Shown here: in pieces, positions 1 to 64,000 of the stretch | How the letters are laid out: each line of letters begins with the position of its first letter | How positions within the stretch are numbered: the first letter of the stretch is position 1 | The notes under the pieces: generated by a model | What the model was told of the DNA's origin: nothing | Seen by the model: only the letters and a program-made list of their open reading frames with translations | The model's database searches: none | NCBI GenBank assembly: GCA_036833455.1 | Contig: DAITPU010000001.1 | Span: 116,397-180,396 of the forward strand | Source of the DNA: a bacterium | GTDB lineage: Archaea; Nanobdellota; Nanobdellia; Pacearchaeales; GW2011-AR1 | Direction: 5' to 3' | Length of the DNA stretch: 64,000 nt | Program-made: the position numbers and the translations under genes

Positions 1-47
1 ATAAGTTAAAAGGAAAAAAACTTGAGGAGGCTGCTGAAGCTGAATCT

Positions 48-764
48 TTGAAAACAGAAAATTCTTTAGAAGAAAAAAAGAAAGCCTTATTAGAAAAAGC
101 AAAAAAACTTAAAGAAAAAGTTGAAGGTTCCTTAGATTTGGAAAAAATTAAAGAAGAGGTTAAATTAAAGAAAAAGGCAGATATGCTTATTCCTCTTGAA
201 GATTACGTAAAAACTGGAATTTACATTGGAACAAGAGTAGTTACTCCTGACATGAAAAAATATGTTTATAGAAGAAGAGCTGACGGATTGGCAATTTTTA
301 ATACCGATTTAATTGATGAAAAAATAAAAGAAGCAATTGAATACCTTTCCAAATTTGAACCAGAAGAAATTATTTTAGTTTGTAAAAGACAATCTGGATG
401 GAGGGTAGCAAAAAAATTCTCAGAGGTTACGGGAATAAGAGTTTTTACAAAAAAATATCCTGCAGGAATATTAACAAACCCTAACTTATCTAATTTTACA
501 GAAAACGAATTGACAATAATTACAGATCATTGGTTAGACAAAAATGCTCTAAAAGATACTTTAGACGTAAGAAAAAAAATCCTTATGATTTGTGGAACAA
601 ATAATTTTTCAAAAGGAGCTGACAAGATTATTATTGGAAACAATAAAAGTGCAAAATCAATAGGATTAATATATTATCTTCTTGCAAAAGGATATCTGAA
701 AACAAAAGGAAAAGAAAATGAAGATATTGGAGAAATGGATTGGTGGATTGGAGACGAAGATTAA
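48..764 (+). CDS. rps2: 30S ribosomal protein S2 (uS2). Frame stays open to the window edge, so the N-terminus may lie upstream; the track start at 48 is TTG
   Basis: Translation contains the conserved uS2 core (LIPLEDYVKTGIYIGTRV ... EEIILVCKRQ ... ILMICGTNN ... GLIYYLLA). A K/E-rich N-terminal extension precedes the core. Confidence 0.75.
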   Translation: MKTENSLEEKKKALLEKAKKLKEKVEGSLDLEKIKEEVKLKKKADMLIPLEDYVKTGIYIGTRVVTPDMKKYVYRRRADGLAIFNTDLIDEKIKEAIEYLSKFEPEEIILVCKRQSGWRVAKKFSEVTGIRVFTKKYPAGILTNPNLSNFTENELTIITDHWLDKNALKDTLDVRKKILMICGTNNFSKGADKIIIGNNKSAKSIGLIYYLLAKGYLKTKGKENEDIGEMDWWIGDED

Positions 765-1042
765 AAATGATTTATGAAAAAGATAGTAGAGAATTTGAAA
801 GTATGAGATTAAAATACCGCTTTCATGTAAGATACACTAATGGAGAAAAAGAAATTCCTGAGGGACTTTTAACAAGAAGACCAAAAGAAGATTATTCCTC
901 TCCTCCTTCAAAAAGTTATGTTTTAAAAAAATCTACAAATAATCAAGAAAATAATAAAAGATCTTTTTCTGAAGCGATTGAAAAAAGAAAAAGATTATCT
1001 CAAAGAAGAATTGCGAAAAAGAACATATCTAATTTATTTTAA
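740..1042 (+). CDS. hypothetical basic protein; overlaps the uS2 3' end
   Basis: 100-aa ORF with no recognisable motifs; could be spurious. Confidence 0.2.
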   Translation: MVDWRRRLKMIYEKDSREFESMRLKYRFHVRYTNGEKEIPEGLLTRRPKEDYSSPPSKSYVLKKSTNNQENNKRSFSEAIEKRKRLSQRRIAKKNISNLF

Positions 1043-1059
1043 AAAAACCTAATTCTCAA

Positions 1060-1077
1060 CGAAACATTTATAAATGG
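1060..1077 (+). promoter_or_regulatory. candidate archaeal BRE/TATA promoter of the rRNA operon (cgaaaca-TTTATAAA), about 265 nt upstream of the mature 16S
   Basis: Purine-rich BRE-like stretch followed by a TTTATAAA box; nearly identical to the element upstream of tfb at 58004. Confidence 0.35.
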
Positions 1078-1340
1078 TTATTCTCTGAACTTAATATTAT
1101 AAGATGAGTGCCTTAACAAAATGTATGCTCACATATAAGGTATGATGTATATAGAAGCAGTCGTGCTACTCATCTTAATTGATAAGTTTTCTTAAATGAT
1201 ATTAAAGATATTAGTCACAATTTTGTCAATCAGCCAAAAGCGAGGTTTGTGTGAAGTGGTTTGTTTATCTTACATAAAAACAAATTGCGCAATTAAATTT
1301 CTAGTGAATTTTTCACGTCGAAGAAATATCTTAATTGTTA

Positions 1341-2788
1341 ATTCCAGTTGATCCTGCTGGCGGCTGCGGCTCTTTGATTTGCACTTAGACATGCAAGTTT
1401 TTCTAGTTTCATTAGAAATTGGATGGCGAACTGCTCAGTAACACGTAGCTAACCTACTCTTAGGTCAAGGATACCCTCGGGAAACTGAGGTTAATACTTG
1501 ATAAGAGACATACCCTGGAATGATTTGTCTCTAAAATTCGAGCCTAAGAATGGGGCTGCGGCGGATTAGGTTGTTGGCGGGGTAAATGCCCACCAAGCCA
1601 TTGATCCGTAAGGGCTCTTAGCGGAGAGGCCCTGAGAGGGAATCTGAGACACTATTCCCAGCCCTACGGGGTGCAGCAGTTAGGAATAATCTACAATGCG
1701 CGAAAGCGTGATAGTTCGAATCAGAGTGCGTTCCAACAGGAATGCTTTTGTGGAATCTAAAAAGTTCTACGAATAAGGACTGGGTAAGACTAGTGCCAGC
1801 CGCCGCGGTAATACTAGCGGTCCAAGTCGCAGCCATTTTTATTGGGTCTAAAACATCCGTAGCTTGCTTAGTAAGTTCCTTGTGAAATTCCATATCTCAA
1901 GTATGGAGCGGGCAGGGAGTACTGCTGTAGCTAGAGACTGGAAGACGTAACGAGTACGTTCTAAGTAGCGGTAAAATGTGTTAATCTAGGACGGACTAAC
2001 AATAGCGAAGGCACGTTACGAGGACAGTTCTGACAGTAAGGGATGAAAGCTAGGGGCGCAAAACGGATTAGATACCCGTGTAGTCCTAGCCCTAAACACT
2101 GCACACTAAACATCAGTACCTCTTCGAGAGGTATTGGTGCTGAAGGGAAGCCGAAGAGTGTGCTACCTGGGAAGTATAGTCGCAAGGCCGAAACTTAAAG
2201 GAATTGGCGGGGAGACACTACAACGAGTGACGCGTGCGGTTCAATCAGATTCTACACCGTGAACCTCACCAGGAGCGACAGCAGAATGAAGGTCAGTCTG
2301 AAGGGCTTACCTGACACGCTGAGAGGAGTTGCATGGCCAACGTAAGCCTGTGCCGTGAGGTGACCTGTTAAATCAGGTAACAGGCAAGACCCACATCCAT
2401 ATTTTTATTTAATCGATATGGAGATTGCCTTGGAAACAAGGATGAAAGCGTGGGCTACGTTAGGTGGTACAGCCTGAATCCCCTGGGCAACACGCGCGCG
2501 TCAATGGCGAATACAACGGGAAGCGACTCCGAAAGGAGAAGCCAATCTCTTAAAGTTCGTCTTAGTACAGATCGAGGATTGTAACTCATCCTCGTGACGC
2601 TGGAATTCGTAGTAATCGTTTGTTAACAACGAACGGTGAATATGTCACGGTCTCTTGCACACACTGCCCGTCAAATCAACCGAGTTTGGTTATGGTGAAA
2701 CCTTTAGAGGGAGAACCTTGATCAGACAAGGTAGGTTAAGTCGTCACAAGGTATCTGTAGGGGAACCTGCAGATGGATCACCTCCTTA
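1341..2788 (+). rRNA. rrs: 16S rRNA
   Basis: 5' ATTCCAGTTGATCCTGCTGGCGG. Internal GTGCCAGCCGCCGCGGTAATAC, AAACGGATTAGATACCC, AAACTTAAAGGAATTGGCGGGGGA, TGCACACACTGCCCGTCA. 3' GGATCACCTCCTTA. Confidence 0.9.
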
Positions 2789-2836
2789 ATTTAAAGACAG
2801 AAAATTTCTGCTTCTATATACTCATCTTATTATTTT

Positions 2837-2908
2837 GGGCCCGTTGTCCAATGGCTAAGATGCTTGCCTTGCACGCAGGAGATCCGTGTTCGATTCACGG
2901 CGGGTCCA
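2837..2908 (+). tRNA. tRNA-Ala (anticodon TGC) in the 16S-23S spacer; no encoded CCA
   Basis: Cloverleaf folds by eye. Anticodon loop CTTGCAC. G3:U70 wobble pair (Ala identity element). T-arm CCGTG/TTCGATT/CACGG. Confidence 0.85.
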
Positions 2909-2963
2909 TAAGACAACGAGCAAAATAAAATTCAAGAGAAAATAAAAATGGAAGGAACAGACG

Positions 2964-3224
2964 ATGCCACCAATAGAATGTACATTAACAGATATGGTAG
3001 ACGGAGCTCCATTAGTTATTTTACGTGCAGAGAAGATAGGAGAAAAGTATTGGGAAGTTAAAGAAGGAGTAATCAATAAAGGATGCTATTCACTATCTTT
3101 AGAAGAATTAAAAGATATGGCGAAAAAAAAATATTACAGATCATGCTCATATAAAAATGGGAAATTAAGGGTTCCTGAATCCAATTCAGGGATCTGCATT
3201 GAGAACTTATGTTCAATGAGATAA
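2964..3224 (+). CDS. 86-aa ORF (Cys-containing) embedded in the tRNA-Ala to 23S spacer; uncertain
   Basis: Uninterrupted ORF in an AT-rich spacer with a GGAAGGA SD-like motif 7-13 nt upstream of the ATG; no homology recognised. Confidence 0.25.
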   Translation: MPPIECTLTDMVDGAPLVILRAEKIGEKYWEVKEGVINKGCYSLSLEELKDMAKKKYYRSCSYKNGKLRVPESNSGICIENLCSMR

Positions 3225-3295
3225 GTAGTAGAGGAATCCCACTAGTTAATATTTTTAACTAGTAATATTTAGAAAATCACAATCTATTTATGCTA

Positions 3296-6070
<2,775 letters not shown>

Positions 6071-6184
6071 GTCACTAAAAGCCTCACATGTTATTTTCTA
6101 AATAACTTCCTCTACTACTTATCCTTTGTTTTTGTTAACCATTACCACAATAATTCTTATAAACTAAAATTCTTTTTTCAAATA

Positions 6185-6535
6185 ATGGAATTAATAGCTT
6201 TATTATCTACAGGCCAAGGAACTTGGGCACAAGTTTCAGGATTAATGAAATATGGAAATTGGGAAAAAATAATTTTAATTGGAAATGATTTTGCAAAAAC
6301 TTTTACTCATGAAAAAAAATTTGAATTTGTGAAGATAGATTTGGATCAAAAATTAGTTGAACTTAGAGATGATTTAAAAAAGAAACTTAAAGATAAAATA
6401 AGTGGAATGGAAGTTGCATGTTCAATTGCTTCAGGAGATGGAAAAGAACACATGGCCTTAATTTCTGCTTTAATTAATCTCCCTGTAGGAATTAGATTTG
6501 CCGCCCTAACAAAAGAAGGAATTGTAGATTTATAA
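6185..6535 (+). CDS. hypothetical protein
   Basis: 116-aa ORF, no recognised motif. Confidence 0.3.
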   Translation: MELIALLSTGQGTWAQVSGLMKYGNWEKIILIGNDFAKTFTHEKKFEFVKIDLDQKLVELRDDLKKKLKDKISGMEVACSIASGDGKEHMALISALINLPVGIRFAALTKEGIVDL

Positions 6536-6579
6536 CTAAACACAATAATCCTTAAAAACAAACTAATTTTAAACTTTTT

Positions 6580-6894
6580 ATGTCAAAGAAAGGAAAATCC
6601 TTAGAAAAAGAAAGAAAAAGGAAAAAAAGAGCTGAAACAAATTCAAAAAGATTAAAGAATGAACAAATGCGAAGAGGCAATTACATAGGAAAAAAAGAAT
6701 TAGATAATTACTTCTACATGTTAGATTATTTAAAAGAAAATTATCCTGAAGGGAATTATTCTTCTTTTCCAAAAAATGATGAAGTTCCAAAATCTATTTA
6801 TAAATTCCTAAAACAAAGATATTATGAAAAAGTTAATTCAATTAATTCTACTGAAAAAATATCTAATTTAGAAAATTTAACTCAAGAAAATTAA
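6580..6894 (+). CDS. hypothetical basic protein
   Basis: 104-aa ORF, K/R-rich N-terminus. Confidence 0.3.
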   Translation: MSKKGKSLEKERKRKKRAETNSKRLKNEQMRRGNYIGKKELDNYFYMLDYLKENYPEGNYSSFPKNDEVPKSIYKFLKQRYYEKVNSINSTEKISNLENLTQEN

Positions 6895-7877
6895 TGATCT
6901 TTTTTCTTAATTTTTAATAAACTTTTATCTTTTCCGATTACATATGCTCGAGAAATTTCATGAAAATCAAGTAGTTTATATTTAGTTCCACCAAGTTCTT
7001 GTTCTAATTTTTTAATCCACTCCAACATTTCCTTATGAGTCGGCATTTTATCATAACCTAAACGTTCACGCGCAAATCCAACAGACATATATCCTTTAAC
7101 CTCGACTATAAATGGATTTGACATTTTAATCAAAGAAGCAAATTCAGAAATAAATTTATCTTGCATGTTTACCTCCCGAATTAAATTAATTCTAAAAACA
7201 GTTTTAGTTCCAGAAATTTTATTAAAAAGTTTTAAACTTTTTATCAATCTATTCCAAGCATCTTTTTTTAAACTTCTATGAAATTTTATATGTTCTTCTT
7301 CATTTGAAGAATTAACAGAAACATAAAGTCTTGTAGGTAAATTATTTTCCTTAATTAATTTTTCAATAACTTCTGGTTGCAACCCATTTGTAACTAAAAA
7401 AGAAGTTCCTCCTCTTTTACGAATTAAAGAAATCAATTCTCCAATTTTAGGATAAAGGGTTGGTTCTCCAGTTAAACTTAAAGCAAATTGATTTGGAATT
7501 TGTGCTTCCGCCAATTTTTTTTGGTTAGCTTTAGATAATTGTTTTCTAGAAGAATTTTTATCAACCTTAAATCCAGTCAATAATTTTTGCTGAGCCTTAA
7601 TTGCTCCTTCAATAATTTTTAAGGGCTCATCTGGATTTAAAATTAATTTATCCTCTGCATTTGTTATATCTCTCCAACAATGAATGCAGCGATTATTACA
7701 GAATATTGAAGGAGTCATCTGGCAGCACAAATGAGATTTTATTCCATAAAATTTTTCCTTAAAACAAACTCCCTCGTCTCTCAAAGATTTTTTAGTCCAA
7801 TTACAAAGTTGCACTGCTGAATGATTTCCAACTAATTCATAAGTTTCTTTTCTAACACGTTTTCTACTTCTTGACAT
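6891..7877 (-). CDS. taw1: tRNA 4-demethylwyosine synthase Taw1/TYW1 (radical SAM)
   Basis: CNNRCIHCW radical-SAM CxxxCxxC motif plus upstream SHLCCQ cysteine cluster; size and layout match archaeal Taw1. Confidence 0.7.
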   Translation of the reverse strand: MSRSRKRVRKETYELVGNHSAVQLCNWTKKSLRDEGVCFKEKFYGIKSHLCCQMTPSIFCNNRCIHCWRDITNAEDKLILNPDEPLKIIEGAIKAQQKLLTGFKVDKNSSRKQLSKANQKKLAEAQIPNQFALSLTGEPTLYPKIGELISLIRKRGGTSFLVTNGLQPEVIEKLIKENNLPTRLYVSVNSSNEEEHIKFHRSLKKDAWNRLIKSLKLFNKISGTKTVFRINLIREVNMQDKFISEFASLIKMSNPFIVEVKGYMSVGFARERLGYDKMPTHKEMLEWIKKLEQELGGTKYKLLDFHEISRAYVIGKDKSLLKIKKKDH

Positions 7878-7928
7878 TGAAAAAAAAAGGCCAATAAGTT
7901 TAAATATTAACTGATTTTAATTCTCGCT

Positions 7929-8501
7929 ATGGTATTCGATTATTTCAGTTACATTATTTTGCCTTTACTTATATTCGTAGCCAGGATTGCAGATGTTAGT
8001 ATTGGAACAATCAGAATTATTTTTGTTTCTAAAGGTTTCAAATATCTCGCCCCTTTATTGGGATTTTTTGAAGTACTTATTTGGATTTTAGCCATAACTA
8101 AAATAATGGGACAAGCAAATAATTTTGTATTTTATATTGCATATGCAGGAGGATTTGCTATGGGAAATTTAGTGGGCATGGCCATAGAAAAGAAACTTTC
8201 AATTGGAAAAGTAATAATAAGAGTAATTAGCCATAAAGATGTTTCAAAATTAACTGAACAAATAAAAAAATCAAATTATCCAATAACTATCGTAGATGGA
8301 GAAGGAAATCAAGGAAAAGTTAAATTGATTTTTTTAATTACAGATAGAAAAGAATCTAGAAAAGTTATTGAAATAATTGAATCTTTTGATCCAAAAGCTT
8401 TCTACTCTATAGAAGACGTAAGATATGTAAATCAATCAAAAAAACATTTACAATCTGGAAAAATTCCTAAATTTTTAGGTTTTTATAGAAAAAGCAAATA
8501 A
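7929..8501 (+). CDS. DUF2179/UPF0316 (YitT-like) membrane protein
   Basis: N-terminal TM helices followed by a soluble DUF2179-like C-terminal domain. Confidence 0.45.
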   Translation: MVFDYFSYIILPLLIFVARIADVSIGTIRIIFVSKGFKYLAPLLGFFEVLIWILAITKIMGQANNFVFYIAYAGGFAMGNLVGMAIEKKLSIGKVIIRVISHKDVSKLTEQIKKSNYPITIVDGEGNQGKVKLIFLITDRKESRKVIEIIESFDPKAFYSIEDVRYVNQSKKHLQSGKIPKFLGFYRKSK

Positions 8502-8502
8502 T

Positions 8503-9924
8503 CTAAAAAATATTTTTAGCCCAAAAAAACATAACAATTAGTAATAAGATTAATAAAAATTTAGTGAGATATTTAAAAGATTTTTCTGCCTTTGATTTAT
8601 TTTTAGTGATTGCCAAAACAGTTAGATAAAAAAATCTTCCTCCATCGAAAATACCCATTGGAAGCATATTCACAAGAGCAACTGAAAAAGAAATGAGCAC
8701 TAACCACCATAACAAATCATAAATATATTGTGCAGCTTCGAAATTAGGAACATAATAAACATTAGGAGATTTATAAGAAGTAAATACATAAGAAAACTTT
8801 GCTAAAAATCCTTTTGGAGTTTGATCCCTAAAACTAATTCCTAACCAAACACTTCCAGGATTATTTGGATTTTCTTCTAAAATGATTTCTTTAATTTGTT
8901 TATTTTTCCCATCAAATGTTTCTATTTTAATTGTATCGCCTATTGAATATTTTTTTAACTCTGAAGAAAGTGAATCAATAGAATAAATTTTATTTCCCTC
9001 TATAGAAAGTATTGCTCCCGTTAAATTATTTTTTATTGCAGGGGAATCATAATAAAGTATAGCAAGATTATTCGAAGAAGAATAAGCTTTTAATGCAGAA
9101 TAATTTTGAGATCCGACTTTTATTTCCTTTAAGCCATTAGAGTAACTCAAAGAAACTAAATTTTCTTTTTGAAAAGGCATTCCATCGACATAATTTATAT
9201 TATCTATATTAACTACATTATATGCATAATCATCATAAATAATTCCTGAAGCATTGAATGTCAAAGAAAAAAAGCTAAACATTAAAACAAATCCTAATAA
9301 GGCAATTAAAATATTAGCAAATGTTCCTGCCGCTAAAACCGCCCTTTGCTTAAAATTACTTCTTGTAACCATAGTTTTTTCGTCTAACTCTACAAAAGCC
9401 GCTAAAAAAACAGGAAAGAAAAAAGGAAAAAATCCAAAACCAGTTGTTTTTGTTTTGACTTTGGCATGACCTGCAAAAATTCCGTGAAAAAATTCATGAC
9501 TAACTGCAACAATTAGAAGAACTATAATCCAATATGAAAAATAAAAAGGAGGTAAAAAATTTAAGCTAAACATTTGGGGAAGATATGGAACTAAGGGCAT
9601 TATTGGAGGTACTTTAACTGCTCGAACAATTTCAGACTGAAAAATATAAATATAAAGTATCCTAAAGAAAAGATACAACATGGCTATCATTAAGAGATAA
9701 CCTAAAATAACAGCTACCCAGCTCATAAAATTCAAAGTTCTAGGATGTTTCTTACTATACTTGTCAATTGCTTTAATTCCCCAAGAAGTTCTATAAAGAA
9801 ATAATAATCCCTCTCTTTTAATTTCTTTTCTTTTTCTATATAGAAATGAAGTTGTAAAAATTAAAAATAATCCCAAAATAACCAAATCAATAATCATAAA
9901 GTTCATTTTTTCACCTAATAACAA
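8503..9924 (-). CDS. site-2 protease family M50 intramembrane metalloprotease with PDZ insertion
   Basis: HEFFH (HExxH) inside a TM helix, NMLPMGIFDGG (LDG motif), multiple TM segments. Confidence 0.75.
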   Translation of the reverse strand: MLLGEKMNFMIIDLVILGLFLIFTTSFLYRKRKEIKREGLLFLYRTSWGIKAIDKYSKKHPRTLNFMSWVAVILGYLLMIAMLYLFFRILYIYIFQSEIVRAVKVPPIMPLVPYLPQMFSLNFLPPFYFSYWIIVLLIVAVSHEFFHGIFAGHAKVKTKTTGFGFFPFFFPVFLAAFVELDEKTMVTRSNFKQRAVLAAGTFANILIALLGFVLMFSFFSLTFNASGIIYDDYAYNVVNIDNINYVDGMPFQKENLVSLSYSNGLKEIKVGSQNYSALKAYSSSNNLAILYYDSPAIKNNLTGAILSIEGNKIYSIDSLSSELKKYSIGDTIKIETFDGKNKQIKEIILEENPNNPGSVWLGISFRDQTPKGFLAKFSYVFTSYKSPNVYYVPNFEAAQYIYDLLWWLVLISFSVALVNMLPMGIFDGGRFFYLTVLAITKNKSKAEKSFKYLTKFLLILLLIVMFFWAKNIF

Positions 9925-9954
9925 TTATCCAACATAGTTTAAAAGACTAACTAA

Positions 9955-10119
9955 TTATTTCTTCTTTAGAGGTCTAAATTGATTTTTACCGCATTTTCTG
10001 CATCTAATTTTTCCTCTTAAAATTTTCTGTGGATCTGCACGTATCTTAGAGTAACATTTTTGACATACAAACATATTTTTGAATAGTCTATTAATTGCTT
10101 CGTGAATTTTTGTTGCCAT
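9955..10119 (-). CDS. rpl40e: 50S ribosomal protein L40e (eL40), 54 aa; absent from the ORF track because it is under 60 aa
   Basis: Translation MATKIHEAINRLFKNMFVCQKCYSKIRADPQKILRGKIRCRKCGKNQFRPLKKK has the L40e C4 zinc ribbon (CxxC...CxxCG) and the length of archaeal L40e. Confidence 0.55.
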   Translation of the reverse strand: MATKIHEAINRLFKNMFVCQKCYSKIRADPQKILRGKIRCRKCGKNQFRPLKKK

Positions 10120-10155
10120 AAATAGTTTAGAAATAGAGGGTTTTTAAAGGTTTTT

Positions 10156-10476
10156 CTATTCTTGTTTCCAAATTATTTGTTGAAGATAAGGATCAATAAT
10201 TTCTAAAGGTTTTTTAGAACGGGAATCTATATACACTATAACTCCAGAATAATCTCCCATTTTTAAATCACTTAAATCAAATCTCAATTCTGAATTTTTA
10301 AAACGATTATATTTTTCAAAAAATTTTGCGCATCCTTGCTCATAAACTATCTCTTCTCTTTCTAAACTGCTTCCAGAAAAATTGGGTTCAATACAAATTC
10401 CTCCTCCAAATGTACGAATTTGCCCCAAGATAACTATAATTCCTTCATCATTTAACTTAGACGTAATACTTTTCAT
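10156..10476 (-). CDS. hypothetical protein
   Basis: 106-aa ORF, no recognised motif. Confidence 0.3.
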   Translation of the reverse strand: MKSITSKLNDEGIIVILGQIRTFGGGICIEPNFSGSSLEREEIVYEQGCAKFFEKYNRFKNSELRFDLSDLKMGDYSGVIVYIDSRSKKPLEIIDPYLQQIIWKQE

Positions 10477-10520
10477 AGAAAAATAATAATTAAAACATTT
10501 ATAAAAATTTAGATTTAAAA

Positions 10521-10910
10521 TTACAACTTTCTCTTTATTAAAAGTGTGCCCTCAATATCCCAATATTCAACAGTATCATTCTCAGCAATTTGACCTTTAA
10601 TCTCTTCAGGAATTGCTATTTCTATAGTTTCAAAACTCTCCATATCCATCACGCTAGCATGATCATCTGTCACAGAAAGAACTTGTGCTTTACTTTTATT
10701 TACCATTGGAACCTCGAATCTCTCATGTCCAGGAACAACGAAAACTTTCTTACTTCCAGTAATCATGTGTGCCGCTTCCAGTCTACATTTAGCGTGACCG
10801 TGCTTCCCTGTTTTAGAAACATCCATTTTTTTAACAGTAAAAGCTTCTCCTTCAAGGATAATATTTGTTCCAACTCTTGCCTCTGTAGCATTAATAATTT
10901 TTGCAACCAT
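10521..10910 (-). CDS. eif5a: translation initiation factor 5A (aIF-5A)
   Basis: Hypusine loop SKTGKHGHAK; size 129 aa. Confidence 0.85.
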   Translation of the reverse strand: MVAKIINATEARVGTNIILEGEAFTVKKMDVSKTGKHGHAKCRLEAAHMITGSKKVFVVPGHERFEVPMVNKSKAQVLSVTDDHASVMDMESFETIEIAIPEEIKGQIAENDTVEYWDIEGTLLIKRKL

Positions 10911-10995
10911 AATCTCTCTAAAAAAATTTAATTTATAAAAGTTTGTATCTAAAAAACATCATTAATTTTATAAACTCACATATCGATTTGGTTTA

Positions 10996-11625
10996 ATGAG
11001 TTTAAATAAGAATGATTTTATAGAAATAGATTTTACTGCAAGGATTAAAGACGGCCCAATTTTTGATTCAACTAAAAAAGAAGAATTAGAAAAAATCGGA
11101 TTTAAAAAAGAAACCAAACCTTTTATCTTTGCACTAAATCAAGGTATGTTCCTTAATTCAATAGACGAATTTTTAGAAAATAAAGAAATAGGAAAATATA
11201 AAATATCCTTAGCCCCAGAGAAGGCTTTTGGAAAAAGAGATCCAAAACAAATACAAATGATTCCTTTAAAATTTTTTAAGGAACACCGACTTTCTCCAAT
11301 ACCTGGAAATTCTTTTAATTTTGATGGAAGAATAGGAAAAGTTTTAACCTTATCCGGAGGAAGAGTTTTAGTTGATTTTAATAGTCCTCTTTCTGGAAAA
11401 GATGTTGAATATGAAATAGAAATAAAAAGAAAAGTAGAAGATTTAAAAGAACAAGTAGACGCAGTTAACGATTTTTTCTTTCGGAAAAAACTCGATTTTG
11501 AATTAAACGAAAACAAAGTTATCCTCCTTTTTGAAAAACAATTAAAACCACTTGGAGAATTATTTAAGAAAAAGTACGAAGAAATTTTGAAAAAAGAAAT
11601 TGAAATTAAAGAAAAAGCGGAATAA
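10996..11625 (+). CDS. FKBP-type peptidyl-prolyl cis-trans isomerase (SlyD-like) with a K/E-rich tail
   Basis: FKBP-like core (ALNQGMFLNSIDEFL...LAPEKAFGKRDP...G) followed by an insert-flap-like region. Confidence 0.55.
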   Translation: MSLNKNDFIEIDFTARIKDGPIFDSTKKEELEKIGFKKETKPFIFALNQGMFLNSIDEFLENKEIGKYKISLAPEKAFGKRDPKQIQMIPLKFFKEHRLSPIPGNSFNFDGRIGKVLTLSGGRVLVDFNSPLSGKDVEYEIEIKRKVEDLKEQVDAVNDFFFRKKLDFELNENKVILLFEKQLKPLGELFKKKYEEILKKEIEIKEKAE

Positions 11626-11700
11626 ATTTTATAATTTTCTTTCTTTTTAACTAATTTTTAGTATAACAATTTTTATAAACAATTTTTTCATTGTTTTCTT

Positions 11701-12780
11701 ATGCCAAATACTGAAAGCCAAATTTCTGAATTAAGACAAATAGATCAGGAACTTGAAGAAATTATAAAAAAACAATCTGCAAAAATTAAGGTCGTTGGAA
11801 TTGGGGGTGGAGGAAATAATTCCTTAAATAGAATGGGAGAGATTGGAATAAAAGGGGGAGAATTAATTGCTATGAATACTGACGCCCAAGATTTATTATA
11901 TACTAATGCCAATCATAAAATTTTATTGGGTAAGGAATTAACTCAAGGACTCGGAGCTGGAAGCAATCCTAAAATCGGAGAAGAAGCAGCAAAAGAATCC
12001 GAATCAGAAATAAAGAAAAAACTTTCTGGGGCAGACATGGTCTTTATAACTTGCGGTATGGGGGGAGGAACAGGAACTGGAGCCGCACCCGTTGTTGCGA
12101 ACATTGCAAAAAAAGCAGGAGCGTTAACTATTGGTGTTGTTACAATGCCCTTTACAATCGAGGGCCAAAAAAGAATAGAAAATGCAACTTATGGTTTAGA
12201 AAAAATGGAAGCTCTCACAGATACATTAATAGTTATTCCAAATGACAAATTATTAGAATTAGCTCCAGATTTACCTTTACACACTGCATTCAAAATTGCA
12301 GATGAAATACTAACAAACGCTGTTAAAGGAGTTACTGAATTAGTAACAACATCTGGATTAGTTAATTTAGATTTTGCAGACATCCAAGCAGTTATGAAAG
12401 AAGGGGGAGTTTCTCTAATTGGAATGGGGGAATCGGACACAAAACAAAGAGCAATAGATGCAATAGAAAAAGCCATGCAAAATCCTCTACTTGATGTGGA
12501 CATTTCGGGAGCAAAAGGTGCCTTAATAAACATTGTTGGAGGACAAGACATGAGCCTTGACGAATGTAAAGAAATAATTTCAAGAGTAGGAAATAAATTA
12601 AATCCCCAAGCTAAAATGATATGGGGGGCTAAAATTGCTCCAGATATGGACAGAGCAATAAGAGTTTTATTAATTGTTACAGGAGTTAAATCCTCTCAAG
12701 TTCTAGGAGGAGGCGAAACAATTGAATCTTTAAAACATAGAGAAATTGAAGAAGAATTAGGGATTGAATTTGTTGAATAA
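11701..12780 (+). CDS. ftsZ: cell division GTPase FtsZ (paralog 1)
   Basis: GGGGNN, GAGSNP (T4 loop) and [15 protein letters not shown] tubulin signature. Confidence 0.9.
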
Positions 12781-12845
12781 ATTTAAGAATCAAATTTCAC
12801 TTCTAAAAGGCAATGTTTTTTAAACCAATTCTTTCTTAAAATAAT

Positions 12846-13163
12846 ATGCCTAAAGAGATTGAACAACAAGAAGAAAAAATCACAAGAGCACCACTTCCAA
12901 GAGGTAGAGAAATTATCGGAATAATTGATCAAAGAAGCGGAGGAAATAAAATGAAAGTTAATTGTTTAGATGGAAAAGAAAGAACTGGGCGAGTTCCAGG
13001 AAGATTAAAGAGGCATTTGTGGTTAAGACCAGGAGACATAATTATTATTGAACCTTGGGAATTAGACAATACCAAAGGAGATATCTTATTAAAATACAAA
13101 CCTGCCCAAATAGAATGGTTAAAGAGAAACGGCCACTTAGAAACAGAGGATGAAGAATTTTAA
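12846..13163 (+). CDS. eif1a: translation initiation factor 1A (aIF-1A)
   Basis: S1-like OB-fold sequence GREIIGIIDQRSGGNKMKVNCLDGKERTGRVPGRLK...GDIIIIEPWE. Confidence 0.85.
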   Translation: MPKEIEQQEEKITRAPLPRGREIIGIIDQRSGGNKMKVNCLDGKERTGRVPGRLKRHLWLRPGDIIIIEPWELDNTKGDILLKYKPAQIEWLKRNGHLETEDEEF

Positions 13164-13630
13164 AAATCTGATTCATAAAAGAAATATTTATATTCTGGAA
13201 ATTCTTTCGTCATGATAATCAAATCGCTTTCTAAACTTGATTTTAAACCCACTTCTGCTCTTACAACTTGCATACAAGAACGCAAAGTATTTTTAGATTT
13301 TTTTCTCTGTTCAATCAAATTATGAATTCCATCGTATAAAATAAAATCTTCTCCAAAAAATTTGGAAAATCCCACTATGTCCACTCTACTCTCTTTATCT
13401 TTACCTGTAGGCAACTTTCCCGCTAAAATTACGCCAGAAAAAGTAGGAAAAGAAATTTCTCCCACTAAAGAATTTTTTCTACGAAGAGATATTAAATACC
13501 CTATCAAATCATGAAATTTTCCAAAAGACTTGGAAGAATCATAATCCCGAACATTTTCTCCAAATCTCTCTCCTTCTTTTAAATCAACCCAGCCTGGATC
13601 TCCATAAATAGCAACATATTCCTTTAACAT
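13160..13630 (-). CDS. hypothetical protein
   Basis: 156-aa ORF. Confidence 0.3.
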   Translation of the reverse strand: MLKEYVAIYGDPGWVDLKEGERFGENVRDYDSSKSFGKFHDLIGYLISLRRKNSLVGEISFPTFSGVILAGKLPTGKDKESRVDIVGFSKFFGEDFILYDGIHNLIEQRKKSKNTLRSCMQVVRAEVGLKSSLESDLIIMTKEFPEYKYFFYESDF

Positions 13631-13713
13631 AAACTTCTTTTTGGTTTATACCCTTAAATAAATTATGGTGATAAAAAAGATAAACTTATAATTCCTTTAA
13701 TCTCCAAATATTT

Positions 13714-14220
13714 ATGGGAAAGATCATAATTGACAAAATAATTAGAATAATTAAAAATAAAAAAAAATTAGAAGAAGAATTAAAAGTAAAAATAATGAAT
13801 AGAGGAAAAGAAGTGAAAATAGAAGGCTCAGCTGAAAATCAATTTATTGCAGAAAAAGTTATAGAAGCTCTTAATTTTGGATTCCCTTATTCTGAAGCAA
13901 TTTCAATAAAAAAAGAAAATAGAATTTTTGAAAAAATAAATATTAAAGAGCACACAAATAAAAAAAATTTTGAGAGAATTAGAGGCAGATTAATTGGTAA
14001 ATCTGGAAAAGTTATTCAAACAATTGCAAATCTAACTGAATCCTCTTTAGAACTTAAAGAAAATCAAATAGGAATTATTACTGATCCAGAAAATTTAGAA
14101 AGAATCACTGGGGCCGTAATTCAAATAATTCAAGGAGCTAAACACGGAAATGTGTATAAGGGATTAGAAAAAAGCCAACCAAAACCAATTTATGATTTAG
14201 GGTTAAAAATTGAAGAATAA
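13714..14220 (+). CDS. KH-domain RNA-binding protein (Dim2/Pno1-like, two KH repeats)
   Basis: IGKSGK GXXG-type KH loop in the second repeat; size typical of archaeal Dim2. Confidence 0.45.
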   Translation: MGKIIIDKIIRIIKNKKKLEEELKVKIMNRGKEVKIEGSAENQFIAEKVIEALNFGFPYSEAISIKKENRIFEKINIKEHTNKKNFERIRGRLIGKSGKVIQTIANLTESSLELKENQIGIITDPENLERITGAVIQIIQGAKHGNVYKGLEKSQPKPIYDLGLKIEE

Positions 14221-14574
14221 TTAACAAAAAGAACTCTTAATTCCTAAATTAATATCTGACATAATCTTTTTAGATCCATAACTAATCCTACAAATCCCGA
14301 ATTCATGCTTTTTCTTCCTAACCTTAGAAACCGAGCTTGAAAAATAAGTTTTTGTAAATTGATCCAAAGGAATATCCAATCTATTTGACCAAAAAAACTT
14401 TGCCCTATCTTCATCTAAGTTTTTCCAAAGATATAATCTACATCTTAACCTTTTTTCATCAATATCAAAATATTTCCTAAGCCATTTTATAAAGTAAACC
14501 AAAATATCTGGATTAGTATTTGTTAGAGCAACAAAATAATCTTTTGTTTTATCTCCCTCTCCCCAATAAAGCAT
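14221..14574 (-). CDS. hypothetical protein (N-terminal LYWGEGDK weakly LAGLIDADG-like)
   Basis: 117-aa ORF lying between the KH gene and tRNA-Asn. Confidence 0.3.
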   Translation of the reverse strand: MLYWGEGDKTKDYFVALTNTNPDILVYFIKWLRKYFDIDEKRLRCRLYLWKNLDEDRAKFFWSNRLDIPLDQFTKTYFSSSVSKVRKKKHEFGICRISYGSKKIMSDINLGIKSSFC

Positions 14575-14681
14575 TAAACCTATTTCTTTTGTTAACTTTA
14601 TATAACGGTAAATACCTCCTAAAATATAAGTTTTTCGATTAACAAAAACTTTTAAAGGAACTATTTCTATGATATTAATAT

Positions 14682-14755
14682 GACCCGGTAGCTCAGTTGG
14701 TTAGAGCGAACGGCTGTTAACCGTTAGGTCGCAGGTTCAAGTCCTGCCCGGGTCG
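14682..14755 (+). tRNA. tRNA-Asn (anticodon GTT)
   Basis: Acceptor GACCCGG/CCGGGTC, anticodon stem AACGG/CCGTT, loop CTGTTAA, T-arm GCAGG/TTCAAGT/CCTGC. Confidence 0.8.
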
Positions 14756-14773
14756 TATCAAAACCCTTAAATT

Positions 14774-15898
14774 ATGTTTATTTCTAATAAAAATATGAAT
14801 CTTTTCAAAAAAAAACCGAAACAAAAGGTCTTACTTGCAATGTCTGGAGGAGTCGATTCGTCTGTAGCTGCGCTACTTTTAAAAAAGAAAAGCTACGATG
14901 TTTACGGAGCATTCATGAAAAATTGGTCCGATACAAAAAACAAAATAACTGGTCAATGTGCATGGGTTGAAGAAAGAGAACACGCTATAAAAATAGCCAC
15001 AAAGCTTGGAATTCCCTTCGTAACTTTAGACTTTGAAAAAGAATACAAAAAATTAGTCATAGATGAAATGTTCAAAAAATACAAAAAAGGAATAACCCCA
15101 AATCCAGATATCGATTGCAATGAAAAAGTTAAATTCCCTTTATTGATAAGAGAAGCAAAAAAAATAGGAATAAACTTAATTGCAACAGGGCATTACGCAA
15201 GAATAAAAAAGAAAAAGGGAAAATACGAATTACACCGAGCAAAAGATGAATCAAAAGATCAATCTTACTTTCTTTACAGACAATCACAAGAAGATTTGAA
15301 ACATACAATTTTCCCCATAGGAAAATTATCCAAAAAGAAAGTTAGAAAAATCGCAAAAAAACACGGATTTCAAAATGCATATAAAAAAGGAACAGTTGGA
15401 ATTTGTTTTGTAGGAAAGATTAATCTTAAAGATTTTTTATCAAAAAAAATAAAGCAGAAAAAAGGAAAAATTTTTGATCCAGAAGGAAATATTATTGGTG
15501 AACACGACGGAATATATTATTATACAATTGGGCAAAGATTAGGACCAAGATATGGATTTGAAATTCAAAGACAAGATCCAAAAACAAAAAGAATGATTCG
15601 TTGGTATGTTGCAAAAAAAGATGTGAAAAAAAACACAATCATTGCAGCTCCCGAAGGACACAAAATTCTTTACAGAAAAAAAATAAAAATAAAAAATTTA
15701 CACTTAATAGATTTAAACAAAAATGAAATTCCAAAAAAAGTTTTAGTTAGAATAAGACAAGTCGGAGAACTAATGCCTGCGAATATGAAAGGGAATGAAG
15801 TGACTCTCAACAAATCAATAAATGGCATTTCAGAAGGTCAAGCAATAGTTTTATACAAAAAAACAAAATGTTTAGGTGGCGGAGTTATTAGCTTTTAA
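14774..15898 (+). CDS. mnmA: tRNA-specific 2-thiouridylase MnmA (bacterial-type)
   Basis: PP-loop SGGVDSSVAA, ATGHYAR, DxxKDQSYFL, conserved Cys pairs. Confidence 0.8.
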   Translation: MFISNKNMNLFKKKPKQKVLLAMSGGVDSSVAALLLKKKSYDVYGAFMKNWSDTKNKITGQCAWVEEREHAIKIATKLGIPFVTLDFEKEYKKLVIDEMFKKYKKGITPNPDIDCNEKVKFPLLIREAKKIGINLIATGHYARIKKKKGKYELHRAKDESKDQSYFLYRQSQEDLKHTIFPIGKLSKKKVRKIAKKHGFQNAYKKGTVGICFVGKINLKDFLSKKIKQKKGKIFDPEGNIIGEHDGIYYYTIGQRLGPRYGFEIQRQDPKTKRMIRWYVAKKDVKKNTIIAAPEGHKILYRKKIKIKNLHLIDLNKNEIPKKVLVRIRQVGELMPANMKGNEVTLNKSINGISEGQAIVLYKKTKCLGGGVISF

Positions 15899-16316
15899 TT
15901 ACAAAATTATTAAAATAAGATTAGATAGATTTATAAATTGCCCAAATGTATATTCCTTAATGAAAAATTTCGCTCCAGACATCTTTAGACAAAGACTGGT
16001 AATCGAAGGTATCTATTCTATTAAGCCTACTCCAAAAATATTAAAAGAATGTATGCAAGAATTATCTCAAAAATTAGGTATGAAAATTATATATGGTCCA
16101 ATAGTTAAAAATATTGCAGAGAAAATTAATCCAAAACACGGGGGGTATGAATGTGTTTTAATATGGGCTGAATCAGGAGCTTCAATTTACACATGGAAGA
16201 GAAACAACTTTTTTAGCATCGACATTTATACTTGTAGACCTTTCAAATCTGAAGATGCGGTTAAATTCATAAAAGAAAAGTTTCAAACTATCGAATTGGA
16301 CTTTAAAGATTTCTAA
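15876..16316 (+). CDS. speH: pyruvoyl-dependent S-adenosylmethionine decarboxylase-like proenzyme (SpeH/SpeD family). True start is probably the internal Met near 15958
   Basis: LIWAESGASIYTWKRNNFFSIDIYTC aligns with the SpeH LLAESHISIHTWPE...VDVFTCG processing/active-site region. Confidence 0.5.
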   Translation: MAELLAFNYKIIKIRLDRFINCPNVYSLMKNFAPDIFRQRLVIEGIYSIKPTPKILKECMQELSQKLGMKIIYGPIVKNIAEKINPKHGGYECVLIWAESGASIYTWKRNNFFSIDIYTCRPFKSEDAVKFIKEKFQTIELDFKDF

Positions 16317-16352
16317 CAAAATTATTAAAAACTCCTTTTTCCTAAAAAAAGA

Positions 16353-16928
16353 ATGGAAACAAGAGTTGCAATACAAACTCGAAGAAGTGTGAGGAGTTTT
16401 AAAAAGAAAAAACCTGACTGGAGGAACATAATTGAAGCTATTCATTCTGCCCAATACGCTCCTATGGCAGGAGGAAATTTTTCACTTCGAATTTTAATTA
16501 TAGATGATTCAACAAAAATAGAAAAAATAGCAGACTTCTCTGAACAAAAATTTATCGAAGAAGCAAAATATTTAGCAATATTTATCTCTGATCCAAAAGT
16601 TACCAAAATACCCTATGGAGAAAGAGGAGAAACATACTTAAAACAACAAGCCGGAGCGGCCATGCAAAACTTCAACTTGCACCTTACAGATATAGGTCTA
16701 TCCACATGCTGGATTGGACATTTTAACGAAGAAGAAATAAAAAGGCTACTAAAAATTCCCAAGGAAATGAATATTGAAGCAATTTTCCCAATAGGATATC
16801 CCAAAGAAAATTTAAAAATAAGACAAAAAAAACCTCCCTATAATTATCTTTACTTTAATGAATGGGAAAACAAAAGAATGAAAAACGAGCCAGATATTCA
16901 GGGTAGAATGACTGGTTTTAAATCCTAA
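16353..16928 (+). CDS. nitroreductase-family flavoprotein
   Basis: N-terminal TRRSVRSF, central QNFNLHLTDIGLSTCWIG. Confidence 0.7.
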   Translation: METRVAIQTRRSVRSFKKKKPDWRNIIEAIHSAQYAPMAGGNFSLRILIIDDSTKIEKIADFSEQKFIEEAKYLAIFISDPKVTKIPYGERGETYLKQQAGAAMQNFNLHLTDIGLSTCWIGHFNEEEIKRLLKIPKEMNIEAIFPIGYPKENLKIRQKKPPYNYLYFNEWENKRMKNEPDIQGRMTGFKS

Positions 16929-16974
16929 ATTAAACTACAATAATCTTTATAAAAAAATAAAGTTCTATTCTTTA

Positions 16975-17205
16975 ATGATTCAAAATTATTTTGAAACATC
17001 TTATTGGAAATCTAATTCAACTGAAGAAGCACATAAAATAATTGAAGAACACAAAAATAGTATCGAAAGAAGAATGGAAACGCAATTTCCCTATCCCCCT
17101 TTAGTTAAAATTGAAGAAATCCAGTCTAAATTAAAACTTTCTAGGTTAGGTTTTTCTAAAAAAATATTAACAACAGCCAAAATTTATATCCCAGAATCAT
17201 TCTAA
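16975..17205 (+). CDS. hypothetical small protein
   Basis: 76-aa ORF only. Confidence 0.2.
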   Translation: MIQNYFETSYWKSNSTEEAHKIIEEHKNSIERRMETQFPYPPLVKIEEIQSKLKLSRLGFSKKILTTAKIYIPESF

Positions 17206-17275
17206 AAAAATTAAGGCCAGAAACCCCCCAGTTCCCGGCCAAATTAAACTATAAAACAAAAGACCATTTATTAAA

Positions 17276-18355
17276 TTAACTCCAAACGTCAATTCCCAAA
17301 TCAGACATTTCTCTTGACCTAGGCATAGTTCTTTCTTCAAATTCTTTTCCCAAAACATAAGGAGATTTAACTCCAGTCATAATTGTAATTACCCTTACTT
17401 TTCCAACGAAATCTTTAGCAATTCTAGCTCCAATTATAACTTGTGCATCGTTACTCAAATTCTCAGAAACAGTTCTACCAATCACATCAAATTCTTCTAA
17501 CTTCAAATCTGGCCCACAAGTTATGTGTATCAAAGCACCAGTAGCACCCTTATAATCCACGTCAAGTAGAGGATGTGTTAGGGCTTGCTTTACTGCTTCA
17601 GTTACACGGTCTTGCGCGTCTGATTCTCCAATACCTATTACTGCAACATCTCCGTTTTTCATAATAGCGGAAACATCAGCATAATCTAGGTTAATTAAAG
17701 AAGGCAATGTAATAGTTTCTACAATACCTTTAACCATTGTACTAACAAGTTCGTTAGCAACAGCAAAAGCTTGTTCAAGAGGAAGTTGACCTGCAATATC
17801 TACTAATCTATTGTTATCAAGAACAATACAAGTATCAGTAGCTTCTCTAAGTTCAGCTAAACCAAATTCAGCTTTATCAATTCTAGCTTTTTCAGATTCA
17901 AATGGCATTGTAACAACACCAATAACAACAGCACCAGTCTCTCTAGCTAATTGAGCAATTACTGGAGCAGCTCCAGTTCCTGTTCCTCCTCCCATCCCAG
18001 CAAGAACGAAAACCATATCAGAACCACTAACAGCTTTCTTTAAATCCACAACTGCTTCTTTAGCAGCCTCTCTACCTTTTGTAGCTTTACCTCCTGCACC
18101 AAGACCCCTAGTCAATTCTTTACCAATAAGAATTTTCTCATCAGCCTTAGTAACACTAAGGTGCAACGCATCTGTATTAGCTGCATAAACTGTAGCACCA
18201 TTAATTCCTTTATTAAAAAGCCAAGTAATCATATTACACCCACAACCTCCAACTCCAACTACCTTAATTGAGGCTTTACCTGCTCTAAGTTCGTCAAAGT
18301 TAATACTATGAGTTTCTGCATTTTGAATAGCTTCTTTCGCAAAATCAAGTACCAT
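17276..18355 (-). CDS. ftsZ: cell division GTPase FtsZ (paralog 2)
   Basis: GVGGCGCN, GAGGKATKGREAA and [15 protein letters not shown] tubulin signature. Confidence 0.9.
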   Translation of the reverse strand: MVLDFAKEAIQNAETHSINFDELRAGKASIKVVGVGGCGCNMITWLFNKGINGATVYAANTDALHLSVTKADEKILIGKELTRGLGAGGKATKGREAAKEAVVDLKKAVSGSDMVFVLAGMGGGTGTGAAPVIAQLARETGAVVIGVVTMPFESEKARIDKAEFGLAELREATDTCIVLDNNRLVDIAGQLPLEQAFAVANELVSTMVKGIVETITLPSLINLDYADVSAIMKNGDVAVIGIGESDAQDRVTEAVKQALTHPLLDVDYKGATGALIHITCGPDLKLEEFDVIGRTVSENLSNDAQVIIGARIAKDFVGKVRVITIMTGVKSPYVLGKEFEERTMPRSREMSDLGIDVWS

Positions 18356-18476
18356 ATTCTCTTTTTTATCCCTCCTTTATAACTATATAAAGTGAGCCTC
18401 TGCTAAGCAAAGTTACACGATTTAATAAAAATAATTCAATTCTCTTTATATAGATTTAGTTGAAAAAGTAAATATT

Positions 18477-19019
18477 TTAGAAGGATTTCTTTAATTTTTC
18501 TATTTTTTGCCAACCTTTTTCTAAATTTTTATTTGCCTTTTTCAAAACTTTTTCTAAGAATTCTTCTGAAACTAAAACTTGACCTTCTTCAATTAAAGGG
18601 AAATCTATTTTCTCCGTTGAATTTATTTCCACAATTATATTTTTCCCCAAGGAGATAATTCCTGAACGTTTAAATCCTGCTTCTTGTGATTTATTTAATA
18701 AATTTTCGGCACTTTTCAAATCCGCACAAGCTACATGAAGTATAACTGGCTCCTGTTTGAATTTGTAATCTCCTTTAATATTTTTTAATTCCAAAAAATC
18801 TTCAACTTTTTCATGGCTAACGAAATGGAAAAGTCCAGGACCTTTTTTATCTTCATCTTTTAATACCATAATCCTTCCCGAACAAGAAGAGGTCGTATAA
18901 TAGTTTTCACGAGAATTTATCTTTTGACAAAGGGAAACTATTTTTTCGTCCCATTTACCAATACTAGATTTATCTTCTTTAGATAAAATGTCTTTTTTTC
19001 TTTGATTGAATGAACCCAT
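18477..19019 (-). CDS. taw3: tRNA wyosine-derivative methyltransferase Taw3/TYW3-like
   Basis: Conserved YYTTSSCSGRI motif of the TYW3 family; about 180 aa. Confidence 0.6.
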   Translation of the reverse strand: MGSFNQRKKDILSKEDKSSIGKWDEKIVSLCQKINSRENYYTTSSCSGRIMVLKDEDKKGPGLFHFVSHEKVEDFLELKNIKGDYKFKQEPVILHVACADLKSAENLLNKSQEAGFKRSGIISLGKNIIVEINSTEKIDFPLIEEGQVLVSEEFLEKVLKKANKNLEKGWQKIEKLKKSF

Positions 19020-19135
19020 AAACAGAAGAAAACAAGAAAGGATTAATAAAATTTACCTCTTGACATTAAAAAATATTCCCTGAAGTATACAAAGATTTAA
19101 AAATATCTATTAGATAATTAATAAGACAAAAAAAC

Positions 19136-20203
19136 ATGGTTCAAGATTTAAATTCAAAATTGGAAGAAGAACCTCCTTCTATTAGAAATTTTAAAAGACT
19201 ATCCATTGGTCTTTCTTTCAATGCTAAAAAGAATAATAGTTCTAAATTTGGAGATAAATATGCCGAATTTGACGACATAAAAACTATCCATTCAATAAAA
19301 TCTGCAATTGAATCTGCAGGACACCAAGTTATTCTTTTAGAAGCAAATAAAACTTTTATTAAAAAGGTAACAAGAAAAAAAATTGATTTAGTTTTTAATA
19401 TAGCAGAGGGTATAGAAGGAAAATCTAGAGAGTCTCATGTTCCATCAATTTTAGAAATGTTACAAATCCCCTACACTGGTTCAGGAGTGCTTACTCAAGC
19501 TTTAACATTAGATAAAAGAAGAACAAAAGAAATTTTAAGTTATCATAAAATTCCCAATGCAAAATTTCAATTAATTGACAAAAACAAATTTATTTTAAAC
19601 AAAAATTTAAAATTCCCTTTAATAGTCAAACCGAATTCAGAGGGATCAAGTAAAGGGATAACAAATAACTCTTTGGTCCAGAATAAAAAAGAATTGAATA
19701 AACAGGTAAAAAAAATTCTTAATGATTATTCTCAAGAAGCTCTAATTGAAGAGTATTTACCTGGAAGAGAATTTACTGTGGGGATGATAGGGAACCAAAA
19801 ACCTAAAGTTTTGCCTATAGTTGAAATAAATTTTAACCATTTACCTCCAGAAATTCATAAATTTGATTCATATGAGGCAAAATGGATTTACGATAATCCA
19901 AACTCTAATGAAGATCCATTGATTTGCCCTGCAAAAATAAATAAAAAACTTAAAAAAGAAATAGAAAATATATGCCTTCAAACATACAAAATATTGGATT
20001 GTTTAGATTTTTGCAGAATTGATTTAAGATTAGACTGTAAAGGAAAACCAAATATTATTGAAGTTAATGCGCTCCCAGGATTGATTCCAGATCCAAAAGA
20101 AAATTCAAGATTCCCCAGATCCTGTTTTACTCAGGGACTAACCTACAACCAAATTATTTTATCTATTTTAGATAGTGCTATAAAGAGGTATAATCTAAAA
20201 TGA
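19136..20203 (+). CDS. D-alanine--D-alanine ligase-family ATP-grasp enzyme (paralog A)
   Basis: N-domain FNIAEGIEGKSRESHVPSILEMLQIPYTGSGVL. ATP-grasp FPLIVKP, EEYLPGREFTVG, CRIDLRLD, IEVNALPG. Confidence 0.7.
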   Translation: MVQDLNSKLEEEPPSIRNFKRLSIGLSFNAKKNNSSKFGDKYAEFDDIKTIHSIKSAIESAGHQVILLEANKTFIKKVTRKKIDLVFNIAEGIEGKSRESHVPSILEMLQIPYTGSGVLTQALTLDKRRTKEILSYHKIPNAKFQLIDKNKFILNKNLKFPLIVKPNSEGSSKGITNNSLVQNKKELNKQVKKILNDYSQEALIEEYLPGREFTVGMIGNQKPKVLPIVEINFNHLPPEIHKFDSYEAKWIYDNPNSNEDPLICPAKINKKLKKEIENICLQTYKILDCLDFCRIDLRLDCKGKPNIIEVNALPGLIPDPKENSRFPRSCFTQGLTYNQIILSILDSAIKRYNLK

Positions 20204-21189
20204 AAATTGGATTAATTCATTGTGAAGGGGATTTTAAAAAATCTTCTCCTTTTGATTATGAAGGAAGGAAAAATATAGGTGATGCAGTGGAAATTGCATT
20301 AAATAACTTAAAAATGAATTATATAAAAATTCCAGCTAACAAAAAAATGTTTAAAAGTTTAGAAAAAAACAGAGTAGATTTAATATTTAATTCAGCCGAC
20401 GAGGGATTTAATATGAACACTCACTTAGAAGCTCAAATTCCTGCTTTTTTAGATATGTTAAATATTCCTTATACTGGATCTAATTATCTTACATTGGGTT
20501 TGTGTAATGATAAAATAAAAACAAAAGAGATACTTAAAGCAAATGGGTTACCTACTCCTAATTTTTTGGTAATAAAGAATAAAATTTCAGAAAATTTTGA
20601 AATTAAAGGAATAAAATTTCCCTTGATAATTAAACCTTCTAAAGAAGATGGAAGTATAGGAATAAAGATTGATTCTGTAGTTAATACAAAAAAAGAGATG
20701 ATAAAAAAAATAAATGAAGTTTTAGAAAAGTATAATCAACCTGTTTTAGTAGAAGAATTTATAGAAGGCAGAGAGATATACATAGGAATTTTAGGCAGAG
20801 ATAAAATAGAAGTTTTGCCCCCTACTGAAATAAAATTTAACCTTCCTAAAGGTTACAAAAATTTTTTGCCCTACGAGGCAAAATGGGAAGAGAATAGTTC
20901 ATACTATAAAGGAACTATTGCAACTTGCCCTGCAAAAATAGAGCAAAAATTATTTTCAAAATTAAAGGATGCTGCGATTAAATCATATAAAATTTTTAAT
21001 GTGAGGGATTATGGAAGGATAGATTTTAGAATTGATAAAAAAGGAAAAATTTTTATTTTAGAAGTGAATCCAAATCCAGATTTATCTAGAGAATCTGGAA
21101 TTGCTTTAATGGCAAAAAGAAGAGGAATGGAATTTGAAGATTTAATTAAAAAAATAATAAGTTATTCTAAACAAGATGAAATCAATTGA
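20200..21189 (+). CDS. D-alanine--D-alanine ligase-family ATP-grasp enzyme (paralog B)
   Basis: FNSADEGFNMNTHLEAQIPAFLDMLNIPYTGS, FPLIIKPS, EEFIEGREIYIG, GRIDFRID, LEVNPNPD. 4-nt overlap with the upstream gene. Confidence 0.75.
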   Translation: MKIGLIHCEGDFKKSSPFDYEGRKNIGDAVEIALNNLKMNYIKIPANKKMFKSLEKNRVDLIFNSADEGFNMNTHLEAQIPAFLDMLNIPYTGSNYLTLGLCNDKIKTKEILKANGLPTPNFLVIKNKISENFEIKGIKFPLIIKPSKEDGSIGIKIDSVVNTKKEMIKKINEVLEKYNQPVLVEEFIEGREIYIGILGRDKIEVLPPTEIKFNLPKGYKNFLPYEAKWEENSSYYKGTIATCPAKIEQKLFSKLKDAAIKSYKIFNVRDYGRIDFRIDKKGKIFILEVNPNPDLSRESGIALMAKRRGMEFEDLIKKIISYSKQDEIN

Positions 21190-21718
21190 AGGAGAAAATT
21201 TAATTTTAAAACAAGTTGAAGAAAAAGATGCTGAATACATTTCTAAATGGTTTTCAGATAAGGAGCAAAATAAATACATGAGTACTTTTGTTAGGACTAG
21301 AGATCATCCTATTGAAAAAATAAGAGAAGAAATTATAAATTCTAATGAAAATTTTGAAAGATTGTTTATGATTTATCTAAAAGGATATTGTAATCCAATA
21401 GGCCATTGCGGTATAGATGATTTAGACTTACACGATAAAAGAGGAGAAATTTTTTTTATAATTGGAGAAAAAGAATTTCAGGGAAAAGGTTACGGAAAAG
21501 AAACTGCAAAACTTCTTTTAAAACTTGGTTTTGAAAAATTAGGATTAAATACCCTTTTTGCAACTGCAACTTTAGAAAATGTATCTTCAATTAAAACATT
21601 AGAAAAAGTTGGATTTAAATATATTGGGATAAGAAGAGAATATAATTTTATAAATGATAAATATTTGGATGAAATTTTATTCGATATAACAAGGAAGGAT
21701 TACGAAAAAAATGAATAA
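21176..21718 (+). CDS. GNAT-family N-acetyltransferase
   Basis: GNAT motif A region IGEKEFQGKGYGKETAKLLLKLGFEKLGLNTLFA; overlaps both neighbours. Confidence 0.65.
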   Translation: MKSIEGENLILKQVEEKDAEYISKWFSDKEQNKYMSTFVRTRDHPIEKIREEIINSNENFERLFMIYLKGYCNPIGHCGIDDLDLHDKRGEIFFIIGEKEFQGKGYGKETAKLLLKLGFEKLGLNTLFATATLENVSSIKTLEKVGFKYIGIRREYNFINDKYLDEILFDITRKDYEKNE

Positions 21719-22805
21719 AAATAATATGAATAACAAGAAAAATAGAGATTTGAATTATTTGCATTTACCAAGAGCTATTTCCGATATAGATTCTCTAAAA
21801 ATTTCATTATCTAAAAAAGATATAGAATTAACAAAAGAAGAAATAGAAAATATAAAAAAAGTTATAGAAAAATATCCAATGAGAATTAATTCTCATTATC
21901 TTTCTCTAATTAAAGAAAAAAATGATCCCATCTGGAACCAATGTATTCCTAAAATTGAAGAAATAGAAGAAACTGGGGGTGAAGAAGATCCCTTAAAAGA
22001 AGAGGGAGAAGTCCCGTTTTTAACTCATAGATATCCAGATCGATGTTTATTAATTGTATCTAACACTTGTGCAATGTATTGCAGATTCTGCACTAGAAAA
22101 AGAAAAGTTGGTGAAGCTATCAAAAATCCTTCAATTGAGGATATAAGAAAAGCAATTAAGTATATAAAAAACCACAAAGAAATAAGGGACGTAATAATTT
22201 CAGGAGGAGATCCTTTCCTTCTAGGAGATAAAACTATTGAAAAAATATTAGTTGAATTAAGACAAATTCCTCACATAGAAATGATTAGAATTGGAACAAG
22301 GGTACCCTGCGTAATGCCTGAAAGAATTACTCATGAATTATGTAGTATTCTAAAAAAATATAATAAACGGCCTATTTTATATCTTAATACTCACTTTGAA
22401 CACCCAAATGAAATAACTGAGCAAGCTAGGCTTGCTTGCGAGAGATTGATTGATTCGGGCATACAATTAGGAAATCAAAGTATAGTCTTAAAAGGGGTTA
22501 ATGATGATCCAAAAATTTTCAAAGAATTGAATCAAAAACTTCTTGCAATTGGGGTAAAGCCATATTATATTTACCAACCAGATTTAGTTAAAGGAACTTC
22601 TCATTTCAGAAATAAGGTGGAAAAAGGCCTTAAAATAATTAAAGGGTTGAGGGGACACACAAGTGGAATGGCCGTACCTCATTTTGTTATAGATTCTCCT
22701 GGAGGAGGTGGAAAAATACCCCTTCTCCCAAAATACTCCACTATAAATAAAGATGGATCAGTTGATATGATTAATTATCAAGGAAAGAAGTTTAAGTATT
22801 TTTGA
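21711..22805 (+). CDS. kamA: lysine 2,3-aminomutase (KamA/AblA/EpmB family radical SAM)
   Basis: CAMYCRFCTRKRK (CxxxCxxC), ISGGDPF, PYYIYQPDLVKGTSHFR, typical KamA length. Confidence 0.8.
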   Translation: MNKNNMNNKKNRDLNYLHLPRAISDIDSLKISLSKKDIELTKEEIENIKKVIEKYPMRINSHYLSLIKEKNDPIWNQCIPKIEEIEETGGEEDPLKEEGEVPFLTHRYPDRCLLIVSNTCAMYCRFCTRKRKVGEAIKNPSIEDIRKAIKYIKNHKEIRDVIISGGDPFLLGDKTIEKILVELRQIPHIEMIRIGTRVPCVMPERITHELCSILKKYNKRPILYLNTHFEHPNEITEQARLACERLIDSGIQLGNQSIVLKGVNDDPKIFKELNQKLLAIGVKPYYIYQPDLVKGTSHFRNKVEKGLKIIKGLRGHTSGMAVPHFVIDSPGGGGKIPLLPKYSTINKDGSVDMINYQGKKFKYF

Positions 22806-23502
22806 ACTCTTTTCTTAAATATCTATTTAAGAGAAAAGGGTACTTCCTACATTTATGTTCTATTATACTTGATGAATGGTGTGCTTCAGGATATTTTAAT
22901 CCTTTCAACATTAAATTTCTTTCATGGACCTCATGAAGTAAAACAAACTTTCTTTCTCTCTTTGATAAATCATCATCTAACCATATTTCTCCTTTTGGAA
23001 CAAAATTATAAACTTTATCATGACCTCCCTCAGTAAAGTCAATAAAATAAAAATCACGAACAAGTTCTCCATTAACAACCCAAACTTTAAGATTATCAGA
23101 GCTATATTTTTTTAATAATTTTTTATGAATTCCTTTTAAAAGATTTTTTCTATAATTTTTTTTATACTTTAAAAAATAAGAAGATTTCATTCTTTCTTTT
23201 TGCTCTGAAGAATCTGCTTTTATTATTGCTTTTTTATAATTCATTCCTCTTGACATTAAAAAATATTCAGTAATTAAATGATTTATATAAAAAGTGAATT
23301 CCCCTGGAGAAAATTCTTTATCTAACCAAAATTCTTTTTTTGGAATAAACTTAAATCTAAAATGTTGGCCAAAATTAGTAAATTCTTCATTTAGATTTTT
23401 TCTTACATAAGATCCATCCACTATAAAAACTTCAAATTCTCCAACAGAGATTAATTTAGAAAGATAAGGTTTTCTCATTATTCCTTCTCCAAAATTTCGC
23501 AT
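22792..23502 (-). CDS. hypothetical protein with internal tandem duplication of about 75 aa; second copy carries HEVHE (HExxH)
   Basis: Repeat 1 FEVFIVDGSYVR...FIPKKEFWLD...INHLITEYFLM. Repeat 2 LKVWVVNGELVR...FVPKGEIWLD...LLHEVHERNLM. Confidence 0.4.
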   Translation of the reverse strand: MRNFGEGIMRKPYLSKLISVGEFEVFIVDGSYVRKNLNEEFTNFGQHFRFKFIPKKEFWLDKEFSPGEFTFYINHLITEYFLMSRGMNYKKAIIKADSSEQKERMKSSYFLKYKKNYRKNLLKGIHKKLLKKYSSDNLKVWVVNGELVRDFYFIDFTEGGHDKVYNFVPKGEIWLDDDLSKRERKFVLLHEVHERNLMLKGLKYPEAHHSSSIIEHKCRKYPFLLNRYLRKEFKNT

Positions 23503-24143
23503 TTAAATCCTTCAGCTTCACAAAGTTCCTTAAATTCTTTGGCATTCTCTTCAGATCCTACAATAGATCCCCAATGCATCGGAACTACTAAAGAAGGTTT
23601 TATTATTTTTACCGCTTCTAATGCTTCCTCTGGATTCATGGTAAACCTCCCTCCTACGGGAAGCAATGCTACAAAAGTTTTATTTGGTTGCTTGTATCCA
23701 GTAAGTTTTTGCATTTCAGGAATAACATCTGTATCTCCAGAATGATAAACAATAACATTGTCCATTTTTATTACATACCCAATCAATCCTTCTGATTTTC
23801 CGTGAAAGGGTTTATCTACATTATAAGCAGGTATACAATTTAATTTTACTTCTCCAAAGTCAAATTCTTGACCCGCTTCAGCAAGTTCCATCCTTATGGG
23901 TTTTTGAAAACGAGCTATCTTACTTTGAGCATCCGCAGTTAAAACTATTTTGGTTCCTTTTTGGATGATCTTATCTATATCTTCAAAACTACAATGGTCA
24001 TAATGCCCATGAGTAATCAAAATTAAATCTGCCTTGGGCAATCCTTCTTTTATCCTATAAGGATCTACATAAATAACTTTTGAATTTTTAATAAGAAAAC
24101 CCGCATGGCCCAGCCAACTGATTTCAACTCCCCCTATATTCAT
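23478..24143 (-). CDS. metallo-beta-lactamase-fold hydrolase (UPF0173-like)
   Basis: LILITHGHYDHC (HxHxDH), downstream HSGDTD and PMHWG. Confidence 0.7.
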   Translation of the reverse strand: MNIGGVEISWLGHAGFLIKNSKVIYVDPYRIKEGLPKADLILITHGHYDHCSFEDIDKIIQKGTKIVLTADAQSKIARFQKPIRMELAEAGQEFDFGEVKLNCIPAYNVDKPFHGKSEGLIGYVIKMDNVIVYHSGDTDVIPEMQKLTGYKQPNKTFVALLPVGGRFTMNPEEALEAVKIIKPSLVVPMHWGSIVGSEENAKEFKELCEAEGFKCEILEKE

Positions 24144-24167
24144 AAGTTAAAATAATCAAACTAGTTT

Positions 24168-25223
24168 TTAAGAGTTTTTATTCAAATATTCCATAATTCT
24201 ATTCTTAAATTTTTGAAAGTCTTCAGATTTTATTCTTGCTGCTGCTGCAGGAAAATGTCCTCCACCACTAGCCTCTTCCAAACCATTACAAGCATATTGC
24301 ATTAAAGAACCCATATCTTCATTTTTACCTTGATTTCTCGCAGAAATTTTCATAACTCCATTTGTTCTTCTATAAAAAATAAAAGAATAATCTGGTTTTA
24401 TTTTAGAAATTAAACTTGAAACATAAGAAGTTAATTCATATTTAGAATCAATCTCATAAAAGTAAACTTTTTCTTCAGGAAAAAATTCTTTTTTATCCGA
24501 AAAATCTTCAACAATCCTATCAACTTCTTCCTCAATTATATCGTGTATTCTATCCAATTCTTCTAAATCTCTTTTTTTTATCAAATCGTAAACATAAGAA
24601 ACATTCATTTTATAATAAACTAAGGCTGAAGAAATTTTTCTTGCAATTCTTCCTGGAACAGAACTAGAAATATTTTCTAAACTAACTTCTGGGTAAATCT
24701 TCATTATGTATTCTAAATTTTCGGATTTATTATAAGAAAATTCTGAAAAGAGTGTTGAACATAAAAGCCAATCCCACTCTGAAGAATCAAATACTTCTCT
24801 TCCCAAATCAAAAACTGTCAAAGCAGAGCAATCTTCAGAAATAGTTTTTATAATTTTATTAAATCCATAAACATTAGAACTCATGGGATGATGATCAATT
24901 AAAAAAACGTCCATCTTTGTTCTTAATTCAACATATCCTTCAAAATCAATAGAATCAACCCCTAAATCACAAAAGAAAACTTTAGTTATGCCCTTCCCTT
25001 CTAAAGTATAAATTACTTCTTTGATCATATTAGGATTGATACTTAAAAAATCAATATACTCTATCTTTAAATTCTTCTTTTCAAGAATTTTTTCCAAAAA
25101 GACTGCAGAAGCAATTCCATCTAAATCATTGTGAGTCAAAATAGCTATCTTATCTCTGAAAGTAATTAAATCAACAAACTCAAAAAATTCTTTCTTACTT
25201 CCCTTCAAATACTCTATGCGCAT
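24168..25223 (-). CDS. DHH/DHHA1-family phosphoesterase (NrnA-like)
   Basis: AILTHNDLDG, FLIDHHP, C-terminal GGGHFPAAAA (DHHA1 GGGH). Confidence 0.75.
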   Translation of the reverse strand: MRIEYLKGSKKEFFEFVDLITFRDKIAILTHNDLDGIASAVFLEKILEKKNLKIEYIDFLSINPNMIKEVIYTLEGKGITKVFFCDLGVDSIDFEGYVELRTKMDVFLIDHHPMSSNVYGFNKIIKTISEDCSALTVFDLGREVFDSSEWDWLLCSTLFSEFSYNKSENLEYIMKIYPEVSLENISSSVPGRIARKISSALVYYKMNVSYVYDLIKKRDLEELDRIHDIIEEEVDRIVEDFSDKKEFFPEEKVYFYEIDSKYELTSYVSSLISKIKPDYSFIFYRRTNGVMKISARNQGKNEDMGSLMQYACNGLEEASGGGHFPAAAARIKSEDFQKFKNRIMEYLNKNS

Positions 25224-25281
25224 AAAAAAGGAAAATCTTTATCCTTTTTATAAATTTAGTTAAAATAAAAATAAGGGATAA

Positions 25282-25368
25282 TTAATATTCCTCATCTTCA
25301 TCATCGAAGTCTTCATCATCTTCATCATCGAAGTCTTCATCATCCATATCTTGATATTCTTTAGGCAT
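25282..25368 (-). CDS. 28-aa poly-acidic peptide MPKEYQDMDDEDFDDEDDEDFDDEDEEY with a strong SD (GGAGGA); unannotated
   Basis: Read from the minus strand: ATG 8 nt after GGAGGATATTATT. Encoded by a 27-nt direct DNA repeat. Lies directly upstream of the DHH gene. Confidence 0.3.
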   Translation of the reverse strand: MPKEYQDMDDEDFDDEDDEDFDDEDEEY

Positions 25369-25549
25369 AATAATATCCTCCGTTTAATTAAATTTGTATT
25401 TTTCTAAGTTATTTTAAACCTTTCGTGTAACCAAAAGTTACAAATAAAAAAAGAAAAATTTAAGAAGGGTCATTTACAGAAAAACCTATCTTCTAGAGTA
25501 TAGAAATTTGAAGGTATAAGTTTAAATATTTCAAAAAACTATATTCTTA

Positions 25550-25768
25550 ATGGTAATGGAATCAAATGCTTATTTAAATGCTCTAAAAAAACAGCGTGGA
25601 GAAATGGATAAAATCCATGTTGCTAAATCAAGAAGTTCGGAAATTTTAGAAAAGCAGGATAAAAAATGTGCTAAATGTCACAAATCTTTAAGAGCCCCAT
25701 TTTACAAACTTGTGGGTAAAGAATTTATTTGTTCTGATTGTCTTGTTCAAATGGCCCCCAGAAGATAA
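25550..25768 (+). CDS. small zinc-ribbon protein
   Basis: CAKCH...CSDC (CxxC-x20-CxxC). Confidence 0.4.
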   Translation: MVMESNAYLNALKKQRGEMDKIHVAKSRSSEILEKQDKKCAKCHKSLRAPFYKLVGKEFICSDCLVQMAPRR

Positions 25769-25783
25769 AATTATTTATAAAAA

Positions 25784-27094
25784 TTAAGGACTTAATCTCC
25801 TCATTTTCCTAGGGAAAGCAATTGCATCCTTAATATCTTTTAAACCACATATCCAAGAAATAACTCTCTCAACACCCATTCCAAATCCTCCATGAGGAAT
25901 AGAACCATACCTTCTAGAATCAAAATAAAATTCATAATTATCAAGTTTCTCTCCTTCTCTCTTTAAATTTTCTTTTATAACTTCTATATTTTCTTCTCTT
26001 TGGGAGGCACCAAATAATTCTCCATAACCTTCAGGACCTATAACATCAAACCCTTGAACTGTTTTTTCCTTTTCTGACTTACTCCTTGTTTCTGGAGATT
26101 CTTTCATATAAAACGCTTTAACTGCCTTAGGATAATCTGTAACAATTATAGGTGTATCAAAAAGTTCACTTAATTTATCTTCTTCAACAGTTCTCAAATC
26201 TTTTCCCCACGGAATTTCAAATTTAAAATTTTTCTTCAATAAATTTAATGCTTCTGTATAAGTTATTTTAGGAAAATCTTTTTTAATAGTTGCCTTCAAA
26301 GTTTTAGTATCTCTTTCCAAAATTTTTAATTCTTCCTCATTATTCTCCAAAACTTTTTTTACTATATGCTTCATTAAACCTTCTGCATATTCCTGGAGAT
26401 TTTCAAAAGTGGACCAAGCAACTTCCATTTCAGCGTGCCAATATTCAGTTAGGTGTCTTGAAGTATTTGATTTTTCTGCTCTAAATGAAGGAGCTATACA
26501 ATAAATTTTTTCCAAAGCAAAAATAGCAGTTTCTGCATGGAGTTGCCAGGTTTGTGCCAGGTAAGCTTTTTTATCAAAATATTTAACTTCAAAAACAGAT
26601 GAACCTGATTCTCCTGCAGCGCTTAAAATTGTTGGACTTTGAAATTCGTAAAAACCCTTATCTCTAAAATATTCATGAATTGCTCCAAAAACACTATGCC
26701 TAATCTTCATAATTGCAGTCATCTTCCGACTTCTCAACCACAAATGTCTTCTATCCCCTAAAAGCTCTTCGTTCAAATCTTTATTTATAGGATAATCTTC
26801 AGCAATATGAACAATATTTATTTTACTAACTTCAATTTCATAACCAGTTGGAGCTCTCTTATCTTCCTTTATCTCTCCTTCCAATTCAACAGAACTTTCA
26901 ATTTTTAATTTATTGATTTCGTTCCATTGATTTTCAAAATTTTCTCTTTTCAAAATACATTGAATAATATTTGTAGAATCTCTTAAAACTAAAAAATACA
27001 TTTTATTAGAACCCCGTTCTCTGTAAATCCAACCCCGCACAGCTACTTTCCCTTTGCCTTTTTTCATCGCATCAGAAATTGAAATAAACTTCAT
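25784..27094 (-). CDS. asnS: asparaginyl-tRNA synthetase
   Basis: N-terminal OB domain, class II motifs FRAEKSNTSRHLTEYWHAEME, GFGMGVERV, QTWQLHAE. Confidence 0.8.
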   Translation of the reverse strand: MKFISISDAMKKGKGKVAVRGWIYRERGSNKMYFLVLRDSTNIIQCILKRENFENQWNEINKLKIESSVELEGEIKEDKRAPTGYEIEVSKINIVHIAEDYPINKDLNEELLGDRRHLWLRSRKMTAIMKIRHSVFGAIHEYFRDKGFYEFQSPTILSAAGESGSSVFEVKYFDKKAYLAQTWQLHAETAIFALEKIYCIAPSFRAEKSNTSRHLTEYWHAEMEVAWSTFENLQEYAEGLMKHIVKKVLENNEEELKILERDTKTLKATIKKDFPKITYTEALNLLKKNFKFEIPWGKDLRTVEEDKLSELFDTPIIVTDYPKAVKAFYMKESPETRSKSEKEKTVQGFDVIGPEGYGELFGASQREENIEVIKENLKREGEKLDNYEFYFDSRRYGSIPHGGFGMGVERVISWICGLKDIKDAIAFPRKMRRLSP

Positions 27095-27133
27095 AAGAAA
27101 ATTAATTTTTCAAGGTTTAATAATATTTTGAAA

Positions 27134-27859
27134 TTAAATTTCATATATTGATCCCGTACAATTATAATCTTTTTTATGGGAAGAAGAAATATCTATCTCT
27201 CCCCTAAACCAACTATTTACAAAATAACTAAAGTTATCCAATGGATAGTAACAAGTAGAATTTTTATATTCAGCCAAAGAATCATACTGTTCGTTTATTT
27301 CTTCTAAAGAAAGCCATATTTCTTCTTCACTGAGTCCTTGAGAAAATAATTCTTGTTTAAATTCCTCGCTATAAGTTATATTCGTCTCACCATAGTATGA
27401 AAAAAGTTTACATCTTTCGTTTTCAATCCCCCTTATTTCATAGTATCCTTCGGTACTTTGCAAAACTCCAAAAAATTCGAAATTAAAAACATTGGTAAAA
27501 TTTGAAGGTATACATTTTTCAGAAGCAAGAATAAAACAACTTTCATTATAACTACAATCCCAAAATACAGGCTCGGGATTAAAATAATAATCTAAAAAAG
27601 TTATAAATGCAAAAAGAAAAATTATTCCCAAAACAAAGAGTAAAAATTTAAGAAAATTTTTTTTCCTTTCAACTGATCTCATTTTTTTTTCTAATTTTTT
27701 TCTTCTAATTTTAGGAGCTGGATCAAATACAATTTCCGCAGCTTTATTTATTTCATACTCACTAAATCCTCTATCTAATAAATTCCTTTTTATAGAACTC
27801 AAATTATGTCCTTTTTCTTTCCACTTTTCAAGATAATTTATTATTTCCTGATTAGCCAT
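27134..27859 (-). CDS. single-pass membrane protein with Cys-rich extracytoplasmic domain, hypothetical
   Basis: One TM (FLKFLLFVLGIIFLFAFITF) followed by a Cys/Tyr/Asn-rich domain with N-glycosylation-like sequons. Confidence 0.4.
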   Translation of the reverse strand: MANQEIINYLEKWKEKGHNLSSIKRNLLDRGFSEYEINKAAEIVFDPAPKIRRKKLEKKMRSVERKKNFLKFLLFVLGIIFLFAFITFLDYYFNPEPVFWDCSYNESCFILASEKCIPSNFTNVFNFEFFGVLQSTEGYYEIRGIENERCKLFSYYGETNITYSEEFKQELFSQGLSEEEIWLSLEEINEQYDSLAEYKNSTCYYPLDNFSYFVNSWFRGEIDISSSHKKDYNCTGSIYEI

Positions 27860-27891
27860 TATAAAATTAAAGAAATCAAGATTATAAAAAT

Positions 27892-29172
27892 CTATGGAGT
27901 GAGTCTTCTTCGATCTCTAGGAAAGAGAGTAACTTCTCTTATATTTTCAACACCCAATATGGCTTGAGAGAGACGTTCTAACCCGATACTCCATCCTGAG
28001 TGCATTGGAGCCCCATATCTGAAAGCATCTACGTACCAACTAAAATCTTTTGGATTTAAACCTTTATTTTTAAGTTGCTTAATTAAAATTTCTGCAACAT
28101 GTACTCTTTGGCCTCCTGAACTTATTTCCAATCCCCCATAAAGAGCATCAAAACCTCCGGAAACTTTTTCATTTTTTGGCCAGATATAAAATGGTTTTAT
28201 TGAAGAGGGCCATTCATAAGTAAAAACTATTGAATTCGGAAATAATTCGCAAAGTTTCTTTTCTGCAGAAGGATCAAAATCTTCCCCTTCTTTCATTTTA
28301 AAACCATTTTTATTTAAAATTTCAAGCGCTTCAGAATATTTCAAATATTTAGATTTAGGTACCTTCAAATCTAATTTTAAAATCTTTAATTCTTTCTCAC
28401 AATCTTTTAAAATTTTTTTAACAATAAATTGAACGCTCTTTTCCAAATAATTCATAACTTGCATATCATCGCAAAAACCTATTTCTATATCCATCTGCCT
28501 AATTTCATTTATATGTCTCGTAGTATCATGTTTTTCTGCTCTCCAAATAGGACCAGTTGAGAAAACTTTTTCTAATGAAATAGCCATTAATTGTTTATAC
28601 AGTTGAGGAGATTGCGCCAAATATGCATCTTTATCAAAATATTTTATTTTAAATAAGTCTGTTCCTCCCTCTGTAGAAGTTGCTATAATTCCGGGCGGTT
28701 GAATTTCCATAAACCCTTCTTTATAAAAAAATTCCCTAAATCCATTTATAATTGTAGATTGTATTCTAAATCTAGCAGCAACCTCTGGTTTTCTTAAATC
28801 TAAAGAACGATTGTCTAATCGATTCATTAAATCTGTATTAGTAGTTTTTTCATTTACATGAATAGGAAGTTTTTCTGCTTTATTCAAAATTTTTAACTCA
28901 TGAACAAAAACTTCTAAATTGGATAAAACAAAATCAGCTTTGACTTTTGCTTCTTTAACTTCCCCCACAATTTCAACTACACTCTCTAAACTTAAATTTT
29001 CAATTTCTTTCAAAAGTTCTTCTTTAACAACACATTGAACAATTCCTGTATTATCTCTCAATAGAATAAACTTTAATTTTGACAATCCTCTAATTTCATG
29101 GATCCATCCTTTAATTAAAACTTTTTTTTCTGGTCTTAATTTTTCAATATAACTTCTCTCCATATCAATCAA
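27892..29172 (-). CDS. aspS: aspartyl-tRNA synthetase (archaeal/eukaryotic type)
   Basis: QSPQLYKQLM, WRAEKHDTTRHINEIRQMDIE, GLERL motifs; N-terminal OB domain. Confidence 0.85.
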   Translation of the reverse strand: MIDMERSYIEKLRPEKKVLIKGWIHEIRGLSKLKFILLRDNTGIVQCVVKEELLKEIENLSLESVVEIVGEVKEAKVKADFVLSNLEVFVHELKILNKAEKLPIHVNEKTTNTDLMNRLDNRSLDLRKPEVAARFRIQSTIINGFREFFYKEGFMEIQPPGIIATSTEGGTDLFKIKYFDKDAYLAQSPQLYKQLMAISLEKVFSTGPIWRAEKHDTTRHINEIRQMDIEIGFCDDMQVMNYLEKSVQFIVKKILKDCEKELKILKLDLKVPKSKYLKYSEALEILNKNGFKMKEGEDFDPSAEKKLCELFPNSIVFTYEWPSSIKPFYIWPKNEKVSGGFDALYGGLEISSGGQRVHVAEILIKQLKNKGLNPKDFSWYVDAFRYGAPMHSGWSIGLERLSQAILGVENIREVTLFPRDRRRLTP

Positions 29173-29193
29173 AAAGAAGAAGGATTTATTAAA

Positions 29194-29583
29194 TTATTCT
29201 TTCTTACTCTCATAAATTAATTTTGCTTCTCCAGAAAAAGTTCCATTACTATTTTTAACCCAATAGTGGCTTGTCTTTTCCAAATTTGAAACAGAATAAG
29301 TAAAATCTAAATTTCCATCTAAATCATAGTCAAAAAAAACCGGATTTATTATATTTCCCGGAATTATTCTTAAGGTATCTGGAGTTTGAAAATAAAAAGA
29401 GTCCAAACTTTTAGTTCTAGATAAAATTGCGGAATAATTCTTTCCTTCATTTTTATAAGAAATAAAACTCAATTTCTCAATTAGATTATCCCCTCTCAAA
29501 TCGTGTTCCCCTAAAAATTTTTCCTTTTCGCAACCCGAGGTAAATCCAATTCCAATCATAAAAGCCAATAAAAATTTTTTCAT
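29194..29583 (-). CDS. small secreted lipoprotein with DxDxDG calcium-binding-like motif
   Basis: Signal peptide plus lipobox (GFTSGC), FDYDLDGNLDF. Confidence 0.4.
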   Translation of the reverse strand: MKKFLLAFMIGIGFTSGCEKEKFLGEHDLRGDNLIEKLSFISYKNEGKNYSAILSRTKSLDSFYFQTPDTLRIIPGNIINPVFFDYDLDGNLDFTYSVSNLEKTSHYWVKNSNGTFSGEAKLIYESKKE

Positions 29584-29613
29584 GGATTTAATTAGAATAA
29601 AGTATATTTAAAT

Positions 29614-29937
29614 TTATTTGGGAATTTTATCGTAACCCCTCTTAAAATCTTCATAACTAGGCATATAAGAAGAAGGTTTATCTAAAACTTCACACAAAGA
29701 ATCCATTCTATATTGCTCGTTCTTACTAATAATTCCATTTAAATCATAATCTACATGTTTAATTAGGGATTTTCTATAAAATTCCTTGTCTTTCTGGATC
29801 TCTTTATTTTTATTAATTTCTATGCAACTTAAATAAGAAGAAATTCCAAAAAAAAGAATTAAAACAGATCTATCTAATATTCTGTTCAAATTATTAAACC
29901 TCTTTGAATTTTTCATCAAGAGATGACTGAATTTCAC
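29614..29937 (-). CDS. small secreted protein with canonical EF-hand loop
   Basis: Signal/anchor helix, DYDLNGIISKNE (DxDxNGxIxxxE). Confidence 0.4.
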   Translation of the reverse strand: MKFSHLLMKNSKRFNNLNRILDRSVLILFFGISSYLSCIEINKNKEIQKDKEFYRKSLIKHVDYDLNGIISKNEQYRMDSLCEVLDKPSSYMPSYEDFKRGYDKIPK

Positions 29938-29947
29938 TTTTTAAAAC

Positions 29948-31396
29948 TTATTGCTTTAAAAATTGATTAATAATTTTTGTGGCTTCTTCTCCACTTATCT
30001 GCCCCTTAAAATCCTTCATTATAAGCCCCATATAAGCATTAATACTTAAACCGGGTTTATCTTTAATAAGTTTAAAGATTTTCTCCCTTATTCCTTCTAT
30101 TTCAGGTTTATTTAATTTTATTGCTTCTTCTATATTCATGCCTGAAACAACTCTTTCTAATACTTGTTTTAAATCTGCCATATGCAACCTATCTTTGTAG
30201 ATTTTATCCAAAACAAAACTCAAGACATCTAAATTTAAAATTGATTCAATTTCTTCTAAATCCCTTTTTTCTCTAGAAGCAATTTCTTTAGGAAAAACTA
30301 AAAGCAATTTTCCAATTAGAGGAGCATTTCCATGTAAAGAATAAAGCTCTTTGAACTCATTTAATTTCCTATATTTGAATAAAAGATGAATCATTTCTTC
30401 ACTCAATCCTTTACTTTTTAAATCATCTTGAATTTCTCTTCTAAGTCTTGGCAAATTTTTCTTGACTAAATTTATTTTTTCTCTTGAAATTTTTAAAAGT
30501 TCTAAATCAGTTTCAGGATACATTCTGTGGGAACCCGGCATAGGACGAAGAAATTCTGTATTTCCATCTGGCAAACAATTTCTAACTTCAGACTGATTTT
30601 TTTGCCCTGAATCCAAAATTTTTTTTTGCCTTAAAACTTCCATTTCAACGCATTTTTCCATGATATTTGGATCCTGAAAACCTTTTATTTCAACTCGATT
30701 TGAATTTTTAATTGAAATATTTAAATCCTGCCTAATTGTACCGATTCCTCTTCTTACCCTTGAACTCCTTAAAATTTCTCCTATTTTCAAGGCTGCCTCC
30801 TTAACATGCGAAGCGTTCTTTAAATCTGGTTTTGTGGATATTTCAACTAAAGGAATTCCTAAACGATCTAATCGATAAAAAACACTTCCTTCTTCTTTTT
30901 TTATTAGCCTACAAGAATCTTCTTCTAAATAAATTGAATCTATCCGAACTTTCCCGTGTGAAGTGTCAAAATAACCATTTCTAGCAATCATCACTGTTCT
31001 TTGAAAACCAGATGTATTTGAACCATCAATTACGGTTTTACGCATAATTTGAGAAATTGGAATTAACTCGCAATTAAAAAGCAAAGCGATTTCAATTGCA
31101 ATTTCTAAAGCTTCTTCATTTATTTTATGGGGTGGTTCTTCATCCAATTCAACTAAGCAGGTGGTATCATAACCTTGATAAAAAAAATCTTCTCCCTTTT
31201 GATGTTGGTATTTTGCGGCTAAATCGACAATTCCTGATTCTCCTGCAACCAAATGTAAATTCCTTTTAATTTCAAAAAGCGGATTATCACTCCTTAGAAT
31301 AGAAGGGCAATTACAAAAAAGTTTATTACTATCTAATTGTTGATGAATTTCAAGCCCTGCTTTAAAACCAATCTTTTCATATTCCTCGTCTTTCAT
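29948..31396 (-). CDS. gatE: Glu-tRNA(Gln) amidotransferase subunit E (GatE); unusually short at 482 aa
   Basis: N-terminal GLEIHQQL...KLFCNCPS of the GatB/GatE family; immediately adjacent to gatD. Confidence 0.6.
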   Translation of the reverse strand: MKDEEYEKIGFKAGLEIHQQLDSNKLFCNCPSILRSDNPLFEIKRNLHLVAGESGIVDLAAKYQHQKGEDFFYQGYDTTCLVELDEEPPHKINEEALEIAIEIALLFNCELIPISQIMRKTVIDGSNTSGFQRTVMIARNGYFDTSHGKVRIDSIYLEEDSCRLIKKEEGSVFYRLDRLGIPLVEISTKPDLKNASHVKEAALKIGEILRSSRVRRGIGTIRQDLNISIKNSNRVEIKGFQDPNIMEKCVEMEVLRQKKILDSGQKNQSEVRNCLPDGNTEFLRPMPGSHRMYPETDLELLKISREKINLVKKNLPRLRREIQDDLKSKGLSEEMIHLLFKYRKLNEFKELYSLHGNAPLIGKLLLVFPKEIASREKRDLEEIESILNLDVLSFVLDKIYKDRLHMADLKQVLERVVSGMNIEEAIKLNKPEIEGIREKIFKLIKDKPGLSINAYMGLIMKDFKGQISGEEATKIINQFLKQ

Positions 31397-31426
31397 ATAA
31401 TATCAAAATAAAAAGGATTTATTAAA

Positions 31427-32698
31427 TTATTCAAACTCAATTCTATCATTAATTTCCCAAGAAAAATTTTCTAACATTTTTTTTCTAATATCCCAATCCT
31501 TATGGCCCAAAACCCAACCTAATTTTACTAAAGCAGTTTCAGACAACATATCCTCTAAATAAAGAACTCCTGAATCAACTAATTCTCTTCCAGTAACATA
31601 AACATAAGGATTTGTTCTTCCAAAAATTGTTTGAGATGTTGCACAAACAAAAATTCCTTTTTTCTGAATTTCTTTTAATTTCTTTATCCAAGAATTCCTA
31701 GACCCAGAAGTTGCTATTTGTCCTAAACCCAACATTTCAATAATTAAACCTTTATAACCATTTTTTACATAATAATCTAAAATTTTTGGATCCTGCCCGG
31801 GATAAAATTTAATTAATCCAATTTTTTCTTCAAACTTAAAATCCAAAAAACTTTTTCTATTTTTATCAATTAATTTGTAATCAGAAATTTTTTTTATTGA
31901 ATCTCTACTTATTTCTAAAAAAGCTTTCCGATTAACTGGCTTAAATGCATCTCTTTTTGAAGAATGTAGTTTCCTGACTTTAGTTCCAGGAATACCCAAA
32001 CAAAAATAATCTTCTGAATTTGCATGTCCAACTACAACTACTTCAGCTATATTAGAAGTTGCAACTTTAGCTGCACATTCAAGATTTAATCTTGCATCAG
32101 AACTAGCTCTGTCCGTGCTCCTCTGAGAATACGTTAAAACCACAGGTTTATTCAAATCTCTAATAAAGAAACTTAATGCGGCAGAAGTAAAATGCAAGCT
32201 ATCCGTACCATGCAAAATGATTATCCCAGATATTGAAGAATCATTTAAATAATTACCACAAACTTTTGCTATTTTTTGCCAATCTTTAAAATCCAAATTT
32301 TCAGATCCCTTCATAAAAGGCACTTCTATTTTTTTTACGTTAACTAAATTAAATATTTCTGGATAATAAAGAAATAAATCTTCCGGACTTTCAACAAAAT
32401 CTACTCCTCCTTTTCCAGGGTTTAACCTTGAAGAAATAGTTCCACCAGTTACAATTAGAACAATGCCTGGCTTATCTAAATTTTCAGTAAAATTTAAATC
32501 TAGTTTTTTCTCTTCTTTAAAATTCTTTATTTTATTTATTTTCAATATATCTTTCTTATTAAATCCAATGTTATAACCATTCTCCAATTTTAATAAAATT
32601 AATCCGGATTCTGGGCTTTCCAAATAAGTACCCCTATATTTTTCTTTAGAAAGAGATATTTCAACAAAATCTCCTGAATCAAATTTTTGTTTTTCCAT
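31427..32698 (-). CDS. gatD: Glu-tRNA(Gln) amidotransferase subunit D (GatD; asparaginase-like)
   Basis: N-terminal extra domain then asparaginase motifs VTGGTISS and HGTDSL. Confidence 0.8.
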   Translation of the reverse strand: MEKQKFDSGDFVEISLSKEKYRGTYLESPESGLILLKLENGYNIGFNKKDILKINKIKNFKEEKKLDLNFTENLDKPGIVLIVTGGTISSRLNPGKGGVDFVESPEDLFLYYPEIFNLVNVKKIEVPFMKGSENLDFKDWQKIAKVCGNYLNDSSISGIIILHGTDSLHFTSAALSFFIRDLNKPVVLTYSQRSTDRASSDARLNLECAAKVATSNIAEVVVVGHANSEDYFCLGIPGTKVRKLHSSKRDAFKPVNRKAFLEISRDSIKKISDYKLIDKNRKSFLDFKFEEKIGLIKFYPGQDPKILDYYVKNGYKGLIIEMLGLGQIATSGSRNSWIKKLKEIQKKGIFVCATSQTIFGRTNPYVYVTGRELVDSGVLYLEDMLSETALVKLGWVLGHKDWDIRKKMLENFSWEINDRIEFE

Positions 32699-32743
32699 AA
32701 TAAGATTAAATAAATTGAAATTAAAAAAGTATTGTTATTTGAA

Positions 32744-33127
32744 TTAATTCCATTTTTGATAATGTCTAAAAACCATATCGTTAAATTCCTCTGGAAGAAG
32801 ATCTCTATCATTAAAAACGGAACCTACTTTAAAGAAACGCTCATTTAAGGTAGCTTTTTCTATATTTTTTGAAAAACTCCCTATATCTAATCTATCAAAA
32901 AAATTTAGCAAAGGATAATGTTTAGGAACCAAATGTCTTAGAATTTCAAATTTGACAGTTAAATCTTTTCCTTGATAGTCTTCCTCATGATCAAATATTT
33001 TTCCTGTCCAGCCAAAATAAAGTATTTCGGGGGATTCTCTTTCCCTAAAAAAACTCCACCCCCCTTTAAGAGAATAACTAACTTTCCCTTCAGAATCTTT
33101 AAATTCGAAAATCCTGATCTTCGCCAT
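32744..33127 (-). CDS. hypothetical protein
   Basis: 127-aa ORF. Confidence 0.3.
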   Translation of the reverse strand: MAKIRIFEFKDSEGKVSYSLKGGWSFFRERESPEILYFGWTGKIFDHEEDYQGKDLTVKFEILRHLVPKHYPLLNFFDRLDIGSFSKNIEKATLNERFFKVGSVFNDRDLLPEEFNDMVFRHYQKWN

Positions 33128-33176
33128 ATTTTTTTAAATTAAAAGTGGTTTATAAAAATATATGTGAATAAAAATA

Positions 33177-33248
33177 AGGGCTCAGTGGGATTCGAACCCA
33201 CATCGACAGGGCCGAAACCTGGCATTCTATCCGTTGAACTATGAGCCC
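33177..33248 (-). tRNA. tRNA-Arg (anticodon TCG); anticodon assignment moderately certain (C27/U43 mismatch)
   Basis: Minus-strand read GGGCTCA...CCAGG/TTTCGGC/CCTGT...GTGGG/TTCGAAT/CCCAC...TGAGCCC. Confidence 0.65.
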
Positions 33249-33327
33249 ACAAAAAGAAGACCTTTTCTAAACTTAAAATCTTTTCCATTCCCAAAACTTC
33301 TTTAAACTATCCTTCACTAATTGTTAC

Positions 33328-34767
33328 ATGAATAAAAAAGAAGAAAAAGGCATTCAGACAAAGAAATCCGAAGATATATCTAAATGGTATGAAGAGGTTT
33401 GTTTAAAATCAGAATTAGTAGAATTTTCTACGGTTAAAGGAACAATGGTTATAAGACCAAGAGGATATGCAATATGGGAAAAAATAAAAGAATATTTTGA
33501 AGAAAATATAAATCAACCTCTCAAAGTTGAAAACGCATATTTTCCTCTTTTTATACCTGAATCTTTTTTTAAAAAAGAAGCAGAACATGCAAAAGGTTTC
33601 TCTCCTGAAGTTGCTTGGATCGATAGAGAATTAACAAAAGATGGAGAGCGATTGGCAATAAGACCAACTTCCGAAACAATAATGTATGATTCCTATTCAA
33701 GATGGATAAGATCCTACAGAGATCTTCCTCTAAGAATAAATCAATGGTGTAACATCGTTCGTTGGGAAACTAAAGCAACAAGATTATTTTTAAGATCAAG
33801 AGAATTTCTTTGGCAAGAAGGGCACAACGTCTATGAAAACGAAAAAGAATGCGAAAAAGAAACTTTAGAAATTATAAAAAAATATAAAGAACTATCTGAA
33901 AATCTTCTTGCGATACCCGTTCTAATTGGAAGAAAATCTGAAAAAGAAAAATTTGCCGGGGCTGTTCACACTTACACTATAGAGGCATTTATGCCCGATG
34001 GAAAATCCCTTCAGTGCGGAACTTCTCATAACTTAGGACAAGGGTTTGCAAAATCATTCGATATAAAATTTTTGGGCAGAGATGAAAAGAAACATTTTCC
34101 TTATCAAAACTCTTGGGGACTTTCTACAAGATTAATCGGAGGGCTCGTTATGACCCACTCCGACGACAAAGGATTGGTTCTACCTCCAAAAGTTGCGAAA
34201 AACAAAATTGTAATCATTCCATTATTATTCAAAGGAAAAGAAAAAAATATTTTAAATGAAGCAAAAAAAATTGAAAAAGAATTAAAAAAATTTAACCCTA
34301 TTTTAGATAATTCTGAAGAATATTCCCCTGGATATAAATTTTCAGAATATGAATTAAAGGGAATTCCATTAAGGATAGAACTAGGCCCCAGAGATTTAGA
34401 AAAAAAAGAAGTTATTATTGTAAGAAGAGATAATTCAGAAAAAATTTCTGTAAAAATAAATATTTTAAAAAAAGAGATCCCAAAAATATTAGAAAATATG
34501 CAAAAAGAGATGTTTGAAAGAGCTAAAAAAAGGCTAGAAAATTCAATTATAGAGATAAAAAATAAAAAAGATTTTGAAAAATCAATTAAAGAAAATAAAT
34601 TAATAAAAATAAATTGGTGCGGCGAAACTTCCTGTGAAGAAGATATAAAAGAAAAAACAGGTCTCTCTTCAAGATGCATTCCTTTAGAAGGAAATAAACT
34701 TCTTGGAAGATGTGTTTGGTGCGAAAAACCTGCTAAAGAGATTATGTATTTTTCAAAAAGCTATTAA
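33328..34767 (+). CDS. proS: prolyl-tRNA synthetase (archaeal/eukaryotic type with C-terminal Zn domain)
   Basis: Class II motifs, YQNSWGLSTRLIGGLVMTHSDDKGLVLPP, C-terminal WCG...C...CVWC. Confidence 0.85.
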   Translation: MNKKEEKGIQTKKSEDISKWYEEVCLKSELVEFSTVKGTMVIRPRGYAIWEKIKEYFEENINQPLKVENAYFPLFIPESFFKKEAEHAKGFSPEVAWIDRELTKDGERLAIRPTSETIMYDSYSRWIRSYRDLPLRINQWCNIVRWETKATRLFLRSREFLWQEGHNVYENEKECEKETLEIIKKYKELSENLLAIPVLIGRKSEKEKFAGAVHTYTIEAFMPDGKSLQCGTSHNLGQGFAKSFDIKFLGRDEKKHFPYQNSWGLSTRLIGGLVMTHSDDKGLVLPPKVAKNKIVIIPLLFKGKEKNILNEAKKIEKELKKFNPILDNSEEYSPGYKFSEYELKGIPLRIELGPRDLEKKEVIIVRRDNSEKISVKINILKKEIPKILENMQKEMFERAKKRLENSIIEIKNKKDFEKSIKENKLIKINWCGETSCEEDIKEKTGLSSRCIPLEGNKLLGRCVWCEKPAKEIMYFSKSY

Positions 34768-34949
34768 ATACTAACGTCTAATAAAAATTTAAAAATAACA
34801 ATTTTTTTATTTCTGATTCTTCCTACTCATTGAATAAACTTCGTTTTCTAAAGAGAGCGTTTTCTCTAGAAGACTTGCCAATTCTTTTTCTATTTCCTCT
34901 ATTTCTGTCTCATTCATTTTTAAAAAATTTAATCCAAAACCTAAATTAA

Positions 34950-34996
34950 ATAAGAAGCCTTCTTAATTTAATTCAGATTTATCTGAATTAAATTAA
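34950..34996. repeat. two adjacent perfect palindromes (TAAGAAG-C-CTTCTTA and a 16-bp inverted repeat TTAATTTAATTCAGAT-tt-ATCTGAATTAAATTAA) between convergent genes
   Basis: Read directly from the sequence; sits between convergently transcribed genes. Confidence 0.6.
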
Positions 34997-35085
34997 TCCT
35001 TTTTAATCTTAGCAATAGCTAAGTTCAAATTACAAAAATTGAACTCAACCAATTTGCTCATACAAAAATATGTAAACAAAACTTT

Positions 35086-35613
35086 TTAAGCATTTTGATT
35101 TATTTGATTGTTCTTAAGAAAAAAGTAACTTCCAACTAAACCAACAAAAATAAAAAACAATCCAATGTAATTAAATAATTTTAAATTTGGATCAATTAAA
35201 ACTTGTCCAACAATAGAAGCCCCAGTTATAGAAGGAAAAGAAAACAAAAGACCAATAAAAAAAGAAAAACTTATAGAAATTAAAGTTACTCTTTTCATAA
35301 GATTACTTCCTTTAACTGGTTCGGTTTTCAAAGTTTCTAAATATCTTTTAATTTTTTCATTGGATTCTTCTAAAACCTCTCTTTGGGAAGAAGGCACATG
35401 TTGTTCTGCCGCATTCTGTAATTTAAGAATATTACTTTGAAGCTCTTTCATTTTTCTTCCATAATAATTTTCTCCAGGAAAAGATCCCTTTGACTTCTTT
35501 AAGAAAGCAATTTCATCTATGTCTTTTTTTATTTCAGTCAAATAACGATGAGAATTGAATTTTCCATGCAACATATAATACCTTTCAAATTGTCTTTCAT
35601 CAATACTATCCAT
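35086..35613 (-). CDS. membrane protein (cytoplasmic coiled-coil N-domain, 2 C-terminal TM), hypothetical
   Basis: ORF with hydrophobic C-terminal segments. Confidence 0.35.
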   Translation of the reverse strand: MDSIDERQFERYYMLHGKFNSHRYLTEIKKDIDEIAFLKKSKGSFPGENYYGRKMKELQSNILKLQNAAEQHVPSSQREVLEESNEKIKRYLETLKTEPVKGSNLMKRVTLISISFSFFIGLLFSFPSITGASIVGQVLIDPNLKLFNYIGLFFIFVGLVGSYFFLKNNQINQNA

Positions 35614-35633
35614 TCAAGAAAAATGAATATAAA

Positions 35634-36671
35634 CTATTTAAAATTATCTTCTAATTTATTTTTAAAATCAACAATCTGATCAGAACTTATTTGGCCCCCA
35701 ATTGCATCTTCATGCCCTCCAGCACTAGAAAAAGGAAAATCCTTCATAATCTCAATTAATTTAGTCTTAATTTTTTTTCCTCTTATTGAAAAATTTACTT
35801 TTCCTTGATTCAAATAACACACAGCAATTATTTTTTCAGGATAGTCGTAACTCAAACGATTGGCTAAATCTGCACTCATACTAATGTTTCCAGAATACTT
35901 AAAAAAAATTAAATTCGAAGAACCAATTACATTTAACTTAGCTTTAGCTATCAAATTTTTAAATTTATTATCAACCTCTAAAAATCTTTTATGTAAACTT
36001 CTCGTTTTTAAATTTTCTTCCAAAACTTCATAAGGAGTTTTAACCCCAATAAAAAAATGGATCATTTTATTTACTGAACTAGTTTTATCTTTAAGACCTA
36101 TTCCCATCATTCTAGAAATCTTTCCAATTTCAGAATTATAAAAAATATTAAATGCAGATTCAGAATTTAATCCTAAATCAGGATATTCTTGAAAAAAGAT
36201 TTTATTTTCTGGAGGAAGATACTTATCTGCAATACATCCGGCAATATAAATCCACAAATCTTCTTTTTTAGAATTAATTTGGTAACAAATTTTTGTTACG
36301 GGCACATTTTCAGGAGAATCAGAGTAAAGAGGATTATAATATTTTATGTAATCTGGGAAATTGAAATCTTTTTCATGATGGTCTATCCAAAGGATAGGAA
36401 TATTTCTTTCTCTTAAAGATTCAAAAAAATCTGAGCTAACCCTAGGTTGATCTAAAATTACCACATAATCCGGATTAAACTCATCTATTCTTCTAAAATA
36501 ATTCATATCTAAAGGAGAGGTCTTTACTGGGATTCCAATTCCCCTTCCTATAAATCTTCGTAAAAGAAGAAAACTGCAAAACCCATCTTGATCATTATCA
36601 AAATAAAATAAAGGATTTTGAGATTTATTTAATTCTTCTTTAATTTCTTCTATTTGAAAATTATTTAACAT
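35634..36671 (-). CDS. DHH/DHHA1 phosphoesterase, DhhP-like candidate c-di-AMP/pApA phosphodiesterase
   Basis: DNDQDGFCS, WIDHHE, C-terminal SSAGGHEDAIGG (GGH). Immediately downstream of and co-directional with disA. Confidence 0.65.
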   Translation of the reverse strand: MLNNFQIEEIKEELNKSQNPLFYFDNDQDGFCSFLLLRRFIGRGIGIPVKTSPLDMNYFRRIDEFNPDYVVILDQPRVSSDFFESLRERNIPILWIDHHEKDFNFPDYIKYYNPLYSDSPENVPVTKICYQINSKKEDLWIYIAGCIADKYLPPENKIFFQEYPDLGLNSESAFNIFYNSEIGKISRMMGIGLKDKTSSVNKMIHFFIGVKTPYEVLEENLKTRSLHKRFLEVDNKFKNLIAKAKLNVIGSSNLIFFKYSGNISMSADLANRLSYDYPEKIIAVCYLNQGKVNFSIRGKKIKTKLIEIMKDFPFSSAGGHEDAIGGQISSDQIVDFKNKLEDNFK

Positions 36672-36708
36672 GGTAAAAATAAAAAAAAGCCATTAAAAAA
36701 CCTATGGG

Positions 36709-37794
36709 TTAAATCCTTTTATTTAAAACTACTTTTTCCCTTAAATTATAAATTTCTTCTCTAAAAAAACTAACCATCGTTTCACTTTCTAAAAAATCTA
36801 AAAGTTTTTGGTTGCTTGCAGAAAGAATTTCTTTTAAATTATCAAAATTCCCAATTAAAATATCTACATATCTATCCGGAAGATTTGTTTTTCCTAAAAT
36901 TCGAATTCCCTTAGGAGAAATAGGTTTATCATGAAGCTCTTCAAATAATAATCTTAAAATATTCATTGGTTCCAATAAAAATTCAAAATCCATATTTTCA
37001 AGTATACTCAAGGAAATTGTTGAAGTTTGACCAAGATAATCTCTAAGAATAAGTTCCTCTTCTCTTTCTAATCCGCTAGTTAATTCTTTGGCTCTCATTT
37101 TAATAATAAATCCCTCTCTACCCAATTCAACAAGATATCTTTCAACTATGGCTGCAATTCTCTTTATGATTTCTATTCTTTGTAAAACTAAACAAACGTT
37201 ATTCATTCTAACATTTCTTTGAAGTTCAAGGGAATTTAAATTTTCTAAAAAACCATCATAAACATCCCTTTGCTTTTCTAAAACTTGCAAAGTTTCAGAA
37301 ACTCTTCTCAATATCTCAGAACTACTTTCTAATTGATAATTAATCTCTCCTTGATAAAGAGAAATTTTATTCTTTCTTTCTGAAACAGCAATTGTTACCG
37401 TATTAGCTTGTTTAGCCGTTCTTTCTGCAGATTTATGCCTTGTTCCTGTTTCTTTCGTATGGATTCCAGAAGCTGGAACTAAAAGAGTATTAGCAGAAAG
37501 GATATCTTTTGCATCTTTGGATAAAATTATTGCTCCATCCATTTTAGCAAGTTCTACTAATTTTTGGGAAGTGAATTTGGAATTTATTCTAAACCCCCCT
37601 TCAACAATTCCTTCTAAATTCCCGTTATCAAAAACAATCAATGCCCCCATTCTTGCCCTAAGTAGATCATCTAAGGCACTTCTAAGACTCGTTCCTGGAG
37701 CAACCATTCTAAGAACATCAATAAAATCTTTTTCTTTTGAAACTTCTTTATTCGAAGATAAAATCTCTTCAATTTCAATAATTTCCTCTTCCAT
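36709..37794 (-). CDS. disA: DisA-type diadenylate cyclase (c-di-AMP synthase)
   Basis: DAC domain motifs DGAIILS and GTRHKSAERTA, long helical linker, C-terminal HhH-like KGIRILGKTNLPDRYVDILIGNF; 361 aa. Confidence 0.75.
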   Translation of the reverse strand: MEEEIIEIEEILSSNKEVSKEKDFIDVLRMVAPGTSLRSALDDLLRARMGALIVFDNGNLEGIVEGGFRINSKFTSQKLVELAKMDGAIILSKDAKDILSANTLLVPASGIHTKETGTRHKSAERTAKQANTVTIAVSERKNKISLYQGEINYQLESSSEILRRVSETLQVLEKQRDVYDGFLENLNSLELQRNVRMNNVCLVLQRIEIIKRIAAIVERYLVELGREGFIIKMRAKELTSGLEREEELILRDYLGQTSTISLSILENMDFEFLLEPMNILRLLFEELHDKPISPKGIRILGKTNLPDRYVDILIGNFDNLKEILSASNQKLLDFLESETMVSFFREEIYNLREKVVLNKRI

Positions 37795-37834
37795 AGAAAA
37801 AAGAAATTATAGAATTATTTAAAGATTTATGCGT

Positions 37835-38827
37835 TTAAATTTCACCTAATTTTGTTTTAGCAACAATCAAAGGAAAAACAAGCGTTGCCTCTGAATATAG
37901 TTTAATCATTTTAGCCTCAGGCAAAATCTTCCCCCAACTAACTGCTTCATCAGGCAATGCTCCCGAATCACTTCCATCAAATTCCTGCGCAGTATTTATA
38001 TAAACCGCATAATTTGCCCCATTTCTAAACATATTTGCATTGCAAATGCTATGTTTAACTGCTCCACTTCCCAAAACTATAATTCCTGTCTTTTCTTTCC
38101 CAAGACTAGAGTTATTCATATCCAAAATATCTTTAGATATGTCGATTAGAAAATCTGGATGATTTGCCTTAAAGAAGTAGATCATATCTCCTAAACTTCC
38201 ATCTAAAATTGAGGGACAATAAACCTGAATTCCATTTTTCCAAGCCCAATAATAAATTGAATTTTTATCGTTTATTTTTTCTCCCATTTTTAATATTAAT
38301 TCACTTCCACTGAGAATCTTTCCCGTTTTTTTTTGCCTAGTGTAAAATTCTTCTAAGATGGGCATAATAAACTCTTCAAAATCACAATACCTAGAATTGG
38401 GAATTAGAATATTTCCTGCACGATTAATTCCTTTTTTCCTAAGTAAAGCTCCTTTATCATTAAATTCTCCTAATTTAAAATCTCCTAAACATTTTATTAT
38501 GTCTTCTTCGATCCCCCCTGCACTTGAAACTAAAAAATTTACTTTCTTATTTTCCGCTAAAAACCTTATTATCTCTCTTAACCCAGAAGTTACAATATTT
38601 GAAGTATAACCTAAATAAATAAATGCCTTTTCGTCTATCATTTCATTTATAATTTCCGTTGCAATTGAAAAATTCTTTGCTTGAATTCCAGTTGAAGAAT
38701 AACTATCTAAGATTTTTTCATAATTTATTCCTTTATTAAAATCATAACCTTTAATAGAAATTCCTTCTGCTTCAGAACTCCTTCTCAAAACGTTTTTTCT
38801 TGCTTCTTTTTCCATTAAATAAGGCAA
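37835..38827 (-). CDS. dys: deoxyhypusine synthase
   Basis: YTSNIVTSGLREIIRFL, SSAGGIEEDIIK, C-terminal FDGSDSGALPDEAVSWGKI. Confidence 0.85.
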   Translation of the reverse strand: MPYLMEKEARKNVLRRSSEAEGISIKGYDFNKGINYEKILDSYSSTGIQAKNFSIATEIINEMIDEKAFIYLGYTSNIVTSGLREIIRFLAENKKVNFLVSSAGGIEEDIIKCLGDFKLGEFNDKGALLRKKGINRAGNILIPNSRYCDFEEFIMPILEEFYTRQKKTGKILSGSELILKMGEKINDKNSIYYWAWKNGIQVYCPSILDGSLGDMIYFFKANHPDFLIDISKDILDMNNSSLGKEKTGIIVLGSGAVKHSICNANMFRNGANYAVYINTAQEFDGSDSGALPDEAVSWGKILPEAKMIKLYSEATLVFPLIVAKTKLGEI

Positions 38828-38905
38828 GAACTCTATTTTTTAAATCTTACCAAACTAACATTCAAAGATAATAATCTTTTTAAAATTAAAAAAACTAGAG
38901 AGGTA

Positions 38906-39097
38906 ATGAATAAAGTACTAAAAATAATTTTAGGTTTGCTCCTAATCCTAGGTTCTTTTGCATTAATTCTTCCAGGATTTCCTTTAGAATCTTGGGGAAA
39001 TGCTGCTTTAAATCTTATAAAAGGAGGGATTATCCTTTTAGTAATTTTAGCAGGAATTATCCTTCTAGTTATAGGTTTAATTGAACTTAAAGAATAA
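38906..39097 (+). CDS. small 2-TM membrane protein
   Basis: 63-aa hydrophobic ORF. Confidence 0.3.
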   Translation: MNKVLKIILGLLLILGSFALILPGFPLESWGNAALNLIKGGIILLVILAGIILLVIGLIELKE

Positions 39098-39685
39098 TTA
39101 AAGCAAAATTATAAGTAATCCTTCAATTATTGCTGCAATAAATAAAAGAGGTAAAACTAATAGTAGGTAAGTCCAAATTGACTTATTAAACAATTCACGA
39201 AAATTCCTTCTTCCGTTCTTATAAAAAAAACTAAACCCTAACTTTACTCCCATTCCAAGAGAGATAAATAATGCTGGCAATTCAAAGATTCCATGAGGAA
39301 CTAAAGCTAAAAGTGAAAAATGCCCAAACTCGGCTACACTTAAATTACTTACAAAACCTACTACAAATCCATTTGAAACTGATGATAAAAGAGGAAATAT
39401 TCCAAATATAACTCCTAAAACTAACCCAAAAAAACTAGCTAATGAATTATTTGAAAATAAAAACAAAATCATTTCTCTTAAAGAAAAACCTTCTGTTTCA
39501 AGAATTAATTTTTTTAGGTATTCTAGCAAAGATTCTTGAATTGCGAGAGGTAAATCAATGAAAAATCCAAGTCCAAAAAAAATAAAAAAAATACCCATAA
39601 TTAAAAAGATAAATCCTTTAATTTTATGAAGATAATCAAAAACTTCGCTATATTTTAACTCTAAAAATCTTTTAAGTTTTTGCAT
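39098..39685 (-). CDS. SpoIIM/DUF95-family membrane protein
   Basis: Multi-TM; FSNNSL...NG...PHGIFELPA pattern typical of the DUF95 family. Confidence 0.45.
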   Translation of the reverse strand: MQKLKRFLELKYSEVFDYLHKIKGFIFLIMGIFFIFFGLGFFIDLPLAIQESLLEYLKKLILETEGFSLREMILFLFSNNSLASFFGLVLGVIFGIFPLLSSVSNGFVVGFVSNLSVAEFGHFSLLALVPHGIFELPALFISLGMGVKLGFSFFYKNGRRNFRELFNKSIWTYLLLVLPLLFIAAIIEGLLIILL

Positions 39686-40356
39686 TAACTAAATCTCCTG
39701 GAAATTAATTTTACTTTATTTGGAAATTTTTTTCTTAAAAACAACCCATAAAAAATTCCGGCTAATAAGCCCCCTAAATGGGCAACATTCCCAATAGGAA
39801 CATTTCCTAAAATTGAAACTAACCAGAGTAAAACTAACATTCCTGGTGCAGCATACTTTATTTTAATTGGAATTGGGATAAACATCATATAAACGGGTAA
39901 ATTAGGAGTCAAAAAAATTAAAACTCCTATTAGACCAAATAAAGCTCCACTAGCCCCTACTGCAAAAGAATTCCAATCTCCAGGAAATAATGCTGGACTT
40001 AAGACAAATAATAAACCAGCAAATAACCCTGCAAAAAGATAAAAAAATAAGAATCTTTTTGGACCCAAAATTTTTTCTAATAGAGACCCTACAAAAAATA
40101 AAGATAAAACGTTCACAAAAAGATGGAAAAAACCCGCATGCATAAACATGCTAGTCAAAAAAGTCCAAATATAAAAATTTTCGAAAATAATTCTGGGATT
40201 AAGGGCAAGGTATTCTATTGGAATAAACTTAAGAGCCAAAAGAATGGAAAAAAGAAAATAAAAAAATACATTTAAAATTATAAGCCAAGTGTTAACACTA
40301 AAGCTAGAAAAAAAAGATTTTCTTCTTTTAGTTAAAGGAATTTCATAAACTACCAT
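39685..40356 (-). CDS. rhomboid-family intramembrane serine protease
   Basis: GASGALFG (GxSG catalytic Ser) and AHLGGLLAG (catalytic His), 6 TM. Confidence 0.75.
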   Translation of the reverse strand: MVVYEIPLTKRRKSFFSSFSVNTWLIILNVFFYFLFSILLALKFIPIEYLALNPRIIFENFYIWTFLTSMFMHAGFFHLFVNVLSLFFVGSLLEKILGPKRFLFFYLFAGLFAGLLFVLSPALFPGDWNSFAVGASGALFGLIGVLIFLTPNLPVYMMFIPIPIKIKYAAPGMLVLLWLVSILGNVPIGNVAHLGGLLAGIFYGLFLRKKFPNKVKLISRRFS

Positions 40357-40376
40357 TTTATACTTTTTTTAAAAGA

Positions 40377-41153
40377 TTATTTCTTTTTAGGAGACTTCTT
40401 AATTAATTTTTTAGTAGAAGATTTAATTTTCTTAGATTCTTTAATTTTTGATTTTGTCTCCTTTTTTTTAGGGACTTTTTCTTTTACCTTTTTATCTTGA
40501 ATTTTTTTAGAAGAAATTGCTTCTTTTCTTTTTAATTCTCTTTTTTTCTTGGCTTCCAATTTCTTTTCTTCCTTTTCTTTCTCTCTCTTTTTCAAATCCA
40601 AACTTTTTTTCTTATCTGATTTATTTAATTCTTTTTGAATCTCTTCTTCAATAATCTTCAATTTATCATCTATTCTTTTTAAAGAATTATTTAAATCTTT
40701 AATTAGTTTAGAATTATCCTTTGTTTCAAAAAGCTCTCCACATTCATCACAAGTAAAATCCATTAGTAAAGCTTGATTTTCATCATATTCTAAATTACAA
40801 AGTTTACAGGCATAAAAAACACTTTTTTCTCTAGCAGAAATCTCTTTTAAAATTTCAGATTTCTTTTCATTTAAAAGATTTTTAAGAAATTCTAAGGATT
40901 TTAAAACATCAAATCTCCAAAAGTAAGTATACCATCCTTTCTTTTTATCTTTCTTTCTTTCAGATAAAACCAATCCATGATCTGAAATTTTATAAAGAAT
41001 ATTTCTTGTTTGATTAATAGTTATATCTAATTTTTTAGCTATATTAAACTCATTAGCATATTTTTGACTGTTCAATAAATCTGCAATGGGCTCGGCTGAT
41101 TTTCCAGCAATAATAACCACAACCTCTTTAAGCAAATTATCTAACATAACCAA
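40377..41153 (-). CDS. tfe: transcription factor E alpha (TFE) with a long Lys-rich C-terminal tail
   Basis: N-terminal winged helix, zinc ribbon YACKLC...FTCDECG, then about 100 aa K/E-rich. Confidence 0.55.
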   Translation of the reverse strand: MVMLDNLLKEVVVIIAGKSAEPIADLLNSQKYANEFNIAKKLDITINQTRNILYKISDHGLVLSERKKDKKKGWYTYFWRFDVLKSLEFLKNLLNEKKSEILKEISAREKSVFYACKLCNLEYDENQALLMDFTCDECGELFETKDNSKLIKDLNNSLKRIDDKLKIIEEEIQKELNKSDKKKSLDLKKREKEKEEKKLEAKKKRELKRKEAISSKKIQDKKVKEKVPKKKETKSKIKESKKIKSSTKKLIKKSPKKK

Positions 41154-41286
41154 TTTAGAAAAAATTATATTAAATATCTTTCGGTAAAAGAATTTAATCT
41201 TCTTTAAAATTAAAAAGAGAGCCTAATTTAAAAAAATAACATTTTTAAACTATATATCCTACAATATATTATAAAAAGAGGATAAA

Positions 41287-41856
41287 ATGGGCATTTTTTC
41301 AAAAAGTAAAGATAAACAAAAAGAAAAGAATTACTCTTCTCAAAAAATTCCAGAATTGCCTTCTTTGCCTAGTCTTCCCCAATATAATTCCTCGCCTAAT
41401 TTTCCATTAATGGATGATTATGAAGAAAAAAAAGAAATACACCAACTTCCAAGTTTTCCTTCTAGTCCAACAGGAGATATGTTTTCGAAAAATACCATAA
41501 AAAGTGCCGTAAAGGGAGAACCTGCCCTTAAGTATAATTATGAAGATGATGATGAAGATTTAGAAATTGAACCTCCAAGATATCACAAGGAGATTTCAAA
41601 TAATCAATTTGAAAAGAAAGTTATGAAAGAAAATTATGAAATAAAACCTGTCTTTGTAAGAATAGATAAATTTCAAGAAGGATTAAAATTATTTGAAGAA
41701 ACAAAAGAAAATCTTGGAGAAATTGACAAACTTTTAAAGGAAGTCAAACACTTAAAAGAAAAAGAATCAGAAGAATTAAGTTCTTGGGAAAAGGATTTAG
41801 AAAAAATAAAAAACCAAATAGAAAAGATTAATCAAGAAATCTTCTCTAAAATATAA
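41287..41856 (+). CDS. hypothetical acidic coiled-coil protein
   Basis: ORF; P/S-rich N-terminus, coiled-coil C-terminus. Confidence 0.3.
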   Translation: MGIFSKSKDKQKEKNYSSQKIPELPSLPSLPQYNSSPNFPLMDDYEEKKEIHQLPSFPSSPTGDMFSKNTIKSAVKGEPALKYNYEDDDEDLEIEPPRYHKEISNNQFEKKVMKENYEIKPVFVRIDKFQEGLKLFEETKENLGEIDKLLKEVKHLKEKESEELSSWEKDLEKIKNQIEKINQEIFSKI

Positions 41857-42227
41857 TGGTAAAGAAAAAAAAAGTTTCTGAGAAAAAAGAAATTATCCAC
41901 ATTAAACTAGAGAGCCAGGAGGCCTTAAAAGCAAAAAAGGATTTATTATATTCCCAAATTGATCTAATAAATTTAATAAAAACAATTGGAAGATATAAAG
42001 AACTGAGAGAACAAGAATTGGATAAGAAAATTGAAATTTCTAAAAAAATAAAAATTATTCAAAAAAATATTCAAAAAATAAAAAAAGAATTTCCAAATTT
42101 AAGACCCTTAGAAGAGAAAGAAAAAGAAAAACCTCTTGCTACTCCAAAAATGATCATTCCAAAAACTTCAGAATTAGAGCAAGAATTATTAGATATTCAA
42201 GAAAAATTAAGATTAATGGAAAATTAA
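41856..42227 (+). CDS. hypothetical K/E-rich coiled-coil protein
   Basis: ORF abutting the upstream gene. Confidence 0.3.
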   Translation: MVKKKKVSEKKEIIHIKLESQEALKAKKDLLYSQIDLINLIKTIGRYKELREQELDKKIEISKKIKIIQKNIQKIKKEFPNLRPLEEKEKEKPLATPKMIIPKTSELEQELLDIQEKLRLMEN

Positions 42228-43258
42228 AATTCTAAACCGTATCTTTCTCTAATTTTATTTAGCCTATTTAATTGAATAAAATTTATATTTTCTTCATCAA
42301 AAACCTTAGCTAAAAACTTTGAATCTGAATATTCTTTTAAATTAGGTTCAAGTGAATCTCCTTCAGAAACAATAATTAACTCAAAATCTCCATAAATTTC
42401 AGAATAAACTCCTTTATCAAAATATCCTCCTTTTGAAAAAGAAATTGGGCTTGGGGAAGTTGTTTCAATAAAACAATAACCACTTTTTCTAAAACTTTTT
42501 TTCAAAGGGCATTTTATACCTGCCGCTTGATGATTTAATTCAGGAAAATAAAAAAGAGCAGTTCCAAAACCTAATTCTTTCAATAAAAATACGGTTAATT
42601 CGGATTTACTCTCACACGCTCCTTTTCCAAAATAAAGCGTTTGATATGGATAATAAGAAAATTTTAAAGGGAATTCTATTTCAGAATAAGAAATATTTTC
42701 AAAATCATCACTATATTCTATATTCTGCACTAAACTTACAGAAATTCTTGCTTGATCTGTTTTTGAATCAGGGGCTAAATTCTGTATTGCTACGATTAAA
42801 GGTAGAAGAGATTCTCTTTGAAGGGGTTCATTTATTTTTTTAAGCTCAAAATCTTTCCTAACCGGAAAATTACTTTCATTAAAATTAATAAATTTAGGTA
42901 AATTAGAGAGATAATTAACAACTTCCTCATATAGCTCTATTTCAACACTTTCTTTTTGACCTTTCAAGGTATAATAAAAAGAAGATATTTTTGATTCTCC
43001 AGATAAATTTGAATTACATTTCTCTAAATCAATCTTAAGACCTTCTGCACAGGAACATAAAGAAGCTCTTGGAATCAAAATTCCTTCTTCACAAAAATAA
43101 GGCAAGTTTGTAGAACAATTTCCATAAAAAGTCCCATCACCACATATAAAATTTTTATTTGAAACAAAAAAATTTAAAGAAAAAAGCAAAATAAGACTAA
43201 CTATCAATAAGGAAACAAAAATAAACCTGTATTTCGCTTGCATAAACAATAAATGCAC
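42224..43258 (-). CDS. secreted/membrane-anchored Cys-rich protein, hypothetical
   Basis: N-terminal signal/anchor, multiple Cys pairs. Confidence 0.35.
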   Translation of the reverse strand: MHLLFMQAKYRFIFVSLLIVSLILLFSLNFFVSNKNFICGDGTFYGNCSTNLPYFCEEGILIPRASLCSCAEGLKIDLEKCNSNLSGESKISSFYYTLKGQKESVEIELYEEVVNYLSNLPKFINFNESNFPVRKDFELKKINEPLQRESLLPLIVAIQNLAPDSKTDQARISVSLVQNIEYSDDFENISYSEIEFPLKFSYYPYQTLYFGKGACESKSELTVFLLKELGFGTALFYFPELNHQAAGIKCPLKKSFRKSGYCFIETTSPSPISFSKGGYFDKGVYSEIYGDFELIIVSEGDSLEPNLKEYSDSKFLAKVFDEENINFIQLNRLNKIRERYGLEF

Positions 43259-43273
43259 TTGTATTATAAAAAG

Positions 43274-43765
43274 TTATTTATCTGAATTCCAAGAAGAATT
43301 TGTTTTTTTAATTAATTTAATTAAAAAAGGTTTAACAGAATTTTTCCAAGCATAAAAAGAGTCTTCAATAAATTTCGATTGTGAATCAATGTCCTTTTCC
43401 AATAAAACAAGGGAATATTTTGTTGAAACGTTCATACAAATTTTAATTACTTCCCAAATTTCTTTCTTGTCTTTTTCTGAATTAAATATTTTAAACTCCA
43501 CTTGATTTAAATAATTATTTGGAGAAGGGAAAATTAAACTATTTAAATAATTATTCCAAATACGAAAGTAATCTACAATTTTGCTTCCTAATTGGGGAAA
43601 AAAATTTTCACGAACAAATCCCTGTTCAAAAACAGAATCATATAGATTAAATTCTTCTTCTAATTCATTTAAAGTTAATTTTAATCCGGATTCTTTTTTA
43701 AACTCCTCAAATCTCCATTCAAATTCCTTTTTTAATTCTTCTTTATTTATCGTCATTCTAACCAA
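43274..43765 (-). CDS. hypothetical protein
   Basis: 163-aa ORF. Confidence 0.3.
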   Translation of the reverse strand: MVRMTINKEELKKEFEWRFEEFKKESGLKLTLNELEEEFNLYDSVFEQGFVRENFFPQLGSKIVDYFRIWNNYLNSLIFPSPNNYLNQVEFKIFNSEKDKKEIWEVIKICMNVSTKYSLVLLEKDIDSQSKFIEDSFYAWKNSVKPFLIKLIKKTNSSWNSDK

Positions 43766-46179
43766 AAGGAAGGCATCCCTAATTTAGATTTTTTAGATTT
43801 ATTTTTTGGATCATATTTTTCTTTATCGTTAACAGAATAAACACTTACCCTTAAATTTAAATCTTTTTCTAATTTTTCTAGATTTATTTTATCTTTGTCC
43901 GAAGGAACAACATAAATAAATATCTCTTTAAAATTTTCCTTAATCTCATTATCTTTAAGAATATTAAGAATTTTTGCATTTAATGAAAAATCCTGTTTTG
44001 AATTTTGTGGTTTAATAATCCTAAATTCTGGCCAAGGAGAATTTGAAATAAATCCCTTATTTCCTAATCTTTCCCAAAGTTCCTCAGTAATATGTGGACA
44101 AATAGGATTTAACAGTTTTAAAAAATTATCCAAAATTTTTTTACTAATTTCTCCTTTTTCCATTTCTTCAAAAAAGTCTCTAAGTTCAATTGTGGCTTTC
44201 CTATATTCGAAATTCCCATAATATTGACCAACATTTTTTATCGTTTTATTCATTTTATTCTCAAGATAATCCGAAGAATTACCTAATTTAGGATTTTCAT
44301 ATAAATCAAAGATTTTTCTAATAAACCTTAAACTACCAATTATCCCTTTTTCATTCCAATCAATATCTTTGTCAGGGGAAGCCAAACTACAAAGAAAAAA
44401 TCTTGCGGTATCTATTCCATATTTATCTGATACACTTTCAGGTAAAACTACATTCCCTTTGGATTTACTCATTCTCTCTCCTCCAGAAGCATGAAGCATA
44501 CCTTGGTGAAACAATTTCTTTGCAGGCTCATCAAAATTAATCAAACCAATATCTCTTAAAAATTTTGTATAAAATCTTGAATAAATTAGATGCATACATG
44601 CGTGTTCTGGACCACCTATATAAATATCAACCGGACACCAATTCTTAACTTTATTTGAATCAAAAATCTTAAGAGAATTTCTTGGATCACAATATCTCAT
44701 AAAATACCATGAAGAATTAACAAAAGTATCCATCGTATCTGTTTCTCTTTTTCCCTCTTTACCACAATTTGGGCAATCAGCCCTTATCCAATCTTTATTA
44801 GTCTCTAGAGGATTCCCCTCTCCAAATTCAACTTTATCTGGAAGTATAACTGGCAAATCTTCTTCAGGAACGGGAACAGCACCACAATTAGGACAATAGA
44901 TTATAGGAATAGGAGTCCCCCAATATCTCTGTCTGGATATTCCCCAATCTCTAAGCTTAAAATTAATAACTTCTCTAGCAATTCCTTTATTTCCTAACCA
45001 AGCATTAATTTTTCTTTTAGCCTCTTCATTATTTAGCCCATCGAACTTGCCTGAATTTATTAACTTTCCTTGATTTGTAATAGCCCTAAAATCATCTAAA
45101 TTTCCCTCAATAACTTGCTTAATTTTAATTTTATATTTTTTTGCAAATTCAAAATCTCTTTGATCATGTGCTGGCACAGCCATTACCATTCCGGAACCAT
45201 AATCTGCAACAACGAAATTTCCAGCATAAACTGGAACTTCTTCTCCTGTTGCAGGATTAATTGCATAAGAGCCAGTGAAAACACCTTGCTTTTCCATATC
45301 TGCTAAATCCTTTTCTGAAACTGTTTTCAAACTTTCTAAAAATTCTTCAATTATCTCTTTCCTATCATAAGTAACTAAATCATCGAGATTAGGATGTTGA
45401 GCTGAAACAACCATAAAAGTAACTCCAAAAATAGTATCTGGTCTTGTAGTAAAAACAGGCCATTTTTTTCCATTAATTTGAAAATCTATTTCAACACCAA
45501 AACTCTTTCCTATCCAATTTCTCTGCATTAATTTAGTCCTCTCTGGCCAATCCATCTTATTCAAATTTTCATAAAGCTCATCTGCATAATCGGTTATTTT
45601 TAAAAACCACTGTTTTAGTTTCTTTATTTGAACTTTAGATCCGCAACGATCACAATTCCCCGTCTGTGCTTGTTCATTTGCTAAAACAGTTTTACAAGAA
45701 GGGCACCAATTTACATTTGACTCCTTCCTATAGGCTAAATTTTTCTCCAACATTTTCAAAAAAATCCATTGATCCCATTTGTAATAATTTGGATCGGAAG
45801 TAACAACTAATCTAGACCAATCATAACTCAATCCCAGAGCTTTTTGCTGGTTCATAAAATTATTCATAGAATTTTCAGTATAATCTTTAGGATGAATCTT
45901 CTCTTTTATAGCTGCATTTTCTGCGGGCAACCCCAATGAATCATAACCCATTGGGTGCAAAACTTCGAAACCATTCATCAGCTTAAATCTTGCGACAATA
46001 TCTCCAATAACATAATTCCATGCATGTCCCATATGTAATCCTGAACCAGATGGATAGGGAAACATTTCAAGAACATAAAATTTCTTTTTTTCAGAATTCT
46101 CTTTAACTTCAAATATATTCGAATCTTTCCATCTTTTTTGCCACTTATCTTCAATTAATTTAAAGTTAATCTCATCCAT
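43753..46179 (-). CDS. leuS: leucyl-tRNA synthetase, bacterial-type
   Basis: MFPYPSGSGLHMGHAWNYVIGDIVARFKLMNGFEVLHPMGYDSLGLPAENAAIK (HIGH region of bacterial LeuRS), CP1 domain, RMSKSKGN; 808 aa. Confidence 0.85.
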   Translation of the reverse strand: MDEINFKLIEDKWQKRWKDSNIFEVKENSEKKKFYVLEMFPYPSGSGLHMGHAWNYVIGDIVARFKLMNGFEVLHPMGYDSLGLPAENAAIKEKIHPKDYTENSMNNFMNQQKALGLSYDWSRLVVTSDPNYYKWDQWIFLKMLEKNLAYRKESNVNWCPSCKTVLANEQAQTGNCDRCGSKVQIKKLKQWFLKITDYADELYENLNKMDWPERTKLMQRNWIGKSFGVEIDFQINGKKWPVFTTRPDTIFGVTFMVVSAQHPNLDDLVTYDRKEIIEEFLESLKTVSEKDLADMEKQGVFTGSYAINPATGEEVPVYAGNFVVADYGSGMVMAVPAHDQRDFEFAKKYKIKIKQVIEGNLDDFRAITNQGKLINSGKFDGLNNEEAKRKINAWLGNKGIAREVINFKLRDWGISRQRYWGTPIPIIYCPNCGAVPVPEEDLPVILPDKVEFGEGNPLETNKDWIRADCPNCGKEGKRETDTMDTFVNSSWYFMRYCDPRNSLKIFDSNKVKNWCPVDIYIGGPEHACMHLIYSRFYTKFLRDIGLINFDEPAKKLFHQGMLHASGGERMSKSKGNVVLPESVSDKYGIDTARFFLCSLASPDKDIDWNEKGIIGSLRFIRKIFDLYENPKLGNSSDYLENKMNKTIKNVGQYYGNFEYRKATIELRDFFEEMEKGEISKKILDNFLKLLNPICPHITEELWERLGNKGFISNSPWPEFRIIKPQNSKQDFSLNAKILNILKDNEIKENFKEIFIYVVPSDKDKINLEKLEKDLNLRVSVYSVNDKEKYDPKNKSKKSKLGMPSFWLE

Positions 46180-46222
46180 AATGAACTAAGAAACTTCAAG
46201 TTTAAGAAGTTTTTGAAGAATC

Positions 46223-47680
46223 TCAAAGTCTCCTTTTAGTAGATTTTCTCATAATCCAAGATAAAAAGAAAAAAACTACAAAAGAAATTCCTAATACTAA
46301 AAATCCATCTAGTAAAGAATAAAGATCAAAATTAAAAAGATAAACTTTTTTTATCATAGTTTCAAAAACAACAAAAGGGTTATACTGAGCTATTCTGAAC
46401 AAACTTTCTGAGACGTTTTCAAGAGGGAATATTAAATTTGAAAAAAACATAAAAAAAGATGAAATTAAAACTGAAGATAAAATTATTGTCTCTTCTGACT
46501 TAAAAAGATAACCCAAAAAAATCCCTAATGAAATAAATACGCTCCATCCAAAGAATAAAATTAAAAACATCTCTAAAGGAGATTTAAAAAAATTCATTCC
46601 AAACAGAAAGTATGATCCAACAAAAATAAGTCCAAATTGAAAAAAAAGAATTATTAGAGGGGTTAAATAATTTGAAAGCAAAAAAGTTATATCTTTGTTT
46701 GGAGTAACAAAATTTCTAAAATACGCCTTAGTTTTTTTATTTTTTAAAACAAAAGACGAAGAAAGCAATACTCCTCCAAATAAAGAAATTAATGCAAAAA
46801 GAATAGGAAATAAAAAATCTCTTTTAGAGTTATTTTGAAGTAAAGGTTCAATTTTAAATACAAGGGGAGACACTATCTCATCTGCAGTCCTATTTCTTGA
46901 CTTTAATGAAGAATTTAAATTATTTATATCAGTTAATGTTTCTTGAACTTTTAATTGAGAATCTTGATTAAAGGAAATTAATTCATTTATATCTTGAGAA
47001 TTAGATTTAATGCTTTGTTTTATCAATTCTAATTTTAGTATTTCACTTTCAACACTAGAAATATTTGAAGAGCTTTTAAGAGAATTTATAACTAAATCTA
47101 AATCTGAAATAGGATTATTGAATGAAAGAAGAATTTCTTCTGAATTGACTAAATCAGATTGTATATCTTTTAAATTTATTTCACTTTTTAAAATAAAAAT
47201 TCTGGTTTTGGATAAATCATCAAGAACTTCTTGAACTAAATAAGAACCCAACTCAGAAGATTGGAGGGAAATATCTTTTCCAATTAAATAAATAAGACTG
47301 TAAACTAAATTCACTCTTGAATAATCTGCATAAAAGATAATTTCTTCCGAATTAGAAGAAGAAATATTCATTGATTCAAAAACTAAACAAACATGAACCT
47401 CTGAACTTTTTATTGAATAAATGCATTCTTCTAAAGAATCAAAATTTTTAACTAAAAAATTATTTTTTTCAAAATCTTCCAAAATTTTTCCCCCTATTTC
47501 AGAATTATTTTGAAAATAAGCCCCAATTTTAATCTTAGATGTTTCATTTGAACCAAATCCATAACCTGAAAGAATTATTATTAAGAGAGGCATAAAAATT
47601 ACAAAAAACAAAGCTATCTTTGATCTAAAAAAAATTCTAAAATCCTTCTCGACTAAACTAAAAATTGAGTTAAAGATCAT
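46223..47680 (-). CDS. ABC-2 type transporter permease with large extracytoplasmic domain
   Basis: N-terminal TM, about 250-aa external domain, 5 C-terminal TM. Confidence 0.6.
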   Translation of the reverse strand: MIFNSIFSLVEKDFRIFFRSKIALFFVIFMPLLIIILSGYGFGSNETSKIKIGAYFQNNSEIGGKILEDFEKNNFLVKNFDSLEECIYSIKSSEVHVCLVFESMNISSSNSEEIIFYADYSRVNLVYSLIYLIGKDISLQSSELGSYLVQEVLDDLSKTRIFILKSEINLKDIQSDLVNSEEILLSFNNPISDLDLVINSLKSSSNISSVESEILKLELIKQSIKSNSQDINELISFNQDSQLKVQETLTDINNLNSSLKSRNRTADEIVSPLVFKIEPLLQNNSKRDFLFPILFALISLFGGVLLSSSFVLKNKKTKAYFRNFVTPNKDITFLLSNYLTPLIILFFQFGLIFVGSYFLFGMNFFKSPLEMFLILFFGWSVFISLGIFLGYLFKSEETIILSSVLISSFFMFFSNLIFPLENVSESLFRIAQYNPFVVFETMIKKVYLFNFDLYSLLDGFLVLGISFVVFFFLSWIMRKSTKRRL

Positions 47681-48557
47681 CTTTATACTTTTCCTCTTTA
47701 TTATCTTTTTCTATTCTCTTCTCTAAAATATCCCAAGGATTTTCCGCCTTAATTTCTTTCTTAATTTCTTTCTTAATTTCTTCAAATTTAGATTTCTTTT
47801 CTTTTGATTCTTGGTAAGTTTTTCTTCTCTTATTTGAAAAAACTTTTTTAAAAACTTGATCTAAATTATTTGAATTATATTTTTTCTTTATTTCACTAAT
47901 ATTTCCTTGGACAATTATTTTTTCATTATACAATATGCAAACTTGATCACAAATTTCTTCTGCTTCTTCCATTATTTGGGTAGTAAGTATAACTGTTGTC
48001 CCGTGTGCATTTATCTTTTTTATAAGATATAAAAATTGTTTTCTTAAAAGAGGATCCAAATCTGCAGTAGGTTCATCTAAAACCAAAATAGAAGGTTTGT
48101 GTATAAGTGAACAAGCTAAATCTAATCTCTTTTTCATACCTAAAGAAAGATTTTTTGCTAGAATATTTGCTGCTTTTTCAAGACCAACAAAATAAACCAT
48201 TCCTTTTACTCTTTTATTGAGTTTATTTATAGGAACACCATATAATTTACCAAAATGGGTTAAATTTTCCACGACAGTCAAATCTTCATAAAAAGAGCCC
48301 TCCTCAATTGAAAACCCGAATTCTTTTTTAACTTTTTGCTGTATTTTAAGAACTTCTTTTCCTTGATAGTAGACTTTTCCCTTTTCTGGTTTATAGAATG
48401 AAACAATTATTTTTAAGATGGTAGACTTTCCCTCTCCAGAAGCCCCAATTATTCCCGTAATTTTTCCTTTTAAAATAGATAAATCAATAGAATCTAAAAC
48501 TTGATTTTTTCCAAAAGATTTTGAAACTTTTTTAAATTCAAGAATACAGTCTTCCAT
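47670..48557 (-). CDS. ABC transporter ATP-binding protein
   Basis: Walker A GASGEGKST, signature LSLGMKKRL, Walker B LVLDEPT. Confidence 0.85.
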   Translation of the reverse strand: MEDCILEFKKVSKSFGKNQVLDSIDLSILKGKITGIIGASGEGKSTILKIIVSFYKPEKGKVYYQGKEVLKIQQKVKKEFGFSIEEGSFYEDLTVVENLTHFGKLYGVPINKLNKRVKGMVYFVGLEKAANILAKNLSLGMKKRLDLACSLIHKPSILVLDEPTADLDPLLRKQFLYLIKKINAHGTTVILTTQIMEEAEEICDQVCILYNEKIIVQGNISEIKKKYNSNNLDQVFKKVFSNKRRKTYQESKEKKSKFEEIKKEIKKEIKAENPWDILEKRIEKDNKEEKYKDDL

Positions 48558-48609
48558 AAACTAACAAAGAAAAAAGAACTTTTAAATATTCCTTAATTTT
48601 TAATCTTAT

Positions 48610-49110
48610 ATGATTCAAATCAATTTAAATGGCAATTTAATCTCATCTAATTCAAAAGAAGCTTATTTTTTGGAAAAAACAAAAAAAATAGGGGAAAAAC
48701 AAGAAGAAAAAATAATTTATTCAATTCCTGAATCTCTTTACTTATTGAAAAAAAATAAGGCAGAAATAAAAATTAGGAATAAAAAAATCGGTTTTGAAGA
48801 AGCATTAGAACATTTTTCAAAAAAAGATAAAAATTGTTTTAATAAATTTTTAGTTTATAGATCTTTAAGGGAAAAAGGATATATTCCCAAAGCGGGATTG
48901 AAATTTGGAGCTGATTTTAGAATTTATGACAAAAATGAAAAACATTCAAAATGGATACTTTTAATAAAAAATAATAATGAAAAAATAAATTTGCAAGAAT
49001 TCTCTAGCAAAAATAGAGTAGCACATTCAACTAAGAAAAAAATTCTCTTAGCAATTATTGATTCTGAAAAAGAAATCTTATTTTATGAAATAAATTGGAT
49101 TAAAATTTAA
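48610..49110 (+). CDS. endA: tRNA-splicing endonuclease (EndA, homotetramer-type)
   Basis: Catalytic domain VYRSLREKGYIPKAGLKFGADFRIYDKN...HSKWIL. Confidence 0.7.
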   Translation: MIQINLNGNLISSNSKEAYFLEKTKKIGEKQEEKIIYSIPESLYLLKKNKAEIKIRNKKIGFEEALEHFSKKDKNCFNKFLVYRSLREKGYIPKAGLKFGADFRIYDKNEKHSKWILLIKNNNEKINLQEFSSKNRVAHSTKKKILLAIIDSEKEILFYEINWIKI

Positions 49111-49155
49111 ATATAACCTAAAAAACTTTATAACCTAAAGAAACCTTTTCTATTT

Positions 49156-49965
49156 ATGATAAGAAATGTTTTAGAAATAAAAGAAAAAATAATAAATTTT
49201 TTAGAAAAAAATGGACCAACAATACCTATTTATATCTCTAGAGAAATTGGTATGGATTTAATGTTTACTTCTGCATTTTTATCTGAATTAATTTCTGAAA
49301 AAAGAATAAAATCCACTTATCTTAGAGTTGGGAGCTCTGCGATTTACTTTTTAGAGGGGCAAGAAGAAAAATTAGAAAGTTTTTCAGAACACTTAAAATC
49401 AAAAGAAAAAGAAGCTTATGAAAAATTAAAAAAAGAAAGATTTTTGCAAGATGATGATCAAGAACCTGCTTTGAGAATTGCGTTAAATTCAATCAAAGAT
49501 TTTGCAATTCCCATTAAAAAAGAAAATAATAAATTAATTTGGAAATATTTCTTAGAAAAAGATTCTTCTAAACAAAAAGAAGACAAAATTGAAAAAGTAA
49601 AAAAATTAAAAAATGAAAAAAAATTTCCTGAAAAAAAGAAAAAAGAAAAAAAAACATCCGAAAAAAAAGAGGAAAAGTTCCTAGAAACAATAAAAGAAAA
49701 ATTAAAAGAAAATAATGAAGAAATTGAAGAAATCATGGGATTAAATAAAGATATGATAATCTTAAGAGTAATCAAAGGAAAAAATAAAAGAATATTAATT
49801 GTTCTAAATAAAAAATTAATTTCCGAAAAAGACATTTTAAATATTTTTAAAAGAGTCGAGAATTTAGAGGAAAAATATTCTATTTTAATTAAAGGGGAAC
49901 CTTCAAAAAAAATAAAAACCTTGTTTAATGCATTCAAAAATCTAGAATCTATTGAATCTACATAA
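49156..49965 (+). CDS. hypothetical protein, N-terminal winged-helix-like domain plus K/E-rich coiled coil
   Basis: ORF. Confidence 0.3.
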   Translation: MIRNVLEIKEKIINFLEKNGPTIPIYISREIGMDLMFTSAFLSELISEKRIKSTYLRVGSSAIYFLEGQEEKLESFSEHLKSKEKEAYEKLKKERFLQDDDQEPALRIALNSIKDFAIPIKKENNKLIWKYFLEKDSSKQKEDKIEKVKKLKNEKKFPEKKKKEKKTSEKKEEKFLETIKEKLKENNEEIEEIMGLNKDMIILRVIKGKNKRILIVLNKKLISEKDILNIFKRVENLEEKYSILIKGEPSKKIKTLFNAFKNLESIEST

Positions 49966-50002
49966 TGAAAAGCTTTAAAAAAGAAATAAGTCACAAATAA
50001 AC

Positions 50003-50209
50003 ATGGGAAAAATAAAATCAAAGCAAGTTAAAAGAGGGGCACACCAACTTTTAGATGAAGGAGTTCCTTTTAGTCAAGACTTTTCTAAAAATAAAAAGAT
50101 ATTGGGAAAAGAAATGCCTTCAAAAAAAATGAGAAACAAAATGGCAGGATATCTTTCTAGATTTATGAAACAAAGGAAAAAAGAAGTAGAAGAACTAAAA
50201 ACAGAATAA
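50003..50209 (+). CDS. rps17e: 30S ribosomal protein S17e
   Basis: MGKIKSKQVKRGAHQLLDE...PSKKMRNKMAGYLSRFMK matches the S17e N-terminal pattern. Confidence 0.7.
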   Translation: MGKIKSKQVKRGAHQLLDEGVPFSQDFSKNKKILGKEMPSKKMRNKMAGYLSRFMKQRKKEVEELKTE

Positions 50210-50254
50210 TTCTAAAAACTTAAAAACCTTTTAATTCTTTTTAAAATAACGAAA

Positions 50255-50328
50255 GGCTCCATAGCTCAGTTGATTAGAGCGCTGCTCTCATGAGGCAGAG
50301 GTCGGGAGTTTGAATCTCCCTGGAGCCA
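50255..50328 (+). tRNA. tRNA with anticodon CAT (elongator Met or Ile2; not initiator: G1-C72, no GGG/CCC anticodon stem)
   Basis: GGCTCCA...CTGCT/CTCATGA/GGCAG...GGGAG/TTTGAAT/CTCCC/TGGAGCC-A. Confidence 0.8.
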
Positions 50329-50398
50329 TCAAAATACAAAAAATAAAAATAAAAAAATAAAACTCTTTTTACCCAGGAAAGTTATTGAATATGAAAGA

Positions 50399-50470
50399 TT
50401 ATTTCTTTTTCTTTTTAACAACTTTCTTCTTTGTAGCTTTTTTCTTTACAGCTTTTTTCTTTGCAACCAT
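50399..50470 (-). CDS. 23-aa poly-lysine peptide MVAKKKAVKKKATKKKVVKKKKK with GGAGG SD; unannotated, function unknown
   Basis: Minus-strand ATG 7 nt downstream of AAGGAGGAG. Confidence 0.25.
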   Translation of the reverse strand: MVAKKKAVKKKATKKKVVKKKKK

Positions 50471-50635
50471 TTTTAATCTCCTCCTTTTTTTATAGGACTT
50501 TCACTGAAAGAAATTCAGATAATTAAATGCCCTTATAAAAAAGTAAGAACAATTTCCTTTAAATATTTTTTTATTTTGTCAAAAAAATATTTTTTTATAA
50601 AAAAATAGATTATTTTTGTCGACGAGAAAAATAAT

Positions 50636-52063
50636 TTATAATTCTTCAAAAGAAATTTCTTCAAAAATTAATTTTCTAAGGGTATCTCTTAAATCTTTGA
50701 TTAAAATTCTTTTTTGTTCTTTAGAATTCCTTTCTCTTAATGTAACTGTTTTATCTTCAGATGTTTTATCGTCAATAGTTAAGCAAAAGGGGGTACCTAT
50801 TTCATCATTACGAGCGTATCTTCTTCCAATAGAACCAGAACGATCATAACTAACATTCCATTCTTTTCTTAGATCTTTAACTATTTCATTTGCAATTTCC
50901 TCATATTCTTCTGATTTAATTATTGGAAAAACAGCAACTTTAATCGGAGCTATTTTTGGATTAAAGTTTAAGAAAACATTTCCTTTATCGTCGGATGAGT
51001 AAGCCTCATAAAGTAAAACCAAAAGAGTTCTTTCTACTCCAAAACTAGGTTCACAAATTACATTAGGCAAAAATTTATTGCCTGATTCTTCATCAAGCAA
51101 ACTTAAATCTTTTTTTGAAAACTTTTGATGCTGACTCAAATCATAATCTCCTCTATCGGCAATTCCTATTAATTCTTTCCAACCAAAGGGGAAATTATAT
51201 TCGATATCCCAACAATCCGTTGAATAATGAGCAAGTTCTTCTTTATCATGTTGCCTTAATCTAAAATTTTTTAAATCACAGCCCATGCTCTTAAACCAAA
51301 GAAGACATTGTCCAATCCAATAAGCATGCCAATCTTTTCTAATTATTTTATTATTGAATGCTTCAAATAAATTCATTTTAATTTCTTTCTTATTTCCAGA
51401 GGATAAAATAGAAATTTCTAAATTTGGGATTTCAAAAGGACATTTTTGTCTTGATTTTATAAAATATTCTATTTCCATCTGTTCAAACTCCCTGCATCTA
51501 AATAAAAAATTCCTTGGGGCTATCTCATTTCTAAATGATTTTCCTATTTGAGCAATTCCAAAAGGAACTTTTAAACGAGAAAGAATAACCGATTCTTTGA
51601 AATTTGAAAAAATCAATTGAGCTGTTTCAGGACGAAGATATCCTTCGCTATCTTCTCCAACTTTTGTTTTAAACATTAATTCAAAATCTCTAACAGAAGA
51701 AAAATCAAAGACCCCTCCACATTCACACTTAATTTTTCCAATTTCAGATTTGTCAATCTTACTAGGTTTTTTGCATTTTTTACATTTTACAAAAACATCA
51801 CTAAAGTTTTCTAAATGACCCGAAGCCCTCCAAATCTGAGGGTGCGTTATAATAGAACCATCAATTTCGACAATTTCTTCTCGAGATTTAACAAAAAAAT
51901 CAGACCAAGATTTTTTTATATTCTTCTTCAATTCATTACCTAATTCAAGATAATCAAAAAACCCAGAAAAACCCCCATAAATTTCTCCAGAAGGTACAAC
52001 AAATCCTTTCCTTTTACAAAATTTGGACATTTCATCGATAGATAGCGTTTCTTTCTTCTCCAT
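50636..52063 (-). CDS. glyS: glycyl-tRNA synthetase (archaeal/eukaryotic alpha2 type)
   Basis: FVVPSGEIYGGFSGFFDY..G..LK.N....W N-terminal signature, class II motifs. Confidence 0.8.
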   Translation of the reverse strand: MEKKETLSIDEMSKFCKRKGFVVPSGEIYGGFSGFFDYLELGNELKKNIKKSWSDFFVKSREEIVEIDGSIITHPQIWRASGHLENFSDVFVKCKKCKKPSKIDKSEIGKIKCECGGVFDFSSVRDFELMFKTKVGEDSEGYLRPETAQLIFSNFKESVILSRLKVPFGIAQIGKSFRNEIAPRNFLFRCREFEQMEIEYFIKSRQKCPFEIPNLEISILSSGNKKEIKMNLFEAFNNKIIRKDWHAYWIGQCLLWFKSMGCDLKNFRLRQHDKEELAHYSTDCWDIEYNFPFGWKELIGIADRGDYDLSQHQKFSKKDLSLLDEESGNKFLPNVICEPSFGVERTLLVLLYEAYSSDDKGNVFLNFNPKIAPIKVAVFPIIKSEEYEEIANEIVKDLRKEWNVSYDRSGSIGRRYARNDEIGTPFCLTIDDKTSEDKTVTLRERNSKEQKRILIKDLRDTLRKLIFEEISFEEL

Positions 52064-52097
52064 AATTAAACAACTCTAAACCATTATTTAAAATTAT

Positions 52098-52511
52098 TTA
52101 TTGCCCCAAGACCTTAATCAAAATTCTTTTTTCTCTTTGACCATCAAATTCTCCGTAAAAAATTTCCTCCCAAGGGCCTAATTCTAATTCAAAATCTTGT
52201 ACAGAAACGACACACTCTCTCCCCATAATTGTTCTCCATAAGTGGGCAAATCCATTATCTTCCCCAGTCCTGTTATGAAAATAATCTTTTCTCTTAGGAG
52301 CCAATTTCTCCAGCAATTCTTTAAAATCCTCTAGGAGACCAGATTCATTATCATTAATAAAAATTGAAGAAGTTATGTGCATAGGATTAACCAAAACAAG
52401 ACCATCTTGAACCCCCGATTCCTTAACAATTTTTTTAACTATTTCAGTAATATGCACAAACTCTATTTTTTCCTTAGTATTGATTTTTATTTGTTTTGAA
52501 TATACTATCAT
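52098..52511 (-). CDS. YjbQ/UPF0047 family protein
   Basis: HITE...SG...GLVLVN.MHITSS.FIND...GLLED...L..LAP....[13 protein letters not shown]...GRE..V.V.....[16 protein letters not shown]. Confidence 0.7.
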
Positions 52512-52584
52512 TTTAAAAAAAAGCGCGGACCGGGACTCGAACCCGGGAAAATTCGCTCTGCAGGCGAACGCAGTAGCCGCTGTG
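52512..52584 (-). tRNA. tRNA-Cys (anticodon GCA)
   Basis: Minus-strand read GCGCGGA...TTCGC/CTGCAGA/GCGAA...CCGGG/TTCGAGT/CCCGG/TCCGCGC-T. Confidence 0.8.
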
Positions 52585-52626
52585 CCATCCGCGCATACTA
52601 ATTCAATAAATTAAGAACTTTTAAAG

Positions 52627-53466
52627 TTATTCCCAATAAAAATTTAAACCAGCAGCTTTTTTTATTAAGCCTTTTCTATCCTCAGGTATATCTTTTCTCT
52701 TAGAATTCTTCAAGTAATTTTTTATTTTCTTTTCTTTTTTTTCTAATGAAATATTCGGATTCGTGTGTGGACCTCCAATACACCCTCCTTCACAAAATAA
52801 ACAATCAACAAATCTAATTTTAGATTTTTTATTTTTCAAAAATTTTTTGACGTTTTTTATTCCATCTATGCAAATAGATTCTTCTTTTTTAAGAACATTT
52901 TTTAGATGCGCTGTTTTAGAAAGAGCTCCACTTAGAGGGTATATTTTGGTATAATCGTTGTAAAATTTATCAAAAACTCTTTTTCTGGAAAACAAATTAT
53001 AAAATATTTTATTTTTTTCGACTAATAATTTAAACTCCTTAAAATCTATAAAATAATCCACCTGTCCTCTTTCTTGGATTTCCAATTTTTTAAAATTACA
53101 GGGTGAAAGAAAAACCACCTTATGTTCGGGAAAATGTTTTTTGCAAATTTTTGCCATTGCAATCATTGGGCTATCTATCTTTATCAAATTGTTTCTAAAT
53201 TCAGGAAAATTAGTTTTAACAAAAGAGACTATTCCTGGGCACGTAGAAGAAATAAAAAAACCTTTTTTATTTTTAAGGAGAGAATGATATTCTCTATTTA
53301 TCATTTTAGCTCCAAATGTAACTTCTACTACCTTATCAAACCCCAATCTTTTTGCTTTATATATTATTTCTGAAGGACCAAAATCACAAATAAAACTAGG
53401 GGCAACCATTAAAATAAACTTTTCCTTAAGCGGAAACTTAAATTTTAAAAAAGGATTCATTTTCAT
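52627..53466 (-). CDS. [FeFe]-hydrogenase H-cluster-domain-only protein (minimal HydA-like/Nar1-like)
   Basis: H-cluster motifs ISSTCPG (L1), FLSPCNFKKLE (L2), DCLFCEGGCIGGP (L3), plus N-terminal VAPSF...LGFDKVVEVTFGA. Confidence 0.6.
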   Translation of the reverse strand: MKMNPFLKFKFPLKEKFILMVAPSFICDFGPSEIIYKAKRLGFDKVVEVTFGAKMINREYHSLLKNKKGFFISSTCPGIVSFVKTNFPEFRNNLIKIDSPMIAMAKICKKHFPEHKVVFLSPCNFKKLEIQERGQVDYFIDFKEFKLLVEKNKIFYNLFSRKRVFDKFYNDYTKIYPLSGALSKTAHLKNVLKKEESICIDGIKNVKKFLKNKKSKIRFVDCLFCEGGCIGGPHTNPNISLEKKEKKIKNYLKNSKRKDIPEDRKGLIKKAAGLNFYWE

Positions 53467-53519
53467 TAAGATAATTAGAATGCAAAACTTTTAAAGGTTA
53501 TGAAATAAAATAATTATAT

Positions 53520-53594
53520 GCTCCGGTAACTCAGCCTGGATAGAGTGTCAGCCTTCTAAGCTGAAAGTCGCAGGTTCAAATCCTGTCCGGGGCA
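53520..53594 (+). tRNA. tRNA-Arg (anticodon TCT)
   Basis: GCTCCGG...TCAGC/CTTCTAA/GCTGA...GCAGG/TTCAAAT/CCTGT/CCGGGGC-A. Confidence 0.8.
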
Positions 53595-53599
53595 TTTTT

Positions 53600-54541
53600 T
53601 TAAATTTCTATCTTATCCAAATCCCTAGGCATTATTGTATCCTTAAAATTTTCCTTAACCTCTTGTAAAATTTCTTTAAAATTTTTTTCATGTCTAGAAG
53701 CAACATGGATTATTGCCAATTTTTTCACGTTAGCTTTTTTCGCAATCTTTGCAACTTGTTTGCTAGTTAAATGACCTTTCACCTTAGCTTCTTTTTCAAA
53801 AGAATCCATAAAAGTACATTCAGAAATAAGTAAATTTGAATTTTTAACAAAAGGGATTATCTTAGAATTTTCTCTTGTATCTGAAAGATAAGAAATTTTT
53901 AAATCATTTTCCTTAAAAGTCAAATCCTTTGCTTTATATTTTTTTCCTTCGACAAAGATATCTTTGCCTTCTTTTAAATCTCTTAAATATTTTCCGGAAG
54001 ATAATTTTTCTTTTTTCATTTTTTCTTTATCTATTCTTCTTAATCCTTTTTTAACAAAACTATAAGCCAAACAAGGGATACCATGGTCCATTTTTTCTGC
54101 TTCAAGATAAAAAAATTCATTTTCAAAAAATTTTCCTTCAACTTCTTCTACAAAAATAGAATAATTTTTTTGGAAAGGAAATAGTTCAAGAAATTTATGG
54201 AACTTTTCTCTAGTTCCAGTAGGACCATAAATATATAGCGGTTTATTATGTCCGGAAGAAGATAAAGTTGAAATAAGGCCAATTATGCCTAAAACATGAT
54301 CTCCATGCCAATGACTGATACAAATCCTAGTTACTTTTCCGGGGTTTAATCTTGCTTTCCTGAATTGCCTTTGAGTTCCTTCCCCACAATCAAATAAAAT
54401 ATTTTCTCCTTCATAATTTAACAAAACAGCAGAATGATTTCTTTTTAAACTTGGAATTTGATCTCCGGTCCCTAAAAAAATTAAATTTACCATAATTAAA
54501 AATAACTTTGAGAATTTAAATAGGTTACTTAAAGTTACCAC
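53600..54541 (-). CDS. rnz: ribonuclease Z (tRNA 3' endonuclease)
   Basis: FLGTGDQIPS...RNHSAVLL, ICISHWHGDH (HxHxDH), C-terminal IIHV. Confidence 0.8.
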   Translation of the reverse strand: MVTLSNLFKFSKLFLIMVNLIFLGTGDQIPSLKRNHSAVLLNYEGENILFDCGEGTQRQFRKARLNPGKVTRICISHWHGDHVLGIIGLISTLSSSGHNKPLYIYGPTGTREKFHKFLELFPFQKNYSIFVEEVEGKFFENEFFYLEAEKMDHGIPCLAYSFVKKGLRRIDKEKMKKEKLSSGKYLRDLKEGKDIFVEGKKYKAKDLTFKENDLKISYLSDTRENSKIIPFVKNSNLLISECTFMDSFEKEAKVKGHLTSKQVAKIAKKANVKKLAIIHVASRHEKNFKEILQEVKENFKDTIMPRDLDKIEI

Positions 54542-54598
54542 TATTTAAGATTTCTTTAGAATTCTACCCCGGCGAAAAATCTTAAGGGTGAACGCCAA

Positions 54599-54844
54599 TT
54601 ACCTAAGTGCAGTTGAAGCTGGAGAGATATAAATTATGGTATCTCCACGAAGAAAAGTCAACCCCAAACTTTTTCTATGGGTTCCATTTTCCATTTCCTT
54701 TACATTATCCATAACTAAATTTATATGGATATCGAAAGCAAGAAGAGTACCAACGAACTCTTTATCTCCTTTCAACCGAACTAAAACCTCTTTACCTTTA
54801 GAATTATTCAATAAATCCAAAGGTCTTTCGATTCCGTTTGCCAT
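54599..54844 (-). CDS. Sm-like archaeal protein (LSm/SmAP)
   Basis: Sm1 KEVLVRLKGDKEFVGTLLAFDIHINLVM, Sm2 LGLTFLRGDTIIYI. Confidence 0.8.
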   Translation of the reverse strand: MANGIERPLDLLNNSKGKEVLVRLKGDKEFVGTLLAFDIHINLVMDNVKEMENGTHRKSLGLTFLRGDTIIYISPASTALR

Positions 54845-54926
54845 ATTGAATTTGAATAAATCTTGTTTATAAATTTTTGTATATAAACCGAAATAATAAC
54901 GATAACCAAAACTTTATAAACCAAAA

Positions 54927-55304
54927 TTGAATTTCTGTTACATGAAATTAGGAAGAAAGATAACTGGCGGAAGGTATGTTAAAAGAAGTAAGAAAAAGAA
55001 AGACGAGAGACAAGGACAAAGAAGAATAGTTAAATTGGGAGAAGAAAAAAGAAAAACAAAAAGAATTAAAGGTGGGAACGTTAAAACATTTTTATTAAAA
55101 AGTAAGGAAATTAATTTAGAAGAAAACGGAAAAATAAAAAAAACTCAAATAAAAAATGTTATTGAAACTCCTTCAAATCGTTTCTTTGCGAGACAAAATA
55201 TTTTAACAAAAGGAACTATAGTAGAAACAGAATTAGGTAAAGCAAAGATAACAAATAGGCCTTCTCAAGAGGGAAATATTAATGGAACTTTAATAAAAAA
55301 TTAA
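54927..55304 (+). CDS. rps8e: 30S ribosomal protein S8e
   Basis: GRKITGGRY...RIKGGNVK...ETPSNRFFARQNILTKGTIVETELGKAKITNRPSQEGNINGTLI. Confidence 0.75.
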   Translation: MNFCYMKLGRKITGGRYVKRSKKKKDERQGQRRIVKLGEEKRKTKRIKGGNVKTFLLKSKEINLEENGKIKKTQIKNVIETPSNRFFARQNILTKGTIVETELGKAKITNRPSQEGNINGTLIKN

Positions 55305-57274
55305 TTGTTTATCTTAATGGGTTCCCATATAACTGTTATAGGAGATTTATTTGGGCTTATATCATAATTTTTTCTTTCTCTTAGGGGAGTTCTAGATCCG
55401 GGACTATCATAAAAATTAGCCAAATATCTTGATCTATCTGCCCAACTAATAAAAACCATATTATGACCTCCCGTGCTTGAACCCCTATTTTGATTATAAA
55501 CTTGGACTAAATCTCCTGGTTTTAAGTTATATTGAGATCTTGGGCAATCATAACATTTACCTGTTGAATCTATTTTACATCCGCAAGAAGAACAAGAAGG
55601 TTGTGATCTTTCCTTGCTTCCTTGAACAGAGTAAACACATCTAGGATTTAATTTTAATTCATCGTAAATGGAACGAACAGAAGTATAACAAGTATCTCCA
55701 CAAACAACCCCTATTTTTTTCTCGGCAAGATCTAAAATTGAAGGAAATTTGACCTGAGACTCAGAAGATTTCCTATACAAAGCCCCCCCAAATAAATAAT
55801 CTGTTTTTTGAATTCCAGATTTATCTTTAAAATTGGATAAAATCTCAGTTTCAACTTTTTTATAGTTCCCAGAAACTTTGAAAGGGAAATTTCCAAAATT
55901 AAAAATTACTTGTTCATTGGAATTGGATTTTCTTTCATAAAAATTTACGATGGATGAATCTTCTATATTTTCTATTTCTAATTTTGAAACAGAATTTTCA
56001 TTTGATATCACTTCAATGAAATTTCCTTCTTTAGCTAGTATTAAAATACCTTTTTTTGCATTAATTTCTCCTTGCGTCTCTAAATAAGAATCTAAATCAA
56101 AATTTCCAGAAGAATAATCCCTTTGTATAGAATTAATAAAATCTATATAAGGGCCATTGCTTTCTTTTCTTTCTTCTTTTAAAGAGGCTAATTCTTTTTT
56201 CAAAAAATCTTCTAAATCAAAATTAAGATTAGAATCATAGTTTTGTCTTAGTTTTTTCCTAAAATAACTAGAATATCCTAAAAAGTCTCCGCTTTCAACT
56301 ATGCAACTCTGAGAAAAACCAAAACAATCCTGTTTATTTTTAAAAAGACGAGTTTCTTTTTCTACAAAATACGTCAATATTTTTTTAGCACTTCTTCCTT
56401 CAGAAACAGTAAAGAGAGTATATTTGGATTTATTTCCTAAAACAACTCCGTTTTTATCTAATTTTAAAAATCCATCTATTTCTGCATATTCCTCTTCAGA
56501 AATAATTCTAACAAATTTATCTGCATACAATCCATTTTTAATAATGATTTCTTCTCCTCTTCTTTCTATTTTAAAATCCCCTTTATAATCCTCTCCCAAG
56601 ATATTTGCTCTTCCTGAAGACATGCTAAAATTTAATTTTGAATTTTCACCTATAATCACCTCTCCTAAATAAAAAAAGGGAATCCCTTCTTCTGATCCAA
56701 AATGATCCACAAATGAATTTGAAATATTAGTTCCATCTTCAAGCATAATTTTTCCAGAAGGAAAAATTTTAGCCCCCTTAAAAAGAGGATTTTCCAAAGG
56801 AAAATTTGTTGAGTCCTCTCCCTTTGTGGTTATCATCCTTCTTAGATTATCTCCAGATTCAATATAATATTGGACAATTTCTCCTCCTAAATCTTCGATT
56901 TCAAATGAGTTAAACCAAGTTTTTTTTATATTGGGATTTTCATTTAAAACGGAAAGTTCTTCTCTAGCTAAAAGATCTAATTTAATTAAAATTGAATCTG
57001 GGACTTTATCAAGATCCTCTTCTTTAGATAATAACTCTTCTAAAAGTTTTAAATCAAATTGTATTAAATCATTAGATTTTATATTTGAAAGATTTAATTC
57101 TCCTACTAAGAAAGTTTTTTCGAAGTCCGCCCAAGGAATTTCTTCTTCAGCAAAGATTAAGGAGAAATTTAAAATAAATAAAATTCCTAAAAAGACTATA
57201 AAAAAATTACGTTTCATTTTTCTCCCAAAAATATTTATTTGCAAAGGAATAAATAATTTGTTCTTTACTATCAT
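55301..57274 (-). CDS. large secreted protein with C-terminal NlpC/P60 (CHAP-clan) cysteine peptidase-like domain
   Basis: N-terminal signal/anchor. C-terminal Cys-rich region then KPGDLVQVYNQNRGSSTGGHNMVFIS (PGDLVFF...HVGIY-like). Confidence 0.45.
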   Translation of the reverse strand: MIVKNKLFIPLQINIFGRKMKRNFFIVFLGILFILNFSLIFAEEEIPWADFEKTFLVGELNLSNIKSNDLIQFDLKLLEELLSKEEDLDKVPDSILIKLDLLAREELSVLNENPNIKKTWFNSFEIEDLGGEIVQYYIESGDNLRRMITTKGEDSTNFPLENPLFKGAKIFPSGKIMLEDGTNISNSFVDHFGSEEGIPFFYLGEVIIGENSKLNFSMSSGRANILGEDYKGDFKIERRGEEIIIKNGLYADKFVRIISEEEYAEIDGFLKLDKNGVVLGNKSKYTLFTVSEGRSAKKILTYFVEKETRLFKNKQDCFGFSQSCIVESGDFLGYSSYFRKKLRQNYDSNLNFDLEDFLKKELASLKEERKESNGPYIDFINSIQRDYSSGNFDLDSYLETQGEINAKKGILILAKEGNFIEVISNENSVSKLEIENIEDSSIVNFYERKSNSNEQVIFNFGNFPFKVSGNYKKVETEILSNFKDKSGIQKTDYLFGGALYRKSSESQVKFPSILDLAEKKIGVVCGDTCYTSVRSIYDELKLNPRCVYSVQGSKERSQPSCSSCGCKIDSTGKCYDCPRSQYNLKPGDLVQVYNQNRGSSTGGHNMVFISWADRSRYLANFYDSPGSRTPLRERKNYDISPNKSPITVIWEPIKINN

Positions 57275-57956
57275 AATTAAAAATTAAAAGATAAACTACA
57301 TCTTCTTCAAAATAAAAAGTGTCAAAATAAAAATTATTTTTTTCTGATAAATCTGCCAAAAATCCCAATGGAACAAAAGAAGGATTTTTTTCTTGTTCAA
57401 ATAAAAAGTCCTTAATTAAGAGATAATTTCCATAAAAAGGGGAATTAAATTCAAACTTAAAATTTGTTATTTTAGTTGAAGCTTTTTCATTCTTTAAAGT
57501 TAAAGGATAGTTAATGTCTAATATAATTTTATTTTTAAATAAATTTGATTTAACAGAAATTTCTTCAAAAGAGATTGTGTAATCTGAATTAGTGATATTT
57601 TCCACACAATAGATTAGATTATTTTCTAAATAATTCGAAATGCTTCTTTCTAAAATAGTTTTATTTGGAGAAAAATCTTCCTTAATATACCAATAATAGG
57701 GTATCTTTCTTCCAAGAAAATCTCTACTTAAATTAGGAGGAGAATAATACCCTCCTCTTAGCCCTATCTCTTCTAATCCCTCAAAAAGAACTTTTTCAAC
57801 ACAAAAAGAAATTTGATTGGTTAAGGAATTTATTTTTGGAGAAAAAATATTTTTTATGTTTAATTCTGCTCTAAAAGAAAATAATAAAATAAAAATTCCA
57901 ATTAATAATATTGAAATTATTATAAAAATGCTTATTTGAGCTTTTTTATTCAACAT
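57207..57956 (-). CDS. secreted/membrane-anchored hypothetical protein
   Basis: N-terminal hydrophobic anchor; 249 aa. Confidence 0.3.
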   Translation of the reverse strand: MLNKKAQISIFIIISILLIGIFILLFSFRAELNIKNIFSPKINSLTNQISFCVEKVLFEGLEEIGLRGGYYSPPNLSRDFLGRKIPYYWYIKEDFSPNKTILERSISNYLENNLIYCVENITNSDYTISFEEISVKSNLFKNKIILDINYPLTLKNEKASTKITNFKFEFNSPFYGNYLLIKDFLFEQEKNPSFVPLGFLADLSEKNNFYFDTFYFEEDVVYLLIFNYDSKEQIIYSFANKYFWEKNET

Positions 57957-58003
57957 TAACTAAAAAAACGAGATAAATATTTAAACTTACCTTAAAGAAG
58001 TTT

Positions 58004-58020
58004 ACCGAAAGCTTTATAAA
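58004..58020 (+). promoter_or_regulatory. BRE/TATA promoter of tfb (cgaaagc-TTTATAAA), about 40 nt upstream of the ATG
   Basis: Purine-rich BRE followed by TTTATAAA; spacing implies a short leader. Confidence 0.45.
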
Positions 58021-58060
58021 AGAATTTCATTTATAAACTTTACTACAAGGTTATTCTAAA

Positions 58061-59008
58061 ATGTCGAACATAAAAAAATGCCCAGAATGTGGAAGCATTC
58101 ATTTAAATTATGATTCTCATCTTGGAGAAGTTATATGTAATGATTGCGGACTAGTTGTCGAAGATAAAATGGTTGACACTGGAATTGATTTATCTGGAAA
58201 ATTCGATAAAGGTGAAAAACAAGGAAGAGGAGGGGCTCCAATTTCTATGCAAAAATTTGATAAAGGTTTAACTACTAATGTTGGAGAAATTTCAGATATT
58301 TATAGGCTTGAACCAAAACAAACAAGAAAATTTTTAAGATTAAAAAAATGGCAAGAAAGAGTTTCAACTTCCATAGAAAGAAATTTAAGACTTGCTATGG
58401 CTGAATTAAGAGTTATTGCTTCTTATCTAGATTTATCTAATGTTGTAAGAGATGAAGCTGCAAGAATCTACAATTACGTTTTACAAAGAGGTTTGGTTAG
58501 AGGTAGATCTATGGAATCTGTAATTGCTGCTTGTTTATATGCGGCTTGTCGTTCTTATAATATTCCAAGAACTCTTGATGAAATGGCAACAGCATCAGAT
58601 GTTGAAAGAAAAGAAATAGGAAGAACCTATCGTTTTATAATTAGAAAATTGGGTATAAAAGTAAAACAATCCTCTCCCAAAGATTACATTTCTAGATTCT
58701 CTTCTGTATTAAAATTATCTCCTGCAACGCAAAATGATGCTTTAGAAATTTTAGATAAGGCAAAAGATGTTGAATTAACTTCAGGAAGAGGTCCAGCTGG
58801 AATTGCTGCTGCTGCACTTTATGTTGCAGCTTTGATGAACGATGAAAAAAAGACTCAAAGAGAAGTTGCAGATATTGCAGGAATTACAGAAGTAACTATA
58901 AGAAACAGATACAAAGAATTAATTGAAAAATTAAGTTTAGAAGATAAAATAAAACAAAAAGAAGTAGAATCTAAAGAGAAAAAAGCTCTGAAAAAAAGTA
59001 ATTCTTAA
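58061..59008 (+). CDS. tfb: transcription initiation factor IIB (TFB)
   Basis: Zn ribbon CPECGS...CNDCGLV, B-reader/linker, two cyclin-fold repeats (RGRSMESVIAACLYAACR...; GRGPAGIAAAALYVAAL). Confidence 0.9.
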   Translation: MSNIKKCPECGSIHLNYDSHLGEVICNDCGLVVEDKMVDTGIDLSGKFDKGEKQGRGGAPISMQKFDKGLTTNVGEISDIYRLEPKQTRKFLRLKKWQERVSTSIERNLRLAMAELRVIASYLDLSNVVRDEAARIYNYVLQRGLVRGRSMESVIAACLYAACRSYNIPRTLDEMATASDVERKEIGRTYRFIIRKLGIKVKQSSPKDYISRFSSVLKLSPATQNDALEILDKAKDVELTSGRGPAGIAAAALYVAALMNDEKKTQREVADIAGITEVTIRNRYKELIEKLSLEDKIKQKEVESKEKKALKKSNS

Positions 59009-59020
59009 AACTAGTATAAA

Positions 59021-59103
59021 TAAAAATGCGGGAGACAGGATTCGAACCTGCGCAGGAATTCACCACTGGAGCCTAAATCCAGCCCGTTTGACCACTCCGG
59101 CAC
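59021..59103 (-). tRNA. tRNA-Leu (anticodon TAG), long variable arm
   Basis: Minus-strand read GCGGGGG...CTGGA/TTTAGGC/TCCAG + 14-nt variable arm + GCAGG/TTCGAAT/CCTGT/CTCCCGC-A. Confidence 0.8.
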
Positions 59104-59167
59104 CCCCGCATAAAAATAATCTAATAAGGGAGTATAAAAACTCTTCGGAGAATTATATTTGATTATT

Positions 59168-62100
59168 TTATCCGCAATGGATAAATCCAAAATAATCTGA
59201 ATCGGATTTTACTTCAGAAATTTCAACTTCAGCTTGAGATACACTATCCTTTAAATTCCCCCCTATTAAACTAAGAGAATTACTCTTAATTTCAACTACT
59301 ATATCGCAGTGAGATTTTCCAGACCTAACTGAATCGTAATTTGTCGGACAACCCTCTTCTCTACACTTACAAATTATATCTCCTTCTTGAATTTTATCAA
59401 TCTCGGAAATCCTATAGGTCTTACAACCATAATTAGAAGGATTATCTCTTAAAGTTGAAAAATATCTTGCATGTGCAGAATCGAATGGAAAATTAAAATT
59501 TGATTCTTTTACAATACTTGAAATAAATGCTGCAGACCAAGCAGTACCTCTACAATCCCAATTTGAAAGCAATGCATCGTCATAATATTTTTTTAAATAA
59601 GTTTTTCCTAACTCACTACATTCATCTAATTTTCCATACTCCCATTTTGAATATTCTCTAAGAGCAATTGTAGCAATTTTATTGCTCCCTCCTCTGGAAG
59701 ATTTTTTTACAAACTCTTGTGCAAAATTCATTACTTTTTCAACGTAATCTGTATCTGATCCAGAGCCACATCCCCACCCATTATATCCTCTAAGAGCTGC
59801 ACGCCACTCAGTATATCCTGCGTATTTAGGGTAAGTTTTTATGCATTCATCTACCAATTTTTTAAAACTTGAACTTCCTTTCAGATAAGTCGAAGATGCT
59901 TTCACACCAAATTTATACTCATTATATTTTTCAAGTAGAATCCTAGCTCCAACTTCTATACTTAATTCAGGATTGTTTAATAATTGATTTTTACAATCAT
60001 TCTCATTTTTAACCAAACCATATTTTCCACACCATACATTTGGCATTACTTGTGTTATTCCATGAGCCCCTCTGTTTGAAACGGCATTAACATTACATCC
60101 AGATTCTTGATTGGATAATGCAACTAAAATTGAAAAAGGAACTCCTGTCTTTTCAGAAACTTTAAAAAAGAGATCTTTATAATTTATACAACGAGAATTC
60201 ACCGAAGACCAATCATACTCTTCAAGAGAAATTTCTTCTTCAGGTAATATTTCTTCTTCCCCTTCTTCAGGAGGAATTGTAATTTCTGAATCTTCTATTT
60301 CAAACTGATCGTAATTAAATATCATTGCAGATCCAAGATAAAAATTCTTTTCATTTCCTAATCTTAAAACTAAAGATTCTATTATCTTTGGCATTTCTAT
60401 TTGCTTTTTTCCAGAAATCTTTTTTTCAATAGTTCCACTTTTCTTCCAAGATTTTTCATCATAACTCCAAAGCCATTCTCCAGAATCAGGAGAAGTGTTT
60501 GGTCTTTCTCCTTCATATCTAATAATATTTCCATATCTAAAATAAATTTTTTTTATGTCCGGTAAATCTTCTATAACAAAAATTCCATCGTGACCCATGT
60601 TAACTCCATTATTAACTCCAACTAAATCTGGATATGTATTTCCTGGCCTCAATGATCCTAATAGCCATTTCCCCTCTTTATCTTCAATAGTTCTATCTAT
60701 TAACAAAGTTAATCCTTCTAAATAATTTTTTCCTTTTATCTTATTTAAATAATCTTGGTTTCTTTTATTTAGATCTGGATTTATATATTGGCTCACATTT
60801 TTCCAGTTATTTTCTCCCCAAATTCTCCAAAACCATTCTCCTTGTGAAAATGAATACATAATGTTATTGGGTTTTAGAGTAGTCAATCCATCTTCGAAAA
60901 CTAAAACGGAATAGCTATAAATAGGAAGAATTTTATCAATTTCTTCTTCAGGTAATTCTTCTTCCTTTTCTTGTTTGTCTGGATCTACAAGTATTGGCTC
61001 ATCTAATAATTTAAAAGACTCTTTAGCCAGATCTCCGAATGCAATTCCCTTTAAAAGATACAAATATCCTCTCTGATTAGAATAATAAACTTTGCTCAAA
61101 ATTCCATCAATTCTTTTTATTCTTTCCATTGGATGAAGGTTTCCCTCCATAATCTCCTTAACAAATTCTTCAAATTCAAATTTCTCCATATAGTTTCCTT
61201 CTTTTCTTAATTTTTCAATAAAATTTTCAGTCAAATTTTTTAAAGCAGTATCGGAAGTAATTTCAAACTCAGCAGCCTGTTTAATGCTTTCAGTATCCAC
61301 CCAACATTTAATATTTGGATCTCCACAATAACCAACTTCCATCCACCTCCCAGAAAGAAGTGAATTTCCTGGAACTTGGGAAGAACAGATTCTAATTAAA
61401 CCATTCTTATAAACCTCAGTATTTAGGACGTTATCAATTCCTTCTTGTATATTTGGATTCAATAAATTATAAGCACTCATACTTCCAGAGATACATTCCT
61501 TTTCTGTCTTTATATCTTCTTTCGTTGATTGAGAAAGCAGATATTGGTCTTTCAAATAATTAGCTGCAAAACTTGATGTGACTTGTTTAAATCCACATTT
61601 TTCTAAATTATTTATTCGAACACAAAGTTGCTTAAATCCGGAAGCAGCAGTAAAATCAATAGTTTCAGAAGCATATTTTCCTGCAGCGATATATCCAGAT
61701 CCAACATTTCTTATTCCAAATTGAGTATCTTGATAATATGAACTCCCCTCACTTCCCTTTAAATAAACTTGGTAATATGCCCCTTGATCATTTCCAGCAA
61801 AGATATGATAATAAACCTTATACTGACTCATAGGAGGAACTGTTGCACTAGAATATTCTATCTCTTCAAATCTTGCATTAAACTGAGAAGGACTGTCAGG
61901 TTGAACTAAAGTACTAAGCGATCCAAATGAAGAAGGATAAACTACCGAAACAAAATTTTTACAAACACTCGCTCCAATTTGATCTGTACTCCTGGCTTTA
62001 AATGCATTAAAAGAATTTACTCCATAAAAATTTACAAAGTAATTTATTGAATCTTCTGTATTTTTCCAAGCATTTTGCAATGTTAAATATTCTCCTCCTC

Positions 62101-64000
62101 CTCGAACATTTTGATTCAAAATAACTTTTGCTATTTTAGAAATTCCTATTTCTGTTAAAGGTTTTGCATCTCTCCATAAAAATTCACAAAGATAAATACT
62201 ATAAATTTCATCACAAACCCCTACCATTTGACCGCTCTCCACACTTGTTTCAAGACAACTTTGGTAGGAGTCTAAAACACTAATTAAATTATCCAAACCT
62301 GCATGAACTCCTGAAAGGCAAATAGGAAAAATAATTCCTTCCTTATAATTTGGAAAACACAAAACTAAACTACCTATGATTCCAGAGCCAATTACATTTT
62401 GAACAGGATAGGCACCCCCGAAATCGCACCTAGTATTAGGGCACATCACGGGATCACAAACATTAAATAGAATTTGGCAATCTTTTGGAGACATAAAATC
62501 CGTACAAGATATAAGCGGATCATTACTTTTAGGAGAACCTACATTTATATTTGAATTTAAAATTTTTACACTCCTTGCTCCAGATTTATAATTACTTTTA
62601 GCATCTTCTATTGCCTTTATTGCATTTGAAATTAATTCTTCCGAATCTTTTTTATCTAATCCAGGGAATTGATTATATGCTTGGCCAGTTCCAAGATTAA
62701 TCATTTGACAAATATCATCTGAAATGCTTAACCCAAATTCTTGTAATCCATTTTTTCCAACATTACAAACATAAAAACTATTAACAAAAGTAGAATCGCT
62801 GTAACTTGCTATCTCCCCAAAAACAGGAATTGTTTGTTTTATTGAAACATACCATCCCTTCTTTGTGTTGAAAGGAACTATTGCTGGAAGACCCTTATAA
62901 GGCTCAGTTTCATAATAAGTTACTCTTGGATCCAGATAAACATTATTATAACTAGTTGAATCATATTCTTTAAAAGTTAATCTTTCTATTTCTTCTAATC
63001 CTCCCGATACTTGTACTTTATCCAAATTATAAACTAAAGGTTTACCTATTTCATCTCGAAGTAAAGTGTAAATATCCCCTCCAAGATTTCTATTTAATAA
63101 AACCACGAAGGACTCCGAAGATTTTTGATTAACTACATAAGCAACAGGAGTATTTTCTGGAAACCCATTGAAATTTTTCCAATCTATGGAATAAAGAGTC
63201 AAACCCTTATAAGGAAGCTCTTTTAAATTTTCAGGAATAACATAATTCACTTGAAGAGAATTTATTTTAATCTTTTCTAATTGAGAATTTAATTGTTTTT
63301 TATTTTTTCCATTTATTTGTAATTCTTTCAAAAGAGAATACAAGCTTACATTATAACCTAAATTATCTGGATTTTTTTTAACTAAATTTGAATACAGCTC
63401 TATAGATCGTATTTTTTCTATATCAAAAATTCCATTTTCCCAAGCTTCAACATTGAGATACATTTTTACTTCAGAGAGATTTATACTTTCAGAAGAAACC
63501 TTTGGATTAATCATCGAAAAACCAAGATGGTCTAAACTATCTTTAACTTGTAAAGAATAAACTTCCACAAATTTTTTGTTATTTATTATTTTGTCTCCTA
63601 AAGGATTTTTTATATACATTCCATCTTGATTTCTTATTTCTCTTAATAAAATATTTTGATTATTTATTGCATCGGATATTTCTTTTACTTCTGCATCAAT
63701 ATCTTTTGAATTGTCTAAAAGACATTCTTCCACACTGGCATAATTCTTCTCATTTACCATCAAGCTACATTTCTTTATCCACCCTTCTTCTCCTCTAAGT
63801 ACCTCTTGCCTTGCCAAGGTATCTCCTTTAATTCCCCCCAAAATATTTTTGGCTGCTAAAAAACCTCCTGTAGCAAAACAGGCATATTTCATATTTTCCA
63901 CAACTTTTCCCAATCCGTCATTAATGTCTTTGATCTGGTTTATTAAACCCTCTGTTTTGTCTGCAACCTTTTTAGCTTTTTCTGGAGAAAGTTGAATTGC
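59168..64000 (-). CDS. giant (over 1,600 aa, truncated by the window) protein with a lytic transglycosylase (SLT) domain followed by a C-terminal NlpC/P60 peptidase-like domain
   Basis: SLT motif ALSNQESGCNVNAVSNRGAHGITQVMP. C-terminal WDCRGTAWSAAF...QEGDIICKC...SHCDIVVEI (Cys...GD...H triad). Reading frame stays open upstream of the track start (TTG at 63913) to position 64000. Confidence 0.6.
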   Translation of the reverse strand, partial: AIQLSPEKAKKVADKTEGLINQIKDINDGLGKVVENMKYACFATGGFLAAKNILGGIKGDTLARQEVLRGEEGWIKKCSLMVNEKNYASVEECLLDNSKDIDAEVKEISDAINNQNILLREIRNQDGMYIKNPLGDKIINNKKFVEVYSLQVKDSLDHLGFSMINPKVSSESINLSEVKMYLNVEAWENGIFDIEKIRSIELYSNLVKKNPDNLGYNVSLYSLLKELQINGKNKKQLNSQLEKIKINSLQVNYVIPENLKELPYKGLTLYSIDWKNFNGFPENTPVAYVVNQKSSESFVVLLNRNLGGDIYTLLRDEIGKPLVYNLDKVQVSGGLEEIERLTFKEYDSTSYNNVYLDPRVTYYETEPYKGLPAIVPFNTKKGWYVSIKQTIPVFGEIASYSDSTFVNSFYVCNVGKNGLQEFGLSISDDICQMINLGTGQAYNQFPGLDKKDSEELISNAIKAIEDAKSNYKSGARSVKILNSNINVGSPKSNDPLISCTDFMSPKDCQILFNVCDPVMCPNTRCDFGGAYPVQNVIGSGIIGSLVLCFPNYKEGIIFPICLSGVHAGLDNLISVLDSYQSCLETSVESGQMVGVCDEIYSIYLCEFLWRDAKPLTEIGISKIAKVILNQNVRGGGEYLTLQNAWKNTEDSINYFVNFYGVNSFNAFKARSTDQIGASVCKNFVSVVYPSSFGSLSTLVQPDSPSQFNARFEEIEYSSATVPPMSQYKVYYHIFAGNDQGAYYQVYLKGSEGSSYYQDTQFGIRNVGSGYIAAGKYASETIDFTAASGFKQLCVRINNLEKCGFKQVTSSFAANYLKDQYLLSQSTKEDIKTEKECISGSMSAYNLLNPNIQEGIDNVLNTEVYKNGLIRICSSQVPGNSLLSGRWMEVGYCGDPNIKCWVDTESIKQAAEFEITSDTALKNLTENFIEKLRKEGNYMEKFEFEEFVKEIMEGNLHPMERIKRIDGILSKVYYSNQRGYLYLLKGIAFGDLAKESFKLLDEPILVDPDKQEKEEELPEEEIDKILPIYSYSVLVFEDGLTTLKPNNIMYSFSQGEWFWRIWGENNWKNVSQYINPDLNKRNQDYLNKIKGKNYLEGLTLLIDRTIEDKEGKWLLGSLRPGNTYPDLVGVNNGVNMGHDGIFVIEDLPDIKKIYFRYGNIIRYEGERPNTSPDSGEWLWSYDEKSWKKSGTIEKKISGKKQIEMPKIIESLVLRLGNEKNFYLGSAMIFNYDQFEIEDSEITIPPEEGEEEILPEEEISLEEYDWSSVNSRCINYKDLFFKVSEKTGVPFSILVALSNQESGCNVNAVSNRGAHGITQVMPNVWCGKYGLVKNENDCKNQLLNNPELSIEVGARILLEKYNEYKFGVKASSTYLKGSSSFKKLVDECIKTYPKYAGYTEWRAALRGYNGWGCGSGSDTDYVEKVMNFAQEFVKKSSRGGSNKIATIALREYSKWEYGKLDECSELGKTYLKKYYDDALLSNWDCRGTAWSAAFISSIVKESNFNFPFDSAHARYFSTLRDNPSNYGCKTYRISEIDKIQEGDIICKCREEGCPTNYDSVRSGKSHCDIVVEIKSNSLSLIGGNLKDSVSQAEVEISEVKSDSDYFGFIHCG

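What the first reader, a model, noticed from the sequence alone, without database searches (positions are those of the whole stretch)
19136..22805. Overlapping operon of two Ddl-family ATP-grasp ligases, a GNAT and a lysine 2,3-aminomutase: candidate beta-lysine-derived metabolite pathway beyond ablA/ablB
Four co-directional genes overlap at each junction (4, 14 and 8 nt), which indicates translational coupling. KamA (CAMYCRFC radical-SAM motif) with a GNAT recalls the methanogen ablA/ablB route to N-epsilon-acetyl-beta-lysine, but here the GNAT precedes KamA. In addition, two paralogous D-Ala--D-Ala-ligase-family enzymes (both carry IPYTGS, FPLI[VI]KP, EE[YF]xxGRE, RIDxRxD, EVN) sit immediately upstream. 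This is an archaeon with no evident murein, so a cell-wall Ddl role is unlikely. By analogy with PylC (a Ddl homologue that ligates the product of the radical-SAM lysine mutase PylB to lysine), these ligases may attach beta-lysine to another amino acid or amine. The product would then be an acetylated beta-lysyl dipeptide/amide compatible solute or signalling molecule. I do not recognise this four-gene combination as a described pathway.
Basis: partly seen in the sequence, partly recalled or inferred. Interest (0 to 1): 0.7.

Follow-up and report, generated by a model that had tools for sequence, protein, structure and literature searches.

The report
Orphan beta-lysine ligase/acetyltransferase operon
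Four tightly coupled genes (two D-Ala-D-Ala-ligase-like enzymes, an acetyltransferase and a lysine 2,3-aminomutase) form a module that recurs in many anaerobic bacteria and archaea, has no description I could find, and probably builds a small acetylated beta-lysine-containing amide related to polyamine chemistry.

Summary
Four co-directional ORFs at 19136-22805 overlap by 4, 14 and 8 nt and encode two Ddl-fold ATP-grasp paralogues (L1, L2), a GNAT and a KamA-family radical-SAM enzyme.

- **Not a DPANN oddity.** The same order, L1-L2-GNAT-KamA, occurs in 45 of 63 sufficiently long loci from other species. Most are bacteria (Ignavibacteria, Bacteroidota, Desulfuromonadales, Acidobacteriota and others); some are archaea.
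- **Fusions.** KamA-L1 and L2-GNAT fusion proteins exist.
- **KamA** keeps every lysine-, PLP- and cluster-binding residue of Clostridium lysine 2,3-aminomutase.
- **Ligases.** Both keep all catalytic residues of DdlB but differ at the D-Ala-site positions and score below curated Ddl cut-offs.
- **GNAT** is not AblB.
- **New lead.** In other genomes KamA is absent from the locus. There L1-L2-GNAT follows a homospermidine operon (SpeY/SpeB/ADC) or lies near a PLP decarboxylase.

I read this as an ATP-grasp/GNAT module that joins amino acids to a diamine-type compound, here beta-lysine. The product is unknown, and I found no paper describing the module. Novelty: new variant of a known kind. Interest about 0.65.

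The parts
19097..19106 (+). TATA-like box (TTTAAAAATA), a candidate archaeal promoter for the operon, 30 nt before the L1 ATG. The 116-nt intergenic region is shared with the divergent TYW3 gene.
   Evidence: Sequence read directly. This is inference only; no archaeal promoter tool was available.
19136..20203 (+). L1: Ddl-fold ATP-grasp ligase and the most conserved member of the module (41-56% identical to bacterial orthologues).
   Evidence: Pfam Dala_Dala_lig_C, E 2e-38. Best NCBIfam Ddl model 199 bits against a cut-off of 243. AlphaFold pLDDT 87; the top Foldseek PDB hits are Ddl structures, TM 0.72-0.85. Keeps K97, K144, E180, E187, K215, R255, D257, E270 and N272 of DdlB. Differs at H63->E, E68->R, Y216->W and L282->R. 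KamA-L1 fusion proteins exist (P0011, P0066, L008).
20200..21189 (+). L2: a second Ddl-fold ATP-grasp ligase, paralogue of L1 (41% identical) and always next to or fused with the GNAT.
   Evidence: Pfam Dala_Dala_lig_C, E 1e-40. NCBIfam 183 bits against a cut-off of 243. pLDDT 93.8; top Foldseek hits are Ddl structures. Catalytic residues are intact. Differs from DdlB at H63->E, S150->G/A, Y216->W, G276->D and L282->G. L2-GNAT fusions occur in Promethearchaeum syntrophicum, Lokiarchaeum ossiferum and metagenome loci L091 and L094.
21176..21718 (+). GNAT N-acetyltransferase of the Acetyltransf_3 type.
   Evidence: Pfam Acetyltransf_3, E 3e-22. The best NCBIfam hit is spermidine N1-acetyltransferase at only 42 bits (cut-off 218), and there is no hit to AblB TIGR03827. 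It is 60% identical to the GNAT that follows an L2 paralogue in sister contig L106, and 27-39% identical to the GNAT domains fused to L2 in Asgard archaea.
21711..22805 (+). KamA-family radical-SAM/PLP enzyme, predicted L-lysine 2,3-aminomutase (makes beta-lysine), with a short C-terminus.
   Evidence: E 6e-107 to PDB 2A5H. TIGR00238 KamA family 311 bits (passes); AblA 431 bits against 525; Glu-2,3-aminomutase 416 against 650; EpmB 243 against 369. C125, C129, C132, R134, D293, D330 and K337 of the Clostridium enzyme are conserved here and in all 61 cassette KamAs. Only 29 residues follow K337, against 79 in LAM.

Best explanation
The four genes are one operon and one copy of a widespread, apparently undescribed biosynthetic module.

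Core and feeders. The core is two paralogous, catalytically intact Ddl-fold ATP-grasp ligases (L1, L2) plus a GNAT that sits next to, or is fused with, L2. Different genomes combine this core with different enzymes that supply a diamine-type building block. These are KamA (beta-lysine, here and in about 70% of sampled loci), the SpeY/SpeB/arginine-decarboxylase homospermidine operon, or a PLP-dependent Orn/Lys/DAP-type decarboxylase.

Proposed mechanism in this window:
1. KamA isomerises L-lysine to beta-lysine (3,6-diaminohexanoate, which carries a 1,4-diamine motif like putrescine).
2. L1 and L2 each activate a carboxylate as an acyl-phosphate and form an amide bond. One or two amide bonds thus join beta-lysine to one or two further amino acids. 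Precedents are the two ATP-grasp ligases of the phevamine pathway, which build Phe-Val-amidinospermidine, and PylC, which joins methylornithine to lysine.
3. The GNAT acetylates a remaining free amino group.

The product would be a small cytoplasmic N-acetylated beta-lysine pseudo-peptide or amide. Its likeliest role is an organic cation or compatible solute related to polyamines.

Shown: gene structure, family membership, intact catalytic residues, lysine-type KamA, conserved synteny, fusions, alternative partner modules.
Inferred: which ligase takes beta-lysine, the partner amino acids, the order of steps, the acetylation site, and the physiological role.
For: - Operon structure with 4, 14 and 8 nt overlaps.
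- Conserved order L1-L2-GNAT-KamA in 45 of 63 loci with at least 4.2 kb downstream of L1. The loci span many bacterial phyla and several archaeal lineages and are flanked by unrelated housekeeping genes.
- KamA-L1 fusions and L2-GNAT fusions.
- All 61 cassette KamAs keep the Fe-S cysteines, R134, D293, D330 and K337.
- Both ligases keep every ATP, Mg and catalytic residue of DdlB. They carry family-invariant changes at positions that, to my knowledge, line the D-Ala sites. New acidic residues are E at position 63 in both and D at 276 in L2. New basic residues are R68 and K/R285, plus R282 in archaeal L1.
- Six bacterial loci have SpeY(DS)-SpeB-PvlArgDC directly upstream of L1-L2-GNAT and no KamA in the locus. 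SpeY/SpeB/ADC is an experimentally shown homospermidine pathway (PMC13625781).
- Promethearchaeum has DS and PvlArgDC next to L1 and L2-GNAT.
- The syntenic sister contig L106 has L2'-GNAT-L1-L2 plus a PLP decarboxylase but no KamA.
- DPANN variants add MurL-like proteins, further ATP-grasp ligases and a LysA/FslC-like decarboxylase.
- Precedent for two ATP-grasp ligases acylating a polyamine in sequence: phevamine (PMC6187163).
Against: - No product has been observed and nothing here identifies the partner amino acids.
- L1 from KamA-linked and polyamine-linked loci is one orthologous family: 56-62% identity and identical residues at most of the 20 compared positions, including the main specificity-candidate ones. 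L1 may therefore use a substrate common to both contexts rather than beta-lysine itself.
- 13 of 63 loci have no KamA within reach. The two cultured Asgard genomes have none adjacent. Whether KamA lies elsewhere in those genomes was not testable.
- L1 keeps E15, S150, K215, R255 and S281 of DdlB, so a D-Ala-like small substrate cannot be excluded.
- The GNAT subfamily differs between archaeal (Acetyltransf_3) and bacterial (Acetyltransf_7/1) cassettes.
- No riboswitch or regulator hinting at an osmotic role was found in 24 bacterial loci.
Confidence: 0.5

Rival explanations
1. [quoted passage not shown] The two ligases do an unrelated job, such as making a dipeptide, and merely share the operon.
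For: KamA is lysine-type and scores best against AblA (431 bits). A GNAT next to KamA is the AblAB pattern. KamA/GNAT pairs in Desulfuromonadales relatives have been annotated ablA/ablB (PMC3543383; PMC2821294).
Against: The GNAT is not AblB: the window GNAT has no TIGR03827 hit, and the bacterial cassette GNAT scores 19 bits against a cut-off of 205. The GNAT is fused to L2, not to KamA, and KamA is fused to L1. L2-GNAT persists in loci without KamA. Canonical kamA and ablB are 1326 and 870 bp (PMC11337218), against 1095 and 543 bp here.
Confidence: 0.12
2. L1-L2-GNAT is a polyamine-modifying module whose real substrates are ordinary polyamines or diamines of the cell. Beta-lysine is not joined by the ligases but is, at most, acetylated or used elsewhere.
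For: L1 is the same orthologous family in KamA-linked and homospermidine-linked loci, with matching residues at most compared positions. SpeY/SpeB/ADC-L1-L2-GNAT operons exist. The best, though weak, NCBIfam hit of the window GNAT is spermidine N1-acetyltransferase. An AdoMet_dc-family gene and a DHS gene lie in the window.
Against: KamA-L1 fusion proteins and the 8-nt coupled KamA in this operon argue that beta-lysine feeds the ligases. Minimal archaeal clusters contain only KamA, L1 and a MurL-like protein, with no polyamine gene.
Confidence: 0.2
3. The enzymes modify a protein after translation. One example is attaching beta-lysine to a lysine or a C-terminus of a translation factor or ribosomal protein, as an EpmA-independent analogue of EF-P beta-lysylation. 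Another is a RimK/RimI-like system.
For: KamA-family EpmB and deoxyhypusine synthase are, to my knowledge, the two known routes for modifying the conserved lysine of EF-P/IF5A. Homologues of both turn up beside L1-L2 in different genomes. There are weak TTL and RimK Pfam hits on the ligases and weak RimI/RimJ-type hits on the GNATs.
Against: KamA is below the EpmB cut-off and closer to AblA/LAM. The archaeon has its own DHS, presumably for aIF5A. Bacterial DS homologues in such clusters (SpeY) are shown to make homospermidine rather than modify proteins (PMC13625781). Some Desulfuromonadales carry a separate efp-linked KamA as well as a GNAT-linked one (PMC2821294). The characterised members of the Ddl branch that I know of act on small molecules (my knowledge).
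Confidence: 0.08
4. L1 and L2 are genuine D-Ala-D-Ala (or D-Ala-D-X) ligases serving a murein-like wall, acquired by transfer from bacteria.
For: Ddl is the closest solved family by both sequence and fold. L1 keeps E15, S150, K215, R255 and S281. Databases name many homologues 'D-alanine--D-alanine ligase'.
Against: Both score below every curated Ddl cut-off. Family-invariant changes sit at H63, Y216 and L282, and additionally at S150 and G276 in L2. In bacteria the module lies among unrelated housekeeping genes with no Mur ligase adjacent. These bacteria presumably carry the module in addition to their own ddl, which is an inference. The ligases are fused with KamA or the GNAT. No Mur genes were seen in any archaeal locus examined.
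Confidence: 0.03

Closest known systems
AblA/AblB pathway to N-epsilon-acetyl-beta-lysine (methanogens; yodP-kamA in Bacillus, from my own knowledge)
   Same: A lysine-type 2,3-aminomutase is encoded next to a GNAT, and beta-lysine is the committed intermediate.
   Different: The GNAT is not AblB (no TIGR03827 match) and is about 100 aa shorter than canonical AblB. KamA is below the AblA cut-off and lacks most of the C-terminal domain. Two ATP-grasp ligases are integral parts, with KamA-L1 and L2-GNAT fusions. The core occurs without KamA in other genomes.
D-alanine--D-alanine ligase (DdlB, VanA) family
   Same: Same fold (Foldseek TM 0.7-0.86) and 24-28% identity. All ATP, Mg and catalytic residues are conserved, so the acyl-phosphate amide-ligase chemistry is expected.
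   Different: Both score below the curated family cut-offs. The positions I know as lining the D-Ala sites are changed (H63E and Y216W in both; L282R and E68R in L1; S150G/A, G276D and L282G in L2). There is no murein gene context, and the genes sit in operons with KamA or polyamine genes.
Phevamine pathway HsvA/HsvB/HsvC of Pseudomonas syringae (PMC6187163)
   Same: A small operon in which one enzyme prepares an amine building block and two ATP-grasp ligases then add amino acids one after the other by amide bonds. This is the closest mechanistic precedent for L1 plus L2.
   Different: The amine there is amidinospermidine made by an amidinotransferase. That pathway has no GNAT and no radical-SAM enzyme, and it is a narrowly distributed virulence factor. 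Homology of HsvB/C to L1/L2 was not tested here.
PylB/PylC/PylD (pyrrolysine biosynthesis)
   Same: A radical-SAM lysine mutase supplies an unusual diamino acid, which an ATP-grasp ligase joins to another amino acid.
   Different: KamA and PylB are different radical-SAM families. L1 and L2 are far closer to Ddl than to anything else solved; no molecule named PylC appears among the profile hits at E < 0.01. There is no PylD.
SpeY/SpeB/ADC homospermidine pathway (PMC13625781)
   Same: It is physically linked with L1-L2-GNAT in six bacterial loci and in Promethearchaeum. Like KamA, it supplies a compound with 1,4-diaminobutane units.
   Different: It is absent from this window's operon. The published work does not mention the ligases or the GNAT.
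Ngg, the GNAT/ATP-grasp fusion that makes N-acetylglutaminylglutamine amide (from my own knowledge; not tested here)
   Same: An acetyltransferase fused with an ATP-grasp ligase makes an N-acetylated dipeptide compatible solute. This parallels the L2-GNAT fusions.
   Different: It belongs to a different ATP-grasp branch (RimK/cyanophycin-like), has the opposite domain order, and involves no beta-amino acid.

Membership tests
D-alanine--D-alanine ligase (EC 6.3.2.4) | Ddl-type three-domain ATP-grasp fold | tested here: met
   AlphaFold models have pLDDT 87 and 94. The top Foldseek PDB hits are all Ddl, TM 0.72-0.86.
D-alanine--D-alanine ligase (EC 6.3.2.4) | ATP, Mg and catalytic residues (DdlB K97, K144, E180, E187, K215, R255, D257, E270, N272) | tested here: met
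   These residues are conserved in 82 L1 and 64 L2 sequences, including the window copies.
D-alanine--D-alanine ligase (EC 6.3.2.4) | Score at or above the curated family cut-off | tested here: not met
   The best model, NF002378, gives 199 bits (L1) and 183 bits (L2) against a cut-off of 243. All equivalog models score far below their cut-offs.
D-alanine--D-alanine ligase (EC 6.3.2.4) | D-Ala site residues H63, S150, Y216, S281, L282 (roles from my own knowledge) | tested here: not met
   H63->E and Y216->W in both families. L282->C or R in L1 and ->G in L2. S150->A/G and G276->D in L2.
D-alanine--D-alanine ligase (EC 6.3.2.4) | Genomic association with murein synthesis genes | tested here: not met
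   Neighbours are KamA, GNAT, polyamine genes or unrelated housekeeping genes. No Mur ligase was seen in any locus examined.
Lysine 2,3-aminomutase (KamA/LAM) | CxxxCxxC cluster motif, PLP lysine (K337), and substrate residues R134, D293, D330 | tested here: met
   All are conserved in the window protein and in 61 of 61 cassette KamAs. The roles of the residues come from my knowledge of the 2A5H structure and of the glutamate 2,3-aminomutase comparison.
Lysine 2,3-aminomutase (KamA/LAM) | Curated family score | tested here: inconclusive
   The KamA-family model TIGR00238 passes (311 bits against 199). The AblA equivalog TIGR03820 does not (431 against 525). The Glu- and Arg-aminomutase equivalogs are also below their cut-offs.
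Lysine 2,3-aminomutase (KamA/LAM) | C-terminal multimerisation domain of clostridial LAM | tested here: not met
   Only 29 residues follow K337, against 79 in LAM. LAM_C is matched at profile positions 1-49 of 127.
EpmB (EF-P beta-lysylation) | EpmB equivalog score and an EpmA/EF-P partner | tested here: not met
   TIGR03821 gives 243 bits against a cut-off of 369. The organism is an archaeon with a deoxyhypusine synthase in the window. No EpmA-like gene was seen next to the module in any locus.
AblA/AblB N-epsilon-acetyl-beta-lysine pathway | AblB-type beta-lysine acetyltransferase (TIGR03827) | tested here: not met
   The window GNAT has no hit. The bacterial cassette GNAT scores 19 bits against a cut-off of 205.
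PylBCD-like | PylC-type ligase | tested here: not met
   The L1 family profile searched against all PDB sequences returns Ddl at E 4e-42. No entry named PylC appears at E < 0.01. That PylC structures are in the PDB is from memory.
Aminoacyl-polyamine ATP-grasp assembly (phevamine-like) | Two ATP-grasp ligases acting in sequence on an amine made by an operon partner | not testable with these tools
   The gene content fits: two intact ligases plus an amine-supplying enzyme. Enzyme assays are needed.

The most novel reading that the evidence does not exclude
L1-L2-GNAT with its interchangeable amine feeders (KamA, SpeY/SpeB/ADC, PLP decarboxylase) makes a so far unknown, widespread family of acetylated aminoacyl-diamine or beta-lysine pseudo-peptides. 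Carriers range from Ignavibacteria and Desulfuromonadales to DPANN, Bathyarchaeia and cultured Asgard archaea. This would be a new class of polyamine-like cytoplasmic metabolites assembled by Ddl-derived ligases.
Probability: 0.4. Interest if true: 0.8.

Novelty: new variant of a known kind. Interest (0 to 1): 0.65.

Why it matters
If the reading is right, a large group of proteins now named 'D-alanine--D-alanine ligase' in archaeal and bacterial genomes is misnamed. That includes copies in Asgard and DPANN genomes, where such names invite speculation about murein. These proteins would instead belong to an unstudied pathway that links beta-lysine and polyamine metabolism. The module is compact (four genes) and present in cultured organisms: Stygiobacter electus, Promethearchaeum syntrophicum and Lokiarchaeum ossiferum. 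It is also found in an Ignavibacterium album MAG. Its product could therefore be identified directly. That would add a metabolite class to the short list of beta-amino-acid and polyamine derivatives known in anaerobes, and a new substrate range to the Ddl enzyme family.

Tried and rejected
- **Glutamate 2,3-aminomutase reading of KamA.** The near-equal NCBIfam scores raised it. Rejected because D293 and D330 are kept in all 61 cassette KamAs.
- **Riboswitch or regulatory RNA upstream of the module** (Na+, c-di-AMP or lysine riboswitches would have pointed to osmoprotection). None was found at Rfam gathering scores in 24 bacterial loci or in the window.
- **Literature.** Ten searches combined beta-lysine, aminomutase, ATP-grasp, Ddl, polyamine, homospermidine, Asgard/DPANN and MurL. 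No paper describing the module was found. The Triado-Margarit paper on green sulfur bacteria is not held.
- **Extra conserved neighbours in bacterial loci.** The recurrent flanking families are housekeeping genes (RecG, GpsA, PlsY, IspD, DnaG, QueA, sigma factor) and reflect the taxonomy of the sample, not the module.
- **Metagenome scan with the window GNAT.** Only 2 of 15 loci were module-linked; both were L2-GNAT fusions, and the rest were unrelated GNATs.
- **Structure prediction of L1 and L2.** It confirmed the Ddl fold, but the tools give no coordinates, so pocket geometry could not be examined.
- **One ligase as a degenerate, non-catalytic subunit.** Rejected because both keep all catalytic residues.

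Full report
**Observation.** The junctions overlap by 4 nt (ATGA), 14 nt and 8 nt, and purine-rich stretches precede the L2 and KamA starts. The operon is bounded upstream by a 116-nt intergenic region shared with a divergent TYW3/Taw3 gene. That region contains a TATA-like TTTAAAAATA 30 nt before the L1 ATG. Downstream it is bounded by a convergent 236-aa ORF that overlaps the KamA stop. GC content (25-30%) matches the rest of the window. The window is archaeal, carrying archaeal SSU and LSU rRNA. Identical contigs occur in three public sequencing runs.

**Families.** L1 and L2 match Pfam Dala_Dala_lig_C (E 2e-38 and 1e-40), the GNAT matches Acetyltransf_3, and KamA matches Radical_SAM plus LAM_C.
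- Against NCBIfam, both ligases hit only Ddl-type models, and all hits fall below the curated cut-offs (199 and 183 bits against 243).
- The GNAT has only weak hits. The best is spermidine N1-acetyltransferase at 42 bits against a cut-off of 218, and there is no hit to AblB TIGR03827.
- KamA passes the KamA-family model. It falls below the equivalog cut-offs for AblA (431 against 525), glutamate 2,3-aminomutase (416 against 650), arginine 2,3-aminomutase and EpmB (243 against 369).
- Ddl structures are the closest solved relatives of both ligases by sequence and by fold. The AlphaFold models have pLDDT 87 and 94, and Foldseek TM scores to Ddl are 0.72-0.86 at 24-27% identity.
- L1 and L2 are paralogues: 41% identity, and hhalign probability 100% on the family profiles.

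**KamA substrate.** I aligned 61 module-linked KamAs with the Clostridium subterminale enzyme (PDB 2A5H; sequence taken from the alignment). All keep C125, C129 and C132, R134, D293, D330 and the PLP lysine K337. To my knowledge D293 and D330 hold the epsilon-ammonium of lysine and are replaced in glutamate 2,3-aminomutase. The enzyme is therefore best read as a lysine 2,3-aminomutase. The window protein has only 29 residues after K337, against 79 in LAM, so it lacks most of the C-terminal domain.

**Ligase active sites.** I aligned 82 L1 and 64 L2 sequences with E. coli DdlB.
- Both families keep K97, K144, E180, E187, K215, R255, D257, E270 and N272, so both should be active acyl-phosphate ligases.
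- At positions that, to my knowledge, line the two D-Ala sites, they carry family-wide changes. H63->E and Y216->W occur in both.
- L1 additionally has E68->R, L282->C (bacteria) or R (most archaea, including the window) and M285->K/R.
- L2 additionally has S150->A/G, G276->D, S281->A/T/S (the window copy keeps S), L282->G and M285->R in most members; the window copy has L there.
- The extra acidic and basic groups fit substrates with more charged groups than D-alanine. This is inference only, because I could not inspect the model pockets.

**Recurrence.** L1 has close homologues (52-63% identity) in Aenigmarchaeota, Woesearchaeota, Nanoarchaeota, Altiarchaeales, Micrarchaeota, Thermoplasmatota, Lokiarchaeum ossiferum and Promethearchaeum syntrophicum.
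The 80 best loci are mostly bacterial: Ignavibacteria, Bacteroidota, Chlorobi, Desulfuromonadales/Geobacteraceae, Acidobacteriota/Aminicenantes, Gemmatimonadota, Planctomycetota, Firmicutes and a CPR genome, at 41-56% identity.
- Of the 63 loci with at least 4.2 kb downstream of L1, 53 have L2 adjacent, 50 have a roughly 160-aa GNAT, 46 have KamA downstream, and 45 have the full order L1-L2-GNAT-KamA.
- The flanking genes are unrelated housekeeping genes, so the four genes form a self-contained module.
- The bacterial GNAT is of the Acetyltransf_7/1 type and is also not AblB.
But the module is not an archaeal speciality.

**Fusions.** KamA-L1 fusion proteins exist: P0011 and P0066 (Radical_SAM + LAM_C + Dala_Dala_lig_C) and a Methanosarcinales locus, L008. 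L2-GNAT fusions occur in Promethearchaeum syntrophicum (521 aa), Lokiarchaeum ossiferum (553 aa) and two metagenome contigs. Their GNAT domains are detectably related to the window's free-standing GNAT (27-39% identity for the two Asgard fusions). The two metagenome fusions were recovered by searching with the GNAT itself (41% and 33% identity). L2 immediately precedes the GNAT in every arrangement seen. These fusions pair KamA with L1 and L2 with the GNAT, which is the strongest evidence that all four proteins act in one pathway.

**Alternative partners, the main new lead.**
- In six bacterial loci (L027, L031, L038, L041, L045, L071), L1-L2(-GNAT) lies directly downstream of, and co-directional with, an arginase-family gene and a pyruvoyl arginine decarboxylase gene. 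A deoxyhypusine-synthase homologue precedes these in the four loci that extend far enough upstream. The GNAT is followed in some loci by a methyltransferase and in others by a second GNAT. No KamA lies in those loci. That trio is the SpeY/SpeB/ADC route to homospermidine shown experimentally in PMC13625781. The paper does not mention the ligases.
- Promethearchaeum has DS and PvlArgDC next to its L1/L2-GNAT pair.
- The closest relative of the window contig (L106) shares the TYW3 ... MBL-DHH neighbourhood, with L1 63%, L2 65% and GNAT 60% identical. It carries L2'-GNAT-L1-L2 and a LysA-like PLP decarboxylase nearby, but no KamA at that site.
- DPANN variants are also found. One is L1-L2, a MurL-like protein, a LysA/FslC-like PLP decarboxylase and then KamA; the Nanoarchaeota loci add extra ATP-grasp ligases. 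The other is the minimal KamA, L1 and one or two MurL-like proteins. MurL is an ATP-dependent epimerase of a C-terminal L-Glu in a peptide (PMC5808125).
- L1 from KamA-linked and polyamine-linked loci is one orthologous family. Identity is 56-62%, and the residues match at most of the compared positions, including the main specificity candidates. L2 differs more; for example, the E15 equivalent is lost in the polyamine-linked copies.

**Interpretation.** The constant part is L1 + L2 + GNAT. The variable part is an enzyme that supplies a compound with a 1,4-diamine motif: beta-lysine from KamA, homospermidine from SpeY/SpeB/ADC, or a decarboxylation product. This fits an assembly in which ATP-grasp ligases form amide bonds between amino-acid carboxylates and such an amine, and the GNAT caps a free amine. 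A direct precedent is the phevamine operon. There an amidinotransferase prepares amidinospermidine, and two ATP-grasp ligases add Val and then Phe (PMC6187163). PylB/PylC and, from memory, the Ngg GNAT/ATP-grasp fusion of the NAGGN pathway are further chemical parallels.

For this window I therefore propose three steps. Lysine is converted to beta-lysine by KamA. L1 and L2 form one or two amide bonds involving beta-lysine. The GNAT then N-acetylates the product. The KamA-L1 fusions and the KamA-L1-MurL-like minimal clusters suggest that L1 takes beta-lysine as the acyl donor and an alpha-amino acid as the acceptor. But the sameness of L1 in KamA-free operons speaks against strict beta-lysine specificity, so I leave the assignment open. 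The role (compatible solute, polyamine-like cation or something else) is inferred only. No riboswitch or regulator that would indicate an osmotic response was found.

**Rivals.**
- *AblAB-like route to acetyl-beta-lysine, with bystander ligases.* The fusion pattern and the non-AblB GNAT make this unlikely.
- *Protein modification of the EF-P/aIF5A kind.* It is intriguing that KamA and DS homologues both appear next to L1-L2. Against it: the KamA score, the DHS already present in the window, the demonstrated small-molecule role of SpeY, and the separate efp-linked KamA reported in some Desulfuromonadales (PMC2821294).
- *A cell-wall Ddl role.* Contradicted by the sub-threshold scores, the changed D-Ala-site residues, the gene context and the fusions.

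**Known or new.** Ten literature searches found no paper that links beta-lysine or KamA, or homospermidine genes, with these ATP-grasp ligases. Published annotations of related loci stop at 'ablA/ablB' (PMC3543383). All enzyme families and the type of chemistry are known. The module, its breadth, its swap of amine feeders and its product are not described. I rate it a new variant of a known kind, with interest about 0.65. It is a compact pathway that can be tested directly, is present in cultured organisms including two Asgard archaea, and currently sits behind a misleading 'D-alanine--D-alanine ligase' annotation.

Noticed in passing
window 15876-16316 (+) and 37835-38827 (-): A small AdoMet_dc-family protein (PF02675) lies 2.8 kb upstream of the operon, and a deoxyhypusine synthase (PF01916, 352 bits) lies 15 kb downstream. 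Polyamine and hypusine genes are therefore present in this genome. Whether the AdoMet_dc homologue is a true AdoMetDC or a neofunctionalised Arg/Orn decarboxylase is open.
   Followed up: partly
window 22792-23502 (-): A convergent 236-aa ORF with no Pfam hit overlaps the KamA 3' end by 14 nt. A 65% identical ORF sits at the same position in sister contig L106, which lacks KamA, so it is probably not part of the module.
   Followed up: partly
L106 2390-8054 (Logan SRR24236060): This is the closest relative of the window contig, with the same TYW3 ... MBL-DHH neighbourhood. It has L2'-GNAT-L1-L2 and a LysA-like PLP decarboxylase but no KamA at this site, which shows a recent swap of the amine-supplying gene.
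   Followed up: partly
proteins P0173, P0158, P0170, P0203, P0243 (KamA homologues, 511-578 aa): These carry an insertion of about 200 aa, with no Pfam hit, between the radical-SAM domain and LAM_C. They come from Nanoarchaeota, Halobacteriota and Syntrophoarchaeum. The nature of the insertion (an intein or an extra domain) is unknown.
   Followed up: no
L006 11116-12474; L089 8100-9473; L090 9087-10421; L107 7041-9850: MurL-like proteins of about 450 aa (weak NF041275 / PF26298 matches) lie directly after KamA-L1 or L1-L2 in DPANN-type archaeal contigs, and are duplicated in tandem in L107. They suggest epimerisation of a C-terminal residue of the ligase product.
   Followed up: partly
L047 4526-5755; L019 3094-4308 and 4435-5727: Further ATP-grasp ligases (ATP-grasp_4, one with an L-amino-acid-ligase C-terminal domain) lie inside Nanoarchaeota versions of the cluster. 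This hints at longer peptide products in those lineages.
   Followed up: no
window 1341-6098: A complete archaeal rRNA operon: SSU 1341-2786, a tRNA in the spacer at 2837-2908, and LSU 3276-6098. It could be used to place the organism taxonomically.
   Followed up: no
window 25784-27094 (-) and 27892-29172 (-): Two paralogous class II Asx-type aminoacyl-tRNA synthetase genes (tRNA_anti-codon + tRNA-synt_2) lie close together. In the identical contig L001, GatD and a GatB_N-domain gene (probably GatE) lie just beyond them.
   Followed up: no

Follow-up and report, generated by a model that had tools for sequence, protein, structure and literature searches.

Does an archaeon encode a bacterial-type diadenylate cyclase, and is the DHH gene that lies beside it a dedicated partner in the turnover of cyclic di-AMP (c-di-AMP)? 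Archaeal c-di-AMP signalling has been described as a euryarchaeal trait that is based on DacZ, the gene for which is reported from Euryarchaeota and reported to be missing in the DPANN, TACK and Asgard lineages (2025 paper, PMC12699388). The window, that is the whole 64-kb stretch of DNA that was analysed, is archaeal, as it carries Rfam matches to the archaeal SSU (1341–2786) and LSU (3276–6098) rRNAs, and it has a GC content of about 29%. The original prediction for its two neighbouring genes, disA and DHH1 (Table 1), was of a bacterial-type DisA co-transcribed with a DhhP-like DHH phosphodiesterase, the two forming a compact module for c-di-AMP synthesis and degradation that had probably been acquired from bacteria.

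Table 1. Features of the disA–DHH1 region and of the second DHH gene, in window coordinates.
Feature	Position	Strand	Description
DHH2	24168..25223	(-)	351 aa; Pfam DHH 41.7, DHHA1 36.7
Membrane protein ORF	35086..35613	(-)	175 aa, predicted membrane protein, downstream of DHH1
DHH1	35634..36671	(-)	345 aa; compact RecJ/HAN-like DHH-DHHA1 phosphoesterase
DHH1 motifs			DNDQDG aa 25-30, D74, IDHH aa 96-99, D149, S295xRG, GGH aa 318-320
disA–DHH1 spacer	36672..36708	(-)	37 nt; T6, T8 and T5 runs
Weak TATA-like element	36693-36700	(-)	TTTTTTAA; -29..-22 in disA–DHH1 spacer
disA	36709..37794	(-)	361 aa; DisA-family diadenylate cyclase, archaeal HhH-degenerate subclade
DisA C-terminal domain	36712..36927	(-)	aa 290-361; DisA HhH homologue, both glycine hairpins lost
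DisA-linker helical domain	36946..37332	(-)	aa 155-283; PF10635, 94.9 bits
DAC catalytic domain	37348..37680	(-)	aa 39-149; PF02457, 93.2 bits
RHK (replaces RHR)	37432-37440	(-)	aa 119-121
DGA motif	37531-37539	(-)	aa 86-88
TATA-box consensus	37816..37823	(-)	TTTAAATA; -29..-22 from disA ATG, within 40-nt dhs–disA spacer
dhs	37835..38827	(-)	Deoxyhypusine synthase; Pfam DS 352 bits; conserved upstream neighbour of block

Judged by profile and by predicted fold, the 361-aa protein is a genuine member of the DisA family of diadenylate cyclases. It scores 325.2 bits against the NCBIfam DisA equivalog NF010009 (cut-off 201) in an alignment that spans residues 19–333 and profile positions 4–328 of 357, and it is matched by the Thermotoga maritima DisA structure 3c1y with an E-value of 4.6e-50. 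The DAC hallmarks that had been predicted were found in place (KMDGAII at aa 84–90 and ETGTRHKSAER at aa 115–125), alongside Pfam matches to the DAC and DisA-linker domains. The AF2 model (pLDDT 85.8) has long helices at residues 160–191, 197–239 and 242–267 in the linker region, and when used in a Foldseek search it was aligned over its full length to the Mtb, Tma and Msm DisA proteins (E 1e-27 to 1e-24). The layout is that of bacterial DisA (T. maritima 3c1y, M. tuberculosis 9y4s and the B. subtilis type), with the same N-terminal DAC domain bearing DGA, a three-helix linker and a C-terminal helical domain; however, the window protein is only 32–45% identical to its bacterial counterparts, carries RHK, lacks the HhH signature and has no adjacent radA/sms, and its gene lies in an archaeal host within a block that runs from dhs to DHH1. 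An archaeal DAC domain and a presumed c-di-AMP product are shared with the DacZ/CdaZ proteins (Haloferax volcanii DacZ, M. jannaschii CdaZ and PyaDAC), but DacZ consists of an N-terminal PK_C-like domain followed by a C-terminal DAC domain, whereas here the DAC domain is N-terminal and is followed by the DisA linker. The predicted distinction from DacZ was therefore upheld by domain order and by score (NF041371, 26.3 bits, where the cut-off is 430). Identity as CdaA was likewise rejected (TIGR00159, 50.2 bits against 188.8), and no second DAC domain was found in the window by tblastn.

The catalytic residues D86, G87, R119, H120, K121, S138 and R140 do not vary among 44 archaeal homologues, and A88 is kept in at least 90% of them; the protein is probably active as a cyclase. 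These archaeal proteins have RHK where their bacterial relatives have RHR, and SRRR has also been changed, to SERK. The C-terminal segment had been described as ‘HhH-like’, and in position and predicted fold it agrees with that description: it has the same length as the bacterial HhH domain, is homologous to it in position, and is modelled as five helices with pLDDT >90. The hairpin signatures, on the other hand, are degenerate. In the alignment the window protein reads KTNLPD and LESETMV where the bacterial consensus has KIPRLP and VEGIGEvRA. Its C-terminus gave no Pfam HhH match, although the corresponding region scores 26–32 bits in three bacterial DisA proteins. The loss took place inside the archaeal clade, because deep archaeal branches retain weak HHH_5/HHH_2 matches (18–28 bits), and the crown-group proteins have presumably lost DNA binding.

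The comparison of DisA sequences places the window protein in an archaea-only clade that occurs in Pacearchaeota- and Woesearchaeota-type DPANN archaea. In NJ trees, which were built on biased samples, this clade is monophyletic with a bootstrap of 100/100. Its members are 49–75% identical to one another; DisA at 50–64% identity to the window protein was found in 14 archaeal genomes, and bacterial matches begin at 45%. Within the NJ sequence set the identity between archaeal and bacterial DisA does not exceed 0.44 (median 0.38), the nearest bacterial relatives being those of Clostridia/Bacilli (Bacillota) at no more than 44%. Divergent archaeal sequences join the same group, three of them from named Woesearchaeota/Pacearchaeota and three from archaeal gene contexts, the domain of the deep-branching representatives being judged from neighbouring genes. 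The genomic setting differs as well: RadA/Sms is encoded beside disA in 64 of 66 bacterial loci and in none of 94 archaeal loci, and no RadA/Sms gene was found anywhere in the window. The DisA of this archaeon is probably of bacterial origin. The monophyly of the archaeal clade and its nearest relatives make the predicted acquisition plausible for disA, and we infer, as regards both direction and number, that a single old transfer from bacteria is the most likely source of the clade.

The product of DHH1 was less readily placed in the family that had been predicted for it. It is recognized by the Pfam DHHA1 model (29.9 bits, cut-off 25.9) and falls 0.6 bits under the cut-off for DHH (27.5 against 28.1). 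Its motif residues (D25, D27, D29, D74, D97, H98, H99, D149, R297, G318, G319 and H320, the first three within FDNDQDG at aa 24–30) are invariant in 42 family members, and the protein is classed as a RecJ/HAN-type enzyme with a predicted two-metal active site that is complete. The motifs, the size and the same-strand downstream position agree with a DhhP-type assignment, as do the two-domain layout and the motif series DxD, D, DHH, D and GGH that are held in common with stand-alone DHH-DHHA1 phosphodiesterases of about 320–345 aa (Borrelia DhhP 9r7o, S. aureus Pde2/NrnA 8iu7, T. maritima TmPDE 5o1u and mycobacterial CnpB/NrnA 4ls9); the closest relatives in sequence and structure, however, are of RecJ type and not NrnA/DhhP/GdpP-like. 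PDB matches of the family profile were RecJ-type chains only, and the best profile and structural matches were M. jannaschii RecJ2 (7ykv), M. thermautotrophicus RecJ-Cdc45 (7bhi), the DHH domain of P. furiosus HAN (5yh1) and the bacterial RecJ core (1ir6). A DxDxDG-type motif I and a long helix joining DHH to DHHA1 are common to DHH1 and the archaeal RecJ-like nucleases; in the AF2 model (pLDDT 94) this helix runs continuously over aa 224–246 into DHHA1, a class feature in the HAN paper (PMC6158738). The split or short inter-domain linker of NrnA type, which goes with a wide, short substrate cleft (PMC6158738, PMC8268124), is not seen in DHH1, as judged on the predicted model only.

An assignment as a RecJ/GAN-type nuclease, which had been set against phosphodiesterase activity in the original prediction, was borne out for the fold, yet DHH1 scores far under the curated RecJ cut-offs (TIGR00644 recJ, 49.2 against 396.9; RecJ_archaeal, 22.9 against 360). 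Unlike the RecJ-like nucleases it consists of the core only: Pfam and the model gave DHH and DHHA1, and no OB fold, CID insertion or S1/Zn-finger N-terminal domain was found in it. Identity to the DHH-type PAP phosphatases (M. thermolithotrophicus 8a8k and P. yayanosii PyapApase) is 17%; PyapApase acts strictly on pAp and forms part of sulfate assimilation, a context that is not evident around DHH1. The DHH-DHHA1 module is also held in common with PyaPDE (TrkA_N-DHH-DHHA1), whose host is a c-di-AMP-making archaeon (PMC12699388), but DHH1 is without the TrkA_N/RCK_N sensor domain of that protein. As there is overlap between the activities of RecJ-like enzymes and those of NrnA-like ones (PMC8268124), the fold class does not fix the substrate of DHH1, and a role in the clearance of pApA or c-di-AMP is possible. 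The second DHH enzyme that had been predicted in the window, DHH2, was confirmed as a DHH/DHHA1 gene by Pfam. It is closer than DHH1 to archaeal RecJ/GAN (RecJ_archaeal 72.9 bits, under the cut-off of 360; Mth RecJ-Cdc45 in the PDB, 3e-8), and similarity between DHH1 and DHH2 is barely present.

Conservation of gene order bears on whether the two genes belong together. DHH1 sits in a conserved block, TFE-rhomboid-SpoIIM-dhs-DHH1, followed by proS on the opposite strand, in which a PLP decarboxylase gene and disA may be found between dhs and DHH1. When loci were found from the DHH1 side, disA was upstream of DHH1 in 41 of 68 informative loci and absent from 27, absence being scored at the DHH1 locus alone. 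Where disA is missing, dhs takes the upstream place, by itself or with the decarboxylase; where disA is found, dhs is directly upstream of it in 34 of 48 loci. Some relatives have a 345-aa gene that separates dhs from DHH1; it was considered as a cryptic DisA and rejected, its product being PLP Orn/Arg/DAP-decarboxylase-like. In the DHH1 tree the disA-less loci are interspersed, all 12 of the catalytic residues checked are kept in both classes of loci, and no alignment column cleanly separates the two, the best one (uncorrected P 2.6e-5) reflecting a subclade.

Starting from disA, DHH1 adjoins it in all but one of the 14 archaeal species genomes. In the crown group disA, where present, is almost always immediately 5' of DHH1. 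Abutting or overlapping genes are common there, and in the genomes concerned this implies that the two are co-transcribed. Among six divergent lineages DHH1 lies near disA in three (L164, L170 and L171), as orthologues 0.2–4.2 kb downstream with other neighbours differing, and this is some evidence for a selected link between the genes. Four disA loci (L006, L166, L168 and L172) have no DHH1 nearby. The order of dhs, SpoIIM, rhomboid and proS is conserved no less well than the disA–DHH1 linkage, and adjacency is weak evidence because the whole block, unrelated genes included, is equally syntenic. Nothing ties DHH1 to an acquisition together with disA, as the original prediction had it: it is a core gene of the archaeal lineage, it is kept where disA is absent, and in the six bacterial loci listed, L015–L020, disA has no DHH homologue next to it.

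Co-transcription in the window itself is suggested by the shared strand and the 37-nt gap, but the spacer contains T runs and the weak TATA-like TTTTTTAA, and the sequence alone does not establish it. A [CT]TTWWAWA box starts between -34 and -26 from the DHH1 ATG in 43 of 85 loci of relatives, and it seldom occurs at other positions within the 150 nt upstream. The consensus element TTTAAATA before disA may act as its archaeal promoter element, and the transcription units of disA and DHH1 are putative. A scan of 34800–41400 with sigma-70 promoter and intrinsic-terminator models, which are unsuited to an archaeal host, gave no enrichment (30 sites against 31.9 expected and 3 terminators against 2.6). 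At Rfam gathering thresholds only rRNA and tRNA were found in the window, with no ydaO-type c-di-AMP riboswitch.

It is reasonably probable that a real DisA from an archaeal clade here stands beside a housekeeping core gene and not beside a dedicated, co-acquired phosphodiesterase. The gene orders, the motif states, the families and the classes of fold are established, while the enzyme activities are proposed. Crown-group DisA, the window protein included, keeps the catalytic DAC domain and the linker helices from which the DisA oligomer is built, whilst RHR has been changed to RHK and both the HhH signature and the RadA/Sms partner have been lost; the window protein may accordingly make c-di-AMP without the canonical DNA-scanning control. 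DHH1 would most likely be a housekeeping enzyme that hydrolyses short nucleic acids or nucleotides, whether as exonuclease, as nanoRNase-like enzyme or as pAp-type phosphatase, and it may in addition remove pApA or c-di-AMP in the presence of disA. A dedicated c-di-AMP operon, in which DHH1 would control messenger level as a c-di-AMP and/or pApA phosphodiesterase, is possible but doubtful. The synthesis–degradation module of the original prediction holds as far as a real disA with an adjacent DHH1 on the same strand is concerned, and the frequent abutment of the genes, the persistence of the link in three divergent lineages and the intact two-metal site and GGH of DHH1 would all suit it; all characterized DHH-type c-di-AMP phosphodiesterases share this catalytic core (PMC12699388), and no other phosphodiesterase candidate was seen in the window, though a maker of c-di-AMP needs a route for its removal. 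Weighing against such an operon are the RecJ/HAN-like and not NrnA/DhhP/GdpP-like character of DHH1, its unchanged state in the 27 of 68 loci scored as lacking disA, the TATA-like box of its own that it often has, the four disA loci without it and the equal synteny of the unrelated dhs, SpoIIM and proS. Moreover, the archaeal DHH enzyme PyapApase has a long linker helix and cuts neither c-di-AMP nor pApA (PMC8268124).

The RecJ/HAN-type fold also invites a reading in terms of DNA repair, in which DisA would be a DNA-integrity sensor and DHH1 a nuclease partner that replaces the bacterial pairing of DisA with RadA/Sms. HAN and RecJ act in DNA repair (PMC6158738), radA/sms is linked to bacterial disA in all but two of the loci compared, and the divergent archaeal disA of L166 adjoins Mre11/Rad50 and an RNase J-like gene. 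Such a pair is nevertheless improbable, as the HhH DNA-binding signature has been lost in the clade of the window protein, DHH1 is a 345-aa catalytic core without the OB, S1, Zn-finger and CID domains of RecJ/HAN/GAN and is kept in loci without disA, and DHH2 is a paralogue closer to archaeal RecJ. It is very improbable that the DisA homologue no longer makes c-di-AMP and is a pseudo-enzyme, or has a changed product, with a structural or other role: although RHR to RHK and SRRR to SERK are changes in the DAC region, and the HhH signature and RadA context have both gone, the substitutions are conservative, the 44 homologues all keep the G-T-R-H segment, the S and R residues and the DGA motif (A88 in at least 90%), the whole protein scores well over the curated DisA cut-off, and the clade is conserved at 49–75% identity.

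Were it widespread and conserved, as the clade appears to be, a DPANN DisA would extend c-di-AMP to tiny-genome, probably symbiotic archaea, and a DisA without HhH signature and RadA would offer a natural experiment that could tell the scanning-dependent parts of DisA biology from the others. That these archaea have a c-di-AMP system made up of an acquired DisA without the DNA-scanning apparatus and a RecJ/HAN-type DHH enzyme that degrades the messenger is unlikely; if true, it would be the first archaeal c-di-AMP circuit outside Euryarchaeota, and DHH1 would represent a previously unrecognized structural class of c-di-AMP/pApA phosphodiesterase. A search of the literature for links between DisA or diadenylate cyclase and DPANN, Pacearchaeota, Woesearchaeota or Nanoarchaeota returned incidental word matches only. 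The surprise is moderate, because these archaeal genes already carry a DisA annotation in public MAGs and Galperin's 2023 census, ‘All DACs in a row’, reportedly includes DAC genes in candidate archaeal phyla. A caution also follows for other loci, namely that in reduced genomes with strong synteny a phosphodiesterase partner should not be named merely because a gene is adjacent and belongs to the same catalytic superfamily.

The ORF downstream of DHH1 has no match in Pfam or NCBIfam; among the loci compared, only that of the window has this predicted membrane protein, which is also encoded in three assembled contigs with an identical DisA.

Rfam identified archaeal 16S and 23S rRNA genes in the window, which is therefore archaeal, and outside the rRNA operon its GC content is ~29%. 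An intact DisA-type diadenylate cyclase is encoded here, and a spacer of 37 nt separates disA from DHH1, the gene for an intact DHH-DHHA1 phosphoesterase of RecJ type on the same strand. The coordinates, sizes and common strand of the two ORFs agree with the original prediction, as do the motifs that it quoted, with DGA (aa 86–88) and GTRHKSAER (aa 117–125) found in the cyclase and DNDQDG (aa 25–30), IDHH (aa 96–99) and GGH (aa 318–320) in DHH1. The cyclase had been proposed to be of the DisA rather than the DacZ type, and this was borne out by profile searches: it scores 325 bits against the NCBIfam DisA equivalog (cut-off 201) and carries the Pfam DAC (93 bits) and DisA-linker (95 bits) domains, whilst DacZ (26 bits, cut-off 430) and CdaA (50 bits, cut-off 189) identities were rejected using NCBIfam. 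A PDB sequence search matched Thermotoga maritima DisA (3c1y, E 5e-50), and these DisA matches are far above chance level. The AF2 model (pLDDT 85.8) aligns over its full length with the solved DisA structures of M. tuberculosis, T. maritima and M. smegmatis (E 1e-27 to 1e-24). No second DAC domain was detected in the window by tblastn.

Coordinates of features in the window and in compared loci from other genomes or metagenomes (L handles)
Feature	Position	Strand	Size
Archaeal 16S rRNA	1341-2786		
Archaeal 23S rRNA	3276-6098		
FtsZ paralogue	11701-12780	+	359 aa
FtsZ paralogue	17276-18355	-	359 aa
ATP-grasp gene	19136-20203	+	
ATP-grasp gene	20200-21189	+	
Radical-SAM gene	21711-22805	+	
MBL-fold gene	23478-24143		
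DHH2	24168-25223	-	
Class II tRNA synthetase	25784-27094	-	
Class II tRNA synthetase	27892-29172	-	
GatE-like and GatD-like genes	29948-32698		
Membrane ORF, downstream neighbour of DHH1			175 aa
DHH1	35634..36671	-	345 aa
disA	36709..37794	-	361 aa
dhs (deoxyhypusine synthase), upstream neighbour of disA	37835..38827		
Leucyl-tRNA synthetase	43753-46179	-	808 aa
Hydrogenase-domain protein	52627-53466	-	279 aa
SLT/DUF2272 ORF	59168-63913	-	1581 aa
L081, decarboxylase-like gene	152-1189		
L103, decarboxylase-like gene	2932-3978		
L106, decarboxylase-like gene	2767-3807		
L154, decarboxylase-like gene	262-1308		
L113, reverse-transcriptase gene	476-1528		
L164, disA to DHH1 region	6346-10078		
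L166, disA region	1-6011		
L172, disA region	306-7014		

The window cyclase has numerous homologues at 60–75% identity, the named ones of which already bear the label 'DisA' and come from Pacearchaeota, Nanoarchaeota or 'archaeon' MAGs. When one genome per species was scanned, 14 archaeal DisA loci were recovered (50–64% identity), followed by Bacillota and a few Actinomycetota and others at 37–45%. The original prediction had proposed a phylogeny of the DAC domain; in a neighbour-joining (NJ) analysis of 50 archaeal and 65 bacterial sequences, the archaeal proteins formed a clade in 100/100 bootstraps, with a median archaeal–bacterial identity of 0.38 (maximum 0.44) and with Clostridia and Bacilli as the nearest bacteria by identity. 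Among 1.8 billion cluster representatives, a further search found divergent relatives at 34–45% identity, several of them named as Woesearchaeota or Pacearchaeota DisA and others encoded beside clearly archaeal genes (L15e, L21e, Rpb4, fibrillarin and Nre), and all divergent archaeal DisA group with the window protein, separate from the bacterial sequences, in a tree that, like all those used here, is NJ and drawn from a sample biased toward best hits. The simplest reading of these sequences is a single old transfer of disA from bacteria into a DPANN lineage, which would uphold the proposed bacterial acquisition but not its extension to a dedicated module with DHH1, a gene that is kept without disA.

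Three differences from bacterial DisA hold across the crown of the archaeal clade. Bacterial RHR is replaced by RHK (K121 being invariant in 44 homologues) and SRRR/SQRR by SERK, both conservative changes, and the bacterial HhH consensus 'KIPRLP ... VEGIGEvRA' reads 'KTNLPD ... LESETMV'. In three bacterial DisA proteins the C-terminal 72 residues match Pfam HHH, HHH_2 and HHH_5 at 26–32 bits, whereas the window protein and three archaeal orthologues have no significant match to these families. Of the C-terminal HhH-like segment originally described, a region of five confidently predicted helices remains (AF2 model) but the HhH signature is lost. Deep-branching archaeal DisA retain weak HHH_5/HHH_2 matches (18–28 bits), so the decay occurred within the archaeal clade. 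The gene for RadA/Sms (Zn-ribbon, RecA-like ATPase and Lon_C) adjoins bacterial disA in 64/66 loci, in contrast to 0/94 archaeal loci, and is absent from the window. With both the HhH signature and RadA/Sms missing, canonical 'DNA-integrity scanning' control has probably not been kept in the archaeal crown.

DHH1 belongs to a family of 829 detectable members, the named ones all from DPANN-type MAGs, and every DHH/DHHA1 catalytic residue is invariant among the 42 members compared. The single sequence had no sequence-level match in the PDB; the family profile retrieved MjaRecJ2, Staphylococcus aureus RecJ, M. thermautotrophicus RecJ-Cdc45, P. furiosus RecJ and T. kodakarensis GAN, the sole non-RecJ-type chain being a weak match (E 0.01) to 9r7o, labelled 'DHH family' (Borrelia DhhP), and no NrnA, CnpB, GdpP or TmPDE chain was retrieved. 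Using Foldseek, the DHH1 model (pLDDT 94.3) was closer to RecJ2 (7.7e-16), RecJ-Cdc45, bacterial RecJ, GAN and a methanogen PAP phosphatase than to NrnA/Pde2 (1e-10 or weaker). An unbroken helix of the model (aa 224–246) runs into DHHA1, and a long helix at this point separates RecJ/HAN from NrnA (PMC6158738); the archaeal DHH enzyme PyapApase, whose linker helix is long, is strictly pAp-specific and cleaves neither c-di-AMP nor pApA (PMC8268124). On profile, fold and helix together, DHH1 is therefore predicted to be a phosphoesterase with a compact RecJ/HAN-like core, and the DhhP-like identity first assigned to it was rejected. It falls below the curated NCBIfam RecJ thresholds and lacks accessory domains (Pfam), and so lies outside every curated RecJ family. 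DHH2, the second DHH/DHHA1 gene originally reported, is real (Pfam); its 351-aa product is closer to archaeal RecJ/GAN (RecJ_archaeal 72.9 bits; Mth RecJ-Cdc45 3e-8) and is probably a minimal RecJ/GAN-like paralogue, encoded next to an MBL-fold gene.

Linkage of disA and DHH1 is old and common, yet each gene also occurs without the other in its vicinity. DHH1 directly follows disA on the same strand in 11/14 archaeal species genomes (gaps of -23 to +39 nt); of the other three, one has it adjoining but inverted (L010), one has it split and ~700 bp away (L011), and in one it is absent from a short contig (L006). When metagenomes were scanned with the DHH1 family profile, 68 loci were informative: disA was directly upstream in 37, upstream with an inserted ORF in four, and absent within ~4 kb in 27, where the upstream gene was dhs, or dhs plus a PLP Orn/Arg/DAP-decarboxylase-like gene. 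In one disA-less case (L113) a reverse-transcriptase gene (RVT_1, 74 bits) lies directly upstream. The conserved block runs TFE, rhomboid, SpoIIM, dhs, decarboxylase, disA and DHH1, with proS on the opposite strand; decarboxylase and disA are optional members. The ~345-aa decarboxylase replaces or accompanies disA between dhs and DHH1 in relatives, and beside dhs it looks like a polyamine/hypusine pair. In the tree of DHH1, loci without disA are scattered among those that carry it; conservation at the 12 catalytic positions checked is 100% in each class (54 sequences with and 26 without disA), and no alignment column separates the two. In divergent lineages, DHH1 orthologues (36–46% identity) lie 0.23 kb (L170), 1.2 kb (L171) and 4.2 kb (L164) downstream of disA, and none was found within 5–6 kb in L166, L168 and L172. 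On L164, a Woesearchaeota contig, a VapB-like/ParE toxin–antitoxin pair and genes for 823-aa and 199-aa proteins intervene. The divergent Pacearchaeota disA of L166 (336 aa) is divergently oriented to its neighbour, which encodes an RNase J-like beta-CASP protein, with genes for Rad50-type (SMC_N/AAA_23) and Mre11-type (Metallophos, faint here and clear in L167) domains close by, and the deep-branching disA of L172 (337 aa, weak HHH_5) ends an operon-like run of genes for ribosomal proteins and RNA polymerase subunits (S13, S4, S11, RpoD, L18e, L13 and S9).

Ahead of DHH1, 43/85 loci (29/54 with disA, 14/31 without) have a TATA-like box, [CT]TTWWAWA, whose first base falls at -34..-26 relative to the start codon; in the rest of the 150-nt upstream region it is rare. 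This position-specific placement suggests that DHH1 is often a separate transcription unit, probably leaderless. The window's counterpart of this box is weaker (TTTTTTAA), and a perfect TTTAAATA lies at -29..-22 from the disA start.

The original prediction combined the two genes into a module for c-di-AMP synthesis and degradation. The synthetic half very probably operates: across 44 archaeal homologues DGA and the remaining catalytic residues vary little or not at all, and the substitutions are conservative, so an active cyclase is expected, and an inactive one is scarcely credible. The degradative half is doubtful. That DHH1 is a phosphodiesterase dedicated to disA would give a c-di-AMP producer the sink that it needs, and is in keeping with the abutting of the genes in many genomes and their proximity in divergent lineages; against it stand the disA-less DHH1 loci, and a linkage not clearly stronger than background synteny, unrelated flanking genes holding their order as well as the pair does. 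DisA and DHH1 might also form a DNA-repair pairing, but we consider this improbable. We regard as reasonably probable a reading in which control of the cyclase would no longer use HhH-mediated DNA scanning or RadA, and DHH1 would belong to the core gene set and do housekeeping work on short nucleic acids or nucleotides, in a position that would predate or outlast disA, and may moonlight in clearing pApA or c-di-AMP.

Many public MAGs already carry the gene under a DisA annotation, and candidate archaeal phyla with DAC genes reportedly figure in a census paper. The literature collection searched contained no paper on DisA in DPANN, and a 2025 paper described archaeal c-di-AMP as phylogenetically restricted to Euryarchaeota (PMC12699388). 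As far as we found, three points are apparently unreported: that the HhH signature and RadA are lost clade-wide, that the slot beside a RecJ-like core gene is fixed, and that disA is optional in it.

Several other genes in the window deserve mention. The leucyl-tRNA synthetase has a PF13603 editing domain (210 bits), a bacterial-type layout for LeuRS, and its gene may be a further bacterial-like one in this archaeon. The 1581-aa ORF carries, near its C-terminus, the peptidoglycan-degrading domains SLT lytic transglycosylase (aa 1248–1352) and DUF2272 (aa 1456–1563), a possible hint of interaction with the walls of bacteria. Two FtsZ paralogues lie <6 kb apart, and tandem D-Ala-D-Ala-ligase-like ATP-grasp genes are followed by a 180-aa ORF and a lysine-2,3-aminomutase-like radical-SAM gene. 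A pair of paralogous genes for class II tRNA synthetases of the Asp/Asn/Lys type, 0.8 kb apart, has GatE-like and GatD-like genes upstream, and the 279-aa protein contains an Fe-only hydrogenase large subunit C-terminal domain (145 bits).

Follow-up and report, generated by a model that had tools for sequence, protein, structure and literature searches.

The smallest [FeFe] hydrogenases described so far belong to group E, ultraminimal enzymes of DPANN archaea that consist of the H-domain only, average 286 residues and are hosted by Nanoarchaeota and Iainarchaeota (Greening et al., Cell 2024, PMC11216029). The same study modelled the group E enzymes of CABMGN01 sp902385635 (Nanoarchaeota) and 'Ca. 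Forterrea multitransposorum', and purified the second of these, Fm (33 kDa, 4.2 Fe per protein). With synthetic [2Fe]adt, Fm assembles the H-cluster, as evidenced by FTIR; it evolves H2, and in film voltammetry it runs in both directions but favors H+ reduction, unlike its closest characterized homologue, the group C enzyme TmHydS (Greening et al., 2024). The activity data for group E are those of Fm alone, obtained after artificial maturation with the synthetic cofactor.

Two other kinds of protein have H-domains that invite comparison. In the sensory hydrogenases (HydS) of group D, a serine at the position of M353 of Clostridium pasteurianum CpI, a leucine at that of M497 and the lack of a cysteine at that of C299 are associated with slow, putatively sensory enzymes, and in one of these, TamHydS, mutagenesis has been used to probe a proposed alternative route via E252 and E289. 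Nar1/NARFL, of eukaryotic cytosolic Fe-S assembly, also has a hydrogenase-like H-domain with four conserved cysteines; it is recognized by an N-terminal Cys cluster and by loss of the [2Fe]-subsite residues. To our knowledge, organisms with Nar1/NARFL lack HydEFG.

Here we describe a small hydrogenase gene, hydA, from a 64-kb stretch of archaeal DNA that was analyzed as a whole (the window). Our reading, which we hold at a probability of about 0.78, is that its product belongs to the 'ultraminimal' [FeFe] hydrogenases that make up group E in DPANN archaea, serving ferredoxin-driven H2 evolution as an electron sink.

The hydA gene and its host

With a GC content of 29.8%, the window includes an rRNA operon of archaeal type, 16S-tRNA-Ala-23S (1341-6098), along with seven tRNAs. 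Archaeal housekeeping genes account for the rest, among them genes for ribosomal proteins (S2, S8e, S17e), for TFB, TFIIE-alpha and an Sm protein, and for eIF1A, eIF5A with deoxyhypusine synthase, GatD/GatE and six aminoacyl-tRNA synthetases. Further genes encode two FtsZ paralogues, RNase Z, a tRNA-splicing endonuclease, TYW1 and TYW3. Judged by this content and by the labels of related loci, the DNA comes from an AT-rich member of the DPANN archaea, of Nanoarchaeota/Pacearchaeota type.

The hydA reading frame starts with ATG and encodes a protein of 32.6 kDa with a pI of 9.8 (Table 1). An identical protein occurs in three independent assemblies (ERZ724098, SRR6007444 and SRR26719225). The original prediction for this DNA, made without database searches, had described a minimal H-domain protein lacking N-terminal ferredoxin-like domains, and this description holds. 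The sole Pfam domain is Fe_hyd_lg_C, nearly complete (residues 16-233, profile positions 2-245 of 245) and at an E value of 4.5e-42 a profile match far beyond chance; Pfam finds neither a Fer4 nor a small-subunit domain. The protein has eight cysteines in total and no CxxCxxCxxxC motif. The best-scoring NCBIfam model is that of group B1, which HydA matches over the C-terminal half at 135 bits, far under the cut-off of 450; the group A model scores it lower, at 60 bits.

Table 1. Positions of hydA, its motifs and its flanking elements in the 64-kb window
Feature	Position	Strand	Evidence or remarks
hydA, H-domain-only [FeFe] hydrogenase, 279 aa, probable group E 'ultraminimal' enzyme	52627..53466	-	ORF, Pfam, AlphaFold2, Foldseek, CABMGN01 identity
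L1 motif SSTCPG, residues 73-78	53233..53250	-	T75 = CpI C299 (relay Cys absent), C76 = C300 ligand
L2 motif SPCNFKKLE, residues 121-129	53080..53106	-	S121 = M353, C123 = C355, K126 = K358, E129 = E361
FYNDYTK motif, residues 168-174, in loop 152-180	52945..52965	-	family-specific, invariant in 40 closest relatives
L3 motif DCLFCEGGCIGGP, residues 221-233	52768..52806	-	D221 = E495, L223 = M497, C225 = C499, C229 = C503
tRNA-Arg(TCT), upstream flank of hydA	53519..53595	+	adjoins hydA in most of 29 same-context loci
TTTAAAA, TATA-box-like element, 23-29 nt upstream of hydA ATG	53489..53495	-	read from sequence
tRNA-Cys(GCA), 32 nt past hydA stop, then T8 run	52522..52594	-	kept in most same-context loci

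An AlphaFold2 model, built with a 40-sequence alignment as input, is confident overall (mean pLDDT 84.3, pTM 0.86); pLDDT falls below 50 only at residues 169-175, within a long loop (152-180). The top Foldseek matches of the model in the PDB are all catalytic subunits of [FeFe] hydrogenases (HydA of HydABC, CpI and CbA5H), with query-normalized TM-scores of 0.71-0.77 at about 20-23% identity. HydA shares the fold and the four cluster ligands of CpI and of Chlamydomonas reinhardtii HydA1 (CrHydA1), the latter likewise devoid of accessory clusters, yet the CpI H-domain exceeds it in length by about 85 residues and CrHydA1 (457 aa) by 178.

Cluster ligands and the [2Fe] subsite

The residue correspondences of Table 1 come from a phmmer alignment of HydA with CpI, for which the chain numbering equals CpI numbering. 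The three H-cluster signatures sit where the original prediction, silent on the minus strand, had placed them. Their cysteines C76, C123, C225 and C229 align with the H-cluster ligands, by which the ligand set of HydA is confirmed as complete at the level of alignment. A profile of 40 family members additionally pairs A22-P23-S24 of HydA with A230-P231-S232 of CpI.

Conservation was examined in an alignment of 79 sequences, namely window HydA and 78 relatives, each from the genome of a different species. The four cysteines, K126, E129, S99 (CpI S323), P100 (P324) and D221 are invariant in it, and the equivalents of A230-P231-S232 are also invariant or nearly so in the relatives. Toward the cyanide and CO ligands HydA keeps the contacts of CpI and CrHydA1 (in CpI numbering K358, S323, P324 and A230-P231-S232). 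The two active-site methionines of group A have not been kept: the position of M353 is S, A or T across the 79 sequences, and that of M497 is L, T or N.

In the cofactor arrangement that we propose, C76, C123, C225 and C229 would bind the [4Fe-4S]H cubane, with C229 bridging to the [2Fe] subsite, and the pocket of that subsite would be lined by the conserved A22-P23-S24, S99-P100, K126 and E129. Conservation of these [2Fe]-subsite residues argues against a Nar1-like protein holding only [4Fe-4S] clusters. HydA differs from Nar1/NARFL also in having no N-terminal ferredoxin-like Cys cluster and in its archaeal host; the residues that contact [2Fe], lost in Nar1, are strictly conserved in HydA.

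Group E and its sensory relatives

HydA is 54% identical over its full length (E 6e-107) to the hydrogenase encoded on CABMGN010000008.1, a contig that we tie to the GTDB name CABMGN01 sp902385635, and hence to a modelled group E enzyme, through the naming convention. Assignment to group E is based on pairwise identity together with a quick neighbor-joining (NJ) tree of the family, a tree without references of groups A to G. HydA consists of the H-domain only and at 279 aa lies close to the group mean; it has the cluster cysteines, comes from a DPANN host, and groups by pairwise identity with the named member. With Fm and the CABMGN01 enzyme it shares size (about 280-290 aa), a single [4Fe-4S]H site, cluster cysteines, non-canonical proton-transfer residues, DPANN hosts and a genomic context devoid of HydEFG.

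The family is large. HydA has more than 1000 homologues in a large protein collection; the top 120, apart from the cluster of the query itself, are about 270-330 aa long (most 275-300) and 54-68% identical to it, and the few of these that are named are mostly labelled Pacearchaeota, Nanoarchaeota or archaeon. When every GTDB species was represented by one genome and the set scanned, 400 stretches were found to encode a HydA relative, and nearly all of the 80 best of these 400 matches are labelled as Pacearchaeota, Woesearchaeota, Nanoarchaeota or archaeon MAGs. The earlier statement that homologues of [FeFe] hydrogenases are rare in archaea is outdated by this count.

Proteins of other architecture appear at greater distance. 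An exhaustive HMMER search against 1.84 billion cluster representatives (a library clustered at 50% identity) gave 35 proteins at E <= 1e-30; the best 13 are mostly 278-316 aa, a few of the 35 are longer (352-750 aa, one of 4122 aa), and below the 1e-30 level the matches are mostly multi-domain proteins of 500-750 aa. Seven longer relatives that were checked (540-755 aa; P0149, P0150, P0154, P0157, P0160, P0161 and P0172) are all HydS-type sensors, in which N-terminal 2x[4Fe-4S] is followed by the H-domain, a PF04060 Fe-S site and then PAS, sigma-54 activator, GGDEF or histidine kinase modules. They are 28-33% identical to HydA and have T, A, S or P at the C299 position, never Cys. The ultraminimal family thus appears to be the bare catalytic core of a lineage that also gave rise to sensory hydrogenases, in agreement with the superclade formed by groups B to E and with the position of TmHydS as the characterized enzyme nearest to Fm (Greening et al., 2024).

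The second sphere of the active site is likewise that of group D. Where TamHydS has A137, S191 and L291, HydA has T75, S121 and L223, and the acidic residue two before the leucine is kept (E289 in TamHydS, D221 in HydA); the group A relay is largely absent from HydA as it is from the group D and group C enzymes TamHydS and TmHydS. Could HydA then be a HydS-type (groups C/D) H2 sensor or regulator reduced to its core? That its nearest non-minimal relatives are HydS-type proteins fused to signalling modules, sharing with it a residue other than Cys at C299, Ser or Gly at M353 and Leu at M497, would speak for such a role. We nevertheless consider it extremely unlikely. HydA has none of the N-terminal 2x[4Fe-4S], C-terminal PF04060 cluster, PAS or output domains of HydS, and lacking a sensor or output domain it has nothing to signal with. 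No conserved regulator adjoins hydA, whose neighbors are catabolic or housekeeping genes, and the bias of Fm toward H+ reduction is unlike that of group C TmHydS. The second-sphere match is better read as a resemblance in mechanism than as membership.

The original prediction had favored a sensory or Nar1-like role over H2 evolution, and this part of it is not supported, given the placement of HydA in group E, the H2 evolution by Fm, the lack of an output domain and the retained [2Fe]-subsite residues. Its observations do stand, namely the H-domain-only architecture, the full ligand set, the lack of C299 and the lack of maturase genes nearby. By analogy with Fm, window HydA would bind an H-cluster and evolve H2. 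Low-activity catalysis, which had also been suggested, is possible; according to a 2026 preprint, the non-group-A enzymes characterized so far are considerably less active.

The proton route

In group A the proton pathway runs C299-E279-S319-E282(-R286), and this series is not found in HydA. The relay cysteine is replaced by threonine, as had been noticed from the sequence, T75 aligning with CpI C299. The T75 codon, ACG, would need two or more substitutions to become TGY, so that T75 is not a sequencing slip. Across the 79 sequences, position 75 is most often V (33), then P (17), T (15) or A (14), with Cys in none, which points to a family-wide loss of the relay cysteine at an unconstrained site. 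The position of S319 (I95 in window HydA) is I, A, V, L or M in the family. R286 falls in an alignment gap, E282 corresponds to S62 or L63, and the equivalent of E279 is ambiguous, being E59 or Y60 depending on the alignment. Relative to group A, the changes are thus C299 to Thr, S319 to Ile, deletion of R286, E282 to Ser or Leu, M353 to Ser and M497 to Leu. The group A relay appears to be absent family-wide, with the C299 site not selected for any proton-carrying side chain. The 2026 preprint mentioned above also describes the CpI proton pathway as not conserved in groups C to G.

Protons would therefore have to enter the enzyme by a non-group-A route, or largely from solvent, in a condensed and more exposed active site. 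One segment that could take part is the FYNDYTK motif (Table 1), which lies in the long loop of the model and has no confident alignment to CpI; we suggest that the motif could serve as a lid or as another path for protons.

An equivalent of the TamHydS residues was also sought in this middle region. Residues of about 150-195 were mapped onto CpI and from there onto TamHydS E252, S249 and D265, by single-sequence phmmer, by family profile and by fragment query. The mapping was rejected: the match was absent or weak (E 0.05), and the weak alignment has a register that conflicts with a predicted helix (181-188). The stretch 176-188 has no acidic residue.

Gene neighborhood and electron donor

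As HydA lacks accessory clusters, electrons must pass straight to its cubane from a low-potential donor outside the protein. We examined the neighborhoods of window hydA and of its 78 relatives by calling ORFs within 10 kb on each side and clustering them, and found two recurrent contexts. At 40 of the 78 related loci two same-strand genes immediately precede hydA, one for a POR/POR_N fusion of 508 aa and one for a beta subunit of 271 aa that binds TPP; their products together are a two-subunit 2-oxoacid:ferredoxin oxidoreductase (OFOR). An AMP-forming acetyl-CoA synthetase is encoded near hydA at 17 related loci and a 60-aa 2x[4Fe-4S] ferredoxin at five. An association of hydrogenase and OFOR has likewise been reported by Greening et al. 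(2024).

In the second context, which the window shares with 29 related loci, that of CABMGN01 among them, hydA follows the genes for RNase Z, an Sm protein and S8e, and it usually lies between tRNA-Arg(TCT) and tRNA-Cys(GCA). The housekeeping block of the window reads RNase Z, tRNA-Arg, hydA, tRNA-Cys, YjbQ and GlyRS; its RNase Z / tRNA-Arg / hydA / tRNA-Cys portion is the same as that around the group E gene of CABMGN01. The two contexts never occur at the same locus, and they largely track clades of the NJ tree. Apart from the adjacent OFOR genes, found in about half of the relatives and absent from the lineage of the window, there is no substantive difference between window hydA and the known group E genes, of which it would be one more species-level member.

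Flanking tRNA genes might mark a recent horizontal transfer. This was rejected, as the tRNA-Arg/hydA/tRNA-Cys block is kept across relatives whose proteins are only 52-64% identical to HydA; the arrangement is old and stable, not a recent insertion. The TATA-box-like element ahead of hydA (Table 1) suggests a separate archaeal promoter for hydA and a transcript with no leader or a very short one. The same element, CTTTAAAAG, is found ahead of the downstream tRNA-Cys.

In the 64-kb window itself, tblastn with the proteins of the relatives found no OFOR and no acetyl-CoA synthetase, and none of the six frames holds a CxxCxxCxxxC ferredoxin motif. Coupling of window hydA to OFOR is thus borrowed from the relatives. 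The OFOR genes beside hydA at 40 of the 78 loci fit ferredoxin-driven H2 evolution. The donor would most likely be ferredoxin reduced by a 2-oxoacid:ferredoxin oxidoreductase, and HydA would release the ferredoxin electrons as H2, acting in vivo as a fermentative electron sink.

The opposite direction has also to be weighed, in which HydA would work mainly in uptake, oxidizing H2 (for example from a host or community) to reduce ferredoxin. Partners that produce H2 are what DPANN archaea attach to or live among, no reductant-producing partner is encoded in the 64-kb window, and Fm is bidirectional in film voltammetry. Against these points stand the bias of Fm toward H+ reduction and the OFOR and acetyl-CoA synthetase neighbors in the relatives, which indicate reductant disposal, and we regard a mainly uptake role as very unlikely.

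Maturation and the state of the cofactor

No hydE, hydF or hydG had been visible in the window to the original prediction, and our screen agrees. Proteins bearing CxxxCxxC and P-loop motifs, in the window and in the 10-kb flanks of the relatives, were taken and then compared with NCBIfam models. The two window ORFs with CxxxCxxC are TYW1 (TIGR03972, 321 bits, above the cut-off) and a KamA-family aminomutase (TIGR00238, 311 bits), and no HydF-like GTPase was found among the ORFs of the 64-kb window. Around the 78 related hydA genes, in 10-kb flanks on each side, the screen of motif-bearing proteins found no HydE, HydF or HydG. Maturases are missing also from most archaeal genomes with [FeFe] hydrogenases, the closed Forterrea genome included (Greening et al., 2024).

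This pattern, together with the dependence of all activity data on a synthetic cofactor, is what one would expect if HydA had no [2Fe] subsite in the cell and were a plain [4Fe-4S] protein, for example one that carries electrons or, like Nar1, handles Fe-S clusters. We think such a state unlikely, though, for several reasons. The equivalents of K358, S323, P324, E361 and A230-P231-S232 are kept at about 50-60% identity, and invariance of contacts made only to [2Fe] is at that divergence hard to explain without the subsite. The N-terminal Cys cluster of the Nar1 type is missing, and the recurrence of hydA next to OFOR genes is consistent with an electron sink. Greening et al. (2024), moreover, cite eukaryotes in which active enzyme is made although maturases are lacking. 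On the preferred reading as a group E hydrogenase, holo-HydA would form in vivo, perhaps without HydEFG.

How these parts might fit together can be put as a tentative and, taken whole, rather unlikely proposal: that group E enzymes, HydA included, reach the holo state without HydE/F/G, through a novel archaeal route or a host-scavenged precursor, use a proton route specific to the family, and dock on OFOR. For the proton route, the FYNDYTK loop (disordered in the apo model), D221 and Y60 may replace C299 in feeding protons to the adt amine. For the docking, the hydrogenase might in the OFOR-linked lineages bind directly to the two-subunit OFOR, without a ferredoxin-like delta subunit.

Significance

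Every feature that had been flagged in this protein is a published trait of group E; the tiny size and the absent relay cysteine, in particular, are not a new oddity. Maturation without HydEFG and the proton route are questions already raised by the 2024 paper. What the window adds is modest: the family-wide extent of relay-cysteine loss, the second sphere resembling that of group D, an invariant loop as a candidate element, and two gene contexts that are mutually exclusive and structured by clade. HydA would be another instance of the smallest H2-producing enzyme scaffold known, a scaffold of interest both as a minimal H2 catalyst and for the disposal of reductant in genome-reduced DPANN archaea.

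Neighborhood of hydA

The hydrogenase gene lies between two tRNA genes in the order tRNA-Arg(TCT), hydA, tRNA-Cys(GCA) (window 52522-53595). This order is kept in most of the 29 related loci that share the RNase Z context (L003-L073), the strand orientation of the tRNA-Arg gene varying from genome to genome. In the window sequence, the element CTTTAAAAG stands upstream of hydA and likewise of tRNA-Cys.

Three close hydA relatives were found on metagenome-assembled contigs labelled bacterial (Fusobacteriaceae, Paceibacterota and simply "bacterium"): L003 (JAFGUR010000262.1), L071 (DAOTCN010000001.1) and L037. That these are true bacterial group E genes is disfavoured; the L003 contig is only 2.6 kb long and carries an archaeal tRNA-Arg context, and the bacterial labels are therefore probably binning or labelling errors.

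A different arrangement is found in 40 of the 78 related loci, where a two-subunit 2-oxoacid:ferredoxin oxidoreductase (OFOR) immediately precedes hydA (e.g., L078:8221-9036 and L053:6839-8365), often with acetyl-CoA synthetase close by. No delta (ferredoxin-like) OFOR subunit was seen at these 40 loci, so that the minimal hydrogenase could possibly draw its electrons directly from the OFOR beta subunit.

Longer hydrogenase relatives

Among proteins matched in the HMMER search, the nearest longer relatives (P0149, P0160, P0161 and P0172) have the H-domain fused to a sigma-54 activator, GGDEF or histidine kinase. Fusion partners extend beyond PAS alone, which points to highly diverse H2-sensing output modules. 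Another match, P0136 (4122 aa), contains seven hydrogenase domains together with flavodoxin and FAD domains.

Other genes of the window

A run of four head-to-tail genes, partly overlapping, encodes two ATP-grasp enzymes resembling D-Ala-D-Ala ligases, one acetyltransferase of the GNAT family and a lysine 2,3-aminomutase of the KamA family; the aminomutase scores 431 bits with TIGR03820, under the model cut-off. The genes look like an ablA/ablB-type beta-lysine cassette with additional ligases, which is unexpected for so reduced a genome. This very small archaeal genome also encodes two FtsZ paralogues plus a DisA-type diadenylate cyclase. Sizeable ORFs of 657, 249 and 269 aa had no match in the NCBIfam search, and the precomputed Pfam record of the contig was also empty for them; a fourth, of 236 aa, had no match in the Pfam search.

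Other features of the window and the evidence for them
Feature	Window coordinates	Locus coordinates	Strand	Evidence
FtsZ paralogues (two) and DisA-type diadenylate cyclase	11701-12780, 17276-18355, 36709-37794		+, -, -	DAC and DisA-linker (cyclase)
Apparent beta-lysine cassette	19136-22805		+	TIGR03820, 431 bits, below cut-off (aminomutase)
Sizeable ORFs without match in the library searched (NCBIfam or Pfam)	55301-57956, 49156-49965, 22792-23502		-, +, -	
Giant ORF, continuing past window end	59168-63913	L001:1-4299	-	SLT and DUF2272 domains

The giant ORF spans more than 1581 aa inside the window, and the gene called on an ENA contig encodes a product of 2335 aa. Its domains include a lytic transglycosylase (SLT) and DUF2272. 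The protein may sit on the surface of an episymbiotic archaeon or take part in contacts with a host.

Follow-up and report, generated by a model that had tools for sequence, protein, structure and literature searches.

Giant extracellular proteins resembling murein lytic transglycosylases have been described as family fam00969, which is restricted to Pacearchaeota and Woesearchaeota (Castelle et al. 2021, Front Microbiol 12:660052). Giant SLT proteins had been noted earlier (Rinke 2013; Castelle 2015, AR20), and Vigneron et al. (2022) refer to a 'large lytic murein transglycosylase'. In the passages that concern them, these giant SLT proteins are proposed to bind or degrade bacterial walls (PMC8204110; PMC9723730). 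The giant protein analysed here is encoded at the end of a window of 64,000 nucleotides, by which we mean the whole stretch of DNA that was analysed. Its family, matched by description, is very probably fam00969, because lineage, size (up to ~3,000 aa), extracellular location, the SLT/GH23 domain and the proposed role agree with what these passages state. Moreover, the single-cell genome AAA011-D5 (Rinke et al.) is represented among our family loci (L078). Giant SLT proteins of these archaea are thus already described, and the finding of an earlier note on this DNA repeats observations contained in the published passages. However, fam00969 is defined there by its SLT domain, whereas SLT occurs here in ~35-40% of the family and a core of ~1,725 aa is the conserved element. 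The modular tails, the DUF2272 domain of the present protein, the pilin-type partner gene and the fixed synteny also go beyond the description of fam00969 in those passages.

Several other systems invite comparison. The SLT domain is homologous to the catalytic domain of the family 1 (GH23) enzymes Slt70 and MltC, with which it shares the E-S pair at E478 and the G-x-x-Q and Y-N-G motifs. However, Slt70 and MltC (36-70 kDa) work in the periplasm on the sacculus of their own cell, whereas SLT is here one ~150-aa module (residues ~2000-2150) of a 2,335-aa archaeal protein that is probably located at the surface. CwlT from ICEBs1 and the TraG/PrgK-type hydrolases combine a muramidase or SLT domain with an NlpC/P60 or CHAP domain. 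As in the giant protein, the papain-like domain comes after the glycan-cleaving one, but these enzymes have ~330-900 aa, belong to conjugation modules and contain a Cys-nucleophile peptidase. By contrast, the archaeal gene shows no mobile-element context, and its product has Ser at the nucleophile position and an unrelated N-terminal region of 1,990 aa.

The SPEARE proteins of Nanohaloarchaeota are very large hydrolase-bearing surface proteins of ultra-small host-dependent prokaryotes, but they are unrelated to the giant protein and their domain sets differ. The same likeness holds for the Archaeovorins of Omnitrophota, some of which contain SLT domains and are encoded near genes for class III signal peptides (bioRxiv 10.1101/2023.11.21.568195). 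However, the Archaeovorins exceed 10,000 aa, are unrelated, have other domain sets and serve the reverse attack, that of a bacterium on archaea; no sequence similarity between them and the giant protein was detected. Polymorphic toxin systems (Zhang et al. 2012, Biol Direct 7:18) resemble the family in that a conserved N-terminal presentation region is followed by a C-terminal 'warhead' that differs among strains or species. However, a survey of 53 loci revealed neither a downstream immunity gene nor orphan warhead cassettes, the tails vary between species at an orthologous locus, and the warheads are wall hydrolases to which an archaeon would be inherently immune. Membership of the polymorphic toxins was rejected for lack of immunity genes and cassettes in these 53 loci, and the comparison is kept as an architectural analogy only.

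The giant gene and its partner

The genes of the locus that are needed in the following are listed with their window coordinates:

55301-57217, minus strand: 638-aa exported protein with a C-terminal Cys...GD...His module
57207-57956, minus strand: 249-aa protein with the pilin-type N-terminus KKAQ, followed by ISIFIIISILLIG
58061-59008, plus strand: TFB (TFIIB) gene, a housekeeping neighbour (Pfam Zn_Ribbon_TF and TFIIB)
59026-59110, minus strand: tRNA-Leu(TAG), found with ARAGORN and Rfam, 57 nt past the stop of the giant gene and on the same strand
59168-64000, minus strand: 3' part of the giant gene (4.8 kb), residues 726-2335 and the stop codon

The minus-strand reading frame extends uninterrupted from its stop codon (59168-59170) to the window edge at 64000. 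The earlier note had described a protein of more than 1,600 aa running past the window, and the full ORF could indeed be retrieved: a 100% identical protein of 2,335 aa (P0001) is encoded on five contigs, which are independent, reach 237 kb and carry the same neighbour genes. The fragment in the window comprises the C-terminal 1,610 residues, the last two-thirds of the protein; the 725 codons before it, among them those for the signal peptide, are outside the window. According to the hydropathy profile, the N-terminus contains the hydrophobic signal MKSKNLILFLSLILFSGVVVSS and no further strong hydrophobic segment follows. Judging from this signal peptide, the giant protein is probably exported by the Sec pathway. 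The description as a secreted archaeal protein thus agrees with the signal peptide and with the archaeal rRNA and TFB genes of the window, and the source is a tiny DPANN archaeon of the Pacearchaeota/Woesearchaeota type (GTDB Nanoarchaeota).

In 67 of 80 loci, the giant gene is directly preceded by a same-strand gene for a 608-aa partner protein, and in most of the other 13 the sequence breaks off upstream of the giant gene. The two genes often overlap and the pair is therefore probably co-expressed. In 57 of 59 partner proteins, the N-terminus reads '[KR/N][GAS]Q(V/I/L)(T/S)(I/V/L)F(I/V)I' and continues with a hydrophobic run; one of the two others has a miscalled ORF start and the second is a listed prefix that ends at the motif. 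The partner and the 249-aa ORF of the window both fit the class III pattern, consisting of a short basic N-terminus, a [G/A/S]-Q cleavage motif and a hydrophobic helix of ~20 residues. This motif suggests that the partner has an archaeal pilin-type (class III-like) signal peptide. The 249-aa protein is paralogous to the partner over the latter's N-terminal ~210 aa (BLASTP E 1e-14), and a motif scan of the window and of locus L001 found pilin-type N-termini in these two proteins only. Neither of them matched Pfam or NCBIfam, and no gene for a prepilin peptidase or a pilus ATPase was found within the 64-kb window and the 10 kb examined in addition.

Conserved core and exchangeable tails

The in-window part of the giant protein is organised as follows:

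61001-64000, minus strand: in-window part of the family core (residues 726-1725), with many conserved Cys and without a recognisable fold
62186-62506, minus strand: best-conserved stretch of the family (residues 1224-1330), the Cys cluster CDPVMCPNTRCDFGG and after it a Gly-rich helical segment of mild hydrophobicity
60221-60898, minus strand: WxW tail module (residues 1760-1985) with the two Trp-rich repeats EWFWRIWG and EWLWSYDE
59726-60187, minus strand: SLT/GH23 lytic-transglycosylase domain (residues ~1997-2150; PF01464) with the motifs NQES, GITQVMP and RGYNGWG
59171-59665, minus strand: DUF2272 papain-like domain (residues 2171-2335; PF10030)

The giant gene is single-copy and its family comprises at least 564 loci in species-representative genomes of Woesearchaeota and Pacearchaeota. 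The Cys-rich core of ~1,725 aa was found in all of 119 homologues, which have lengths of 1,900-2,750 aa and, where a source is named, derive mostly from Nanoarchaeota, Pacearchaeota or an 'archaeon'; several have been deposited as 'transglycosylase SLT domain-containing protein' of a Nanoarchaeota or Pacearchaeota archaeon. Across orders, the core is 35-50% identical. Within the best-conserved stretch (residues 1224-1330), the Kyte-Doolittle maximum is just 1.2-1.4, so that no clear transmembrane helix is present, and the AlphaFold model contains helices at low confidence. A search of the PDB sequences with the family profile gave nothing under an E-value of 0.06.

The core is followed by a tail of ~600 aa, in which exchangeable modules are separated by acidic linkers. 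In the present protein, the order is WxW module, SLT/GH23 domain (Glu2024) and DUF2272 domain (Ser2214/His2289), and throughout the family 31 end-module clusters and ~40 module architectures can be distinguished. About 60% of the members lack SLT and some are nearly tail-less; the conserved function of the family therefore lies in the core and not in wall hydrolysis. According to local profiles, most tails hold SLT, a second lysozyme-like module or Cys-His modules. Precomputed Pfam annotations list Amidase_3, Glucosaminidase, Peptidase_M23 and VanY in the tails of some members, which would indicate the same substrate, bacterial peptidoglycan, and LRR or ankyrin repeats in place of enzymes in others. 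A Pfam search of nine representative tails yielded two SLT matches and nothing else.

The WxW module occurs in 41 of 118 homologue tails and had no match in the Pfam search. It is flanked by similar acidic linkers (60230-60267 and 60938-60975), which form a DNA repeat (D1) of 82% identity; repeats of the type seen in diversity-generating retroelements were sought around the tail and none were found. In the Cys-His module of the family, Cys is present in 38 and His in 40 of 40 sequences, and a search of the PDB sequences with its profile gave no match. The motif pattern suggests that these modules may be papain-like. A kinship with DUF2272 was also considered, but hhalign aligned just the 'GD' motif with a probability of 11%, and no relationship is claimed.

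The SLT and DUF2272 domains of the tail

The SLT domain, numbered in the fragment as residues 1277-1381, matched PF01464 with an E-value of 6.6e-13 and 48.7 bits (cut-off 21.3), and the murein transglycosylase models of NCBIfam match as well; against solved structures, the pairwise E-values are just ~4e-3. In the alignment with E. coli Slt70 (1qsa), the Glu of 'NQESG' falls on the catalytic E478 region ('ARQESAWN'), and the 'NQES' around Glu2024 (codon 60104-60106) corresponds to 'RQES' in Slt70 and to 'QIES' in MltC. All 42 SLT modules of the family strictly conserve the Glu-Ser pair and the motifs downstream of it. The SLT motif with its catalytic Glu, which the earlier note had recognised, is thus borne out, and the invariance of the Glu in all 42 modules argues for a domain that is still catalytic.

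The second domain matched DUF2272 (PF10030) with an E-value of 2.7e-13 and 50.6 bits (cut-off 27) over profile positions 45-163 of 191, and weakly TIGR02594 (NCBIfam). NlpC_P60 (PF00877) and CHAP (PF05257) gave no Pfam match at E ≤ 1, so that DUF2272 and SLT are the only significant domains. A phmmer search of the PDB sequences with the DUF2272 domain found no match at E ≤ 10, and a word-indexed homologue search with residues 2136-2335 alone returned nothing significant. DUF2272 is papain-like and is placed by one classification in the NlpC/P60-CHAP-amidase group, which includes Tse1 and the Tae amidase effectors (PMC10318531). In this mostly proteobacterial family, for which no biochemical activity is known, a conserved Ser replaces the papain-type Cys while the other active-site residues are retained (PMC10318531).

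The domain of the giant protein conforms to this family: it matches the HMM above the cut-off, has Ser where a Cys nucleophile would be expected and retains a conserved His. It differs from typical, mostly proteobacterial DUF2272 domains in that it is fused behind SLT and that its closest relatives, as found in an exhaustive HMMER scan, occur in proteins of Woesearchaeota and Pacearchaeota. In 41 of 41 homologous domains, the nucleophile position is occupied by Ser2214 (codon 59534-59536), which is located at a helix start in the sequence W-S-A-A-F. The pair W2213-S2214, H2289 (codon 59309-59311) and E2185 are invariant in the same set, H2235 is present in 40 of the 41, and Asp2291 is likewise conserved; Cys2208, six residues before Ser2214, is not. 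Thus, a papain-like domain does follow the SLT domain as previously proposed, but it is DUF2272 and not an NlpC/P60-like domain. The 'Cys...PGD...H' triad read from this region has to be replaced by the conserved Ser2214 and His2289, and 'PGD' reads 'EGD'. Since Ser and not Cys occupies the nucleophile position of DUF2272, the label of a DL-endopeptidase is unproven.

Proposed function and alternative explanations

The giant protein is most likely a surface-displayed device that would bind and cut bacterial peptidoglycan. We infer surface display, a complex with the partner, a peptidoglycan substrate and the biological role as follows. After export, the protein and the pilin-like partner would both be retained at the cell surface, with the tail of the giant protein facing outward. 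The SLT domain would then cut MurNAc-GlcNAc bonds in bacterial peptidoglycan, and DUF2272 may act on the peptide stems or bind to them. The outcome could be a local opening of the wall of a putative bacterial host or prey, or the release of muropeptides from bacterial debris. Taken as a whole, an exported surface giant with a pilin-like partner and a tail acting on bacterial peptidoglycan appears to us a probable explanation. Bacterial peptidoglycan had also been named as the target in the earlier note; it is the natural inferred target, in keeping with the proposals made for the family in the relevant passages of PMC8204110 and PMC9723730.

Contamination with bacterial DNA or a chimeric contig would make the murein hydrolase a bacterial enzyme of the usual kind. 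The best 80 of the 564 loci are named Woesearchaeota, Pacearchaeota, Nanoarchaeota or 'archaeon' with two exceptions, which are filed under Bacillota and Parcubacteria and could speak for contamination, but both hold the same archaeal gene block and look mis-binned. Moreover, the window contains archaeal SSU and LSU rRNA genes (1341-6098) in an operon of the order 16S-tRNAAla-23S as well as the archaeal markers TFB, S8e, LSM and S17e; S3Ae and GINS are located on the same contig just past the window edge, and the five independent contigs mentioned above share the neighbour genes. The concern about contamination that the earlier note had raised is contradicted by the rRNA operon, the archaeal genes and the shared gene block, and its probability is practically nil. 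It is also very improbable that the gene encodes a wall-breaching enzyme of a phage, a conjugative or another mobile element, similar to CwlT, a tail lysin or a tape measure, that was integrated beside tRNA-Leu. Pairs of SLT and a peptidase are typical of the wall-breaching enzymes of phages and conjugation systems, the SLT stretch matches 'lytic tail' families of PHROGs, and the tRNA-Leu(TAG) does lie immediately downstream, as had been pointed out. However, PHROGs matched nothing but residues ~1973-2169, with no hit for the remaining 2,100 residues or for the three neighbouring proteins, and no relatives of the core were found among 2.9 million viral contigs; of the analogy to CwlT, phage tail lysins and tape measures, only the phage-family matches of SLT are left. 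No integrase, phage or T4SS genes were found within the 27 kb examined, the GC content of the tail (0.29-0.33) is the same as that of the core and the genome, and in 53 loci the gap separating the giant gene from TFB contained no orphan tail cassette, with the exception of one interrupted ORF. Furthermore, the giant gene has a fixed chromosomal position among ribosomal-protein, TFB and LSM genes; TFB shows synteny and 81-94% identity in 53 of 80 loci, and of 36 related loci 30 have a tRNA-Leu directly after the giant gene, 29 times with the anticodon TAG. The tRNA-Leu is a conserved neighbour and not an integration scar, and the idea of a mobile-element relic, for which this tRNA had been invoked, is contradicted by the synteny of the giant gene, tRNA-Leu and the housekeeping flanks across dozens of species, by this housekeeping context and by the viral-contig search.

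The giant protein could also be a structural or housekeeping component of the archaeon's own envelope, for instance a canopy of the S-layer type or, together with the pilin-like partner, an anchor complex; its tail enzymes would then remodel the cell's own surface glycans and not attack bacteria. The single-copy, lineage-wide gene, its fixed position amid ribosomal-protein, TFB and LSM genes, the conservation of the core rather than of the hydrolase tail and the two-gene operon are in line with this explanation, which we nevertheless regard as improbable. An operon for a large exported protein and a membrane-anchored partner resembles S-layer gene pairs such as slaAB. However, a core identity of 35-50% across orders would be unusually high for an S-layer protein, SLT/GH23 needs a MurNAc-containing glycan and no murein synthesis genes were found in the 64-kb window, and the tails of other species form an array of murein hydrolase types (amidase_3, M23, VanY and glucosaminidase). 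Two Ddl-like ATP-grasp ligases encoded in the window would favour an own-envelope role, but they were rejected as a sign of murein synthesis because they score under the NCBIfam cut-offs and lie beside a GNAT acetyltransferase and a KamA-like aminomutase and not beside mur genes. Finally, we assign a low probability to the giant protein being an adhesin only, in which the SLT and DUF2272 domains would bind carbohydrate or peptide and so tether the archaeon to bacterial walls without cutting them. The replacement of the papain-type Cys by Ser in DUF2272 and the LRR or ankyrin repeats found instead of enzymes in some members would fit an adhesin, and Castelle et al., in the passage concerned, also propose 'attachment to bacterial cell walls' (PMC8204110). 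However, the Glu-Ser pair and the downstream motifs of SLT, kept without exception in 42 modules, and the Ser/His/Glu set of DUF2272, which is invariant in 41 sequences and active-site-like, speak against mere binding.

The preferred explanation, an exported protein that acts on bacterial peptidoglycan, could be taken further. It is conceivable, but doubtful, that the giant protein and its partner constitute an undescribed, lineage-defining surface apparatus of Pacearchaeota and Woesearchaeota with swappable wall-breaching heads matched to the walls of the hosts. The core, of novel fold, with its invariant Cys cluster and a Gly-rich helical segment that is amphipathic, could contact a partner cell or insert into it. 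The heads would be the SLT, second lysozyme-like, Cys-His, DUF2272, amidase_3, M23, VanY and glucosaminidase modules, and the head type of each species would suit the wall chemistry of its bacterial host. If so, the apparatus would provide the first molecular handle on a cross-domain episymbiosis of archaea on bacteria, and hosts would become predictable from genome sequences. Pacearchaeota and Woesearchaeota belong to the most abundant archaea that have not been cultured. Of the genomic hints that some of them live on bacteria or use bacterial walls as food, the strongest is a surface protein that is universally conserved and carries murein-specific hydrolase modules. The anatomy of the protein adds three handles, namely the conserved core with swappable heads, the obligatory pilin-type partner and the Ser-type DUF2272 domain, the last of which offers a chance for the first assay of its family.

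The 638-aa protein encoded next to the 249-aa protein had no Pfam or PDB sequence match. Its C-terminal module is homologous to tail modules inside the giant ORFs of other species, as revealed by tblastn, with 44-55% identity in three loci (L005, L013 and L079) and a weaker identity of 23-29% in three further loci.

The giant protein and its two tail domains

The frame of the giant gene on the minus strand ends with a stop codon at 59168-59170 and contains no further stop up to the window edge at 64000. The database protein P0001 (2,335 aa), which is present on five independent contigs, the longest of 237 kb, shows 100% identity across the 1,610 in-window residues. The 725 residues outside of the window start with a hydrophobic stretch typical of export signals (MKSKNLILFLSLILFSGVVVSS), and a hydropathy scan of the full length revealed no other segment with transmembrane-like hydrophobicity. 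Judged from its sequence, the protein is predicted to be exported. An earlier note had described an archaeal ORF for a secreted product that is open to the window edge, which agrees with the frame (59168-64000), the signal peptide and the archaeal rRNA operon. Pfam detected two significant domains, which are given here together with nearby features.

Residues 2002-2106, minus strand: SLT domain (PF01464, Pfam E 6.6e-13)
Residues 2210-2317, minus strand: DUF2272 domain (PF10030, Pfam E 2.7e-13)
60230-60267 and 60938-60975: acidic 'LPEEEI' linkers, 38 nt each, 82% identical, bracketing the Trp-rich WxW module
57 nt 3' of the giant gene, minus strand (that of the giant gene): tRNA-Leu(TAG)

The SLT stretch was also matched by NCBIfam murein-transglycosylase models. 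In pairwise alignments to solved structures, Glu2024 ('NQES') pairs with the catalytic Glu-Ser of Slt70 and MltC, and this Glu is retained in 42 of 42 SLT modules of the family. The catalytic centre is intact, as had been read from the motif.

The second domain had been regarded as NlpC/P60-like because of a 'Cys...PGD...H' triad. The fold family was broadly right, since DUF2272 is papain-like and classified within the NlpC/P60-CHAP-amidase group with a 'conserved serine in place of cysteine' (PMC10318531). However, neither the NlpC_P60 nor the CHAP model of Pfam matches the domain. In an alignment of 41 DUF2272 domains, Ser2214 of a W-S motif occurs in all 41, His2289 and Glu2185 are invariant and His2235 is present in 40, whereas Cys2208, probably the Cys of the proposed triad, is not conserved. 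By analogy with the W-C-A-A-F motif, we take Ser2214 to occupy the nucleophile position of NlpC/P60-type enzymes, and a Ser/His/Glu set is conserved. Neither the proposed triad nor DL-endopeptidase activity is supported, the domain being a Ser-type DUF2272. With this one correction (Ser instead of Cys, DUF2272 instead of NlpC/P60), the earlier observation was essentially confirmed; its interpretation was partly supported.

An exhaustive HMMER search with residues 1985-2335 against 1.84 billion representative proteins yielded 1,269 matches at E <= 0.001, many of which cover the DUF2272 part only, with 35-50% identity. In three of the proteins, P0128, P0130 and P0134, DUF2272 follows SLT as it does in the giant protein. 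Among the ten best clusters looked up, all four with a taxon name belong to Woesearchaeota or Pacearchaeota, and one of these is a 2,302-aa protein that NCBI already labels 'DUF2272 domain-containing protein'.

Conserved core, variable tails and gene neighbourhood

A word-indexed search identified at least 221 homologues of 1,900-2,750 aa, the named ones being mostly Nanoarchaeota, Pacearchaeota or 'archaeon'. According to BLAST coverage, residues 1-1725 are common to essentially all 119 listed homologues; beyond this core, coverage drops to 20-30 sequences and, for the DUF2272 part, to none. A local family alignment contains 171 positions with at least 93% conservation, mostly between residues 1050 and 1650, about 30 of them Cys. 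AlphaFold models residues 26-1050, from a 37-sequence alignment, as several consecutive beta-rich domains with a helical region behind them (mean pLDDT 76). In the model of residues 1040-1740 (mean pLDDT 63.7), an alpha/beta domain predicted with confidence is accompanied by a beta-sandwich, and the end is helical. The most conserved stretch (residues 1224-1400), which is rich in Cys, Gly and hydrophobic residues, was modelled as low-confidence helices.

Local iterative profiles revealed in 118 tails SLT (42), a second lysozyme-like module (17), Cys...GD...His modules (about 51), the WxW module (41) and a short C-terminal module (44), arranged in about 40 different orders. Precomputed Pfam annotations of individual members add Amidase_3, Glucosaminidase, Peptidase_M23, VanY, Trypsin_2, LRR and ankyrin. 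Among 71 complete 3' ends from GTDB, which form an independent set, SLT occurs in 27, the second lysozyme-like module in seven and Cys-His modules in 29; five ends have both types, 13 lack both, and tails shorter than 100 aa also occur. Thus, SLT is a frequent option (42/118 and 27/71) rather than the defining feature, and the tail position is filled throughout the lineage by otherwise murein-specific domains. The similarity of the acidic linkers around the WxW module is consistent with past module exchange, for which they may have served as joints. In one related locus (L058, 12130-12902), the giant ORF stops at about 12130 and a WxW-module ORF follows directly, which could be due to a frameshift or an assembly error or could mark a pseudogene in that genome.

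With each GTDB species represented by one genome, a pattern scan uncovered 564 core-encoding loci. The best 80 of these come from distinct assemblies, all of Woese-, Pace-, Nanoarchaeota or 'archaeon' except two labelled bacterial. Both of the latter, L024 (DATKUW010000047.1, 'Bacillota bacterium') and L057 (JBAZBJ010000019.1, 'Parcubacteria group bacterium'), have the full archaeal block of a 608-aa partner ORF, giant gene, TFB, S8e and LSM, in L024 also S3Ae, so that mis-binning of archaeal contigs into bacterial MAGs is the probable explanation of these labels.

The usual order, GINS, S3Ae, L44e-like, (89-aa ORF), 608-aa ORF, giant gene, tRNA-Leu, TFB (opposite strand), S8e, LSM and a metallo-beta-lactamase-fold protein, holds in nearly every related locus, and tRNA-Leu is part of this ancestral arrangement. 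The 608-aa ORF was found in 67 of 80 loci, most of the others ending upstream of the giant gene. Where present, it always lies directly 5' of the giant gene on the same strand and often overlaps its start by a few bases. The pilin-type partner is obligatory. Its family comprises at least 1,233 members that vary little in length, most of those listed having 605-630 aa; none has a Pfam domain and every named one is 'hypothetical'. The N-termini of 57 of 59 partners read [KR/N][GAS]-Q-(V/I/L)-(T/S)-(I/V/L)-F-(I/V)-I and continue with a hydrophobic run; the other two are a miscalled ORF start and a listed prefix stopping at the motif. We take this to be the archaeal class III (type IV pilin-like) signal-peptide pattern; no Pfam or NCBIfam profile matched the 608-aa protein.

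A second, smaller pair of a pilin-type and an exported hydrolase-like protein lies beyond TFB (55301-57956, minus strand). Its 249-aa ORF is paralogous to the N-terminal 210 residues of the partner (E 1e-14), and the C-terminal Cys-His module of its 638-aa protein is 44-55% identical to modules inside giant proteins of other species. For neither gene was a homologue found 3' of the giant gene or of TFB across the 80 related loci. In L013 (16154-16245) and L015 (16466-16559), ARAGORN called a 'tRNA-Pyl (cta)' of 92-94 nt beside tRNA-Cys, at the position that tRNA-Arg(tct) occupies in most related loci; mis-typing of intron-containing tRNAs is the probable explanation.

Possible function and alternatives

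Giant SLT proteins of this kind are already known. Retrieved passages describe fam00969, 'up to 3,000 aa' and specific to Pacearchaeota and Woesearchaeota, with a proposed role in attaching to or degrading bacterial walls (Castelle et al. 2021, PMC8204110, who refer to Rinke 2013 and Castelle 2015 for earlier observations), and the hypothesis of a 'vampiristic' lifestyle built on these genes (Vigneron et al. 2022, PMC9723730); Takamiya et al. (2024) restate the same point. The Rinke single-cell genome AAA011-D5 is among the related loci (L078). The retrieved passages of these papers do not mention that the ~1,725-aa core rather than SLT defines the family, the combinatorial tail, the fixed syntenic position, the invariable pilin-type partner or the Ser-type DUF2272 instead of NlpC/P60. 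The closest architectural analogies are the polymorphic toxins and the giant 'Archaeovorins' of Omnitrophota. Unlike for polymorphic toxins, no immunity genes or cassettes were found at the giant-gene loci. Some Archaeovorins have SLT domains and nearby genes with class III signal peptides (bioRxiv 10.1101/2023.11.21.568195).

We favour, with some reservation, that the giant protein and its partner are displayed together on the archaeal surface and that the tail would attach to bacterial peptidoglycan and cleave it, so as to open the wall of a bacterial host or prey cell or else to free muropeptides from debris. The main rival, a structural protein of the envelope with a tail directed at the surface of the archaeon itself, is unlikely, and an adhesin with non-catalytic domains slightly more so. 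The tRNA-Leu had suggested a mobile-element relic to the earlier note. This origin is effectively excluded because the tRNA belongs to the ancestral gene order, no integrase, phage or conjugation gene lies in the 27 kb examined, PHROGs matches are restricted to the SLT stretch and the core has no relatives among 2.9 million viral contigs; moreover, silent tail cassettes are absent downstream in 53 loci and retroelement-type repeats were not found. Bacterial contamination, which the note had also considered, is even less credible and effectively excluded by archaeal markers in the window, namely a complete 16S-tRNAAla-23S operon, TFB, the ribosomal proteins S8e and S17e and an LSM protein, with S3Ae and GINS just past the window edge on the same contig; the G+C content is uniform (~29%), without deviation in the giant-gene tail. 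A speculative proposal, which would be of high interest if true, is a surface apparatus that defines the lineage and whose wall-breaching heads are interchangeable and matched to the host.

Other genes in the window

The window also encodes GatD/GatE, deoxyhypusine synthase and two full-length FtsZ paralogues (Tubulin and FtsZ_C) at 11701-12780 (plus strand) and 17276-18355 (minus strand), less than 6 kb apart. An apparent four-gene operon at 19136-22805 (plus strand) is unusual for an archaeon. It starts with two D-Ala-D-Ala-ligase-like ATP-grasp genes in tandem (PF07478, E 2e-38 and 1.3e-40), both under the NCBIfam Ddl cut-offs. Behind these lie an ORF of 180 aa that resembles GNAT acetyltransferases and a gene for a KamA-type lysine/glutamate 2,3-aminomutase. 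Instead of D-Ala-D-Ala, the product may be an osmolyte or a beta-amino-acid peptide. A DisA-type diadenylate cyclase (DAC and DisA-linker; 36709-37794, minus strand) and the adjoining DHH/DHHA1 phosphoesterase (35634-36671) make up a pair for synthesizing and degrading c-di-AMP in this reduced archaeal genome. Finally, an exported Cys-rich protein of 344 aa (42224-43258, minus strand) with a weak, below-cut-off match to the transglutaminase core (E 0.036) may be another papain-like surface enzyme.
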